Origin: Macrostomum lignano
Lineage: Eukaryota
NCBI GenBank assembly: GCA_002269645.1
Contig: NIVC01000269.1
Location: 248,001-312,000 of the forward strand
DNA length: 64,000 bases
Reading direction: 5' to 3'
Part shown: one piece after another, positions 1 through 64,000 of the stretch
Position numbering within the stretch: position 1 is the stretch's first letter
How the letters are laid out: each line of letters opens with the position of its first letter
Translations under genes and position numbers: made by a program
Notes under the pieces: model-generated
Databases searched by the model: none
Told to the model about the DNA's origin: nothing
What the model saw: only the letters and a program-made list of their open reading frames with translations

Positions 1-453
1 ATCTGGTCGTCTTAAATTTCTCTTTCCCAAAACTGTGCGTCCATTCGGTCTGCCTACTGACTGCAGCGGGCTGGTGAACCAAACGAGTTCGACCATAGTC
101 AGTGCTGGACCCCACCATCCGTGATCCCGCAGCTTTCGAGATCTGCTTCTGCCTCTGTGTGTTCTACACTCCTTTCTTTATGAGGGAAATTTGTCTGTGT
201 ACAACAGCCGCTGCGGCTTCGCTCTGTCACTTTCTCTCCCTTAGTTTCTCGTCCTTCAAATCTAGGTCATAAACCTTGGATGTGCAACGGGCACGCGCTT
301 CTTTCTAAAAGGTGCGGATTTGCAATATTGCCTGCCAAACATGTTGTCACTTTGCAATTTTTTAGCAATTCTGCTGTCGGAGAAATGCGTTATCCGAACT
401 TCTGTTTTGCTCAATTACAGCTGGTTCGTTAAGGTATAGATGTCTGTGAGGGT

Positions 454-1330
454 CGCCATGAGGTTTCTGTAAGCGTCGCCATGAGGTGTCTATACGCCCG
501 TATTGGACGCTATGAGGTATCTTCTGGGGAAGCCATGAGGTGTCTTCTGGGGGGACGCCATGAGGTGTCTTCTAGGGGGGGGCCATGAGGTGTCTTCTGG
601 GGGGACGCCATGAGGTGTCTTCTGGGGACGCCATGAGGTGTCTTCTGGGGAAGCCATGAGGTATCTTCTGGGGGGACGCCATGAGGTATCTTCTGGGGAG
701 GCCATGAGGTGTCTTCTGAGGAAGCCATGAGGCGTCTTCTGGGGAAGCCATGAGGTGTCTTCTGGGGAAGCCATGAGGTGTCTTCTGGGGAAGCCATGAG
801 GTGTCTTCTGGGGAAGCCATGAAGTGTCTTCTGGGGGGACGCCATGAGGTATCTTCTGGGGAGGCCATGAGGTGTCTTCTGGGGAAGCCATGAGGTGTCT
901 TCTGGGGACGCCATGAGGTATCTTCTGGGGGGACGCCATGAGGTATCTTCTGGGGGGACGCCATGAGGTGTCTTCTGGGGAAGCTATGAGGTGTCTTCTG
1001 GGGAAGCCATGAGGTGTCTTCTGGGGAAGCCATGAGGTGTCTTCTGGGGACGCCATGAGGTGTCTTCTGGGGGACGCCATGAGGTGTCATCTGGGGGACG
1101 CCATGAAGTGTCATCTGGGGGACGCCATGAGGTGTCTTCTGGGGGACGCCATGAGGTGTATTCTGGGGGACGCTATGAGGTGTCTTCTGGGGACGCAACG
1201 AGGTGTTCACCGAAAGCTTCACGAGGTGTCTACTGAGGTTGCCATGAAGTTGACGTGTCTACTAGGAGAGCATTGAGGTGTCTACTAGATGAGCATTGAG
1301 GTGTCTACTAGAAGAGCATTGAGGTGTCTA
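454..1330. repeat. 22-24 bp minisatellite (GCCATGAGGTGTCTTCTGGGGA(A/C)), grading into a related GAGCATTGAGGTGTCTACTA unit
   Basis: Tandem units read directly. They explain the PQKTPHG/RRHLMAS ORFs. Confidence 0.95.
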
Positions 1331-1347
1331 ATCATAAGCAAGATCAG

Positions 1348-4300
1348 TCAATCACCTGTCAGGTCGCACTGTACCTCCCTGTCAGCTTTATCAGGCAGGC
1401 CGTACAGTCGCTGACGTTCAACACTGCTGTCAAGAGACGCTGGCGGAGCGTCGAAATCCTCGGCTAGAGAGGCCGGTACGGCGCCGGCCGCCGCGCCGAC
1501 GCGAAGGTGACGCGTCTTCATGAATTCGCCTTCCAGAGTGGACGAAGTCAGTGACGCTTGGTCTTCGGGACGGACTGCCGCGGCCGAGGAAGCGTACAGG
1601 AGTCGGTAGATGGACTGGCTGTCCGCGCCTGACTGAGCTGGAGTGTCTGCCAGCGATGAGGCTGAACGCGTTGGCGGGTGGGTTGGTTTGACGAATCCCA
1701 ATGACAAGGATTGGATTCTTAATCCCAAAAGGAGTTCCGATTGGAATCTTTCCCAGCTATAAAGCTTCTATTCTTATTCCAAATTCAGACAAAATCGAAG
1801 TTTCATCCACACCCATGAAGGCCCAACCCCCAAGGCACAGGGAGCGCAGTATTGACGCGCTTGCATGCGCTCAGGAATCAGCGGAATGGGCGGAGTTGCC
1901 GTCAGCGCTGGTTGTGTGACGATGTCGATATCATGGAATATAATATATTAATATCGCGACATCAAAGCCTTGATTAGGTAAACCCATTGATGATTATTAA
2001 GTTTGATAACCATTTTTACAGCTCGGGCCTCCTCACTCTTTGATCCCGAGCTCTCAGCAGTGGCGGCAGCAGCTGCGGCACCCGCGTCTCCGCTTTCAGC
2101 AGCCGGCCTTGCCGCTAAATGTCGATGTCGATGTCGCTGTCGATTATGCCGACGACGTCGTTCCTCGCCGCCGTCGTCGCCACCGCCGCTCGCCGAGATC
2201 TCGGCTTGCTGCTTCCGTTTCTCCTCCAGCAAGCGTCGTGGACTGTTCAGAGCCCAGAAGCCTTTGTCGCGCAGGTCGGACAGCGGCATCCGGGATTTTG
2301 ATGCCACCGCGGCGGCCGCAGCGTCGGTCAGCCGAACGTCGCTATCATACGAATCCCGCTCGCAGTCTGAACAGTCTTCTTTGTTGCTGCTGATGGCGCT
2401 GTTATTGTCGTCGAAGTCTTGGGCGCTGCTGCTGAGAGAGCTCGGGCTTCGGCTGCTGTTGCTGCCGCTGAAGCAGAAATTGGCGGCTCTTCTTCCGGGA
2501 GCGAGGCGAATAGAGGCAGCTTTGATCTGTAGCGGACCTGTTGGAAACGTATTTGGCAGTCTTTTGTCACCTGTTGGATACTTGGATTGGAGACAGGAGT
2601 GTCACCTGTTAGACAGGAGTGTCACCTGTTGGATACTTGGATTGGAGACAGGAGTGTCACCTGTTAGACAGGAGTGTCACCTGCTAGGCAGAAGTGCCAC
2701 CTGTTAGACAGGAGTCTAAGAAAAACGACCCAAAGAATCAAGGATGCTCAAATCCCCACCTGAAAAGTAGCCGACTTTAGTTTAATAACCGAAGCCGTTT
2801 TCTCGTCCGACAGTTTTCTAATGTGTCCGCTATCCGACAAAGTGATCCTCTCCTTGTCGGCCAGCTGCGCCGCCGCTCGAAGCCGTCTGGCCGCCGCCGC
2901 CGCCGACGCTGTAGCTTCGGTTAAACCGGTTGAGTTCGCGGCGGCGAACTCGCCACCAGCGCCGCTGACGGATGTTCGACGAAGCAAAGCTGGACGGCGA
3001 GTTGCGCCGCCGATGCTGGTGCCGACGCCGTCGTTGCTGATTGTTAGGGCGGCCATTTTTTGTCCGAATCGTTGTTGGAACTCAGCTGCGATGTGGTTCT
3101 CCTTGAAGGTGGTGCGAGTGGATCATTGATTGGGGTCATTTTCGGGTTATACATGTAAGGCCATGAGTTCTTTTGGATCATAGTATCAGGTTTATACGAG
3201 CTTTGCAACGATGCGCAACCTTATATATGTCATCGTATTGGTGTCATAGGTTATGAATTGTGGGTCATAGACAGGTCATGCTGCTTAGGGTCATGGATGA
3301 GTTGTGGGTCATGGACAGGTCATGCTGTTTAGGGTCATGGATGAGTTGTGGGTCATAGACAGGTCATGCTGTTTAGGGTCATGGATGAGTTGTGGGTCGA
3401 CAGGTCATGCTGTTTAGGGTCATGGATGAGTTGTGGGTCATAGACAGGTCATGCTGTTTAGGGTCATGGATGAGTTGTGGGTCATAGACAGGTCATGCTG
3501 TTTAGGGTCATGAATGGATCGTGGGTCATAGACAGGTCATACAGTTGAGGGTCATGAATGGATCGTGGGTCATAGACAGGTCATACAGTTGAGGGTCATG
3601 AATGGATGGTGGGTCATAGACAGGTCATACTGTTGTAAGTCGTGAAAAAATCATGGATCATGGTTTTTCAAAATTTTCATCGCTTCATCGCCAACCTGCA
3701 ACATAAGCTCGGCTCCTTTGAATCTGTCTCGACAAAGAGCCGCAAATTCTGGTCTTTGTTCGGCGGGCAGAAGCAACACAATTTCTCGCAGCAGATTAAA
3801 CTTCTTTGGCGAATCGAGCAGCGGTTCAAGTCGGTCCACAAGCTGGGCGGGTGTCTTTGTCGTACGAAACACCTTCAGGGCCTCCTTGAATGTCTGGCAT
3901 TCTTCCGATGTAAGCACCTGGTGAGCCACTTTTCGAAGGCTCACACTCCTGCGTGCATTGACGGGTTGCCAGGGTTAGGTGTCGGGGAAAGTCATACGGT
4001 GTCAGTAGAAGCAGTTGGTTGTCAAATGAGTCATGATGGCGTCAGAATGAGGCAGTTGGGGTGTCAGGGAGAACACAGATGGGTTTGGCGTGTCAGAGAA
4101 AACACAGATGGGTGTCCGTGAAAACACAGATGGGTGTCCGTGAAAACACAGATGGGTGTCCGTGAAAACACAGATGGGTGTCCGTGAAAACACAGATGGG
4201 TGTCCGTGAAAACACAGATGGGTGTCCGAGAAAACACAGATGGTTGTCCGAGAAAACACAGATGGGTGTCCGTGAAAACACAGATGGGTGTCCGGGAAAA

Positions 4301-5757
4301 CACAGATGGGTGTCCGAGAAAACACAGATGGGTGTCCGAGAAAACACAGATGGGTGTCCGAGAAAACACAGATGGGTGTCCGAGAAAACACAGATGGGGT
4401 GTCCGAGAAAACACAGATGGGTGTCCGAGAAAACACAGATGGGTGTCCGTGAAAACACAGATGGGTGTCCGAGAAAACACAGATGGGTGTCCGTGAAAAC
4501 ACAGATGGGTGTCCGAGAAAACACAGATGAGTGTCCGAGAAAACACAGATGGGTGTCCGAGAAAACACAGATGGGTGTCCGAGAAAACACAGATGAGTGT
4601 CCGAGAAAACACAGATGGGGTGTCCGAGAAAACACAGATGGGTGTCCGTGAAAACACAGATGGGTGTCCGAGAAAACACAGATGAGTGTCCGAGAAAACA
4701 CAGATGGGTGTCAGAGAAAACACAGATGGGTGTCCGAGAAAACACAGATGGGTGTCCGAGAAAACACAGATAGGTGTCCGTGAAAACACAGATGGGTGTC
4801 CGAGAAAACACAGATGGGTGTCCGTGAAAACACAGATGGGTGTCCGAGAAAACACAGATGGGTGTCCGTGAAAACACAGATGGGTGTCCGAGAAAACACA
4901 GATGGGTGTCCGAGAAAACACAGATGGGTGTCCGAGAAAACACAGATGGGTGTCCGAGAAAACACAGATGGGTGTCCGAGAAAACACAGATGGGTGTCCG
5001 AGAAAACACAGATGGGTGTCCGAGAAAACACAGATGGGGTGTCCGAGAAAACACAGATGGGTGTCAGAAAAACCTGTGGGGTGTCAGAGAAAACAGTGGA
5101 GTGTCAATGCAGTGAAGTCAGACACTGCAGCCTTTTTTATCATAGCACAGATATTATCTAAGCTAATTTTGTGGCATCTGAATGACACGCAAACTAACAA
5201 AACTAATTGATAAAATAAAATGCTAATAGAATAAATGACCAGCCAGTAGAACAGTCATTTTAGCCGATTAGATCGCGCAACCAACAATCTTAATTGAACC
5301 AATTAAATTTGCCATGTTCATAAATTGAGGCTAATTATTTTTCGGCTACTTCAATCAGAAAGCAATAAAACAAATTGCTTAGTACTGCGTCTGGTTATTC
5401 ATTTATACTCGTAATTTGTTATTATTGCAGATCATTACCAACAGACTGTACTTTATAGAAGGATATATAATGAGACGACTTTAAAAATCCTCGCGAACAC
5501 AATGAAAAGATACTGATGCTGCTATAGGCGCTAAAATAGGGATGTCATGTAGGCGCCAAAATGAGGATGTCATGCTGGCGCCAAAATAGGGATGTCATAC
5601 TGGCGCCAAATAGGGATTTTATGGTGGCGCCGCCAAAATGGGGATGTCATGTTGGCTAGTACTAGTAAAATACTAGTGTCAACATTGGCGCCAAAATTCA
5701 ACGAGGCTTTTAAGCAACTTACTGACTATAATTTCGTTTATTACGCGCGGACGACAT
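1348..5757 (-). CDS. Harmonin-homology (HHD/harmonin-N-like) domain protein, whirlin/harmonin-related N-terminus, no PDZ seen; about 477 aa, 5 predicted exons
   Basis: Predicted exons: 5757-5723 (MSSARNKRNYS, GTAAGT donor, phase 2), 3948-3696, 3101-2760, 2526-2037 and about 1661-1348. All junctions are GT-AG and phase-consistent. Exon 2 (LRKVAHQVLTSEECQTFKEALKVF..LVDRLEPLLDSPKKFNLLREIVLLLPAEQRPEF) resembles the whirlin HHD. The last junction is uncertain; reading through to the stop at 1948 is an alternative. Confidence 0.7.
2560..2715. repeat. ~20 bp intronic tandem repeat (GGAGTGTCACCTGTTAGACA)
   Basis: Direct reading; lies inside a predicted intron. Confidence 0.85.
3255..3635. repeat. 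~44 bp intronic minisatellite (GGGTCATAGACAGGTCATGCTGTTTAGGGTCATGGATGAGTTGT)
   Basis: Direct reading. Confidence 0.9.
4073..5070. repeat. 22 bp minisatellite (GGGTGTCCG(A/T)GAAAACACAGAT)
   Basis: Direct reading. Explains the SRTPICVFSDTHLCFLGHP ORFs. Confidence 0.95.
5525..5650. repeat. Short GGCGCCAAAATAGGGATGTCAT tandem repeat
   Basis: About 5 degenerate units. Confidence 0.75.
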
Positions 5758-6236
5758 TTCGAAGAAATTCCTAAAAAAGTCTCTAAAAAGTCTGCTTCGA
5801 AAAAAACAAGGACAGAAACTGCAGAGGCCAGTGGCTGGCCAAATGTTGCAGTGCAAACGATGATGCAGGGCCAGTTGCACTGCTTTGGAGCGCTGATATT
5901 TTTGCAGACGGATTTCTCTCTCTCTCTCTCTCTCTTCCTTCCTTCCGTTATTCCCTTTCCCCATCGCTCCTGTATCACGGAAATGGGCCAATGGCGTGGC
6001 GGCCCAAGCCGCTGCTCCTCTCTCAGTCTATCTACGTTTCCTCTCTTCTGGATCCTCTCTCAGTCTTCTTCCCCTTAGTGGGAGCCTAGCTAGAAATGGC
6101 CAGCAGCCATGCTGCAGAGTTATTGGCAACCCCATTCACGGGTTGACAGGGTGGGTGAGGTAGGCAATTGGGGACTGCGGCCCCCCCCCACAATCGGCGG
6201 ACAAAACATAGCACCCCATTCACGGCAGGTGCTGGC

Positions 6237-7048
6237 GCCCCTTGGTGCTAAAGCCCCTTGGTGCTAAAGCCCCTTGGTGCTAAAGCCCCTTGGTGCTAAA
6301 GCCCCTTGGTGCTAAAGCCCCTTGGTGCTAAAGCCCCTTGGTGCTAAAGCCCCTTGGTGCTAAAGCCCCTTGGTGCTAAAGCCCCTTGGTGCTAAAGCCC
6401 CTTGGTGCTAAAGCCCCTTGGTGCTAAAGCCCCTTGGTGCTAAAGCCCCTTGGTGCTAAAGCCCCTTGGTGCTAAAGCCCCTTGGTGCTAAAGCCCCTTG
6501 GTGCTAAAGCCCCTTGGTGCTAAAGCCCCTTGGTGCTAAAGCCCCTTGGTGCTAAAGCCCCTTGGTGCTAAAGCCCCTTGGTGCTAAAGCCCCTTGGTGC
6601 TAAAGCCCCTTGGTGCTAAAGCCCCTTGGTGCTAAAGCCCCTTGGTGCTAAAGCCCCTTGGTGCTAAAGCCCCTTGGTGCTAAAGCCCCTTGGTGCTAAA
6701 GCCCCTTGGTGCTAAAGCCCCTTGGTGCTAAAGCCCCTTGGTGCTAAAGCCCCTTGGTGCTAAAGCCCCTTGGTGCTAAAGCCCCTTGGTGCTAAAGCCC
6801 CTTGGTGCTAAAGCCCCTTGGTGCTAAAGCCCCTTGGTGCTAAAGCCCCTTGGTGCTAAAGCCCCTTGGTGCTAAAGCCCCTTGGTGCTAAAGCCCCTTG
6901 GTGCTAAAGCCCCTTGGTGCTAAAGCCCCTTGGTGCTAAAGCCCCTTGGTGCTAAAGCCCCTTGGAGCTAAAGCCCCTTGGTGCTAAAGCCCCTTGGCGC
7001 TAAAGCCCCTTGGTGCTAAAGCCCCTTGGTGCTAAAGCCCCTTGGTGC
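6237..7048. repeat. Near-perfect 16 bp minisatellite (CCCCTTGGTGCTAAAG), about 50 units
   Basis: Direct reading. Only two variant units were noticed, near 6965 and 6997. Confidence 0.97.
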
Positions 7049-7479
7049 ATGTTTAATTCTGAAACTTTTTATCCTGGAAAAGCTTTTTCCGCAATTAGTT
7101 TTCCATTATTTTATATTATCACAAGCATGTATAACTGCATGCTTGTGAGCTTGGCAGCTCTCTGATCCAAGTGAATATAATGGGCTATATATAGATTTGC
7201 GCGGAATTTTATAAAAAGTATAATTGAGCGATCACTCTGAAAATTTATAGTGACAATGCGCCTGAGCAATTGCCCGTCAAACTTGAGCATCAGGAATTAT
7301 AATAGTTATTGAGCATCAGGAATTAGAGTAGTTAAATATACAGTGAATGGGTGATGGTATGTGGATATTTTAAGCCAGCTGTGTATGCATGCGGTTTAGC
7401 GACACGATGCTAAGTACCGCGAACTCCTACTTAAACTATAGTGACGCGGATATAGGACAATTGCTGTACTGTGTGGGAA

Positions 7480-8620
7480 ATTAGTCGCCCACCTCCGGCC
7501 TGAGCGCCGTAGGTCAGGTTCTAACGGTGTCGCTGTCACTGTCGTGACTGCGAGCGGCAAGCTCCGCACCAGTGCCGCCGAACCCACCAGGACTCGCGGC
7601 CTGCCCAGCCGGAACCTCGAGGGCCGGCACCTCCACCCCAGCCGGCTCGCCGGAATGCACGCGCGAGCAGAGCGGACCGACGAGTCGACCACCACCACTT
7701 CTGGCCCAGATTCGGCATCCCCACCTTTAACACTCGCACCTCAGCCACCCGTGGAGGTTGCAGGGAGCTGACCCGGTTTGCGGCCGACCTGGGCATCTCA
7801 GTTCTGGCTGTCCAAGAGCATCGCAGGACCAAAGACGAAGGTGCGGACCTGGGCCTCGGGTGGCAATTCAAGGCCGCCCCAGCCATGCCCTGGGGCGTCG
7901 GGGCTGTTGGCTAGCTGCTCTCGCCCGCCGCGTCTAAAGCCCTACTGGACATCCGGTTCCCGTCTGAGCACCTTGGTCAAGCGGCTTTTGCCCTGAAGGA
8001 CAGGCGCCTGCATATTGTCTGCGTGTATGCCCCGACAGCCCCAGCTGCACCAGCAAGAATCCCGCTGAGACCAAAGTCCTCTACGACACTCTGGGCCATG
8101 CACCTGCTGAATCTATAATTCCTTCACGCGATCTTGGTTTTTTTTGTCGGTGATTCAATGCGCCATCTGCATGTTGATGGTCGCTTGGTGAAGAACTTCT
8201 GTGGTGTGCCGACGCCAGTTCTGCTTATCTGTCCAGCTTCACCCAGGCCAGGGATCTGATTGCCCTTTAGTACGGCACTATGAGGCAGCGTCTCTGCAAG
8301 CTCCCGACTTTCTTTGGCCCCAGCGGGCGGACCACGTGGCTGGACTGGGTCTTTTGCCCCTTTGCTCTCCGGTATAGAGTGCGCAGATCGTGACCAACAT
8401 CCGCCCTATTTGCGTGAAGTCTCATGACCACAGCCTGAATGGTGGCCAACGCTGGACTAAGCTGATCGCCTTCCCGGGAGACTCGGCAGCCTTCCTGGAC
8501 AGACTGCGCGCTGTGAACCCGGCTCTGGACCAGTCTGCTGGCTCTTTCATCAGTCATGCAGTTGAAAACGCAGCGGCCGTCCTGCCAAGGCGTGCTGTTA
8601 GGTTTCTTGTTACCAACACA
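7480..8620 (+). mobile_element. Degenerate non-LTR retrotransposon (LINE, RTE-like) APE-endonuclease region; no RT seen
   Basis: Frameshifted APE motifs: IPTFNTRT..ELTRFAADLGISVLAVQEHRR (~7715-7825), RRLHIVCVYAPTA (~8003-8040), VGD(F)NA (~8147) and TTWLDWV (~8332). Confidence 0.8.
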
Positions 8621-11382
8621 GGACCACTTGCACTATATATACTAGCTAGTAGTGGTCTACTATAAAGTACATAAAGTATATATAGTATTTCTTGTTTATT
8701 ACACGCACATTCACATCATCTATCTTACACGAACTTGTAAGAACTGTACATGTACCTGTACGTGTACCATGCAACAAATGTATGTACTTGTTGTTTATCA
8801 CATTTTAATTTTGAGTCTAACTTTTAACTATATGAATTATTCATTCTAAAAGACTCTGATATTAAGCGTACTTTTCAGTTTTCATTTTATTAGCTTTTAG
8901 TTTTTGGGCTGCTACTACATTGCAGCCAATCCAATTCTAAGATTTTTAACACCGGTAACACAGATTAACAAAAAACTTGTTACAGTTGCAAATTTTTTTT
9001 AATTACCCTTTTTTAAATTTAAAAATGCATTTTAAAGCTTTTAGCTATTTTGTATATTACGTAAATGCCAGAAACTTGTACATCTAAAAAGTGAACGCCC
9101 CGAAAATTATCGGAAACAATTTTAAACATGGCCATTATTGTTTTTCCGAAATGATCCTTTCAGGGCGCAGGTGCGTTGTTGACCATTATGGCTGGGGCCC
9201 CTACTCCAGGCATGCTAGGCTTGTTTTGCATTTGATATAAGGCTAGTCTAGTAATCTAGATCAATAGACAGTGCAGTCGCTTGCCTGGCAGCACGTATAT
9301 CAATATGCATTTGTAGTGAAGCTTGATTGATTTAGATAATTAAATTTTTATTGTATCACTACCTCGCAAGTCGCATAGCAAAAGTCATAATTTTACATTT
9401 AGTCACAAATCGTTTCAAGTATCCCAGTTTTTATCGAGATATGATATCCACTATGCCAGCAGGCAGAATATAAGCATATTGTATTCTTTAAAATTAGAAT
9501 ATTTAGATTTAATTGTATATTTATATTATAAAATGGCCATAAGAAATTAGCTTAAAACTATGTTCATACGAATTCATTTGAATAGTTGTTTTTCTGATAT
9601 ATGTGCTATGGGTAAAATAATTTTTTACATAAAATAATTCTAAAGCAGCTTTGATAAAACACTTTTATTTGTTTATTTCTTGTATTTTTTCGAATTTTAT
9701 TTAAAATTATTTTTTTGGTAAAGTAAATATAATATTTAGTGTCTTTTGATTTTATAGGAGTCTAACCAAGAAAATTTTAGGTTATTCAAAGATTTTTTAA
9801 AACTTGAACTACTAGTAAGTATGAATTATTAAGCATTTAAAGTAGATTATAAATCACTTAGCTCATAAATAGTCAAAAATATTTCAAAGTCAGAAGATAT
9901 ATGCATATATTATATATCTGCGTCGCCCTACAGTCATATATATGAGTAGACTGTAGAGTAGCTCAGTGATACTTAAATTTTGAATTTTTGAGTTTAATAT
10001 ATCTTATAGCAACAATTTTTAACTCTGTGAGTGGCTATATATTTAGCCTAAAATCTTATGCATTAAGAATTTGGCCTGTTAAAATTCTTTTTATGTAATT
10101 CAAGCTCAGAATGGCCAACTAACCAGGGCTCAAAGTCTCCCTGGAAATGATGTGTTCCTTTCTACGAAGACTTTCTCAGTAATCAAGGAACAATCATTTC
10201 TAGCTACTTTGCTAGGCAACGCAGTTATCAAATGAAGGTACTGCTTACCATGACTCTGGTTTAGAGATCTCCTTGTAGTTCTCGTCCAATAAGTTGTTCT
10301 CGCAATCTGTTGCGTTCCTGTCCTTCAGGAAGTGTAGACGTCTAGAATCAGTCGATCTGGTCCTGTATCTTCTTTTACTTCCGATAAAGTTGTTTCAGGC
10401 CAGTATCTGCAGTCAGGACCAATCAGAGGCCTCGTGTCAACAATGGGTACCCTACGCCGATCTGTGGTTTCACTTAAGCCTTCTCCTTTTAGTAGTGCCT
10501 CAATGCACTCTAGGTATAGCTCCGGTAATCTCTAATAGATCGTCTAAGATCTATTAGGGCAGCCCTTCGGGTGACTACAACCAATGGAGTCTCAGATAGA
10601 CTTAAGAGTCTCAACAGACTCTAACACTATCACAATAGTGAGTCGACTCAACAACAACTGGCGCAAATGAGCAAGGCTTACCGCAACAACTCGACCGAGT
10701 CTCGATTGACTTGGTGATCAGGAAGTCCTCCTAAGGCTTGCCCTTCGGAGCTTCTCCTATCATTAGGAGTTGGCTCCGTGTCCACTTCGGACCGCTTGTA
10801 TTTAAAGAGAATCGGACTCCACATGAGGTCATTGGGTTCATTTTCTTAAATGTCGAAAGTTCACGGTTTGGTTGCTGTTAAGCATGACAGGGTAGAAAGT
10901 TAAACAACTAGTCTAGTGTAAGCGCGCATGATTGATTACCGTAGCTGAGCTATTTTAGATACCTTTGATTGGTTCATCCGGGTGCAAGCCGAATGATGAA
11001 TCGTAGGTGAGGTTTGAACTGACAAATGTAGGTCGCACGTGACCAATGATGAATCGCAGATGGGGTTTGAACTGACAATTGTAGGTCACACATGATTGAT
11101 TGGTTGCTAAAAATAACTTGTCCGACTTTTCGCTCTTCTGATTGGTTGACTAATTTTACGCATGTGATTCAGTACTTACTTTTATACATGTTACTTGCTT
11201 TACTACTATTTAAGTAGTACGTTAACAATTTTTGCTACTTTTTTGAGGGAGGTAGAACACTACAGAAACTAAGTCACTAATGTACTTGAGGCGTGGATGT
11301 ATCTATGCCAGATCCAGAGCAACCTTAACCAAAAAACATTGCAGTCTATTAAGCTTGCATTATCATGCTCAGCCAATAGCAG

Positions 11383-13724
11383 ATGGCCGCAATAGAGCCA
11401 GTGGCCAGTAATGCTGTCAAGTCTGACGGCGTCGACAGCATCGAGACACTCGCCGCGGCAGCTGTCGACGATGTCAACCGTCGCCGTCAAGAAGCCCAGC
11501 GTCGTCAAGCGGAAGCAGATTTCCTTGGCGGCTCGCTGCGCGACTCCGAACGACTTCGAGCTCTGACTGTGAATTCCGGAGCGATCGGACGAGACAATCC
11601 GGCGTTCTCTAGCGAAGGAGGTACCGAGTTCGATTCTCCTCGCGAGCGTAACAGCTACATTGCCGGCGCTGTGGATGACCTTGAGGAGGACGATGTTGGC
11701 GATATTGGCGACTTTCTTAGACAGCTCCGCAGCGAAGATCCCGAAGGTTATTATGACGATGACGAGGGCAGCGGGGAGGACAGACTGGTACCCGACTGGC
11801 TGGCCCAGTTCCTCACATCGCCGCGATTCTCAGCGATCTACGGCCTGGCTAGACGAGTATCCGACGCGGTGAACGCGGCCGTGTTTGGCGACCAGGACGC
11901 TTTTCGTGGCGGCAACGCGTTGACTTGCACGGAGGCGGTGTCGTCAACTGTCTTGCCTGGTGACGACCGCGAACGAATAGAGCTGCTTCGTCTGTTGAAT
12001 GAGCCGCATCTGGTTGCGCTGATGAAGGCGCACGATGGAGCTGCGGCTTGCGCTGTGCCGTTGGAGGACCATCTGCCTGGCGTAGTTAGTGAAAGAGATT
12101 TTAGTTCTGTAATCTGAGTAGCTTGTAGCGTGCTTGGGAAGGCCTGTTGTATAGACTTTCTAGGGGAAATCGCACTTAAATTGATCTGGTCCTTCTCCTT
12201 GCCTCCTCTCCATTTCTCTTCTTATCCTCTCACCACTCTTCTCATTCCTTTCCTCTCTTCTCCCTCTCCCCTCTCCCCTCTCCCCTTCACTCTCCCCTCT
12301 CTCCTCCCCTCTCCCCTCCACTCTCCCCTCCCCCTTCACCCTCCCCCTTCCCTCTCCCTTACCTCTTTCCTCTCTCTACTCCACCCTCTGCTTTCTCCTC
12401 CCCTCTCTTCCTCTCTTCTCCCTCTCCTCTCCTGACAGGATATCGAGCCACTTAATGTTCGCTATTACACATGTATTGCTTTCTTACGTCCCCTATGAGA
12501 AATATCTCCCCCTCCAACCCTAAGCAGGAGGCCCCCAACGAGGCGGAGGCAGCAATCAAGACCAATAACTCGACATCATCATCGCCTCAAGTCTCAGATT
12601 CGCCGTCGAGTTCACCTGACGCATCTCAACGCCGCACTAATAAGCCCAAAGCTCTCGATATCGAGCTGGAAGAGTTCCAACCAAACAACCGTCTGGCAAC
12701 TTCGTCACTGCTAGCTGCAGCAAATATTCACGTGACCGTGACTGCGCCAACCCCAAGTCCTTCGGCGTCGCCCTCTGCTAGATCGGCAGCTTCAACAAGC
12801 GACGATAATAGCGCCGAGGTGCAGTCTCCTCCGGTGCCTAGGGAATCGATGCATTGTCGAACTGAAACCGTAGTGCAAGATGGTGTACAGTTTCGCAGGG
12901 TGACGCTTGTTAAATCTGATTCTCCTCTGGTGAGAGTTGATATTGATTCATACTAAATATTGGATGTGATCGATTGTTATTTGCTAGGATTGTCAAAGTT
13001 TTTTTTCAGAAATCTTTAGGCTCTTGTCAGATACAAGATTTTGTTCTTGTAAGATATCTCCAGCTTCTTGTCAGATATCTTCAGGTTGTTCTCGTCAGAT
13101 ATCTTCAGCTTTTGTCAGAGATCTTCAGGTTCTTGTCAGAGATCGTCAGGTTGTTCTTGTCAGATATCTTCAGGTTCTTATAAGAGACCTTCAGGTTGTT
13201 CTTGTCAGATATCTTCAGATTTTTGTCAGCGACAAAAGATTGTTCTTGTCAGAGAGCTTCAGTTTCTTGTCGGATCTTCAGATTATTGTCAGCGATCTTG
13301 ATGTTATTGTCAGAGACCCTGAGGTTGCTTTTTGTCAGATATCCCCAGGTTATAATGGTTATTGTAAATGATCTTCAGGAATCTCCTTGATTCTGGTCTG
13401 AAATCTCATATTTTCTTGTCAGAAAACTCATTTCATCTAGTCAGATATCCTTTAGTATAGTTTTTTTGTAGCCAAATGCTGGGCATAGATCGACTTTAAT
13501 GTTTAAACCGATTCATCCAGGGCGCCACAGTGAAAAATGTTGGCGACTCGGTCGTAGTCGGTCGCATTGTCTGCGGCGGCCTGCTTGACAGAATCGGCGA
13601 CCTCATTGGCGAGGGTGACGAGCTGATCTCGGTGAATGGCATCGACCTGACTGGGAAGCACGTTAACGAGGTGTACGACCTGCTGGTGAGCCGTTGCTCG
13701 CTTCTCCAGGGTGGAAGGATGGGC

Positions 13725-13787
<63 letters not shown>

Positions 13788-14562
13788 TAGACAGACAGAC
13801 AGACAAATAGACAGACAGACAGACAGACACACAGACAGACAGACACACAGACAGACAGACAGACACACAGACAGACAGACACACAGACAGGCACACAGAC
13901 AGACACACAGACAGACACACAGACAGACACACAGACAGACACACAGACAGACACACAGACAGACAGACACACAGACAGACACACAGACAGACACACAGAC
14001 AGACACACAGACAGACGGACAGACAGACAGACAGACACACAGACAGACAGATAGACAGACACACAGACAGACACACAGACAGACACACAGACAGACACAC
14101 AGACAGACAGACAGACACACAGACAGGCACACAGACAGACACACAGACAGACACACAGACAGACACACAGACAGACAGACACACAGACAGACACACAGAC
14201 AGACACACAGACAGACACACAGACACACAGACAGACAGACACACAGACAGACACACAGACAGACACACAGACAGACGGACAGACAGACAGACAGACACAC
14301 AGACAGACAGATAGACAGACACACAGACAGACACACAGACAGACACACAGACAGACACACAGACAGACAGACAGACACACAGACAGACACACAGACAGAC
14401 ACACAGACAGACAGACACACAGACAGACACACAGACAGACACACAGACAGACACACACACAGACACACGCATAGAAAGACAGTCAGACAGACAGACAGAC
14501 AGACAGACACTAAGACAGACAGACAGACAGACAGACACACAGACAGACAGACAGACAGACAC

Positions 14563-14649
<87 letters not shown>

Positions 14650-17202
14650 CACAGACAGACACTAAGACAGACACACAGACAGACACACAGACACACAGAC
14701 AGACAGACACACAGACAGACACACAGACAGACACACAGACAGACACACAGACACACAGACAGACAGACACACAGACAGACAGACACACAGACAGACACAC
14801 AGACAGACACACACACAGACACACGCATAGAAAGACAGTCAGACAGACACTAAGACAGACAGGCACTCACAGACAGGACAGTCGGTGACGCGGACAGCAA
14901 AACAGACAGCCACACAAACGCACACTGCTGCCGCTCAATTGTCTAGCCCCCCCCCCGAAAAAAAACGTTATTTGCAGCAAAGTCTTTCCGGACGGTTGGT
15001 TTTTCTAACAGTGCCCTGCACAGAGTATCGACCTACAGAGCGAAACAACAACAGCAGTAGCAGCAACAACAATAACAATGTAGAATCCTCAACTGTACTT
15101 CGCGCTCTTTTCACTTACGAGCCGTCTGAGGATCTGTATAATCCCTGTCGCGAAGCAGGATTAGAATTTCAAGTTGGCGATTTAATTCGAGTGCTCAACA
15201 CCAAAGATCCGAACTGGTGGCAGGGAGTGAAGGAGATGGAGGCGGCAACTGGGCTCAGACCTGTGAGTTGTAATTCGTTTAGTACAACAATCCCACTTAA
15301 ATATCCCGGACCCCAATCTTAGCGAGAATTCCTGATCCCAATTCCAGCGAGGATCTCTGATCCCAAGCCCAGCAAGAATCCCTGATCCCAATTCCAGCAA
15401 GGATCCCTCATCCCAATCCCAGAAAGAATCCCTGATCCCAATCTTTTTCGAGGATCCCTGACCCCAATCCCAGACAAATCCAAAATCCCTCATCCCAATC
15501 TCAGCCAAATCCAGAATCTTTGATCCAAATCCCAGCAAGGATCCCTCATCCCAATCTCAGCCAAATCCAGAATCCCTTATCTCAGCCCAAATGCATACTG
15601 ATATGGAGTTAATAAATGCGTGTAATTCTTGGTCACATGAACGCATAGGATAGCAAAGCCGAGTGTACCCACTTGCCAGAGCAAGGCCAATGCTTAAAAG
15701 CTTTGAAAGTAACCCAAATTCCACTCTGTTTGCATTGCTAATTAGTTTTCTTATTATATTAAAGAGGCACCCCAAAGTCTTACTAACAGATTACATTACA
15801 GTCAAGTTTAATGTTAATTAACTCAACATTATGCTCGTATATTGCTATACTGTAACATTGTGTTACCTGATTATGCAAAAAACGTGCTTTTAGTCTTCAA
15901 TGACTAAATCTTGGTATTTTTAATGACTCAAAGCGACCTGAAATGAGCTAAATGATCTAAAGTAATCCTGAATGTCCCAAAATAATCCAGAATGACCCGA
16001 AGTAATTCTCAATGACTCAAAATGATCATAAACTACTTAAAGTGATCTTGAATGACCCAAGAGGATCCCAGATGACTCAAAATTATCCCGAATGACTCAA
16101 AAGTTATCCCGAATGACTCAAAATCATCCCTAATGACTCAAAATCATCCCTAATGACTCAAAATCATCCCTAATGACTCAAAATCATCCCTAATGACTCA
16201 AAATCATCCCGAATGACTCAAAAGTTATCCCGAATGACTCAAAATCATCCCTAATGACTCAAAATCATCCCAGATGACTCAAAATTATCCCGAATGACTC
16301 AAAAGTTATCCCGAATGACTCAAAATCATCCCTAATGACTCAAAATCATCCCTAATGACTCAAAATCATCCCTAATGACTCAAAATCATTCCGAATAACT
16401 CAAAATGACCAAAAATAATCTCAAACGAGTCTTAAAATGATCGCAAACCACTCATATGACCTAAAAAGATCCCGAATGATCCAAAGCAGCGGCAGGAGTC
16501 GGCCAGAAGCCTGGCCGGCATTTTTCCGTCGCCGGATTTTCAACGCCGACGGCAACTGATGCTGTCGATGGCGGCGGCCAACGCAGCCGAGGCAACAGTG
16601 GATGCCAGCTCGAGCAGCTGCTGCTGGCGCTGTCAAAGATGCTTGCCATTGAAACGATTCGGCATCCGAGCTGGACGTCGTCGTCAAGATAACCGGTACG
16701 CGCCCGCCGACTTATCCGCTAGATCGTCGGGCTCGTCGTCGACGTCTGGAGAGTCCGACACGGAGGCTGACGTCGTCATTGATGACGGAGGCGGTCGTAA
16801 TGGCAGTTAGTGTGGGTCTTGTGTTTCTTTAAATTAAAACTAAAGAGGTGGCGAGGCATTTGCTACTATAAACGAAATTTTATTTACTCTGGCCGTTTAC
16901 CCAGTTAGTCTAACAATCAATTCGCAGGCAACAGTCGAAAGCGGCATCGCGTCGGATCGTCGCGTCGTCAAAAACGGCGGCACAGAAGAAGATTTTTTGA
17001 GCCGCAGGCGCTGCTGCAGCCGCAGCCGTTCCGGCGACGGCCACTCGTACTGGTTGGACCTCCCGGAGTTGGGCGACACGAACTGCGGGTTCGTCTGATC
17101 GAGTCCGACCCGGCCAGGTTCGCTCCTGCTCTGCTGCACACCACACGGCAGCGGCGCCAGGATGAGACTGACGGCATCGACTTTGAGTTCACTACTAGAC
17201 AG

Positions 17203-17300
<98 letters not shown>

Positions 17301-17405
17301 CAGTTAGTTAGTCAGTCAGTTAGTTAATTAGTTAGTTAGTTAGTTAGTTAGTCAGTCAGTTAGTTAATTAGTTAGTTAGTTAGTTAGTTAGTCAGTTAGT
17401 TAGTC

Positions 17406-17452
<47 letters not shown>

Positions 17453-17517
17453 CAGTTAGTTAGTCAGTTAGTTAGTTAGTTAGTTAGTTGGTCAGTTAGT
17501 TAGTTAGTTAGTTAGTC

Positions 17518-17556
<39 letters not shown>

Positions 17557-17629
17557 CAGTTAGTTAGTTAGTCAGTTAGTTAGTTAGTCAGTTAGTTAGT
17601 TAGTTAGTTAGTCAGTTAGCTAGTTAGTC

Positions 17630-17668
<39 letters not shown>

Positions 17669-17669
17669 C

Positions 17670-17704
<35 letters not shown>

Positions 17705-18957
17705 CAGTTAGTTAGTTAGTTAGTTAGTCAGTTAGTTAGTTAGTCAGTTAGTTAGTCAGTTACTTACTTAGCCAGCTCCCCCTGCCACTCCGCAGGAGTT
17801 TCAGCGCCGCATTCGGGAAGGCGGCCACTTCCTGGAGACGGGCCAGTTCAACGGCGATCTGTACGGCATCAGCGTGGCGAATGTGATCAGCGTGGTGGAG
17901 TCTGGCTCGGTGTGCGTGCTCACCATGCAGCCGGCCGGACTCAGGGCCATTCGGCGACACCCGGCAAGGCTGATGCCCTACTCAGTTTTTGTCAGTCCGC
18001 CGCCAAGTTTAAATGGACTGCGCGCTCTGCGACGAAAATTGTCCCCCAGTGGCGCCGAAGTGGCGCCTGAGGATAGCGTGAGTGAATGTTCTATTACCGA
18101 TTGGAAGCTGAAACTCTAGGGTCTGGAGTCTCACGGTGAGATTAAGGTGTGCTATCTCAGGGTGAGATTCTAAGGTGTGGTATCTCAGGGTGAGATTCTA
18201 AGGTGTGGTATCTCCGGGTGAGATTCCAAGGTGTGGTATCTCAGGGTGAGATTCTAAGGTGTGGTATCTCAGGGTGAGATTCTAAGGTGTGCTATCTCAG
18301 GGTGAGATTCCAAGGTGTGGTATCTCAGGGTGAGATTCTAAGGTGTGGTATCTCCGGGTGAGATTCCAAGGTGTGGTATCTCAGGGTGAGATTCTAAGGT
18401 GTGGTATCTCAGGGGGAGATTCTAAGGTGTGGTATCTCAGGGTGAGATTCTAAGGTGTGGTATCTCAGAGTGAGATTCCAAGGTGTAGTATCTAAGGGTG
18501 AGATTTAAAGGTGTCATGTTTCAGTGTGAAATTCTCAGGGTGAAATTCAAATGTGTGGTATTTAAAGGTAAGATTCTCGTGTCTCGTGAATTTTCTTGTA
18601 CATGTATGTGAGACTTCAGATTTGTTGAGACTTCCTATAGCTGAGTTGAGGTGAAATTTGCAGTAATAAGAGGTGAGCTTTCGGACTTAGCAGGGGTTGT
18701 CCTAACTTTTTTTATCTTTCAAGGACGCCGATTTGCACAAACTGATCGACCTGAGCCGCCGCATGGAGGAGTCCTGCGGTCATCTGGTCGACCGAGTGTT
18801 GGTCAACACCGATTTGAGCGCCTCGGTTGCCCAGCTGGTTGGCATGGTAACCCGTCTTGAACGGGAGCCGCAGTGGGTTCCAGCGTCTTGGATGCAGCCT
18901 CCGGCGGCTGCCGCTGCTCGACTGGCTGGTAGCGAGATTGCTGACACAGCCTGCTGA
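11383..18957 (+). CDS. MPP5: MAGUK p55 subfamily, PALS1/MPP5/stardust-like (L27-L27-PDZ-SH3-GK), 8 predicted exons
   Basis: Predicted exons: 11383-~12084, ~12528-12929, 13521-13685, 14978-15262, ~16487-16805, 16928-17202, 17796-18077 and 18724-18957, all phase-consistent. Domain motifs: L27 ([19 protein letters not shown]), PDZ ([40 protein letters not shown]), SH3 ([38 protein letters not shown]), GK ([31 protein letters not shown]). Confidence 0.92.
12190..12435. repeat. CT-rich low-complexity tract (MAGUK intron 1)
   Basis: Direct reading. Confidence 0.9.
13020..13345. repeat. Degenerate 21-24 bp repeat (TTCTTGTCAGATATCTTCAGG), MAGUK intron 2
   Basis: Direct reading. Confidence 0.8.
13725..14875. 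repeat. (GACA)n/(GACACACA) microsatellite, MAGUK intron 3
   Basis: Direct reading. An internal duplication is marked by ACACGCATAGAAAGACAGTC at ~14465 and ~14821. Confidence 0.97.
15320..15590. repeat. Degenerate ATCCCTGATCCCAAT repeat, MAGUK intron 4
   Basis: Direct reading. Confidence 0.8.
15920..16410. repeat. 20-21 bp repeat (AATGACTCAAAATCATCCCT), each unit carrying TGACTCA
   Basis: 18 TGACTCA copies counted between 15924 and 16381. Confidence 0.9.
17203..17770. repeat. (GTTA)n/(TTAG)n microsatellite starting exactly at a 5' splice site
   Basis: Sequence reads ACTAGACAG|GTTAGTTAGTTAG. Confidence 0.97.
18135..18500. repeat. 28 bp minisatellite (TATCTCAGGGTGAGATTCTAAGGTGTGG), MAGUK intron 7
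   Basis: Direct reading. Confidence 0.92.
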
Positions 18958-19002
18958 AATTTCGGAATGCCCTGGATTCTCCTTGACCCCTGTTCGACTT
19001 AG

Positions 19003-22000
19003 ATCTAGGCCCTGCTGCCATAGATCTAGGCCCTGCTGCCATAAATCTAGGCCCTGCTGCCATAAATCTAGGCCCTGCTGCCATAGATCTAGGCCCTGCT
19101 GCCATAGATCTAGGCCCTGCTGCCATAGATCTAGGCCCTGCTGCCATAGATCTAGACCCTGATGCTATAGATCTAGACACTTCGATTATTGAGATCTAGA
19201 CACTGATTATTGAGATCTAGACACCGATTATTGAGATCTAGACACCGATTATTTAAATCTAGACACCGATTTTAAATCTAGACACCGATTATTGAGATCT
19301 AGACACCGATTATTGAGATCTAAACACCGATTATTGAGATCTAGACACTGATTATTGAGATCTAGACACTGTTTTATTGAGATCTAGACACCGATTATTG
19401 AGATGTAGACACTGATTATTGAGATCTAGACACTTCGATTATTGAGATCTAGACATCGATTATTGATATCTAAACACCGATAATTGAGATCTAGGCACCG
19501 ATTATTGAGATCTAAACACCGATAATATAGATCTAAACACCGATAATTGAGATCTAGACACCGATTATTGAGATCTAGACACTGATTATTGAGATCTAGA
19601 CACCGATTATTGAGATCTAGACACCGATTATTGAGATCTAGACACCGATTATTGAGATCTAGACACCGATTATTGAAATCTAGACACCGATTATTGAGAT
19701 CTAGACACCGATTATTGAGATCTAAACACCGATTATTGAGATCTAGACACCGATTAATGAGATCTCGACACCGATTATTGAGATCTAGACACCGATTATT
19801 GAGATCTAGACACCGATATTTAAGATTTAGGCACCGATTATTGAGATCTAGACACCGATTACTGAGATATAGACACTGTTTTATTGAGATCTAGACACCG
19901 ATTAATGAGATCTAGACACCGATTATTGAGATCTAGACACTGTTTTATTGAGATCTAGACACCGATTATTGAGATCTAGACACCGATTATTGAGATCTAG
20001 ACACCGATTATTGAGATCTAAACACCGATATTTAAGATTTAGGCACCAATTATTGAGATCTAGACACCGATTATTGAGATCTAGACACCGATTATTGAGA
20101 TCTAGACACTGATTATTGAGATCTAGACATCGATTAATGAGATCTAGACACCGATTAATGAGATCTAGACACTGTTTTGTTGAGATCTAGACACCGATTA
20201 TTGAGATCTAGACACCGATTATTGAGATCTAGACACTGTTTTATTGAAATCTAGACACCGATTATTGAGATATAGACACCGATTATTGAGATCTAGACAC
20301 TGTTTTATTGAGATCTAGACACCGATTATTGAGATCTAGACACCGATTATTGAGATCTAGACACTGTTTTATTGAGATCTAGACACCGATTATTGAGATC
20401 TAGACACCGATTATTGAGATCTAGACACCGATTATTGAGATCTAAACACCGATATTTAAGATTTAGGCACCAATTATTGAGATCTAGACACCGATTATTG
20501 AGATCTAGACACCGATTATTGAGATCTAGACACTGATTATTGAGATCTAGACATCGATTAATGAGATCTAGACACCGATTAATGAGATCTAGACACTGTT
20601 TTATTGAGATCTAGACACTGATTATTGAGATCTAGACACCGATTATTGAGATCTAGACACCGATTATTTAAATCTAGACACCGATTATTGAGATCTAGAC
20701 ACCGATTATTGAGATCTAAACACCGATTATTGAGATCTAGACACTGATTATTGAGATCTAGACACTGTTTTATTGAGATCTAGACACCGATTATTGAGAT
20801 GTAGACACTGATTATTGAGATCTAGACACTTCGATTATTGAGATCTAGACATCGATTATTGATATCTAAACACCGATAATTGAGATCTAGGCACCGATTA
20901 TTGAGATCTAAACACCGATAATATAGATCTAAACACCGATAATTGAGATCTAGACACCGATAATTTAGATCTAGACACCGATTATTGAGATCTAGACACC
21001 GATTATTGAGATCTAAACACCGATTATTGAGATCTAGACACTGATTATTGAGATCTAGACACCGATTATTGAAATCTAGACACCGATTATTGAGATCTAG
21101 ACACCGATTATTGAGATCTAAACACCGATTATTGAGATCTAGACACTGATTATTGAAATCTAGACACTGATTATTGAGATCTAGACACCGATTATTGAGA
21201 TCTAGACACCGATATTTAAGATTTAGGCACCGATTATTGAGATCTAGACACCGATTACTGAGATATAGACACTGTTTTATTGAGATCTAGACACCGATTA
21301 ATGAGATCTAGACACCGATTATTGAGATCTAGACACTGTTTTATTGAGATCTAGACACCGATTATTGAGATCTAGACACCGATTATTGAGATCTAGACAC
21401 CGATTATTGAGATCTAAACACCGATATTTAAGATTTAGGCACCAATTATTGAGATCTAGACACCGATTATTGAGATCTAGACACCGATTATTGAGATCTA
21501 GACACTGATTATTGAGATCTAGACATCGATTAATGAGATCTAGACACCGATTAATGAGATCTAGACACTGTTTTGTTGAGATCTAGACACCGATTATTGA
21601 GATCTAGACACCGATTATTGAGATCTAGACACTGTTTTATTGAAATCTAGACACCGATTATTGAGATATAGACACCGATTATTGAGATCTAGACACTGTT
21701 TTATTGAGATCTAGACACCGATTATTGAGATCTAGACACCGATTATTGAGATCTAGACACTGATTATTGAGATCTAGACATCGATTAATGAGATCTAGAC
21801 ACCGATTAATGAGATCTAGACACTGTTTTATTGAGATCTAGACACCGATTATTGAGATCTAGACACTGATTATTGAGATCTAGACATCGATTAATGAGAT
21901 CTAGACACCGATTAATGAGATCTAGACACTGTTTTATTGAGATCTAGACACTGATTATTGAGATCTAGACACCGATTATTGAGATCTAGACACCGATTAT

Positions 22001-22680
22001 TTAAATCTAGACACCGATTATTGAGATCTAGACACCGATTATTGAGATCTAAACACCGATTATTGAGATCTAGACACTGATTATTGAGATCTAGACACTG
22101 TTTTATTGAGATCTAGACACCGATTATTGAGATGTAGACACTGATTATTGAGATCTAGACACTTCGATTATTGAGATCTAGACATCGATTATTGATATCT
22201 AAACACCGATAATTGAGATCTAGGCACCGATTATTGAGATCTAAACACCGATAATATAGATCTAAACACCGATAATTGAGATCTAGACACCGATAATTTA
22301 GATCTAGACACCGATTATTGAGATCTAGACACCGATTATTGAGATCTAAACACCGATTATTGAGATCTAGACACTGATTATTGAGATCTAGACACCGATT
22401 ATTGAAATCTAGACACCGATTATTGAGATCTAGACACCGATTATTGAGATCTAAACACCGATTATTGAGATCTAGACACTGATTATTGAAATCTAGACAC
22501 TGATTATTGAGATCTAGACACTTCGATTATTGAGATCTAGACACTTCGATTATTGAGATCTAGACATCGATTATTGATATCTAAAAACCGATAATTGAGA
22601 TCTAGGCACCGATTATTGAGATCTAAACACCTATAATATAGATCTAAACACCGATTATTGAGACCTAGACACCGATATAG
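19003..22680. repeat. Two abutting 21 bp satellites: AGATCTAGGCCCTGCTGCCAT (~19003-19170), then AGATCTAGACACCGATTATTG (~19170-22680) with higher-order structure
   Basis: Direct reading. Diagnostic variant blocks recur. Confidence 0.96.
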
Positions 22681-23399
22681 AGTATGAGATCCAGATTTCT
22701 AACCCCACAAAATGAGTCCTTTTTCAAGTTGAACTAATTCACATATTTTCTATAGTGCACATGTATTTCCAAATTCCAACCCAGTTTTACTATTAATCTG
22801 AGTTAAGTTCGATACAGTTTTAATCTTAGTTTTTTTATTAATGTAGCACACATTCCAACCGCGTAGTTTTCGAATTTGCATTCCCAGCGTACTTAAAACA
22901 ATAAAAGTCATTTATTAAACGTACTTATGCACCTGTTGCAGCTAATCTTGATCTCTGCGTTCTACTCGTTATAATAAACTTTTTTATGCGTATCTCTCTC
23001 TTACTACTTAGTTTTGTTAACTTAGTAGGCGCAAAAGGAAATTTGTAGTAAATATTGTTGTGCTGAAAAAAATATTTGTGCCATATCTATTGTTATTATG
23101 GTTTATCTGAGAAGTTACTATTATTTACGACATGGATTGTTTCGATTAATTGATTTTTTATGCACAGCTTTGAATCTCAGCATAGGAGTGGAGTTCTAAT
23201 CTCAACTCTGATTTGTGTCTTAGTGTATCTCATCTCAACTGGATCTGCATGTAATCATACCGCCTTTCTAATCCGCCTTGCATACATGTACGTCCATATT
23301 CTGTGATCAGCATATCCTTTCCTGACTAATCTCAGCCCCTTTACTTGTCTCATCTCACATCTCTTTCTGTCTAATTTCACCCCTTAATTTATCTGTCTA

Positions 23400-24520
23400 A
23401 TCTCATTCCTCTATCTAATATCACCCTTATCTAGTCTCAGCCCTCTACGGCCTGTCCGATCTCACCCTTTTATCTGTCTAATCTCATCTATCTATTTGTC
23501 TAATCTCATCCCCCGATCTGTCTAATCTCTATTATCTAATCTCACCCTTTTATCTGTCCAATCTCACTATTATCTAATCCCACCCTTTTATCTGTCCAAT
23601 TTCACTATTATCTAATCTCACCCTTTTATCTGTCCAATCTCACTATTAGCTAATCTCACCGTTCTATCTGTCCAATCTCACTATTATCAAATCTCACCCT
23701 TTTATCTGTCCAATTTCACTATTATCTAATCTCACCCTTTTATCTGTCCAATCTCACTATTAGCTAATCTCACCGTTCTATCTGTCCAATCTCACTATTA
23801 TCTAATCTCACCCTTTTATCTGTCCAATCTCACTATTAGCTAATCTCACCGTTCTATCTGTCCAATCTCACTATTATCTAATCTCACCGTTCTATCTGTC
23901 CAATCTCACTATTATCTAATCTCACCGTTCTATCTGTCCAATCTCACTATTATCTAATCTCACCGTTCTATCTGTCCAATCTCACTATTATCTAATCTCA
24001 CCGTTCTATCTGTCCAATCTCACTATTATCTAATCTCACCTTTCTATCCGTCTAATCTCATCCTTCTATATCTGTCTAATCTCATCCTTCTATCTATCCA
24101 ATCTCACTATTATCTAATCTCACCCTTTTATCTGTCCAATCTCACTATTAGCTAATCTCACCGTTCTATCTGTCCAATCTCACTATTATCTAATCTCACC
24201 GTTCTATCTGTCCAATTTCACTATTATCTAATCTCACCGTTCTATCTGTCCAATCTCACTATTATCTAATCTCACCTTTCTATCCGTCTAATCTCATCCT
24301 TCTATATCTGTCTAATCTCATCCTTCTATCTATCCAATCTCACCATTATCTAATCTCACCCTTCTATCTATCCAATCTCACTATTATCTAATCTCACCGT
24401 TCTATCTGTCCAATCTCACTATTATCTAATCTCACCGTTCTATCTGTCCAATCTCATCCTTCTATATCTGTCTAATCTCATCCTTCTATCTATCCAATCT
24501 CACCCTTATCTAATCTCACT
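23400..24520. repeat. ~38 bp minisatellite (CTATCTGTCCAATCTCACTATTATCTAATCTCACCGTT)
   Basis: Direct reading. Confidence 0.93.
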
Positions 24521-25099
24521 CCTCTACTGTTTTTGCGTACATTTATCTAATCTCCTCAATTTTCGATCTATTTGATCTCAGCTCCTCTCCTACTCGTTAT
24601 TCAATTTTATAACTTGCTCAAATTGTAACTTTTGATTGTGCCATTTGTTTATTAATTTACTGTTTAAATGAGTCAAATTTGTTCCTATGATAGTAGCTCG
24701 TACTTGATGCGGTAATTATGCAATAAATGTCGGTGTACTATAATTAGAAATCGATATTAATATTATATTTTTGTTGGTGTTGTTCTTATTGAAATACCCT
24801 TTTTTCACCGCCTTTATTACTACATAACGATTTTAAGTTGCAATTCATGTATTTTTGAGGATTGTGCAATAGTTCAAGTGTAATTTATTATCACCTTGCC
24901 TCAATTATACCACTGGCTGTGCCATCCTTTAATTTAACTTGCTCAGCTAATTATCATTTTGAAGGCGTTGCGTTTGTGTCAATTATACCTTAGAGCAGGA
25001 GCTTATATTTTAATTGGCGTATAGTTACATGTAGATGTATGCCAATTAAATAAATAATTGTTGTTTCCTATCTCTGTTCAATTATTTTGATATCATCGC

Positions 25100-25790
25100 G
25101 GTGATTCTCAGCCTGGTTTATCGGTGATTCTCAGCCTGGTTTATCGGTGATTCTCAGCCTGGTTTATCGGTGATTCTCAGCCTGGTTTATCGGTGATTCT
25201 CAGCCTGGTTTATCGGTGATTCTCAGCCTGGTTTATCGGTGATTCTCAGCCTGGTTAATCGGTGATTCTCAGCCTGGTTTATCGGTGATTCTCAGTCTGG
25301 TTTTCCCTGATTCTCAGCCTGGTTTATCCCTCATTCTCAGTCTAATTTATCGGCGATTCTCAGTCTGGTTTATCGGTGATTCTCAGTCTGGTTTATCGGT
25401 GATTCTCAGTCTGGTTTTCCCTGATTCTCAGCCTGGTTTATCCCTCATTCTCAGTCTGGTTTATCGGCGATTCTCAGTCTGGTTTATTAGCGATTCTCAG
25501 TCTGGTTTATCGGTGATTCTCAGTCTGGTTTATCGGTGATTCTCAGTCTGGTTTATCGGTGATTCTCAGTCTGGTTTATTAGCGATTCTCAGTCTGGTTT
25601 ATCGGTGATTCTTAGTCTGGTTTATTAGCGATTCTCAGTCTGGTTTATCGGCGATTCTCAGTCTGGTTTATTAGCGATTCTCAGTCTGGTTTATCGGTGA
25701 TTCTCAGTCTGGTTTATCGGTGATTCTAAGTCTGGTTTATCAGCGATTCTCAGTCTGGTTTATCGGTGATTGTCAGTCTGGTTTATCGAC
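25100..25790. repeat. 23 bp minisatellite (TCGGTGATTCTCAG(C/T)CTGGTTTA)
   Basis: Direct reading. Confidence 0.94.
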
Positions 25791-26901
25791 GATTGTTAAT
25801 GCTGTTATTTAGGAAGATTTATTCGAATTCGATGTAGCAGCGAACACAGCAATCTATATATTTTTCAGAGTAAAAAAGTGTTTGCAAAACACTTTAGGGT
25901 AAAGTCATAGAGTGTAAATGCAAACACTCAATTTTATTTTAGTCTTTGTTCAAGAGCGGCCTTGATAACACACAAAGCACTTCAGTTTAAGTCCATTCCA
26001 CAATTCCTAGTCAGTCAGTGAGTCACTCCGCCAGTCATGTGATGCGATGAATTTGCGTTCTTTAATTGTCCAATTCTTTAACGCTTTCACAAAAAAACAG
26101 ATGCTAGGCTTGATTACGAAGATTGGACAAGTAAAGCGCTGAAAACCAAAAAACTCAAGTGCAAAGAGGGCAAACAAAACTTGTTTCGTTTTGCTGTTGA
26201 ATGCATTTAGAAGATCACGTGCTTTCTTAAATTCTTATGCTAGGGCTTGCACAGCTGGTGGTGGTTGTCTGTCTGGCCTGGATAGATGGATGGCGGATGA
26301 TGCCCGTGCTTGTGCCTGTGCAGGCAGGCTAAGCCATAAAAGGCAGACGAATAGAAAGCAAGAGATTTGGCCTAGAACTGGAACTTTATCAGTTCAACTA
26401 CTAAAAGTTGCGGCCTGGCGGCCTGGCGGGCGGGCGCAGGCAAAGCCTCTCCTGCTACTGACTAATGCCCCCCCCCCCCGATCTTGTCCTTATTGGGCCA
26501 AGCGGGTGAAGGGACAGGGAGGAGAGGGAAACGGGGTTTATAGGATTATCAGTAAGATCTACGAGATGTGGAGGCCCAGGCCCAGGAGGGGGTGGGTTGT
26601 AAAAACTGAGGTCCTCTGAATTCTTACAGATAAGATTTTTTCTTATATTTAAACTGAATGTACATTCGCCCCTCCCCATAAGTCGAGTGTACAGCCCAAC
26701 AACTCCCCAACACCCCCATAGGCCCCGGAAAACGACGTCATTTTTTCTGATCTAAATGAACCCAAGCCCTCCTCCCCTTCCGGCACCCATCCAGTTCTGC
26801 CCTCAGCCCTCACAGCCCCCCTCCCAAATTCACATCAGCGAAGCCAAGCCCCCGTTCTTTTTTGTATCTCCTCTCCTCTCCCCTTACCCCAGGCCCCAGC
26901 C

Positions 26902-26909
26902 TATATAAA
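26902..26909 (+). promoter_or_regulatory. Candidate TATA box (TATATAAA) of the secreted cationic protein gene
   Basis: Consensus match about 120 bp upstream of the ATG at 27028. Confidence 0.65.
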
Positions 26910-27027
26910 CGTAGCAATTTTCCGCGCCTGTAAGAAATTTCCTCACCAAGAATTCTGCTTGCTTGGTTTCTTGGTTGATCCTCTTCATTATCCTAGGACC
27001 TCCTACTAGATCGTACTAATCCTAACT

Positions 27028-27641
27028 ATGGGCCTGCCAACGGTAGCTCTGGCTCTATGCCTGTTCGCGGCGGCTTTCTATTATCCAGCAGAGGCTATGC
27101 CGCAGCCCCCGTCTGCCGATGACAAAGGTCTGGTGACCGCCGGAGAATCCGGGACCGGAGTGTAAGTTGATCGAACATTAGTTATGTATGCATTTTGAGT
27201 ATTATTAGCATTACAAGTTTATTTTTTATTTGTACGTATAGTCTACTTTTTTAAGTAGTAAAATCAATATTTTTCGCGCGATTTTATAGTCAACGCCAAC
27301 AGCCGGGAGCTGCCAGCGCTGGCGCCGTGGACGCCCAGACTCAGACAGACGGCGCTGTTCAGCAGAGCGACCGTCGGCGAGGTCGCGGCCGCAAAGGCCG
27401 TCGCAATCGCAAGGGCAAGCGTCGCGAAGGCAAGCGCAACCGGTGCCGCACGCCCGAGTGCAAACGAGAGCGCCGATTGCGCCGCAAGCAGCGCCGGCAG
27501 CAGCGCCGGGAGCAGCGCCGGCAGCGCAAAAACGGACGCCGCGGCGGCAGGGGCGGCAGAGGCCGGCGACGTCGCAAGGATCGCAAGCAGCGGCCGCAGG
27601 AGCCGCAGCTGCCACAGGCTCCCGCTCCGGCGCCTCAATAA
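27028..27641 (+). CDS. Small secreted Arg/Lys-rich protein, 161 aa, 2 exons
   Basis: Exon 1 is 27028-27161 (MGLPTVALALCLFAAAFYYPAEA, signal-peptide-like; donor GTAAGT, phase 2). Exon 2 is 27290-27641 (acceptor ATTTTATAG) and is in frame with the ORF at 27327-27641. AATAAA overlaps the stop codon. Confidence 0.85.
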
Positions 27642-28642
27642 ATGTTAATTATCAATAATCATCAGCCTGGACTCAGCACCTGCATTAGTTATTCTATTTT
27701 GTACTTTTATTACAGCTAATTAAACAAACTGGCCAGCAATTTGTATAGTTTATTTTAGCCGAATTGCAAATTTCTTAAAATTTGAATTCGTGTCTAAATT
27801 CGTCAATTGACGAGTTAAAACAAAAAGAAAGTTTATTTCTGGCTTTTCGAAAAAGTACAATAGTAATTTTTCACTTCATAATCGTTTAACCTACTATATA
27901 AGTAGCACAGTCAGCGCGCATTCTTAAAAAAAGCTTTTGTCCGAATGCGTTGCATTCTTGCTTTCTGACTGGTTTGATTAATGATTCTAATTATAGTAAG
28001 ACATTCTTTCATAACAGCCCCAGCCCCTCTAATATAAAATTTATTGCATAGTATAAAAAATAAAATAGCGATTGCTTTACCGCAAACTTAACCTGTTTTC
28101 TATTTTAAATATACGGACTCAAAATTTAAATTAATAAATAAGTTGTTTGTTTCAAAATAATGCGATTCTTAAGCAATTATTTTGCTTCGGGAGCCACTTT
28201 GCCCGCTTCACTAAAGCACACAAATGAATTATATCATGGTTTTATTGATTTATTGATTAAATATTTGTCTTTTCCAATTCATTTTTCTTTACACCAACAG
28301 ACCATTGAACTTTTTTTTCAATTGCGGTTTGTTAAAAGCATAAAATAACAAACTAACAAAATAAATTAACACGCACGAAGCAAACCGAGAAGACTTGAAT
28401 GCTCCATTGATTAAACAAACACAATGAACACGAGCAAAAGTAGTACATAGTTAAGTATTAGTAGTATAATTACGAGCCGTTTTCTTGTTAGCGGAAAATT
28501 AAAACTTGAAAAAAAACTTGATTTGTTATACAATACAAATCGGAACGCAAAGGTCGCTTGGAGAGCTGAAATATCGCGCATGAGAGACTGGTTGGAAAGA
28601 ATCTCAATATTTGACGATTCGCTCGAATCAAGTTCTCTGTAT

Positions 28643-28811
28643 CCGGGTTGGCCAGACTTTAATAATTAAGTAGTATTTTAGGATTTTTGTACCTATTTAA
28701 ACAATGCACAGAAATTCAACTGTAAACTACTTATTAAATGAGTAGTATGTAGAGGATATTAAAAGTAGCCATTTAGTCTCAAATTCCACCAAAATAATCT
28801 GGCAAACCCGG
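28643..28811. mobile_element. Possible small MITE with ~15 bp imperfect TIR (CCGGGTTGGCCAGA / TCTGGCAAACCCGG)
   Basis: Inverted repeat around an AT-rich core. No TSD established. Confidence 0.4.
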
Positions 28812-29262
28812 GTTAAACACAGCTAAGAGAACAATCAAAAGTGCGCCAATGCAGTTCGATCTTTATTACTTTATTTTATAGTAGTGACAGTGGTATTCGC
28901 ACTTGCTTGCAAAAGTTCTTGTTTCGGAACAGAAAATGCTAGTGTAATTTTTTCTTTAAAGTTTGCAACGTACTTCGCTTGTTTTTGCTTGAGGAAAAAT
29001 AGTCAAAGAGATGGAACAAAAATATTATAACATAAATTATACGAAGGGGAAATGAAGAGTATCTGTTTCACCCAATAAATACTGAATATTTGAACTTCTA
29101 CACTGCAAAGGTGTCAAGCGATCATGATGGTGGCAGACGGATGAATGAACGAACAAAAAACACACGCCTAAAAAGTACCACTTGACTTGGGCAGACACAC
29201 TGTTGAATAGGATTTCTGAGCTTTGCCTTAAATCACTGAACTAGCCCCAATGCATCAAGGAG

Positions 29263-32200
29263 TCATCTTGCCAGACGCCTTCTGGCTTGGATTCGACTAC
29301 GGTTCGGCCGATTGGGCGCCGGTACCGGCTGGGCGCTGAACGGGTTGCCGGCGCTGCAATTTTTGCGAGATTAGTATGAATGAGAACAGTCACAATGCTG
29401 CTTACAGATCAGTCATAACTCTACTCCCTAGTCATTGGACATCAAGATGCTCATACAACAGTCATAGAGCTACCCACAAAACAGTCATAGAGCTACCCAC
29501 AAAACAGTCATAAAGCTACTCACAGAACAGTCATAAAGCTACTCATACAACAGTCATAAAGCTACCCACAAAACAGTCGTAAAGCTACTCATACAACAGT
29601 CATAAAGCTACCCACAAAACAGTCATAAAGCTACTCATACAACAGTCATAAAGCTACCCACAAAACAGTCGTAAAGCTACTCACAGAACAGTCATAAAGC
29701 TACTCATACAACAGTCATAATACTGCTCACAAAACAGTCATAAAGCTACCCACAAAGCAGTCATAAAGCTATCCACAAAACAGTCATCAAGCTACTCATA
29801 CAACAGTCATAAAGCTACCCACAAAACAGTCATAAAGATACTCATACAACAGTCATAAAGCTACCCAAAAACAGTCATCAAGCTACTCATACAACAGTCA
29901 TAAAGCTACTCATACAACAGTCATAAAGCTACTCACAGAAGTCATGAATCTACTCACAGAACAGTCAAATCTACCCACAAAACAGTCATCAAGCTACTCA
30001 TACAACAGCCATAAACTACTCACAACAGTCATAAAGCTAATCACAGAACAGCCATCGGTCATAAAAGCTACTCCAACTAAGCGACATGAGCACTCACGCA
30101 TCCGGTGGCAAATTTGCTGGCTGCCCAGCATGCAACAACTGCTGTGACGGTTGCTGCTGCTGCTGCGTTGCTGCAGGTCTGGCGGCGCCAAACACAAAAG
30201 TTGAAGCCGCGCCGCTTGGCTGATTGGAACCGAAAACAAAAGTTGATGGCGCCGCACTCGGTTTGGGCTCGGCATCCAAATCGACAACAGGCTGGGGAGT
30301 CTGAGCTGGCGCCAGTTTAGAGCCGAAAAGCTCAGGCGGTGGTGCGGCGGCGCCTGGCGCACTATTGGCGCCATTGGCGCCCCCAAACAGACTGGCGCCA
30401 TTTGACCCGCTTCCGGCGCCAAAGTTAAAAGCTGGCGCCGTCAGCTGCGGTGGCGCCGAAGATTCGGACAATTTTGATAGCTTATTGCTGGGCTGATCTG
30501 GCGCCGGCGCCGCTGGCGCGGAGGCGCCAAAAGCGAACGCAGCTGCAGTGGTAGCAGCGGCGGTGGCGGCTGGTCCCGCGCTAAAATTGAAGTTCATCGA
30601 AGGCTTAACCGATGTCGTAGCTGTTGAACTGTCCAGATTTAATTTTCGCTTTGAATCTCTTGACGAAGCCGGGGCAGCGGCGGTAGCGGTGAATGAAAAC
30701 AACCCGGCTGGAGCCGCAGATGCGGCGGCACCAAAAGTCGGCGCTGGCGCAGCTGTCGATGATGAAGCTACAAAACTGAGCTTTGGCCCAGCATCGCTGG
30801 ATGCTGAATTGCCAAACAATCCGAAGCCAGGCTTTGGTGCGGCATCGCTTGCGGCAGCTGACGATGAAGCAGGAGCAGTGCTTGAAGAGACAAACGACGG
30901 AGCCCTAAATCCAGTCATACCGCTTTGACCTGCTGATGGCGTACCCGACGAAATGCCAAAACCAATCTTTGGACCAGCTTCACTTGCAGCTGATGAAACT
31001 CCAAAACTGATCTTTGGTCCAGCATCACTTTGAGCTGTTGATGCAACTGATGAAGCTCCAAAGGTGATCTTCGGTCCAGCATCACTTTGAACTGTTGATG
31101 CAACTGATGAAGCTCCAAAACTTATCTTCGGTCCAGCATCACTTTGAGCTGTTGATGCAACTGATGAAGCTCCAAAACTGATCTTTGGTCCAGAATCACT
31201 CTGAGCTGTTGATGCAACTGATGAAGCTCCAAAGGTGATCTTCGGTCCAGCATCACTTTGAACTGTTGATGCAACTGATGAAGCTCCAAAGGTGATCTTC
31301 GGTCCAGCATCACTTTGAGCTGTTGATGCAACCGATGAAGCTCCAAAACTGATCTTCGGTCCAGCATCACTCTGAGCTGCTGATGCAACTGATGAAGCTC
31401 CAAAACAGATCTTCGGTCCAGCATCACTCTGAGCTGCTGATGCAACTGATGAAGCTCCAAAACTGATTTTTGGTCCAGCATCACTCTGAGCTGATAGAGC
31501 ACCTGATGAAGCTCCGAAGCTGATCTTCGGCACAGCATCACTTGCAGTTTTAGACGATGGGGCACCAAAGCTGATCTTCGGTCCAGCATCACCTGCAGTT
31601 CCAGACGATGGGGCACCAAAGCTGATCTTCGGCCCAGCATCACTTGCAGTTCCAGACGATGGGGCACCAAAGCTGATCTTCGGTCCAGCATCACTTGCAG
31701 TTCCAGACGATGGGGCACCAAAGCTGATCTTCGGCCCAGCATCACTTGCAGTTCCAGACGATGGGGCACCAAAGCTGATCTTCGGTCCAGCATCACTTGC
31801 AGTTCCAGACGATGGGGCACCAAAGCTGATCTTCGGCCCAGCATCACTTGCAGTTCCAGACGATGGGGCACCAAAGCTGATCTTCGGCCCAGCATCACTT
31901 GCAGTTCCAGACGATGGGGCACCAAAGCTGATCTTCGGCACAGCATCACTTGCAGTTCCAGACGATGGGGCACCAAAGCTGATCTTCGGCACAGCATCAC
32001 TTGCAGTTCCAGACGATGGGGCACCAAAGCTGATCTTCGGTCCAGCATCACTTGCAGTTCCAGACGATGGGGCACCAAAGCTGATCTTCGGCACAGCATC
32101 ACTGCCACTTGTCGCAGCACTGGATGGTTTTGACACTGCACCTGGCCTAGGCGACTCGCAAGCAACGCAACGACTAACAGAGACAACATTTTCAACAAGA

Positions 32201-34682
32201 CAGGTGTCGCATTGCCACTTTGACGAGGCACTGGACTGTTGCTGATGCTGCTGCTGCTGCGAGAACATTGAAAATATCGGAACAGTAGCTGGTCCACGAT
32301 CAATAAAACTTGGCCGCTTTGTCATACCGCCACTAGACTGAGCTGACGCCGGAGCTGTAACAGCACTAGACAATGGTCGTTTCTCTTGGCACACAACGCA
32401 CACCTGAGAACTAGCTGGACTGGTGCACATACAGGTATTGCAACGCCATTCACCTGTGCCTGTCTCCGCTGATGCAGTTGACGATGCCTTAGCAGCAGTC
32501 GAAGTCATAGTAGCTGTACCAGTGCTTGAAGAAGACGGCCGTTTCTCTTGGCAGACAACGCACACCTGGGAACTAGCTGGACTAGTGCACATACAGGTAT
32601 CGCATCGCCATTCTCCAGCAGCGTTCGCTGCCGCGGTGGCAGGAGCACTAACCGATGCTGCTGAAACCGCAGCAGACCCTGACAATGAAGGTCGCTTCTC
32701 CTGACAGACTACGCAAACCTGCGACGAAGCCGGACTGGTGCACATGCAGGTAGAACAGCGCCATTCTGTTGATGCAGCCGCCGAAGTTGAAGGCGCAACA
32801 GCACTGACGGCACTGGAAGCAGATAGCTGTTGCTTAGACTTCACAGCGCAACTAGTGCAAGTTTTAACTCCTGGCTGATTAGTAACCATGCAATTGAGGC
32901 ATTGCCAACCGGTGCTAGCGGAACTGCTACTAGTAGTAGCAGAAGTAGTAGTTGACGATTTTCCACGAAATATAGGCACAGAAAATTGAAATTGCATTGC
33001 TTCATCGTCTAATATCAGCGGCTGTTGCTGCTGCAGCTGGGACTGCTTCTGGCGACTATCTAACCCTGCAGTTCGATAATTATCCGAAGCGATGGAGGCC
33101 GGCGCCGGCTGCTGATGCTGACCACGTGACGGCGGCGTCCCGACGCCGCCACCAGCTTGAAATCGACGCCGATAAGCAACCCGATAAGGCGGAGCGAATA
33201 CCGCATTGGAACTACTACTATTAGTAGTAGCATTATTCTCATGATTGTTATTTAAACTTGAACCAGAGTAAGGAGTCGATGGAATACGACGAGCGTCTGT
33301 TAAAGGAGTTGATAGTCGATCCAGAGCGTCGAGAATCTTTTTGGCTGTAGGCGTCACCAAGTGTGGCTGCTGCTGCTGCTGCAAGTTGGAGAAGCTGTCC
33401 GATTGAGTCTCTAACTGTAACGGAGTGACTCTCACTGACCTACCAGGCTGAGCAGCAGCCGAATGAGCATTGAATCTACCGCCGTAACCTGTACGACCCG
33501 GATAGAATAAAGATGTTGAGGATGAAGACGGAGACGAGCCCAGCATAGCCATGGTTCTCGATCGCTTAGCCGAATTGCCCAGATTCAAGCTGAACTCATC
33601 ATCATGGTGCCGCCTCTTGCCGCGTTCCACATTGGAAGAAACTGTTGGTGATGACCACAGATGACTGTAATTGTTGTTGCTGCTAGGGCGATTTGCCGGC
33701 CCAGTCATGACGTCATCAGTGGCGGTTCCGCCTAGACCGCGGCGACGTCTTGCCTGCTGCTGAGAGGCCGACTGTTGCTGTTGAGGCGATGACTGACGGG
33801 GAGAAATACCGATTGCCGACTCTGCTGTGGAATCCGACTGTTGCTGAGGCTGCTGCTGCTGACTGGTGGCAGGCTAGACAGTGATGTGGGAAAAAACAAC
33901 AGAATTATGACGTACTGAAAAATCAAAATACAATTACTTTATTCTATACGCAGGCATACAGACGCTCACACAGGGTGTACATGTACAGCGATAACACTAA
34001 TAGACAGATGTGCAACCGACAGCTCAGCCGCAGCTATTGCGCAACGCATCTAAAGGCTGCGTACGGCTGTTCAGTCCAAGGACCGGGGGGTCGCCACACA
34101 CACACACACACACACTCAATTACCCCAGTTAATGCTGGCACCCATTCTACAGCTGGGTGAACTGAAGCAATGCAGAGTTAAGAGTGTCTTGCTCAAGGCC
34201 ACAGATTGTTCTGAGTGGGTCAGGAATCGAACCCTTGACCTTCCAGTCGTGAATCTGACGCTCTAACCACTAGGCTACAAGCCCCAAGGCTGACAACTTT
34301 AGTTTACGTGTAAAATACCTAAATAAATGGGAAACGGAATCGAGTCTTTAATAAATAAAGTTAGGGCCGCTGCACACTCCTGTGTGTGCCTGTCCAGGGG
34401 AGTCGTGTGTGACAATGTCGCTTATATTGCGTGCACATTGCTTGATTATTAGTTACTTCACGAGGTGACAAGCAGTAATGTCTTATAATTCTAATCACTA
34501 AGTAGCACACTTCAACTGTTTTCTTAATCTTCAATTATACATACCTGACCGTGATTACTATTAGTAACATGATTTCCATCGGTTTGTTCAGTAGCTGAGG
34601 CGCTGACTCCTTCGCCTCGACGGTTAGGCGTTAGAGCGTTGGATACAAACGATGGCACCAGAAAAGAGGTGAGGCGCTTCAT
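29263..34682 (-). CDS. NUP153: Nup153-like nucleoporin (RanBP2-type zinc fingers plus FG repeats)
   Basis: Predicted exons: 34688/34682-34545 (MKRLTSFLVPSFV.., donor GTATGT), 33873-30098 (donor GTGAGT, phase 2) and 29353-29263 (..RSRIQARRRLAR*, a basic C-terminus as in Nup153). Contains five W-x-C-x2-C..C-x2-C fingers, the TPTAKKILDALDRLSTPLTDARRIP motif and FVFG/FSFG repeats. An additional upstream exon is possible. Confidence 0.88.
29400..30060. repeat. 23 bp minisatellite (AACAGTCATAAAGCTAC(T/C)CA(T/C)A(C/A)) filling the last Nup153 intron
   Basis: Direct reading. Confidence 0.92.
33945..34285 (-). mobile_element. tRNA-derived SINE in a Nup153 intron
   Basis: The minus strand reads GTAGCCTAGTGGTTAGAGC (A box), GGGTTCGATTCC (B box), then GGCCTTGAGCAAGACACT (typical SINE central motif), a (GT)n run and a 3' tail. 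The anticodon stem is degenerate, so this is not a tRNA gene. Confidence 0.8.
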
Positions 34683-35759
34683 TATGTTCTAAAATGGATA
34701 TTACATTTAGAGTATGTACACGAGTTGTAGCTTAAATAAAAACATCTGATACCATTAGGTATATTGAGTTTTGAAATCATAAAAAGGACACTACTGACAA
34801 AGTAGTAGCATTAAATAATATACTTTAGTTTGTTAAATTTTCTAAGTACCAAAAATAGTGATGGACCAAATGTGGATTTTTGCAAGTTTCTGAAACTGAA
34901 TCCGAATATAGAAAAATTCTGCTGTTGAATTCGAATGTAAGCAAAAAGTAAAAGGTAAACAGTGGGAGTAACTTTGACACTTTGATCTAATTAGTGCCCC
35001 ACATTAATTGACAGACAAGATTCTATCTGTCCTGGGCTAGTATCGTGAATTGTAACAATCTAACTAATTTTAACTACTAATACTAACTGATGTTACATTT
35101 GTGCAATTTGCTAACTTTGATAACTTGAATTTGCATCTGTTTGATAGAAAGTACAATGTTAACATATTTTAATTAAAAAAAGCTGTTCACAATCTTCAAG
35201 AATCATTCACTAAACTTGAATTTATGCAAAATTTATGCAAAACATGGTGGGAAATATGGAAACAATGTCTATAAGACCAAAAGCTGCATAATCAAGACAG
35301 AAAGCAAGGAAATAGAAAAAAAATGCACCATTGCAGTGCTTGTCTAGCTAACAATTAGCATTATGCACCTTCAACATCAAGCAGGTAATCAATATATCAA
35401 TAGCTTTACCTGGGATTGCAAGGATTGTTCGTTGCAGATTTTGATCTGCAAAGACTCATTTTTGAGGCCTTAAAACTTAGCCTAGTGCAACTAGTCCAGC
35501 TCATCTACTGGTGGTCAATTGAGATAAAGCAATGAGAAGCTGCTCACTAGGTACAGAAAAGCCCAGAAACACTTGTTGATTAGCATAATTTCATTAGGGA
35601 CATCTATGCCCAAGTACTTGTTGACTATCTAATTGAACTAGGAGGCCTTGGTTAAGAGGTCAAAATAGATATCTTATTTTTGCACCAAAATTTTTATTAA
35701 GGTGCACATTGGCCTAGCCAATAAGTGCTAAGAATGCTAGAGCATGGCACTTAGATGGC

Positions 35760-36115
35760 AATGGCAATAGTGCCAGTTGAGGATAGAATTGCAGCAACTT
35801 TGCTGCCAATTATCCCATGGCATATTCTTCTGGGCATTTGCATCTTGACTATCATGACTGATGGCTGGCAAGTGTACAACCAGCTGCCTAACCATGATGT
35901 TATGAACCACTGACTGCATTTTATGAACTTACAAGATGCAAGTGTACAAATCTTATTGAAAGAAAATGGGCTCATACTAAAGCTTGCTTCAATACCATGC
36001 ATGGCATGAGTGCTGCACTCTTTGAGTTGCATCTTAAAGAATTCCTTTGGCACAAGATGTACCCACAAAATGTATTTGGCAATATCATGTATTGGATTGG
36101 GCACTATTACCCTTG
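35760..36115 (+). mobile_element. Degenerate Merlin (IS1595/ISXO2-like) transposase fragment
   Basis: VPVEDRIAATLLPII..IMTDGWQVYNQL..HDVMNH*LHF..EFLWHK..NVFGNIM matches the family pattern DR.AATLLPII / SD.W.AY / VNH..F / EFLW. Contains stops and frameshifts. Confidence 0.72.
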
Positions 36116-37278
36116 AAATGGACTTTTTGAATGTAAGCAACTAACTAAAAAGATCAACCTCTGTTTAATTAAGCACACAATTCTTGAAGATTGCAAAAGC
36201 TGTCAATATACCAAAGAAAAAAATGCTTTTTTTCTATCTGCAAAAATATAGTCTTATTAAAAGTTTTTGTCTTAAGCCAAATTGCACCAATTTTTTGTCT
36301 TCTATTCCCCTCCTTACCTGTTGTTACATTGGAATGTGCCACCACAATACATGTTTTAAATGCAATTTAAGGCAATTAAAAGTTAATTTTTAAATTTTGA
36401 CAATAAATTAGGTTTTCAAATAATATACTAGAGTTGTCTATTATTAGCAAAAATATACTTAAATCAATAATATATACAACTATTTTGTTTTATTAAGATT
36501 CAAGCATACCAAATATACATACCAATGAATGAACTATAAAGGGCTAATGCATATAAAAAATTCTAGTATATAGCCTATATATTATATTATAGGATACTTT
36601 CTTGACTATGGCCATGATTGAAATAAGTGGTAACTATGGCCATGTTTCATTTTTTACTTTATATTCCCTATAGCACCACACTCTTGATCATATAGTATAT
36701 GCCCAAAATTTTGGGTATGTATTGGCCTTGCATGCCAAAAATTAGACATGCATAGTTGGCATATAGGCCCCTATTTTATATAATCAAGTAGAAGGTTAAG
36801 TGTTAAATGAAAAAATTAAAGAGTTCAATCAAATTTAAGCATAAATTTCAAGCCTTTTAGTTTTTAAGCTCATAATAAAGCATTTAAACAAATGTTTCTG
36901 CATATTGATTTTCCACTATAAATAATATAGATAAGAAAGAAAAATAATAAGCCAAAAATTAGTTATCAAAAGTTATTAGCCAAATAGGGTCCTTTACATA
37001 ATGCAAAAGTCATTTACTATTAAAATGCAAAAAGGTCATTTATTGTTGAAGCACTGGCCTAGATTTGAAGAGTGTGGATATGCATTCCATTTTTTACATA
37101 CATTTGTAATATAATTGTAACTAATCTATTTTTGTTTGGATATGCACCTAGCATGATCCAGACTATGGCTGCAGATATTATTTGCCATATCTACTGTTTG
37201 TTGCATTGGTTATGTGCTTGTTAATCACATAATTTTTAGTGGCATCATTTACTAGAACACTAAATTGGTGTATTTACT

Positions 37279-37750
37279 CCATAGTGTAGATCATGTAGTG
37301 CATGCGAGAATTTTTCCGCGTGCATTTTCAAAAGTGGCGTGCACCGGCGTGCAATTAGGTAAGTGGCGTGCATAATGCACACTACATAAATACACTGGCG
37401 TGCCGCGTGCCTGCCACCTGATGCGGCAAAGCTGCCAATGCAATGGTAAGCAGACATAAAATACGTATTATTGTATTTAACTTTTGAAAAAACTATTGTA
37501 AACAAACAGTGTATAAGACTGTTAAATAAATTAATGTATGAGAAATACACGTTTTTAAAGATATATCATTTCTTTTGTACATCGTTTGTTGCTTTGTTTT
37601 ATACAATGCAATTTAAAATACGTTTTTTGTCTTCAATTTGAATTTTAATTTATTGGCATGCATTGGCATGCATTTGCTTGTTGTCGGCGTGCTTTTGGGA
37701 ATTAGCTTTGGGTCGTTTCTCGCGTGCACTTAGCATGATCCACACTATGG
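37279..37750. mobile_element. 472 bp MITE with CCATAGTG..CACTATGG TIRs and an 8-bp TSD (TATTTACT)
   Basis: TATTTACT occurs at 37271-37278 and 37751-37758. The TIR is about 30 bp and imperfect. GCGTGCA motifs repeat internally. Confidence 0.85.
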
Positions 37751-39619
37751 TATTTACTGCTGTGCTGGCATACTCTTTACCTTAAGGGCCTACTAGATAG
37801 CCAAATGATGAAAATAGATTTAGCATAGAGCATAAACTAGATAAAAGCCAAATTTCACTCATACAAACGTTCCCGTTTTCAACAAAAACTTTAAACATGA
37901 CTAAAATTGGATCTGGATCTATGTAGCAGGCCGAATCAGCCTGATCATGAAAATTGCTTACATCGTCCTCCATGGTAATTAGCTGGCATACTCAAATAGG
38001 TAATTTAGAAAGATAGAAAGTACTTATGTTATTCCGCAATCAATTTTTGGAATAATAGGTGGAATATGAAGTAAATTTGTGATTATGATTACATCGCAAG
38101 CAAGAAAATTATTATTTGTGTAGAGAACCTCAGGACCAGGTCTGTATAAATCGATACGTGAAAAAAACATGTTTTTAAATTTGTGCACAAAAAGTAGAAA
38201 CAGATGTTTTTTATAACAAATGCACTACACAATCAGACCAAAAGTAATAAGTGGTAACATTTATTATCAATGCTTCGAAAAAAGAATTATATTTATTATT
38301 GAGACACTGTAAGGTATAGCTTAAGAGCGTGCTGTTTTATTAGACGACTTTCGTTTAATTCGCTTGATACATTAACAAAAAGACCCTTAATATTTAGCTT
38401 TGTCCCGTCAGATTTTAGGGATATTATAAAGAAGACAAAGCAGGAACGAAAAAATTTCTAGGTGGCAAAACATTATGGGACGAACTTAATTATTCAATTA
38501 CATGTAATGTTAAATAAAAGTAACGCGTGCATCCTAGCCATGCAGTTTTACTATCCTTATATATCTATCTACTACACGCATAGTTGCTACGCTTTGTACC
38601 TGAAGTAACTGATAAAGTTCTTAGCTATTTTCTTTTCGATCTTAAGTAACAGAAAAATACAAAAAACCCTTTACAGATCAGAGCTCTAACCTAGACTCTA
38701 GCCTGATTGATGCTTGTAGAGCTCGCGAGCAATAGGTGTGTATTCCTAATGGAAATTTCTCGAGGCTATCCAGGGAAGCCCTATACATAATGATAAAGGC
38801 ACGTCCTGGCACCCTTACCAATTTTGGGCACTCTTCCTTCCTCCCTGTGATTCCTGCCATTCCAGATAGCCATCATTAACTAAGTAAATTGCACATCTCA
38901 CTGCACTGACTTCTGGATGCGTGTACATGTACATGTACTACAAGACAAAAAGGATGGTTTTGAGATGGTGAGAGTGACACAGGTGAAGAATTCAAACGTG
39001 TGAAGTGCAAAATTTTGATATTGTGTTGTAGTCTGGCCTGTTGGTGCGCGTGCACTTAAATGTGCACGTCTGGCTGTTTTGGGGGTTGGGGTTTAGCGCT
39101 GCAGCGTGTGCGTGCTTAGGGTGGTTACACTCACCCCAACTTTGGCATTAAATATATTGGCGTGAGCCAGTGAGGTTTCCTCACGTTTTGTTATTCACCG
39201 CAATTCAACCCACGGTCTTACAGTGTTAAAATTAATTATATTAAACTTTGCGACTGCATGGGACGTCGATACACGTTTGAAAAGCGCGGGAGAGAAATAC
39301 ATGTACTGTCATGTACTTGCGCCGGTTTGCTTCGCGTATCTGATCGGCTCTCATGAAAAATTTATATCGGGTGTTGATCTAAAAATTGTGGTTTATTGTG
39401 AGTACGTGTACATATTACAATATAGTTTTTTCTCGGGCTAATTTAAACCAATTTAAGTGATTCAATTCTGATCAGCTTTTTTATTGCAGGCCAATAATTA
39501 TTTACTGAAATCACGTACAGTATTAACACAGCCAGTACATGTAAAAGGAAATTTACTTATTTAGCATATTTGTATTAATTAGATACAGTAAATCTCCTCG
39601 GTGCCAAAGCCTCTTGATG

Positions 39620-40135
39620 CTGGCGCCGCTTGGTGCTAAAGCCCATTGGTGCTAAAGCCCCTAATTGGTGCTAAAGTCCCTAACTGGTGCTAAGCCCCTT
39701 GGTGCTAAAGCCCCTAATTGGTGCTAAAGCCCCTTGGTGCTAAGCCCCTAATTGGTGCTAAGCCCCTAACTGGTGCTAAGCCCCTAACTGGTGCTAAGCC
39801 CCTAACTGGTGCTAAAGCCCCTAATTGGTGCTAAAGTCCCTAACTGGTGCTAAGCCCCTTGGTGCTAAAGCCCCTAATTGGTGCTAAAGTCCCTAACTGG
39901 TGCTAAGCCCCTTGGTGCTAAAGCCCCTAATTGGTGCTAAAGTCCCTAACTGGTGCTAAGCCCCTTGGTGCTAAAGCCCCTAATTGGTGCTAAAGTCCCT
40001 AACTGGTGCTAAGCCCCTTGGTGCTAAAGCCCCTAATTGGTGCTAAGCCCCTAACTGGTGCTAAGCCCCTAACTGGTGCTAAGCCCCTAACTGGTGCTAA
40101 GCCCCTAACTGGTGCTAAAGTCCCTTGGTGCTGAA
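39620..40135. repeat. 16-20 bp minisatellite of the GGTGCTAA(A)GCCCC family, related to 6237-7048
   Basis: Direct reading. Confidence 0.93.
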
Positions 40136-40269
40136 GGCCCTTAAAACTGTTTAATGGTTTCAAGTCTAAAATCCCGTTACGCTTTCAACAAAAAGAAGTG
40201 CAAAGTTAATTGGAATTTAAGATTTCAATTAGCTAGTATATGGATACCAAGCGTAATAATTCAATGGTA

Positions 40270-40880
40270 GGTGTTGATATAACTGCAGTAACAAATACAG
40301 TAACGAATTTGTCGTTGCTAGTAGGATCGATGCGGCTGCACAGTCGGGAAGTGCCGCTGAAGATGCGAATCATCGAGGACGTGAGCTGTACTCAACTGAG
40401 TTTGTTCAAGATACTGAAGATCAGATCCAACTGCTTGCCTATAAGCGTTTACCACTCACTACTCTCTAGTGAGCACAGAAGCCCCGCGGTGGTCTAACAA
40501 GGTAGCCAAAAAAGCGGCAATTAAATCTGCATTTACCATGAGACCAAAGAAGGCAACTGACTTGATGGACCAGATGAAAATGTGCTACTCAGTGAATTAC
40601 AAGTCGACAAGTGAACGATACTAGCTGGAGCAATAGCCTGTCCAGAGAGCTGAGCACGTCAGAACTATGCTCAGCGCCAGTTGCAGCAAGTGGTGAATGC
40701 CAAAAAGGCCAGGATGTCACATTGTGTGGCTGACCTGCTGATCGCAAAACTATTGCTGGGAGCAGTTGCAGTCAGTCTTGAATGCATGGGCGAGCCAGTG
40801 GAGTGAAATATATTCTTGTGCTGTTTACTAACAAACTGCTGTACCTTTCTGATCCAGTCTGGCATGACTTTTTCTTTATT
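40270..40880 (+). mobile_element. Degenerate piggyBac-like transposase fragment
   Basis: Frameshifted motifs: DITAVTN..LLVGSMRLHSREVP (cf. ITxDN..LVGTxRxNRxEIP), YHETK and TDLMDQMKMCYSV (cf. YNxTKGGVDxxDQMxxxYS), plus a Cys-rich tail. Confidence 0.62.
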
Positions 40881-41363
40881 AATTTTTTCAAGGTGCTTCG
40901 TCCAGCGCAGGTAATGTATGCGTTAGCGTCACACCGAGGTACTTAACCTCCTTCAAGTTATCAAGCCTAAAAAATTAAAATTAAAATGTTGAGAATCAAA
41001 TTTTCTGTAATCTAAAGATCTCCAGCGGTTGATTTGTTATAAACGAGCCGCATTGTTTTGTGATTGGCTGAGCTTCAGACCCCTCAAACTCGACTGCACT
41101 CTCACACTTGACACGAGAATTGACAAACATCCAGTATATGTCCGAATTTCACTTGATATCCATTGAGTACATAGAAATCTTAATAGAAAAATGGATCTTA
41201 TGTACGCTCGTACATCGAAGCAAGCGGATATTAAAGTGCGCATGTACATTCGCCCATTCGTGTGTACTTGCATCGAATACAGTATATTAAAAATGAAGCG
41301 TGGTATTAAAATATTCATAAGCACCAGCGAAGCCAGGGCAGCACACGAGGCAGTTCTTCCCAT

Positions 41364-41600
41364 GCAGGTTTTGGTATGTGCAGGTTTTGGTATGTGCAGG
41401 TTTTGGTATGTGCAGGTTTTGGTATGTGCAGGTTTTGGTATGTGCAGGTTTTGGTATGTGCAGGTTTTGGTATGTGCAGGTTTTGGTATGTGCAGGTTTT
41501 GGTATGTGCAGGTTTTGGTATGTGCAGGTTTTGGTATGTGCAGGTTTTGGTACGTGCAGGTTTTGGTATGTGCAGGTTTTGGTACGTGCAGGTTTTGGCG
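41364..41600. repeat. 16 bp minisatellite (CAGGTTTTGGTATGTG) ending in GGCGCCCCTTG
   Basis: Direct reading. Confidence 0.94.
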
Positions 41601-42169
41601 CCCCTTGCAGTGCAAAGGATTTTCTGAACACCCCAGAATCGTGGACGCGTCCGCATCTCTCAGTGAACCGGCTTTACAATTATAAACAGCAGCTCAGGCC
41701 TCTCCAAAACTGAAATAAAATGGATTCCACCTCAACTGCTTGCAGTTCCTCTTTAAAAAGCTAGTAGAAGAGATACCAGGTAGCAAAAAGTTTTAAAATA
41801 AATTCTTGACAAATGGCGCCATATTCAGGCATAATTGCCCTGCCCCCTCCTACTTGCTGGCTCATCACTGTCACGGGATTTTTGCAGCTGGGTCTCTTGT
41901 AGCAGCAGCTGCGGACTTTGGTATCCATGGCGATAAAGGCCCACATGAGTCGCATAGGATAGAGTAGATGCAGCAACGCAACCGCGCACGTATGAGTGCC
42001 AACCCCCCGCCAACTCCACTTCATCTCTTCATTGTCGTCTCTCTGTTGATAAAAAGATTAACGTTCCTCATGCAAATTCAAGCTGAGCTGCCCTGTGCTT
42101 GAGAAGCATCGTGAGTCTATCGGATACTTATAGTTTTCGAACAAAGCAAATTTGCTAGTAAAGACAAGC

Positions 42170-43177
42170 ATGGTACTTTGCCAGCCGCTATTTGTCTTTG
42201 TTGCGTCCGTTCTGCTCTGCACATCTACCGCTGCCGCCAACTCCGGAAATCGCTACCCGGTCATGCAGCGCACCTGCCTCAACAAGTCCCTGTCCGAGTG
42301 GACCCTCCCCAGCCCGGCCGTCTCCATTCGGCAGTGCATCTTTCTGAGTCGCCTGCAAACTCTGCCAGGCATATCAGTAGCCCAATGGAACTCACGAAAT
42401 GACACCTGTTCGCTGTTTCTCTTCAGCCGAGTCTGCCACCTGCTCAACCTGAGCAGCTCCGCTGACGGACCGTCAGACGAGGCCAACTCGTGCGAGCTCG
42501 TGGTGAACTCAGATCTTGACGTGCTCACCGCCAATCGGTACTTTGCCGCCGTGTGGCTCGGAGGCAGAGGCGAGCAGCTCGAGAACCTCGTGTGCAGCGA
42601 TGGCGGACAGAAGAATGTCATCGAGCACACCGGAGTGACTTGGACTGTCGAGGGCGCCAAGATGGACGGCCTGACATCCAGGATGTGGGTAAACGATACC
42701 ACCGGGTTCGACTTCAACAACAGCTTCACGTTTCTTATGGAGCTGAAGAGGCAGCCGAATTCGAACGCCTTCATCGAGCTCACCGACTGCAGCTCTTACA
42801 CTCACGCTTGGCTTCATTTCTGGGAATGGGACCCACTCGATTCGACTCGCAAGCTCTACATTCAAACCGGACACCGGAACTTGTTCTCCACTAACCAGGT
42901 GCTGCCAATCCGAAGCGACCAGTTCGTCCGAGTCGGCGCCACGTTCGACATTTCGATGATCATGAACAGGACCCGACTGTTCGTTGACGGTTCTTTTATT
43001 CCCGGCAACCAAGTGTCTCTCTACAACGTCAACTTTACCAGAATCGACAACTTCTGCATGAAGATCGGTTGGCGCGACCTGACTGGCTCCTACTCCAAAA
43101 TAAACGGCACTGTGAAGATGCTGGCCGTATCCAACTTCTACCTGACCGCCGACGTCATCAACCGGCTGTTCAACTGA
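42170..43177 (+). CDS. Intronless secreted protein with a Cys-containing PAN/Apple-like N-domain and a ConA/LamG-like C-domain, about 335 aa
   Basis: Long non-repetitive ORF with ATG at 42170 followed by a hydrophobic signal (MVLCQPLFVFVASVLLCTSTAAA). PAN-like segment: SIRQC..WNSRNDTCSL. LamG-like segment: GAKMDG..SFTFLMELK..FVRVGATFD..TRLFVDG..MKIGW..INGTVKMLAV..LTADVINRLF. Domain calls are by eye. Confidence 0.75.
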   Translation: MVLCQPLFVFVASVLLCTSTAAANSGNRYPVMQRTCLNKSLSEWTLPSPAVSIRQCIFLSRLQTLPGISVAQWNSRNDTCSLFLFSRVCHLLNLSSSADGPSDEANSCELVVNSDLDVLTANRYFAAVWLGGRGEQLENLVCSDGGQKNVIEHTGVTWTVEGAKMDGLTSRMWVNDTTGFDFNNSFTFLMELKRQPNSNAFIELTDCSSYTHAWLHFWEWDPLDSTRKLYIQTGHRNLFSTNQVLPIRSDQFVRVGATFDISMIMNRTRLFVDGSFIPGNQVSLYNVNFTRIDNFCMKIGWRDLTGSYSKINGTVKMLAVSNFYLTADVINRLFN

Positions 43178-43528
43178 GTGCGTGAACAGTTTTTTCAGAT
43201 AACGACGGAAGCGCTGTGACCAAATATTGCGAAGTCAAACGCAGTACATTTTGTCGCGAGATGCCTAGTTATCAAGGTTATAAGGTTAACGAAGTGTGCG
43301 TTCAAAATAGCTCGTACGAAGTTTTTTGTTTTGATTAATTATTTGATTCGGGATGTATGTAGAAGATGACACATGAATTTGAAGGAGCTATTTGTAGAAA
43401 TCAACAAGAGGATGCGATATTTGACTGTTCCCATTTTTCGATTAATTGATAAAGATAAAATGAGCATTGATGAAGCGAAGCAGTTGATTCCAAAGAGATA
43501 TCGTGATCCGTACCCCTGTGTCCCCCGG

Positions 43529-45349
43529 TGTTATGGTTTAGGATCTCCGGGGGTCCGGTCAGTTTAGGGTGTCCGGGGCGGAGACCCTAAACGGTTTAGG
43601 ATCTCCGCCCGGAGACCCTAAACCGTTTAGGATCTCCCCTGGAGACTTCTAACGGTTATGGGTCTCCGGGGTAGGAGATCTGAAACCGTTTAAGGGTCTC
43701 CGGGGCATTTTCAGGTCTCCGCACCCGGAGATCTTAAACCAGTTTCTGATCTCCCCCCAGGAGACTCTAAACCAGTTTCAGCTCTCCGTCAGGGCCGCAA
43801 AAACAAAGTCCTGGTTTAGGATCTCCGGTTTCCGATCTCCCCCCATTTGTGTAAAACCAATGGTCATGGTATTGAACGCGTACATGTATAAGAAGTGGAA
43901 AGGCATTTTTATCATCAACGTAGCATAAGTTTTATATTTATATGCTCGCACAACTGTGTATTTAAATGGAAAACTGTTTACTGTTAAAGTAATGACGTTG
44001 TCACGTTATTTGATGTTGGCTGTGACCCTTAAAAGGGCCGTTTTAGTCCCAAAATAAGTTGAAGTCAACTTAGGCGAAGTGGATGGTGTAGCGGAGCACT
44101 TGGCAATAAGGGCAGGAAACTGCCGTAGTCGTTTTATTATCAATATAAATAGTAAGTTGGTTGTTACTGGCAAATAACAACTATGGCTTTCTGGGCACTG
44201 GCGGCTGCAACAATGGTTTCTTTTTGAAGATAAATTGGATATGAGTTCAAGCGACAGACGAGTGATGTAATGGCGACGTTACGTGATGAGTAATGGCAAT
44301 GAGCACAGTGAAGGCAGTGAGACGTAGTAGGCAGGCAGATGAGCAGTGGCGAGGTTGGCGTCAGCCGTGGCGTGAGGTAAGGAGGCTCGAGGCAGCCAGA
44401 CAGAGAGAAGGAAAACAAGGCTAGGCAAGGCTAGGCAAGCCAGGCGGGACGGAGGCCAAGCAAACCAAGAAAACAAGAACACAAGTGAGGAGTGCCCGCC
44501 GCCAGGCGGGGGGGGTTTAATAAAGGAGCGCAGAGGGGGTAGCGCGAAGCACGAGCGGTTTTCATTGGCTGGCGAGAGAACTTAAAATTATCGATCGTGC
44601 CAAAATTATACGGTCGCGAGAGAGGATAGCAAAATATACAGTGAATTAGAAATTGCCACAAAATCGTTGGGCACTACTACAAGTAAACGTCGCAATAAAC
44701 AAATGGAAAAATTTAGTTGAAACGGTGAAACTGAAAGGTTGAAACTATAGAGAAACAGCAGTCCAACGGCCCTTTTGCGGGACCACTTAAACTAGCAACG
44801 TCACAACGTAAATGTCCGCTTAGTGAAAAACCGGTGATGCACTTTCAGCCGGTGCTTGGAGGAAGCATCTCTTGAGGTGTTTCCCATTGACACACCTGGT
44901 TAGTCCTCCTAGCCTGTACACGTTTTGACCAAGACACCTGGTCACGATGCAGACTTGCTGACTCCAAGTGTATCGCATCTTAGCACCCTTCCGATCGTCC
45001 CTGCGAAAATTGCGAAGCCTAACTCTGTCCCCTCGCTTCAGATCCTGAACCCCAGCTGCTCCCACGGTGTGACCAGCTCGCACCTGTCACAAGACTCGAC
45101 CACTGCCTTGGCAATCGGTGTGACGGGGATGTCAGCATAGTATCGTGCAGTAAAAAGGCTCACTGTGCTGTTGACACCCACGTGACTTCCTTGCGAGTGA
45201 AGGCTGCGGATCTTATCCCGTACCTCTTCCTCTGTGAAAAGTACTCTGCGATGGTCTTCAGGCCGCATTCGCTGACTGTCGTCCTTATTAGTCACCCTGT
45301 AGTAAAGCGGGCCGGAGACCCTAAAACGCGGAGATCCTAAACTCTAACA
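43529..45349 (-). mobile_element. Non-autonomous Ginger1 DNA transposon derivative (1821 bp), TGT..ACA TIRs, CCGG TSD
   Basis: Left end: CCGG|TGTTATGGTTTAGGATCTCCG (TSD 43525-43528). Right end: CGGAGATCCTAAACTCTAACA|CCGG (TSD 45350-45353). Subterminal GTTTAGGATCTCC repeats lie at 43530-43830. The minus strand encodes an integrase HHCC finger (LHSQGSHVG..ESCDRC) fused by deletion to a C-terminal GPY/F-like module (GDRVRLRNFRRDDRKGAKMRYTW..VYRL..VNGKHLK). The DDE core is absent. Confidence 0.88.
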
Positions 45350-46339
45350 CCGGCTGGCTCCTGACCCCCAAAATGATTGTACATTTAAATTTGCTAGCAT
45401 CCAAATTGTGACAGTCAATTGTCGTAGATCCACTCCGAGTGCATAAGGTCCGAGACTTTGAGTAAATATGACCGATTGCAGAATCTGTGTCTGCATTTGT
45501 GTCTGGGTCTTGTGAATATACGAAGTAGCTCATTTTTTTAGAGCATTGTTGTAGAGCATGTTTCATCTCGAAATGATGCTTCGGGATAGTGTGAAAATTA
45601 ACGAATACAATAGTAAAAGCAACCAACAGTAAGTTATCATTGTTGTTTAAGGTGTTTTACTTTTCCTCCTCTACAACAAAGAACCCTTTCACTCGATAGC
45701 CTGTACTTTTATTAATGAGCAACATTGCGTCACTTTATAGAAGTCTTATAGAACTTACATTGCTTCTATAACTATAGCTATTTTTTCTCTCTAAATTTTA
45801 ACCAAATTTGTTTATTTGACTGTCTTTTAAAAGCTCTTTAATAAGGTATCTTTGTGATAGTTTAATTGAACAGTACATGTATTGCTTAATTTTTTATTAT
45901 TACCTGACTGTGTTTTTCTTGTATATCTACTTATATATCTACTATCAGTAGAGCATCAAATAAAAGTTCACTATAGTTTATGCTGGGGATTTTGTTGTAT
46001 TTTAATTTATCGATTTGTCCGTTTTTATATTCGGTATTTTGTGGCGGTTCAGCCAAGTACATATAAATATAAATATACTGGAGCAGTCTCTAGCTCATTA
46101 GCTTCTCTTCTAAAACTGAAACTATACAACTGCAATACTAAGGTGCATTTATCTATTATACGAGCGTAGAAAGCTAAGAACTACAAATACATTACAATGA
46201 ATAATGTATACACTCTTCATATATTATCAAGAACATTGCGCCTAATTCAGGTTCTTTCTGGATGCAATTAGACTAAAATTACTGACTAGTACTGTCGTAC
46301 TGACCAATAACTACTTAGCAACAGCAGTAGCCAGCAGTG

Positions 46340-46790
46340 CAACCATAATGAAAAAATACAAGAAAACTAAAGCAGAGTTTGCTAGTAAACAGCACATCAA
46401 TAAATGTCACTCCGATGGCTTGCCCATGCACTTCAGACAGACTGACTGCAGGTGTTCCGAGCAAAAGTACCATTTTCCTTTTGTGACATACGGCACGGCA
46501 GCAACTGGCGCTGAGGATGACTCTGGCGGCCAGGCTGTTGCGTCAGCAGTGCAATTCCAAGTGCCCTCAGAACGGCAAAATACGGCTACATGCCACTGAC
46601 GTGACTTGTACTACACTGAGTAGCACATTGTCATCTGGTCCATCAAGTCAGTGTCCTATCCTTGGGTCTCATTGTAATGCAGATTTGATTGCGGCCTTCT
46701 GGCTGTGTTGTCAGTCACCGTAGCACTTCTGTGCTGACTAGAGAGTAGTGGTACACGCTGGTTGTGCTTCGTCTTGTAATTTCTTAGTAA
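46340..46790 (-). mobile_element. Second degenerate piggyBac-like fragment, a diverged inverted homologue of 40430-40880
   Basis: Blocks shared in inverted orientation include CACTGAGTAGCACATT.TCATCTGGTCCATCAAGTCAG, CTTCTGTGCT.ACTAGAGAGTAGTG and GCAACTGGCGCTGAG. Confidence 0.62.
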
Positions 46791-47239
46791 ATGGCATCTT
46801 AATTGTGGCATATTTTTTTTAATTTCCACGAATGCAGCACAGAGATTGGAGATCAGTGAGTCACCAAAGCGTTTTACTCAATCTAGCCTGGTCTAACCTA
46901 TTATCTGCTGATGCATGTCGGTCACATCTGCCCCGGTTCGTGCATGTAACTGCATGCCGTTTCTCAAACAAAGCCTGTCCAGCTGACAATACAGCGACAC
47001 CAATTACCAGCAAAGACGGACGCGCAACCGAGCGTTTCGTCGACTGCCTGCTGGCCAACAGGTTTCGGGGCTGCTCCAAGCGGCTTTTGAGCAACGATCG
47101 AGCGTCAGGGCGGAGGCCCTGTAACAGAGGGCCCAGCTGCAACGCCCATTCATAACCTAGCGCTACTGACAGCCGAAGTGCCGTCCACGTGATCTGGGTG
47201 CCCCAAACCTCCACAGGACGTCTTAAATCAAATAGTATA

Positions 47240-47982
47240 GCATTTTGCAGCCCATATGGGCTTACGCGCATTTAATTTAATCCAAGATACGTTTGCCAAT
47301 GTAACAGAGCTTTTGTCTATGGTAGCAAGGCTGGCGCAGCGGCATTTAATTTGGTCCAACAGGCATCCATTTGGTCCAAACACTCGTGAGCCATTGGACA
47401 AACTCTTGCCTTCTCTCAACCGTCTGCAGGTTGTTGTGCACCGCTGGAATGTCAGCGTCTCTACCAAAAATTTTCAGTTGCTTTTCCAGAGCTCTGCTGA
47501 TAGTCGAAATCTGATAACCAACTGGAGCTGTTCCCTCAACTTCTGCTGCATTTTCTGAAACGTCAACAAAGGGTTCGTCTCCACTGCATCGAGTAGCAGT
47601 TGGACCTGAGGCTCTCGAGCAACTTTCCTTGGCGATTGCCACCCTTTCGCAGGCAATCTCTGCCGGCAGAGTTTCAATGCGCTGCTGGATGCTGTAAACC
47701 ACCTTTTCTTTTACATTCAGCAACCTTGCAATGTCCTTTGGGTGTTCACCTCCGTCGAGTGCTTTGATCACAAGCCAATGACAATCGTTCAACAGCCTAG
47801 CATATGGTCCACAATTCTTGGACTGAGCTGCAAATGAACTAAATGGACCAAATTGATGCTTGTTGGACCAAATTAAATGCCGCTGTGCCAGCCTTGCTAC
47901 CATAGACAAAAGCTCCATTACTTTGACAAACGTATCTTGGATTAAATTCAATGCGCGTAAGCCCAAATGGGCTGCAAAAAGC
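47240..47982 (-). mobile_element. Internally deleted Tc1/mariner-IS630-like element with ~139 bp TIRs, flanked by TA(TA)
   Basis: 47240-47378 is the near reverse complement of 47844-47982, so both strands translate as MGLRAxNLIQDTF..HLIWSN. The interior encodes a frameshifted HTH region (DIARLLNVKEKVVYSIQQR; LLDAVETNPLLTFQKMQQKL; ISTISRAL..DIPAVHN..RRQEFVQW). No DDE core is present. Confidence 0.8.
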
Positions 47983-48208
47983 TATATTGATATCTATGCA
48001 CTTGGTAAAGTCGAAATAGCACCCTACCCATACTATGCAGCTTGTCAGTGGATTAACGACTTCCACTTGTCTATGGCATTTACAGCGTACACAGCCATAG
48101 ACAGCCTCTGTGTATTTTTTACGAAACCGACTGATATGGCTTAGCTGATTACAATTAATTAATAAATAATCTAAAACAAACGTCAAGCCTGAAAACAAGA
48201 AAAACAAA

Positions 48209-50115
<1,907 letters not shown>

Positions 50116-50139
50116 TTGGCGACATTGGCTATTCTGATT

Positions 50140-50985
50140 TCAGTCTCTGATGTCTCTCTCATCTCTCTGCTCTCTCTCTGCTCTCTCTGATCTCTCTGCT
50201 CTCTCTGCTCTCTCTGATCTCTCTGATCTCTCTGCTCTCTCTGCTCTCTCTGATCTCTCTGCTCTCTCTGATCTCTCTGATCTCTCTGATCTCTGCTCTC
50301 TGCTCTCTCTGCTCTCTCTGCTCTCTCTGATGTGCTCTCTGATCTCTCTGATCTCTCTGATCTCTCTGATCTTTCTGCTCTCTCTGCTCCCTCTGCTCTC
50401 TCTGCTCTCTCTGCTCTCTCTGCTCTCTCTGATCTCTCTGCTCTCTCTGATCTCTCTGCTCTCTCTGATGTGCTCTCTGATCTCTCTGATCTCTCTGATC
50501 TCTCTGCTCCCTCTGCTCTCTCTGCTCTCTCTGCTCTCTCTGATCTCTCTGATCTCTCTGCTCCCTCTGCTCTCTCTGCTCTCTCTGATCTCTCTGCTCC
50601 CTCTGCTCTCTCTGCTCCCTCTGCTCTCTCTGCTCCCTTTGCTCTCTCTGCTCCCTCTGCTCTCTCTGCTCCCTCTGCTCTCTCTGCTCTCTCTGCTCTC
50701 TCTGATATCTCTGCTCTCTCTGCTCCCTCTGCTCTCTCTGCTCTCTCTGCTCTCTCTGATATCTCTGCTCTCTCTCTGCTCTCTCTGATTTCTCTGCTCT
50801 CTCTGATCTCTCTGCTCTCTCTGCTCTCTCTGATCTCTCTGCTCTCTCTGCTCTCTCTGCTCTCTCTGCTCTCTCTGATCTCTCTGATCTCTCTGCTCTC
50901 TCTGCTCTCTCTGATTTCTCTGATCTTTCTGCTCTCTCTGATCTCTCTGATCTCTCTGCTCTCTCTGATCTCTCTGATGTCTCTT
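50140..50985. repeat. 9 bp CTCTCTG(A/C)T repeat
   Basis: Direct reading. Explains the SER/REQ/LSA ORFs. Confidence 0.95.
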
Positions 50986-51579
50986 CAAGAGCTTGTACTG
51001 GTTTAAGCCCATTAGTAACTACTGACGGAGAGAAAGTGTCAAGTAGCATTCAATAGACTTTGTGGCTGATTCCTGTTAATGGACTTACGAGCGTATCATT
51101 AAATTCTTAACTGCATACCTATTAAAACACAATAATAATTGTTAAAGTAAAATTAATCGGCTAAATTAATCTCTGCGTCAAAATCCACGTAGTGAACTAT
51201 TGATGATATCATTTTCATTTTTAGTGACAGTAATAATATCACTGTCAATGGTTCGCCACTCGTGACAATTGAGCGTTGTCTTACTCTGAAACCATTAGAC
51301 CATTAGTATTATTGTCTTATTGATCAAACCTACTCATGAAGCCTATGACAATCGTGCACTGCCACATATGTGGTTATGCATGTCTTTTTTTAGAGACATA
51401 AGCGTAATTAAGTGTAAAGAAAATGACATAGGCAGTCTGATCTCATTACCATAGACATACAGATGCTAGATCTTTTTTACCATAGATTTATTCAAATGAT
51501 AGAGCCTAATAGAGTTCAGTAAAAGACTTGAAGACTTGAAAAAGTTTTACAGTAAATAACTGGAACGATTTATTAAGTT

Positions 51580-51890
51580 TATCAGCGACATAAGCAACAA
51601 TGAGGACAACATCGCGGGAGTAGAGCTGTCAGATCTTCCGCTGCCTGAGAATGCGAGCGCCTCGACAGACGGTGCCAGCGTGAGTGTCATTGACAAGATG
51701 AAGTTGAATTCTCTCCCTAGAACTACACGAGATCGAATGCTAAAGCATGCGGAGAAGTTTGCGAGCTACATGAACTCCCTGGGCTATCCTCTGGATGTTC
51801 TACGAACGGTGGAGCTGGAGAAGCTTAACGAGCACCTACGTCTTTACTATTTTCGGTTGGCCAAGCCCAATGGCGAACTGTATCGTGAAC
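51580..51890 (+). mobile_element. Crypton-type tyrosine recombinase (DUF3504/ZMYM-KCTD1-like) N-terminal fragment
   Basis: NSLPRTTRDRMLKHAEKFASYM..ELEKLNEHLRLYYFRLAKPNGELY resembles the Crypton/DUF3504-adjacent pattern ELxxxLxxFYxxxRKxxGxxY. Truncated before the catalytic core. Confidence 0.6.
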
Positions 51891-52235
51891 TACATCTATC
51901 AACTACATCGTGAAGTGTGAAATAAACATCATTGTACTGTTTTACTTGGATTTGTCGCGCTGAAGTTAGAGAGCACTGTAAAGAGTTCGCACTGATTTCG
52001 AGTGCAGCAACGACCTAGGCACGAGTGCGCGGAGTGCGTCGACATCATTGTATCATTTTGGAGGCGTTTTTAGGGGTATAGCAATCGAGCCAGATTGTTG
52101 CATGCTTTGAATGTCTATGGCCGAAGCCAACGTCTGAGCTAACTACTTAATGCTATATTTAGCATTACCTCGCTGACCTCGCTTGGCTTGGCTTGGCCCG
52201 TCTCTTCACTGCTCTAAACTGCCCAGATCTTTGGG

Positions 52236-52320
52236 CCATAGACACATTTGGAGCGTGCAACATTGAAGTATTGTTGCACGCTCAGACTACTTTATTGTTG
52301 CACGCTCCAAATGTCTATGG
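52236..52320. mobile_element. 85 bp palindromic mini-element (CCATAGAC..ATTTGGAGCGTGCAACA / TGTTGCACGCTCCAAATGTCTATGG)
   Basis: Near-perfect inverted arms. No TSD found. Confidence 0.6.
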
Positions 52321-52499
52321 GTAATAGGCGCCCAAAATAATGCAATGAAATAAATAAATCAGACCATTAGTCTATGGTCCAAGCATGTTGAACGTGTGAC
52401 AATCAGAAGCATTGCCAGTAGGATTTGTCTATGTGACAATTGCTTCATCTAGCATTCGTATAGAAATGAAATACTTTGTAATAACCAATTTTTGTAACT

Positions 52500-52772
<273 letters not shown>

Positions 52773-53189
52773 CATTTCAGTACACATTTCTCAGTAAGAA
52801 TGTTGTCCAACAAGCTAGTAACTGATAGTCGATCTTACTAAATTTAAATGCACAGCGTTGCAGTATTTTTGTAGCATTTCTTCATATTTCATTAGATATG
52901 CAAAAGATATTTCTCGGTACAGAGCAGCGTGTGTGTTTTTTACGAGCGCAAGTTCTCGCAGAAGACGCACAGTTGCACACTGCTTCATTACGAAGTCTGG
53001 ATGGTCCTAAGGGATTAATACACTATACCTCTTTTCTCCTTGCACTTTTTTTGTGGCGATATGCTTTCCCACGCTTTCCTGATCGGTTATTGTGTTCACG
53101 CGTTGATACTAAATTTGGAAGGCAACGAACCGAAGCATAGAAGTGGCCCCTCTATCCCCTCTCCCTCTCTCCCACTCTCTCCCATGTAT

Positions 53190-54294
53190 CTCTCCCTGTC
53201 TCCCCTGTATCTCTCCCTATCTCCCCTGCATCTCTCCCTCTCTCTCCTCTCCCTCTCTCCCCTGCATCTCTCCCTCTCTCTCCTCTCCCTCTCTCCCCTG
53301 CATCTCTCCCTCTCTCTCCTCTCCCTCTCTCCCCTGCATCTCTCCCTCTCTCTCCTCTCCCTCTCTCCCTGCATCTCTCCCTCTCTCTCCTCTCCCTCTC
53401 TCCCCTGCATCTCTCCCTCTCTCTCCTCTCCCTCTCTCCCCTGCATCTCTCCCTCTCTCTCCTCTCCCTCTCTCCCCTGCATCTCTCCCTCTCTCCCTCT
53501 CTCCCTCTCGCACTCTCTTCCTCTCTCCCTCTCTTCCTCTCTCCCTCCTCTCCCTCTCTCACTCTGTCTCTTCGGTCGAAACTGAGATGCGCAGAGTTCC
53601 TGAAGGACGTTATAAATTATCTTTATAATCGAAGCAATAAAACCGCCTCCGGAATGAATTTACTCGCTTCATCCTATGCAGTTTCTATCCCGCAGATCCA
53701 AGTTGTAAAATCATCAAAAGCATGCGAAATCAAGGAATCTGTTCCGGCGCAGCAACGGAGAGTGAGAGTAAGACGGAGAAGGAAAGGATGAATGAGAGTG
53801 AGAGTGAAAGGGGAGAGACGGGGAGAGAGGGGTGGACGTCCTATCCCAAAAGCGCTACGCGGTAAAAGTACAGAGTACCAAAAATTCGCTAAAATGTGTT
53901 TCCAAATATTTTAGAATACGAAGGCTTCCTTAAGGCAAGAAAAACAGAAGAAGCAAGTGAGAGGGGTGAGAGTGATAGTGAGAGTGAGAGGGGGTGAGAG
54001 TGAGAGGGGAGTGAGAGTGAGAGGGAGAGTGAAAGTGAGAGGGGAGTATAAGTAAGAGTGAAAGAGTGAGAGTGAGAGGGAGAGTAAGAGCGAGAAGGAG
54101 AGTGAGAGTGAGAGGGAGAGTGAGAGCGAGAAGGAGAGTGAGAGGGAGAGGGGAGAGTGAGAGCGAGAAGGATAGTGAGAGTGAGAGGGAGAGTGAGAGC
54201 GAGAAGGAGAGTGAGAGTGAGAGGGAGAGTGAGATTGAGAGTGATAGTGCGAGTGAGAGTGAGAAGGAGAGTGAGAAGGGTAGTGAGAATGGGA

Positions 54295-54327
<33 letters not shown>

Positions 54328-54345
54328 CTGTAAGAGATTGAGTGA
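53190..54345. repeat. 36 bp CT-rich repeat (53190-53560) and GA-rich (GAGAGT)n tract (53960-54345)
   Basis: Direct reading. Confidence 0.9.
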
Positions 54346-54654
54346 GAGCTAGAAAAGCAGATACTGTGGGGAGAGGCAGAGAACTGCTCATGGGAGATAT
54401 GAGTAAAGCACTAATTATTTCAACAATAATCGATCATTAATTACTAAGGTATCATGTTTTAATTGAAATCTTGAAATCCGACGCTTTCTGTACTTCTTTT
54501 CTCGACAGCGTAAAGGGATAAAATAGATGAAATGAGTCCAACTGATAGCAAATATTCATTTTTAGGAACTCCAATTGCCTCTTCATCCAAGTTATAAATT
54601 TAATAAAAAGCACTCAAAAATCGTAGCAGATGCAGCAGCCATCTTTTGGGCTTA

Positions 54655-55300
54655 GGGCCATAGACAGTTGCAAATCATCTTGAACTTGAAGCCATAGAGA
54701 GAATTGCAAATCATCTCGGACTTGAAGCCATAGACAGAATTGCAAATCATCTTGGACTTGAAGCCATTGACAGTTGCAAATCATCTCAGACTTGAAGCCA
54801 TAGAGAGAATTGCAAATCATCTCAGACTTGAAGCCATAGACAGAATTGCAAATCATCTTGGACTTGAAGCCATAGACAGTTGCAAATCATCTTGGACTTG
54901 AAGCCATAGACAGAATTGCAAATCATCTTCGACTTGAAGCCATAGACAGTTGCAAATCATCTCGGACTTGAAGCCACAGACAGTTGCAAATCATCTTCGA
55001 CTTGAAGCCATAGACAGTTGCAAATCATCTCAGACTTGAAGCCATAGACAGAATTGCAAATCATCTTGGACTTGAAGCCATAGACAGAATTGCAAATCAT
55101 CTTCGACTTGAAGCCATAGACAGTTGCAAATCATCTCGGACTTGAAGCCACAGACAGTTGCAAATCATCTTGGACTTGAAGCCATAGACAGTTGCAAATC
55201 ATCCTGGACTTGAAGCCACAGACAGTTGCAAATCATCCTGGACTTGAAGCCACAGACAGTTGCAAATCATCTTGGACTTGAAGCCATAGACAGTTGCAAA
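54655..55300. repeat. 34-36 bp minisatellite (GCCATAGACAG(AA)TTGCAAATCATCTTGGACTTGAA)
   Basis: Direct reading. Confidence 0.94.
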
Positions 55301-55361
55301 TCATCCTGGACTAGATAATCAGAGAAAATTGACAGAAATCGACAAGGAGCATTAGCACGAA

Positions 55362-55428
55362 GGAGCTTTAGCACCAAGGGGCGCCTGCACCAAGGGGCGC
55401 CTGCACCAAGGGGCGCCTGCACCAAGCT
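55362..55428 (-). repeat. Short inverted member of the GGCGCCCCTTGGTGC 16 bp family
   Basis: GCTTTAGCACCAAGGGGCGCCTGCACCAAGGGGCGCC. Confidence 0.85.
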
Positions 55429-55964
55429 GCCTCGCACTAACTAAGCTGTATAGGGAGATAAGAAAAGAGGGCGAGCGAGAGAGAAGGAAGCGGAACAGAT
55501 CCGCGAGTCGCAGATCGTCCCACATCCGCAGATGTGTCCTGGATCGTTCCTATGATAGAAGCAAAAGCTTCAGCCCCAGGGAATTGAGGGGGGGGGTAGC
55601 CGGAAACGAGAAGGTAAAACTGGAATACAGTTGGAAGAGGTTAGCAAATATAGTCCAAAGGTTGTAAAAGGAAAATGCGAAAAGCAGAAAGGAATATGCA
55701 ATGTTCAGATTGGGACCTTCACCGTACACGTTTGGGGTGGGTTGGGGGGCTATAAATAGCCAGAGCCGCATCCCAAGAGGATGTGCGCAGAACACGGGCA
55801 CCCCTAGGTAGAAGCGTTGAATTGCATTGAAAAAAATCGAAATTTCATCCTCAAGGTAAGATTGATTAATTCGTTTCATAATGCCATGGTAGCTGGTATC
55901 TTTCTATCAAAGTCAAAATCCTTTTGGATTGGGCTAAGTTATTTAGACGCCGAATATTTCATAA

Positions 55965-57720
55965 TCTGTTCAGATCCCATTCACAGGTGAGTCTATTCAG
56001 ATCCCATTCACATGTGAGTCTATTCAGATCCCATTCACATTTGAATCTATTCAGATCCCATTCACATGTGAATCTATTCAGATCCCATTCACATGTGAGT
56101 CTATTCAGATCCCATTCACATGTGAGTCTATTCAGATCCCATTCACATGTGAATCTATTCTGATCCCATTCACATGTGAATCTATTCAAACACTATTCAC
56201 ATGTGAGTCTATTCAGATCCCATTCACATGTGAGTCTATTCAGATCCCATTCACATGTGAATCTATTCTGATCCTATTCACATGTGAATCTATTCAGACC
56301 CCATTCACATGTGAATCTATTCAGACCCCATTCACATGTGAATCTATTCTGATCCTATTCACATGTGAATCTATTCAGACCCCATTCACATTTGAATCTA
56401 TTCAGATCCCATTTACATGTGAGTCTATTCAGATCCCATTCACATGTGAGTCTATTCAGATCCCATTCACATGTGAGTCTATTCAGATCCCATTCACATG
56501 TGAATCTATTCAGATCCCATTCACATGTGAGTCTATTCAGATCCCATTCACATGTGAGTCTATTCAGATCCCATTCACATGTGAATCTATTCTGATCCCA
56601 TTCACATGTGAATCTATTCAAACACTATTCACATGTGAGTCTATTCAGATCCCATTCACATGTGAGTCTATTCAGATCCCATTCACATGTGAATCTATTC
56701 TGATCCTATTCACATGTGAATCTATTCAGACCCCATTCACATGTGAATCTATTCAGATCCCATTCACATGTGAGTCTATTCAGATCCCATTCACATGTGA
56801 ATCTATTCAGATCCCATTCACATGTGAATCTATTCAGACCCCATTCACATGTGAATCTATTCAGACCCCATTCATATGTGAGTCTATTCTGATCCTATTC
56901 ACATGTGAATCTATTCAGACCCCATTCACATTTGAATCTATTCAGATCCCATTTACATGTGAGTCTATTCAGATCCCATTCACATGTGAGTCTATTCAGA
57001 TCCCATTCACATGTGAGTCTATTCAGATCCCATTCACATGTGAGTCTATTCTGATCCCATTCACATGTGAGTCTATTCAGATCCCATTCACATGTGAATC
57101 TATTCAGATCCCATTCACATGTGAGTCTATTCAGATCCCATTCACATTTGAATCTATTCTGATCCCATTCGCATGTGAATCTATTCAGATCCCATTCACA
57201 TTTGAGTCTATTCATATCCCATTCACATGTGAATCTATTCAAACACTATTCACATGTGAGTCTATTCAGATCCCATTCACATGTGAGTCTATTCTGATCC
57301 CATTCACATGTGAATCTATTCAGACCCCATTCACATGTGAATCTATTCAGATCCCATTCACATGTGTGTCTATTCAGATCCCATTCACATGTGAATCTAT
57401 TCAGATCCCATTCACATGTGAATCTATTCAGACCCCATTCACATGTGAATCTATTCAGACCCCATTCATATGTGAGTCTATTCTGATCCCATTCACATGT
57501 GAATCTATTCAGACCCCATTCACATTTGAATCTATTCAGATCCCATTCACATGTGAGTCTATTCAGATCCCATTCACATGTGAGTCTATTCAGATCCCAT
57601 TCACATGTGAGTCTATTCAGATCTCATTCACATGTGAGTCTATTCTGATCCCATTCACATGTGATTCTATTCTGATCCCATTCACATGTGAATCTATTCA
57701 GCTCCTATTCACACGTGAAT
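55965..57720. repeat. 27 bp minisatellite (ATTCACATGTGA(G/A)TCTATTCAGATCCC), about 65 units
   Basis: Direct reading. Gives the 9-aa period in the RLTCEWDLN ORFs. Confidence 0.96.
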
Positions 57721-58563
57721 CCACTAAAATCCCATTCATCTTTGAATTGAATTCAAACTCTCACAGTACGGTAGCTAGGAGTGATGGAGATTGACAGGTG
57801 AATTTTGACAGTGGCTCAAAAATGCTGAGTATAAGCTAACGGAGGCAGGCAGGGCATCTATCTGCCTTTATTGTCGGTCTCTCTGTACCACCAGTCTCTA
57901 GCCCCCACCCCCTCCCCCGGTGTTGTACCTGAACTTCTCTACTATTGAATTGAAACAGCTCTCTAATACAGAAACGCGCATAGAATCTAGCTGGCATTAT
58001 AACAACAGAGAATGCTTGGAGAGGAAAGGAAGCGAGGTGGGGGTGGGGGCTGAGGGGTGGAGACGGGCCTGCCAGAATGCAAAGAGAGCTCACAGGAATA
58101 GTGGAAAGTCGTGTGCCTTACTGGCTCAGTTGGTGGTTGGTAAGGCCTTGGCCGCTTGAGTAGACTAGGGAATTGACGAAGAGAGAAAAAAGGTAAAGAC
58201 GCCCCCCCCCAGAACCAACCCCAACAGCTCTCGCCCGATCCAGTCTCGGGGGGCCACCTTCGGCTCATTCTCCGAGGGGAGGTGGGTAAGAGGGAAGGAA
58301 AGACAGCGCTGAGCCTGTTTACGAGAGAGCACTCTCGGGCCTCGCGAGGTCACGGGGACCAATCAGGGTTTAATATAGAGACCGAAGGAGGGTGTTGGTT
58401 GGTGTTTCTAGTTTGAGCAGAGGGTAGTACTCTTATTTTTACTTTCTATTATAGCGTCTTACCCGACTCAGAAAATAGGTTCTTTCTCTATGTCTCTTGC
58501 ACGGACAGAATTGTCAGCGGAATAGAACGAAGACAGCGGATTAATGCTGTCGATTGCACTGCT

Positions 58564-63067
<4,504 letters not shown>

Positions 63068-63339
63068 TTCTGTGATCATCATCATACTCAATGTTTTAAT
63101 AGCTATTCGCTGATAATAATCCAAGTGATATCTACATGTAGGTTTAGTATAGGCAGCTTAGCTTAGTTTAGTTTCGACGGTGACAATGGCAAAGGTACGC
63201 GAAGGGCACCGAGTCGAAAAAAATCTAATATATCAAGCGCACTATACGAGAAGATGAAATCGGAGAGACGCAAAGATAGGGGTTGTTGAGCTAGGCGATA
63301 AAGGGGTAGAAATTCAGAGGGGTTGAACATTCACTATGG

Positions 63340-63580
63340 CTGGATTGAGGAGTGATCGATAACTATCAATGAATGTACACTTAGCGTGTCTGGCCTAAGG
63401 AGCGTTCGATAATATAATGAATATGTACATTAAGCGTGTCTGGCCTGAGGAGCGATCGATAATATAATGAATGTAGATTAAGCGTGTCTGGCCCGCGAGG
63501 AGCGATCGATAATATAATGAATGTACAATACTCGTAAGTGTGGCTGGATTGAGGAGCGATCGATAATATTATGAATGAAT
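63340..63580. repeat. ~45 bp degenerate repeat (GCGTGTCTGGCCTGAGGAGCGATCGATAATATAATGAAT)
   Basis: About 5 units. Confidence 0.8.
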
Positions 63581-64000
63581 GTTTACAGCATTATCAATCC
63601 ATATATAGTTATTCTCAAATTGAATGTCTATATACGTTATCTTCCTGTCTCAGATATGTACGCTCGTACACAGCTACTTGAATTATGAAGCATAATTTGA
63701 AGAGATTTTGAAGCGTTACTATTTTGTGGCTTTGGGGAAATGTAGCTATTGCTTATAAAGAAGTCATCGAATTTATATACACTTTGGTTACCATCTCAAA
63801 ACGAACTTTCATTTTTTTATTCTAATGGGCTAAGTATCTAATAATTAACCGCTTAAGCCATTCTTAACTTGTAATTTTATGTAGGAAAAAGTAGTTACTA
63901 AGATTAGAACTGAGTCTTCCTGAAATATTTTCATTGACTTTGCAGTGTCTTCTAGCTGCAGTCTGCTGTAAGATCGAAATGTTTATCACATCAGTGATTT

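What the first reader, a model, noticed from the sequence alone, without database searches (positions are those of the whole stretch)
43525..45353. Ginger1 transposon derivative carrying a histone-style transcription unit with no histone ORF
Seen: intact ends and CCGG TSD, and an integrase lacking its DDE core. On the minus strand the ~1 kb cargo has a CCAAT box (44568-44564) and a TATA-like TTTATTAAA (44524-44516). About 470 nt downstream lies AAAACGGCCCTTTTAAGGGTCACA (stem-loop 44039-44024), which matches the replication-dependent histone mRNA 3' stem-loop with one G-U pair and is preceded by a second hairpin (TAAGTTGAAGTCAACTTA). A weaker outward-facing copy (CAACGGCCCTTTTGCGGGACCAC) lies on the plus strand at ~44764-44786. 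I cannot read a histone ORF between them. Established: this stem-loop binds SLBP and directs non-polyadenylated, S-phase-coupled processing. Inference: a mobile element that makes an SLBP-bound non-coding RNA, or one that captured a decayed divergent histone gene pair. I do not know of this being described for Ginger elements.
Basis: partly seen in the sequence, partly recalled or inferred. Interest (0 to 1): 0.7.

Follow-up and report, generated by a model that had tools for sequence, protein, structure and literature searches.

The report
Dead Ginger1 transposon with histone-like hairpin relic
This is a broken, non-autonomous Ginger1 DNA transposon, probably in a Macrostomum flatworm genome, that carries an extra non-coding 0.8-kb insert whose inverted-repeat ends include a slightly damaged copy of the histone mRNA 3' hairpin, and nothing shows that it works as a histone-style gene.

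Summary
The Ginger1 call holds: CCGG target duplication, TGTTA/TAACA termini, an array of GTTTAGGATCTCCG subterminal motifs, and a transposase reduced to its H2C2 zinc finger fused out of frame to its C-terminal module, with the DDE core gone. The best protein match is from Macrostomum lignano.

The minus-strand hairpin is not chance. It is 20/21 identical to AACGGCCCTTTTAAGGGCCAC, which I found downstream of real H2A/H2B/H3/H4 ORFs in metagenome contigs. Its one change turns the second G-C pair into G-U. It scores 26.6 bits on RF00032, below the gathering score of 34; real sites score 34.6-43.3. The plus-strand copy scores 11.4 bits (E=1.8).

No histone coding remnant or purine-rich downstream element is present, and the CCAAT/TATA pair is at chance frequency. 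Related Ginger1 elements end 260-430 bp after the transposase stop and have no such hairpin.

The two hairpins are the inner parts of ~50-nt inverted-repeat arms. These arms bound an ~817-bp insert (43994-44810) flanked by an AAT(G) direct repeat. My reading is a nested MITE-like or captured segment holding a histone 3'-end relic. No sister copies could be obtained.

The parts
43525..43528 (.). Left copy of the CCGG target-site duplication of the Ginger1 element
   Evidence: I4. CCGG is the Ginger1-specific target (PMC2836005).
43529..43845 (+). Left terminus (TGTTATGGTTTAGGATCTCCG) followed by an array of about 12 copies, in both orientations, of the subterminal motif GTTTAGGATCTCCG. These are presumed transposase-binding sites.
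   Evidence: families D1-D6, I1-I25; 31-bp period at 43579-43668.
43846..43993 (-). A/T-rich stretch of about 150 nt between the insert and the subterminal array. It is probably the element's own 3' untranslated region.
   Evidence: Inferred from the relatives, where the stop codon lies 260-430 bp from the terminus.
43991..43994 (.). AAT(G) direct repeat on the left flank of the insert. It is a candidate 3-4-bp target duplication or a junction microhomology.
   Evidence: Read directly. The evidence is weak: about a 1/64 to 1/30 chance, given the registers I tried.
43994..44810 (.). Non-coding insert of about 817 bp bounded by imperfect inverted-repeat arms of about 50 nt.
   Evidence: searches (I19; alignment A1), and (no protein or Pfam match in any frame).
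43995..44007 (-). Terminal box AACGTGACAACGT at the outer end of the left arm
   Evidence: a 12/13 match at conserved offset, reached by 12 of 20000 shuffles; these are the only two copies in the window.
44021..44044 (-). Histone-type 3' stem-loop AAAACGGCCCTTTTAAGGGTCACA. The stem spans 44039-44024 and has a G-U at base pair 2.
   Evidence: RF00032, 26.6 bits, below the gathering score of 34. (1 mismatch to the real 21-mer). (the 21-mer lies behind real histone ORFs). (fold).
44055..44072 (.). Palindromic hairpin TAAGTTGAAGTCAACTTA
   Evidence: Not significant (z=-1.6 for the 66-nt segment).
44764..44786 (+). Degenerate outward-facing relative of the stem-loop, in the right arm
   Evidence: RF00032, 11.4 bits, E=1.8. 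(non-canonical fold). (shares AACGGCCCTTTT with the left arm).
44797..44809 (+). Terminal box AACGTCACAACGT at the outer end of the right arm
44811..44814 (.). AAT(G) direct repeat on the right flank of the insert
   Evidence: Read directly.
44820..45086 (-). C-terminal (GPY/F-type) module of the integrase-like transposase, with its stop codon at 44822-44820
   Evidence: (43-53% identity to P0005, P0010, P0012 and P0014). (Hydra OTU-type Ginger1 proteins). (the relatives have H2C2 and rve upstream).
45077..45307 (-). [quoted passage not shown] It is joined out of frame to the C-terminal module at about 45080-45086, and the DDE core is deleted.
   Evidence: PF17921, 22.8 bits, E=9.8e-5. (94% identity to M. 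lignano A0A1I8IB55)..
45308..45349 (+). Right terminus: two subterminal motif copies and the end ...CTCTAACA
   Evidence: D3, I4, I14, I15, I20.
45350..45353 (.). Right copy of the CCGG target-site duplication

Best explanation
Window 43529-45349 is a coding-dead, non-autonomous Ginger1 cut-and-paste transposon. It keeps both termini and a CCGG target duplication, so it could only have moved with transposase supplied in trans. That enzyme would bind the GTTTAGGATCTCCG subterminal repeats (inferred).

The transposase gene lies on the minus strand. It has lost its start region and the whole DDE core. What remains is the YPYY/H2C2 piece fused out of frame to the C-terminal module.

Between the transposase stop codon and the left subterminal array lies an ~817-bp foreign, non-coding segment (43994-44810). 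It is bounded by ~50-nt imperfect inverted repeats and by an AAT(G) direct repeat. I read it as a small MITE-like or foldback element nested in the Ginger1 3' UTR. The alternative is filler DNA copied in during gap repair. Either way it rides along passively.

The inner part of each arm descends from a histone gene 3' end. The left arm still holds a stem-loop one transition away from a genuine histone stem-loop. The right arm has decayed.

Nothing indicates a working histone-type transcription unit, so the hairpin is best treated as a relic. The anatomy, the homologies and the scores are shown. The insertion mechanism, the histone origin of the arms and the lack of function are inferred.
For: Ginger1 identity:
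- CCGG duplication, TGTTA termini and the repeat array, set against the definition in PMC2836005.
- H2C2 remnant, 94% identical to a Macrostomum lignano protein.
- C-terminal module homologous to proteins whose loci carry H2C2 and rve upstream and end in ...TAACA|CCGG or ...TAACA|ACGG.
- Hydra OTU-type Ginger1 proteins turn up in the profile search.

The extra DNA:
- In three related elements the stop codon lies about 260-430 bp from the terminus. Here the distance is about 1290 bp.
- Removing 43994-44810 leaves 9 + 150 nt plus the 315-bp array.

Inverted-repeat arms:
- I19 and alignment A1.
- The terminal 13-nt box matches 12/13. Only 12 of 20000 shuffles reach this.
- Only two copies of the box occur in the window, exactly at the ends.

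Histone origin of the stem-loop:
- 20/21 match to a 21-mer found at 147 sites in 120 metagenome loci. At 68 of those sites an H2A/H2B/H3/H4 ORF ends within 300 nt upstream, mostly 19-60 nt.
- RF00032 E=0.0028 for the window.
- 0 of 100 shuffles give a match.

No function indicated:
- 26.6 bits against the gathering score of 34, and against 34.6-43.3 for real sites.
- All 147 real sites have C where this one has T.
- No purine run longer than 3 downstream, against 4 or more in 61 of 66 real sites.
- No histone or other protein similarity in the insert.
- The promoter motifs are at chance level.
- The relatives have no RF00032 hit at E<=10.
Against: - Only one copy is available, so it is not shown that the insert is a repeated mobile unit.
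- The AAT(G) flanking repeat is short and one register is asymmetric.
- Arm similarity falls into two blocks, the stem-loop 5' half and the terminal box, with a diverged spacer and a 3-nt indel between them. Two paralogous histone 3' ends under past constraint would look like this. Neutrally decaying terminal repeats need not.
- A G-U pair still pairs and keeps the 5'-strand G that, from my recollection of published SLBP work (not re-read here), the protein contacts. Binding is therefore not excluded.
- Some genuine histone-linked stem-loops also fell below the gathering score, for example in L093 and L094.
- The related Ginger1 elements used for the length comparison are only 40-53% identical in protein. 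The 3' region of this particular family is unknown.
Confidence: 0.55

Rival explanations
1. Captured, decayed divergent histone gene pair. A Ginger1 derivative picked up a head-to-head histone pair. Both 3' ends (stem-loop plus downstream box) survive facing outward, while both coding regions and the shared promoter decayed or were deleted.
For: - The geometry is outward-facing: the minus-strand stem-loop is on the left and the plus-strand one on the right.
- The arms share two separate conserved blocks at similar spacing. Paralogous histone 3' ends within one organism do the same, for example the four sites each in L021 and L028.
- The stem-loop matches a real histone hairpin at 20/21.
Against: - Only 724 bp separate the two stem-loops. 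That is too little for two ORFs of about 310-410 bp plus untranslated regions and a promoter.
- tblastn with H1, H2A, H2B, H3 and H4 gives only noise (best E about 41 in the interval). Pfam finds nothing at E<=10 in any frame.
- A stem-loop only 1/21 diverged should sit next to an equally well preserved ORF ending 19-60 nt upstream, as at the real sites. It does not.
- The shared downstream box is not purine-rich, unlike 92% of real sites, and it does not occur in any of the 120 histone loci.
- The homology between the arms stops exactly at the insert boundaries.
Confidence: 0.15
2. Functional histone-type 3' end. RNA made from the element, either from an internal promoter or as read-through of the dead transposase gene, which is in the same sense, is bound by SLBP at 44039-44024. 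It is then cleaved without polyadenylation, which would couple the element's RNA to S phase.
For: - The stem-loop is in the same sense as the transposase and lies near the 3' end of the internal region, about 180 nt from the subterminal array.
- It folds as the canonical 6 bp plus UUUA loop.
- It keeps the 5'-strand GG, loop U1 and U3, and the AC 3' flank (alignment).
- E=0.0028 for the window.
Against: - It scores below the RF00032 gathering score, 8-16 bits under real sites with the same 21-mer.
- It has G-U at the otherwise invariant second pair; 0 of 147 real sites have it.
- There is no purine-rich downstream element.
- The promoter motifs are at chance frequency.
- Three related Ginger1 elements have no such hairpin, and AATAAA motifs occur downstream of the stop in two of them, L122 and L124.
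- The carrier is a dead, so far single, copy.
Confidence: 0.07
3. Chance or convergent resemblance. The GC-rich palindrome is simply a subterminal protein-binding motif of the inverted-repeat arms and has no historical link to histone genes.
For: - The motif sits inside inverted-repeat arms, where short palindromes are common.
- The score is below Rfam's curated threshold.
- The finding came from a scan of many windows, so an event at E of about 0.003 per window is expected somewhere.
Against: - The 20/21 identity covers non-pairing positions too: AAC on the 5' side, the UUUA loop and CAC on the 3' side.
- By my own rescaling of the E-value to about 1.5 Gb for this one family, the expectation is about 0.008.
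- No match within 3 mismatches appears in 100 shuffles.
Confidence: 0.1
4. The ~0.95 kb is not foreign at all. It is the native 3' non-coding region of this particular Macrostomum Ginger1 family, and the inverted repeat is an internal feature.
For: - The transposase C-terminus is retained up to its natural end. Relatives stop 3-5 residues after the HLKK motif. No deletion junction is therefore required on that side.
Against: - Three relatives have only 260-430 bp between the stop codon and the terminus.
- The segment has its own terminal inverted repeats and a flanking AAT(G) repeat.
Confidence: 0.1

Closest known systems
Ginger1 DNA transposons (Bao, Kapitonov and Jurka 2010, PMC2836005), including the non-autonomous copies noted there for Ginger1-1_BF
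   Same: - CCGG 4-bp target duplication and TGTNR termini.
- Terminal and subterminal inverted repeats within the 40-270 bp range.
- Gypsy-integrase-like transposase with a YPYY-type motif, an H2C2 finger and a GPY/F-type C-terminal module.
- Like Ginger1-1_BF, and like the relatives L121-L124, the protein ends without an OTU or Ulp1 domain.
   Different: - The DDE core and the N-terminus are deleted and the frame is broken.
- The left repeat array (315 bp) is much longer than the right one (about 40 bp).
- The 3' UTR holds an ~817-bp inverted-repeat-bounded insert.
- The host is probably a flatworm, which is not among the species listed in the 2010 paper.
Replication-dependent histone mRNA 3' stem-loop (Rfam RF00032) with U7/HDE-dependent processing
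   Same: - A 6-bp stem beginning GG, a 4-nt UUUA loop, an A-rich 5' flank and an AC 3' flank.
- 20/21 identity to a variant that sits behind real histone ORFs.
   Different: - G-U at pair 2, and 26.6 bits against a gathering score of 34.
- No histone ORF upstream and no purine-rich downstream element.
- It is located inside a transposon.
Gene-fragment-carrying DNA transposons (Pack-MULE / Pack-TYPE transduplication) and filler DNA in deletion derivatives. This comparison is from my own knowledge, not tested here.
   Same: A non-autonomous cut-and-paste element whose interior holds DNA unrelated to the transposase. That DNA is possibly copied from a host locus during gap repair.
   Different: - No recognisable host exon or gene fragment is present. 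Only a ~50-nt histone-3'-flank-like piece is, and it occurs twice in inverted orientation.
- Capture is not demonstrated.
Nested MITE / foldback insertions
   Same: Short and non-coding, with terminal inverted repeats at the exact ends, a short flanking direct repeat, and a position inside another transposon.
   Different: - Copy number is unknown.
- The arms are only about 72% alike.
- The flanking repeat is 3-4 bp and not diagnostic of a superfamily.

Membership tests
Ginger1 superfamily | 4-bp target-site duplication, CCGG or CCGT/ACGG | tested here: met
   CCGG at 43525-43528 and 45350-45353. Definition taken from PMC2836005.
Ginger1 superfamily | Termini 5'-TGTNR ... YNACA-3' | tested here: met
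   TGTTA at 43529-43533 and TAACA at 45345-45349. The relatives L122-L124 have the same TGTTA termini.
Ginger1 superfamily | Terminal inverted repeats of about 40-270 bp | tested here: met
   The 21-nt ends are 19/21 complementary, and GTTTAGGATCTCCG motifs occur on both sides. The left array is about 315 bp and the right about 40 bp, so the element is asymmetric.
Ginger1 superfamily | Gypsy-integrase-like transposase: YPYY motif and H2C2 zinc finger | tested here: met
   LYYRV plus H..H..C..C. PF17921 at 22.8 bits, E=9.8e-5, just under Pfam's cut-off of 25.5. 94% identity to M. lignano A0A1I8IB55.
Ginger1 superfamily | DDE catalytic core (rve) | tested here: not met
   The core is absent. The zinc finger's last Cys (about 45080) abuts the C-terminal module, which starts at about 45086 in another frame. 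The relatives do have rve. The element is therefore a non-autonomous derivative and not an autonomous member.
Ginger1 superfamily | GPY/F-type C-terminal module | tested here: inconclusive
   The 88-aa piece aligns at 43-53% identity with C-terminal modules of integrase-like proteins and with Hydra OTU-type Ginger1 proteins. There is no Pfam model hit, and the GPY/F tripeptide itself is not conserved (SQQVCIV).
Histone 3' UTR stem-loop (RF00032) | Covariance-model score at or above the gathering score (34 bits) | tested here: not met
   26.6 bits for 43999-44044 on the minus strand and 11.4 bits for 44763-44809 on the plus strand. Real sites with the same 21-mer score 34.6-43.3.
Histone 3' UTR stem-loop (RF00032) | 6-bp stem with two G-C pairs at the base and a 4-nt loop with U at positions 1 and 3 | tested here: inconclusive
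   The shape and the loop are met. The second pair is G-U, whereas all 147 real sites sampled have G-C.
Histone 3' UTR stem-loop (RF00032) | Lies a few tens of nt downstream of a histone ORF | tested here: not met
   There is no histone similarity anywhere in the window and no Pfam or protein hit in the insert. Real sites have a median of 32 nt from the end of the ORF hit.
Histone 3' UTR stem-loop (RF00032) | Purine-rich histone downstream element for U7 snRNA | tested here: not met
   The longest purine run in the 30 nt downstream is 3, against 4 or more in 61 of 66 histone-linked sites. The host's U7 sequence is unknown, so a lineage-specific element is not excluded.
Histone 3' UTR stem-loop (RF00032) | SLBP binding and cleavage without polyadenylation | not testable with these tools
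   This needs RNA 3'-end data or a binding assay.
Nested MITE-like element | Terminal inverted repeats at the exact ends | tested here: met
   [G/T]ACGTTGT[C/G]ACGTT at 43994-44007 and 44797-44810. The arms are about 50 nt.
Nested MITE-like element | Target-site duplication | tested here: inconclusive
   AAT(G) at 43991-43994 and 44811-44814. The repeat is short and compatible with chance.
Nested MITE-like element | Multiple copies in the genome | not testable with these tools
   There is no second copy in the window. No Macrostomum genome is held in the searchable collections.

The most novel reading that the evidence does not exclude
A DNA transposon lineage in flatworms has taken over the histone mRNA 3'-end machinery. 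Element RNAs in the transposase sense end at an SLBP-bound stem-loop instead of a poly(A) tail. This would tie their abundance to S phase in the neoblasts, where cut-and-paste transposition followed by sister-chromatid repair raises copy number. The inverted-repeat unit would be a mobile cassette that delivers this signal.
Probability: 0.05. Interest if true: 0.75.

Novelty: new member of a known kind. Interest (0 to 1): 0.25.

Why it matters
As it stands, this is an ordinary dead non-autonomous transposon with a passenger segment. It is useful mainly as an annotated example of Ginger1 in a probable Macrostomum genome, and of how a near-consensus histone hairpin can occur away from any histone gene.

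It would matter only if sister copies conserve the hairpin and transcripts end there. That would be the first transposon shown to use the cell-cycle-coupled histone 3'-end pathway. The stem-cell-rich flatworm, with its published neoblast transcriptomes, would make this directly testable.

Tried and rejected
- **Histone remnants.** tblastn of H1, H2A, H2B, H3 and H4 against the whole window (word size 2, E<=100) gave only noise.
- **Cargo reading frames.** Ten six-frame stretches of the cargo, joined into one query, found no match among 5.8 billion proteins. The same stretches had no Pfam match at E<=10. A decayed histone, OTU or Ulp1 domain, or any captured exon, is therefore not detectable.
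- **Sister copies.**
  - Self-BLAST of the element within the window finds only itself.
  - The one Macrostomum protein hit (P0001) has no contig on record.
- **Spurious protein hits.** The HMMER search with the 88-aa C-terminal piece gave top hits to huge PKD-repeat proteins, with many weak stretches summed. I rejected these. Only the short hits at 43-53% identity are real relatives.
- **Promoter motifs.** The CCAAT/TATA pair was rejected as evidence, because 22 comparable pairs occur in the window.
- **Stem-loop as the native 3' end of Ginger1 transposase mRNA.** Rejected as a general feature. Three relatives lack any RF00032 hit at E<=10 and end 260-430 bp after the stop.
- **Literature.**
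  - I found no paper on histone stem-loops in transposons.
  - I found nothing on Macrostomum histone 3' ends.
  - The 'Ginger' hit I opened, in the M. lignano genome paper, was the author name Gingeras; I did not open the other nine hits.
Full report
**What is in the sequence**

- The element 43525-45353 is flanked by CCGG on both sides and ends in TGTTA...TAACA.
- The terminal 25 nt, counting the duplication, are 92% complementary (I4).
- Inside the left end, 43534-43845 is an array of about a dozen copies, in both orientations, of GTTTAGGATCTCCG. The right end has two copies at 45313-45342.
- A self-BLAST finds no second copy of any part of the element in the 64-kb window.

**Ginger1 identity and the state of the transposase**

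Bao et al. define Ginger1 by several features (PMC2836005):
- CCGG or CCGT target duplications and TGTNR termini.
- Terminal inverted repeats of 40-270 bp.
- A Gypsy-integrase-like transposase with a YPYY motif, an H2C2 finger, a DDE core and a GPY/F motif.

On the minus strand, the right terminus runs directly into ...LYYRVTNKDD...H-x4-H...C-x2-C. This piece hits Pfam Integrase_H2C2 at 22.8 bits, E=9.8e-5. It is 94% identical to part of Macrostomum lignano protein A0A1I8IB55. That was the only hit among 5.8 billion proteins, so the window is probably from M. lignano or a close relative. The very high density of minisatellites (82 TRF rows) fits that genome, where simple and tandem repeats make up 15% (PMC5730564).

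Immediately after the CxxC the frame breaks. A second frame (45086-44823) encodes an 88-residue piece.
- A full HMMER scan of 1.84 billion cluster representatives matched it at 43-53% identity to short proteins P0005, P0010, P0012 and P0014.
- P0010 shows the end of an integrase core (AYN..H..TG.TPF) followed by this module.
- A profile search added Hydra vulgaris proteins with an OTU domain. OTU is the C-terminal domain listed for many Hydra Ginger1 elements.
- The genomic loci of the relatives (L121-L124) carry H2C2 and rve upstream and end in ...TAACA|CCGG or ...TAACA|ACGG.

The top hits, which were to PKD-repeat giants, are artefacts of summed weak repeats.

**The stem-loop**

Rfam at gathering thresholds finds nothing in the window. 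With E-value thresholds, RF00032 matches 43999-44044 on the minus strand at 26.6 bits against a gathering score of 34.
- E is 1e-4 in the 2.3-kb search and 0.0028 for the whole window, where it is the best hit of any family.
- By my own rescaling of the value, E for this one family over about 1.5 Gb would be about 0.008.

To learn whether the sequence is a real histone hairpin variant, I scanned public metagenome contigs for AACGGCCCTTTTMAGGGYCAC.
- At 68 of those sites an H2A, H2B, H3 or H4 ORF ends within 300 nt upstream, mostly 19-60 nt. Several contigs are evidently histone clusters with 2-4 sites.
- Every one of the 147 sites has C at the Y position. The window has T.

So the window's hairpin is 20/21 identical to a genuine histone stem-loop (one mismatch, and no match within three mismatches in 100 shuffles). 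Its single change converts the second G-C pair into G-U. Genuine sites with this 21-mer score 34.6-43.3 bits, although a few histone-linked sites also fell below the gathering score. The hairpin folds as 6 bp plus UUUA at -8.8 kcal/mol, z=-3.

My conclusion is that the resemblance is not chance and most likely reflects descent from a histone 3' end.

**The rest of the proposed transcription unit**

- The plus-strand copy scores 11.4 bits, E=1.8, even when only 91 nt are searched. It folds non-canonically.
- CCAAT followed by an A/T run is found 22 times in the window.
- The 30 nt downstream of either hairpin have no purine run longer than 3. Of 66 histone-linked sites, 61 have a run of 4 or more.
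- Histone proteins find nothing in the window.
- The cargo's reading frames match no protein and no Pfam family at E<=10.

The two hairpins are arms of an inverted repeat (I19). When aligned, the arms share two blocks:
- AACGGCCCTTTT.
- AACGT[G/C]ACAACGT, 11-15 nt further out.

The second block is a 12/13 match at conserved offset. Only 12 of 20000 shuffles and 104 of 20000 random window pairs reach this. The box occurs nowhere else in the window and in none of the 120 histone loci.

These boxes are the outermost homologous bases. Just outside them lies AAT(G) on both sides, at 43991-43994 and 44811-44814. The unit 43994-44810 therefore looks like a small inverted-repeat-bounded insertion.

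Comparison with relatives supports this. In L122, L123 and L124 the transposase stop codon is only about 285, 262 and 430 bp from the element terminus. In the window it is about 1290 bp away. Removing the unit leaves 9 + 150 nt of A/T-rich UTR plus the 315-bp repeat array. None of the relatives has an RF00032 hit at E<=10.

**Interpretation**

The best-supported reading (confidence about 0.55) is as follows.
- The element is a dead, trans-mobilisable Ginger1 derivative.
- Its 3' UTR received an ~0.8-kb non-coding unit bounded by inverted repeats. This is either a nested MITE-like element or gap-repair filler.
- The unit's arms contain a histone-3'-flank-derived piece, well preserved in one arm and decayed in the other.
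- Nothing indicates function.

The rivals are these.
- A captured and decayed divergent histone pair (about 0.15). The outward geometry and the two-block conservation favour it. The 724-bp spacing, the total absence of coding remnants next to an almost intact hairpin, and the non-purine box count against it.
- A functional SLBP-dependent 3' end for element RNA (about 0.07).
- The segment being the family's native UTR (about 0.1).
- Pure coincidence (about 0.1).

**Limits**

No Macrostomum genome is reachable with these tools. The decisive tests could therefore not be run: copy census, empty sites, native histone 3' flanks, U7, and RNA 3' ends. They are listed as next steps.

I found no literature on histone stem-loops in transposons.

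Noticed in passing
window 1-64000 (for example 19148-22676, 55963-57738, 4090-5095, 6237-7048): The window is packed with minisatellite arrays: 82 TRF rows, with units of 16-57 bp and up to 167 copies. This fits the tandem-repeat-rich Macrostomum lignano genome (15% simple and tandem repeats, PMC5730564).
   Followed up: partly
window 30094-33708 (-): A 1204-aa open reading frame with a RanBP2-type zinc finger (PF00641, 29.7 bits) and internal 51/57-nt tandem repeats (30985-32103). It is probably a real host gene exon with a repetitive domain.
   Followed up: partly
window 11383-12117 (+): A 244-aa ORF with an L27 domain (PF02828, 27.8 bits, above the cut-off of 22). It may be an exon of a MAGUK/Lin-7-type scaffold gene.
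   Followed up: no
window 47346-47966 (-): A 206-aa ORF with weak helix-turn-helix matches (HTH_29 at 20.8 bits, HTH_23), 2 kb to the right of the Ginger1 element. It may be the N-terminus of another transposase.
   Followed up: no
window 42152-43177 (+): A 341-aa ORF directly upstream of the element, with a hydrophobic, signal-peptide-like start and no Pfam family.
   Followed up: no
L121-L124 (marine metagenome, Logan and JGI contigs): Related Ginger1 elements whose transposase ends 3-5 residues after the C-terminal HLKK motif. There are only 260-430 bp to the TGTTA terminus, so there is no room for the OTU or Ulp1 domain reported for almost all Ginger1 transposases. This may be a 'short' Ginger1 subgroup like Ginger1-1_BF.
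   Followed up: partly
L095 (about 2177-2300, minus strand); also L070, L091, L103: One metagenome contig carries a head-to-tail array of at least five histone stem-loop units with a 24-nt period (AACGGCCCTTTTCAGGGCCACCTA). Three other contigs have two stem-loops in tandem. Histone hairpins can therefore multiply locally without an ORF between them.
   Followed up: no
P0001 (M. lignano A0A1I8IB55, named 'Conserved plasma membrane protein'): This database gene model is chimeric. Residues of about 80-135 are the N-terminal YPYY/H2C2 part of a Ginger1 transposase from a sister copy, spliced to unrelated repetitive sequence.
   Followed up: partly
L021, L028, L111 (metagenome histone clusters): Within one organism, all four core-histone 3' ends share three things: the stem-loop, a purine-rich box (CAAAAAGAATCT), and a further box (TTGTTGTACAT) about 27 nt downstream. 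That is a third conserved element beyond the classical downstream element.
   Followed up: no
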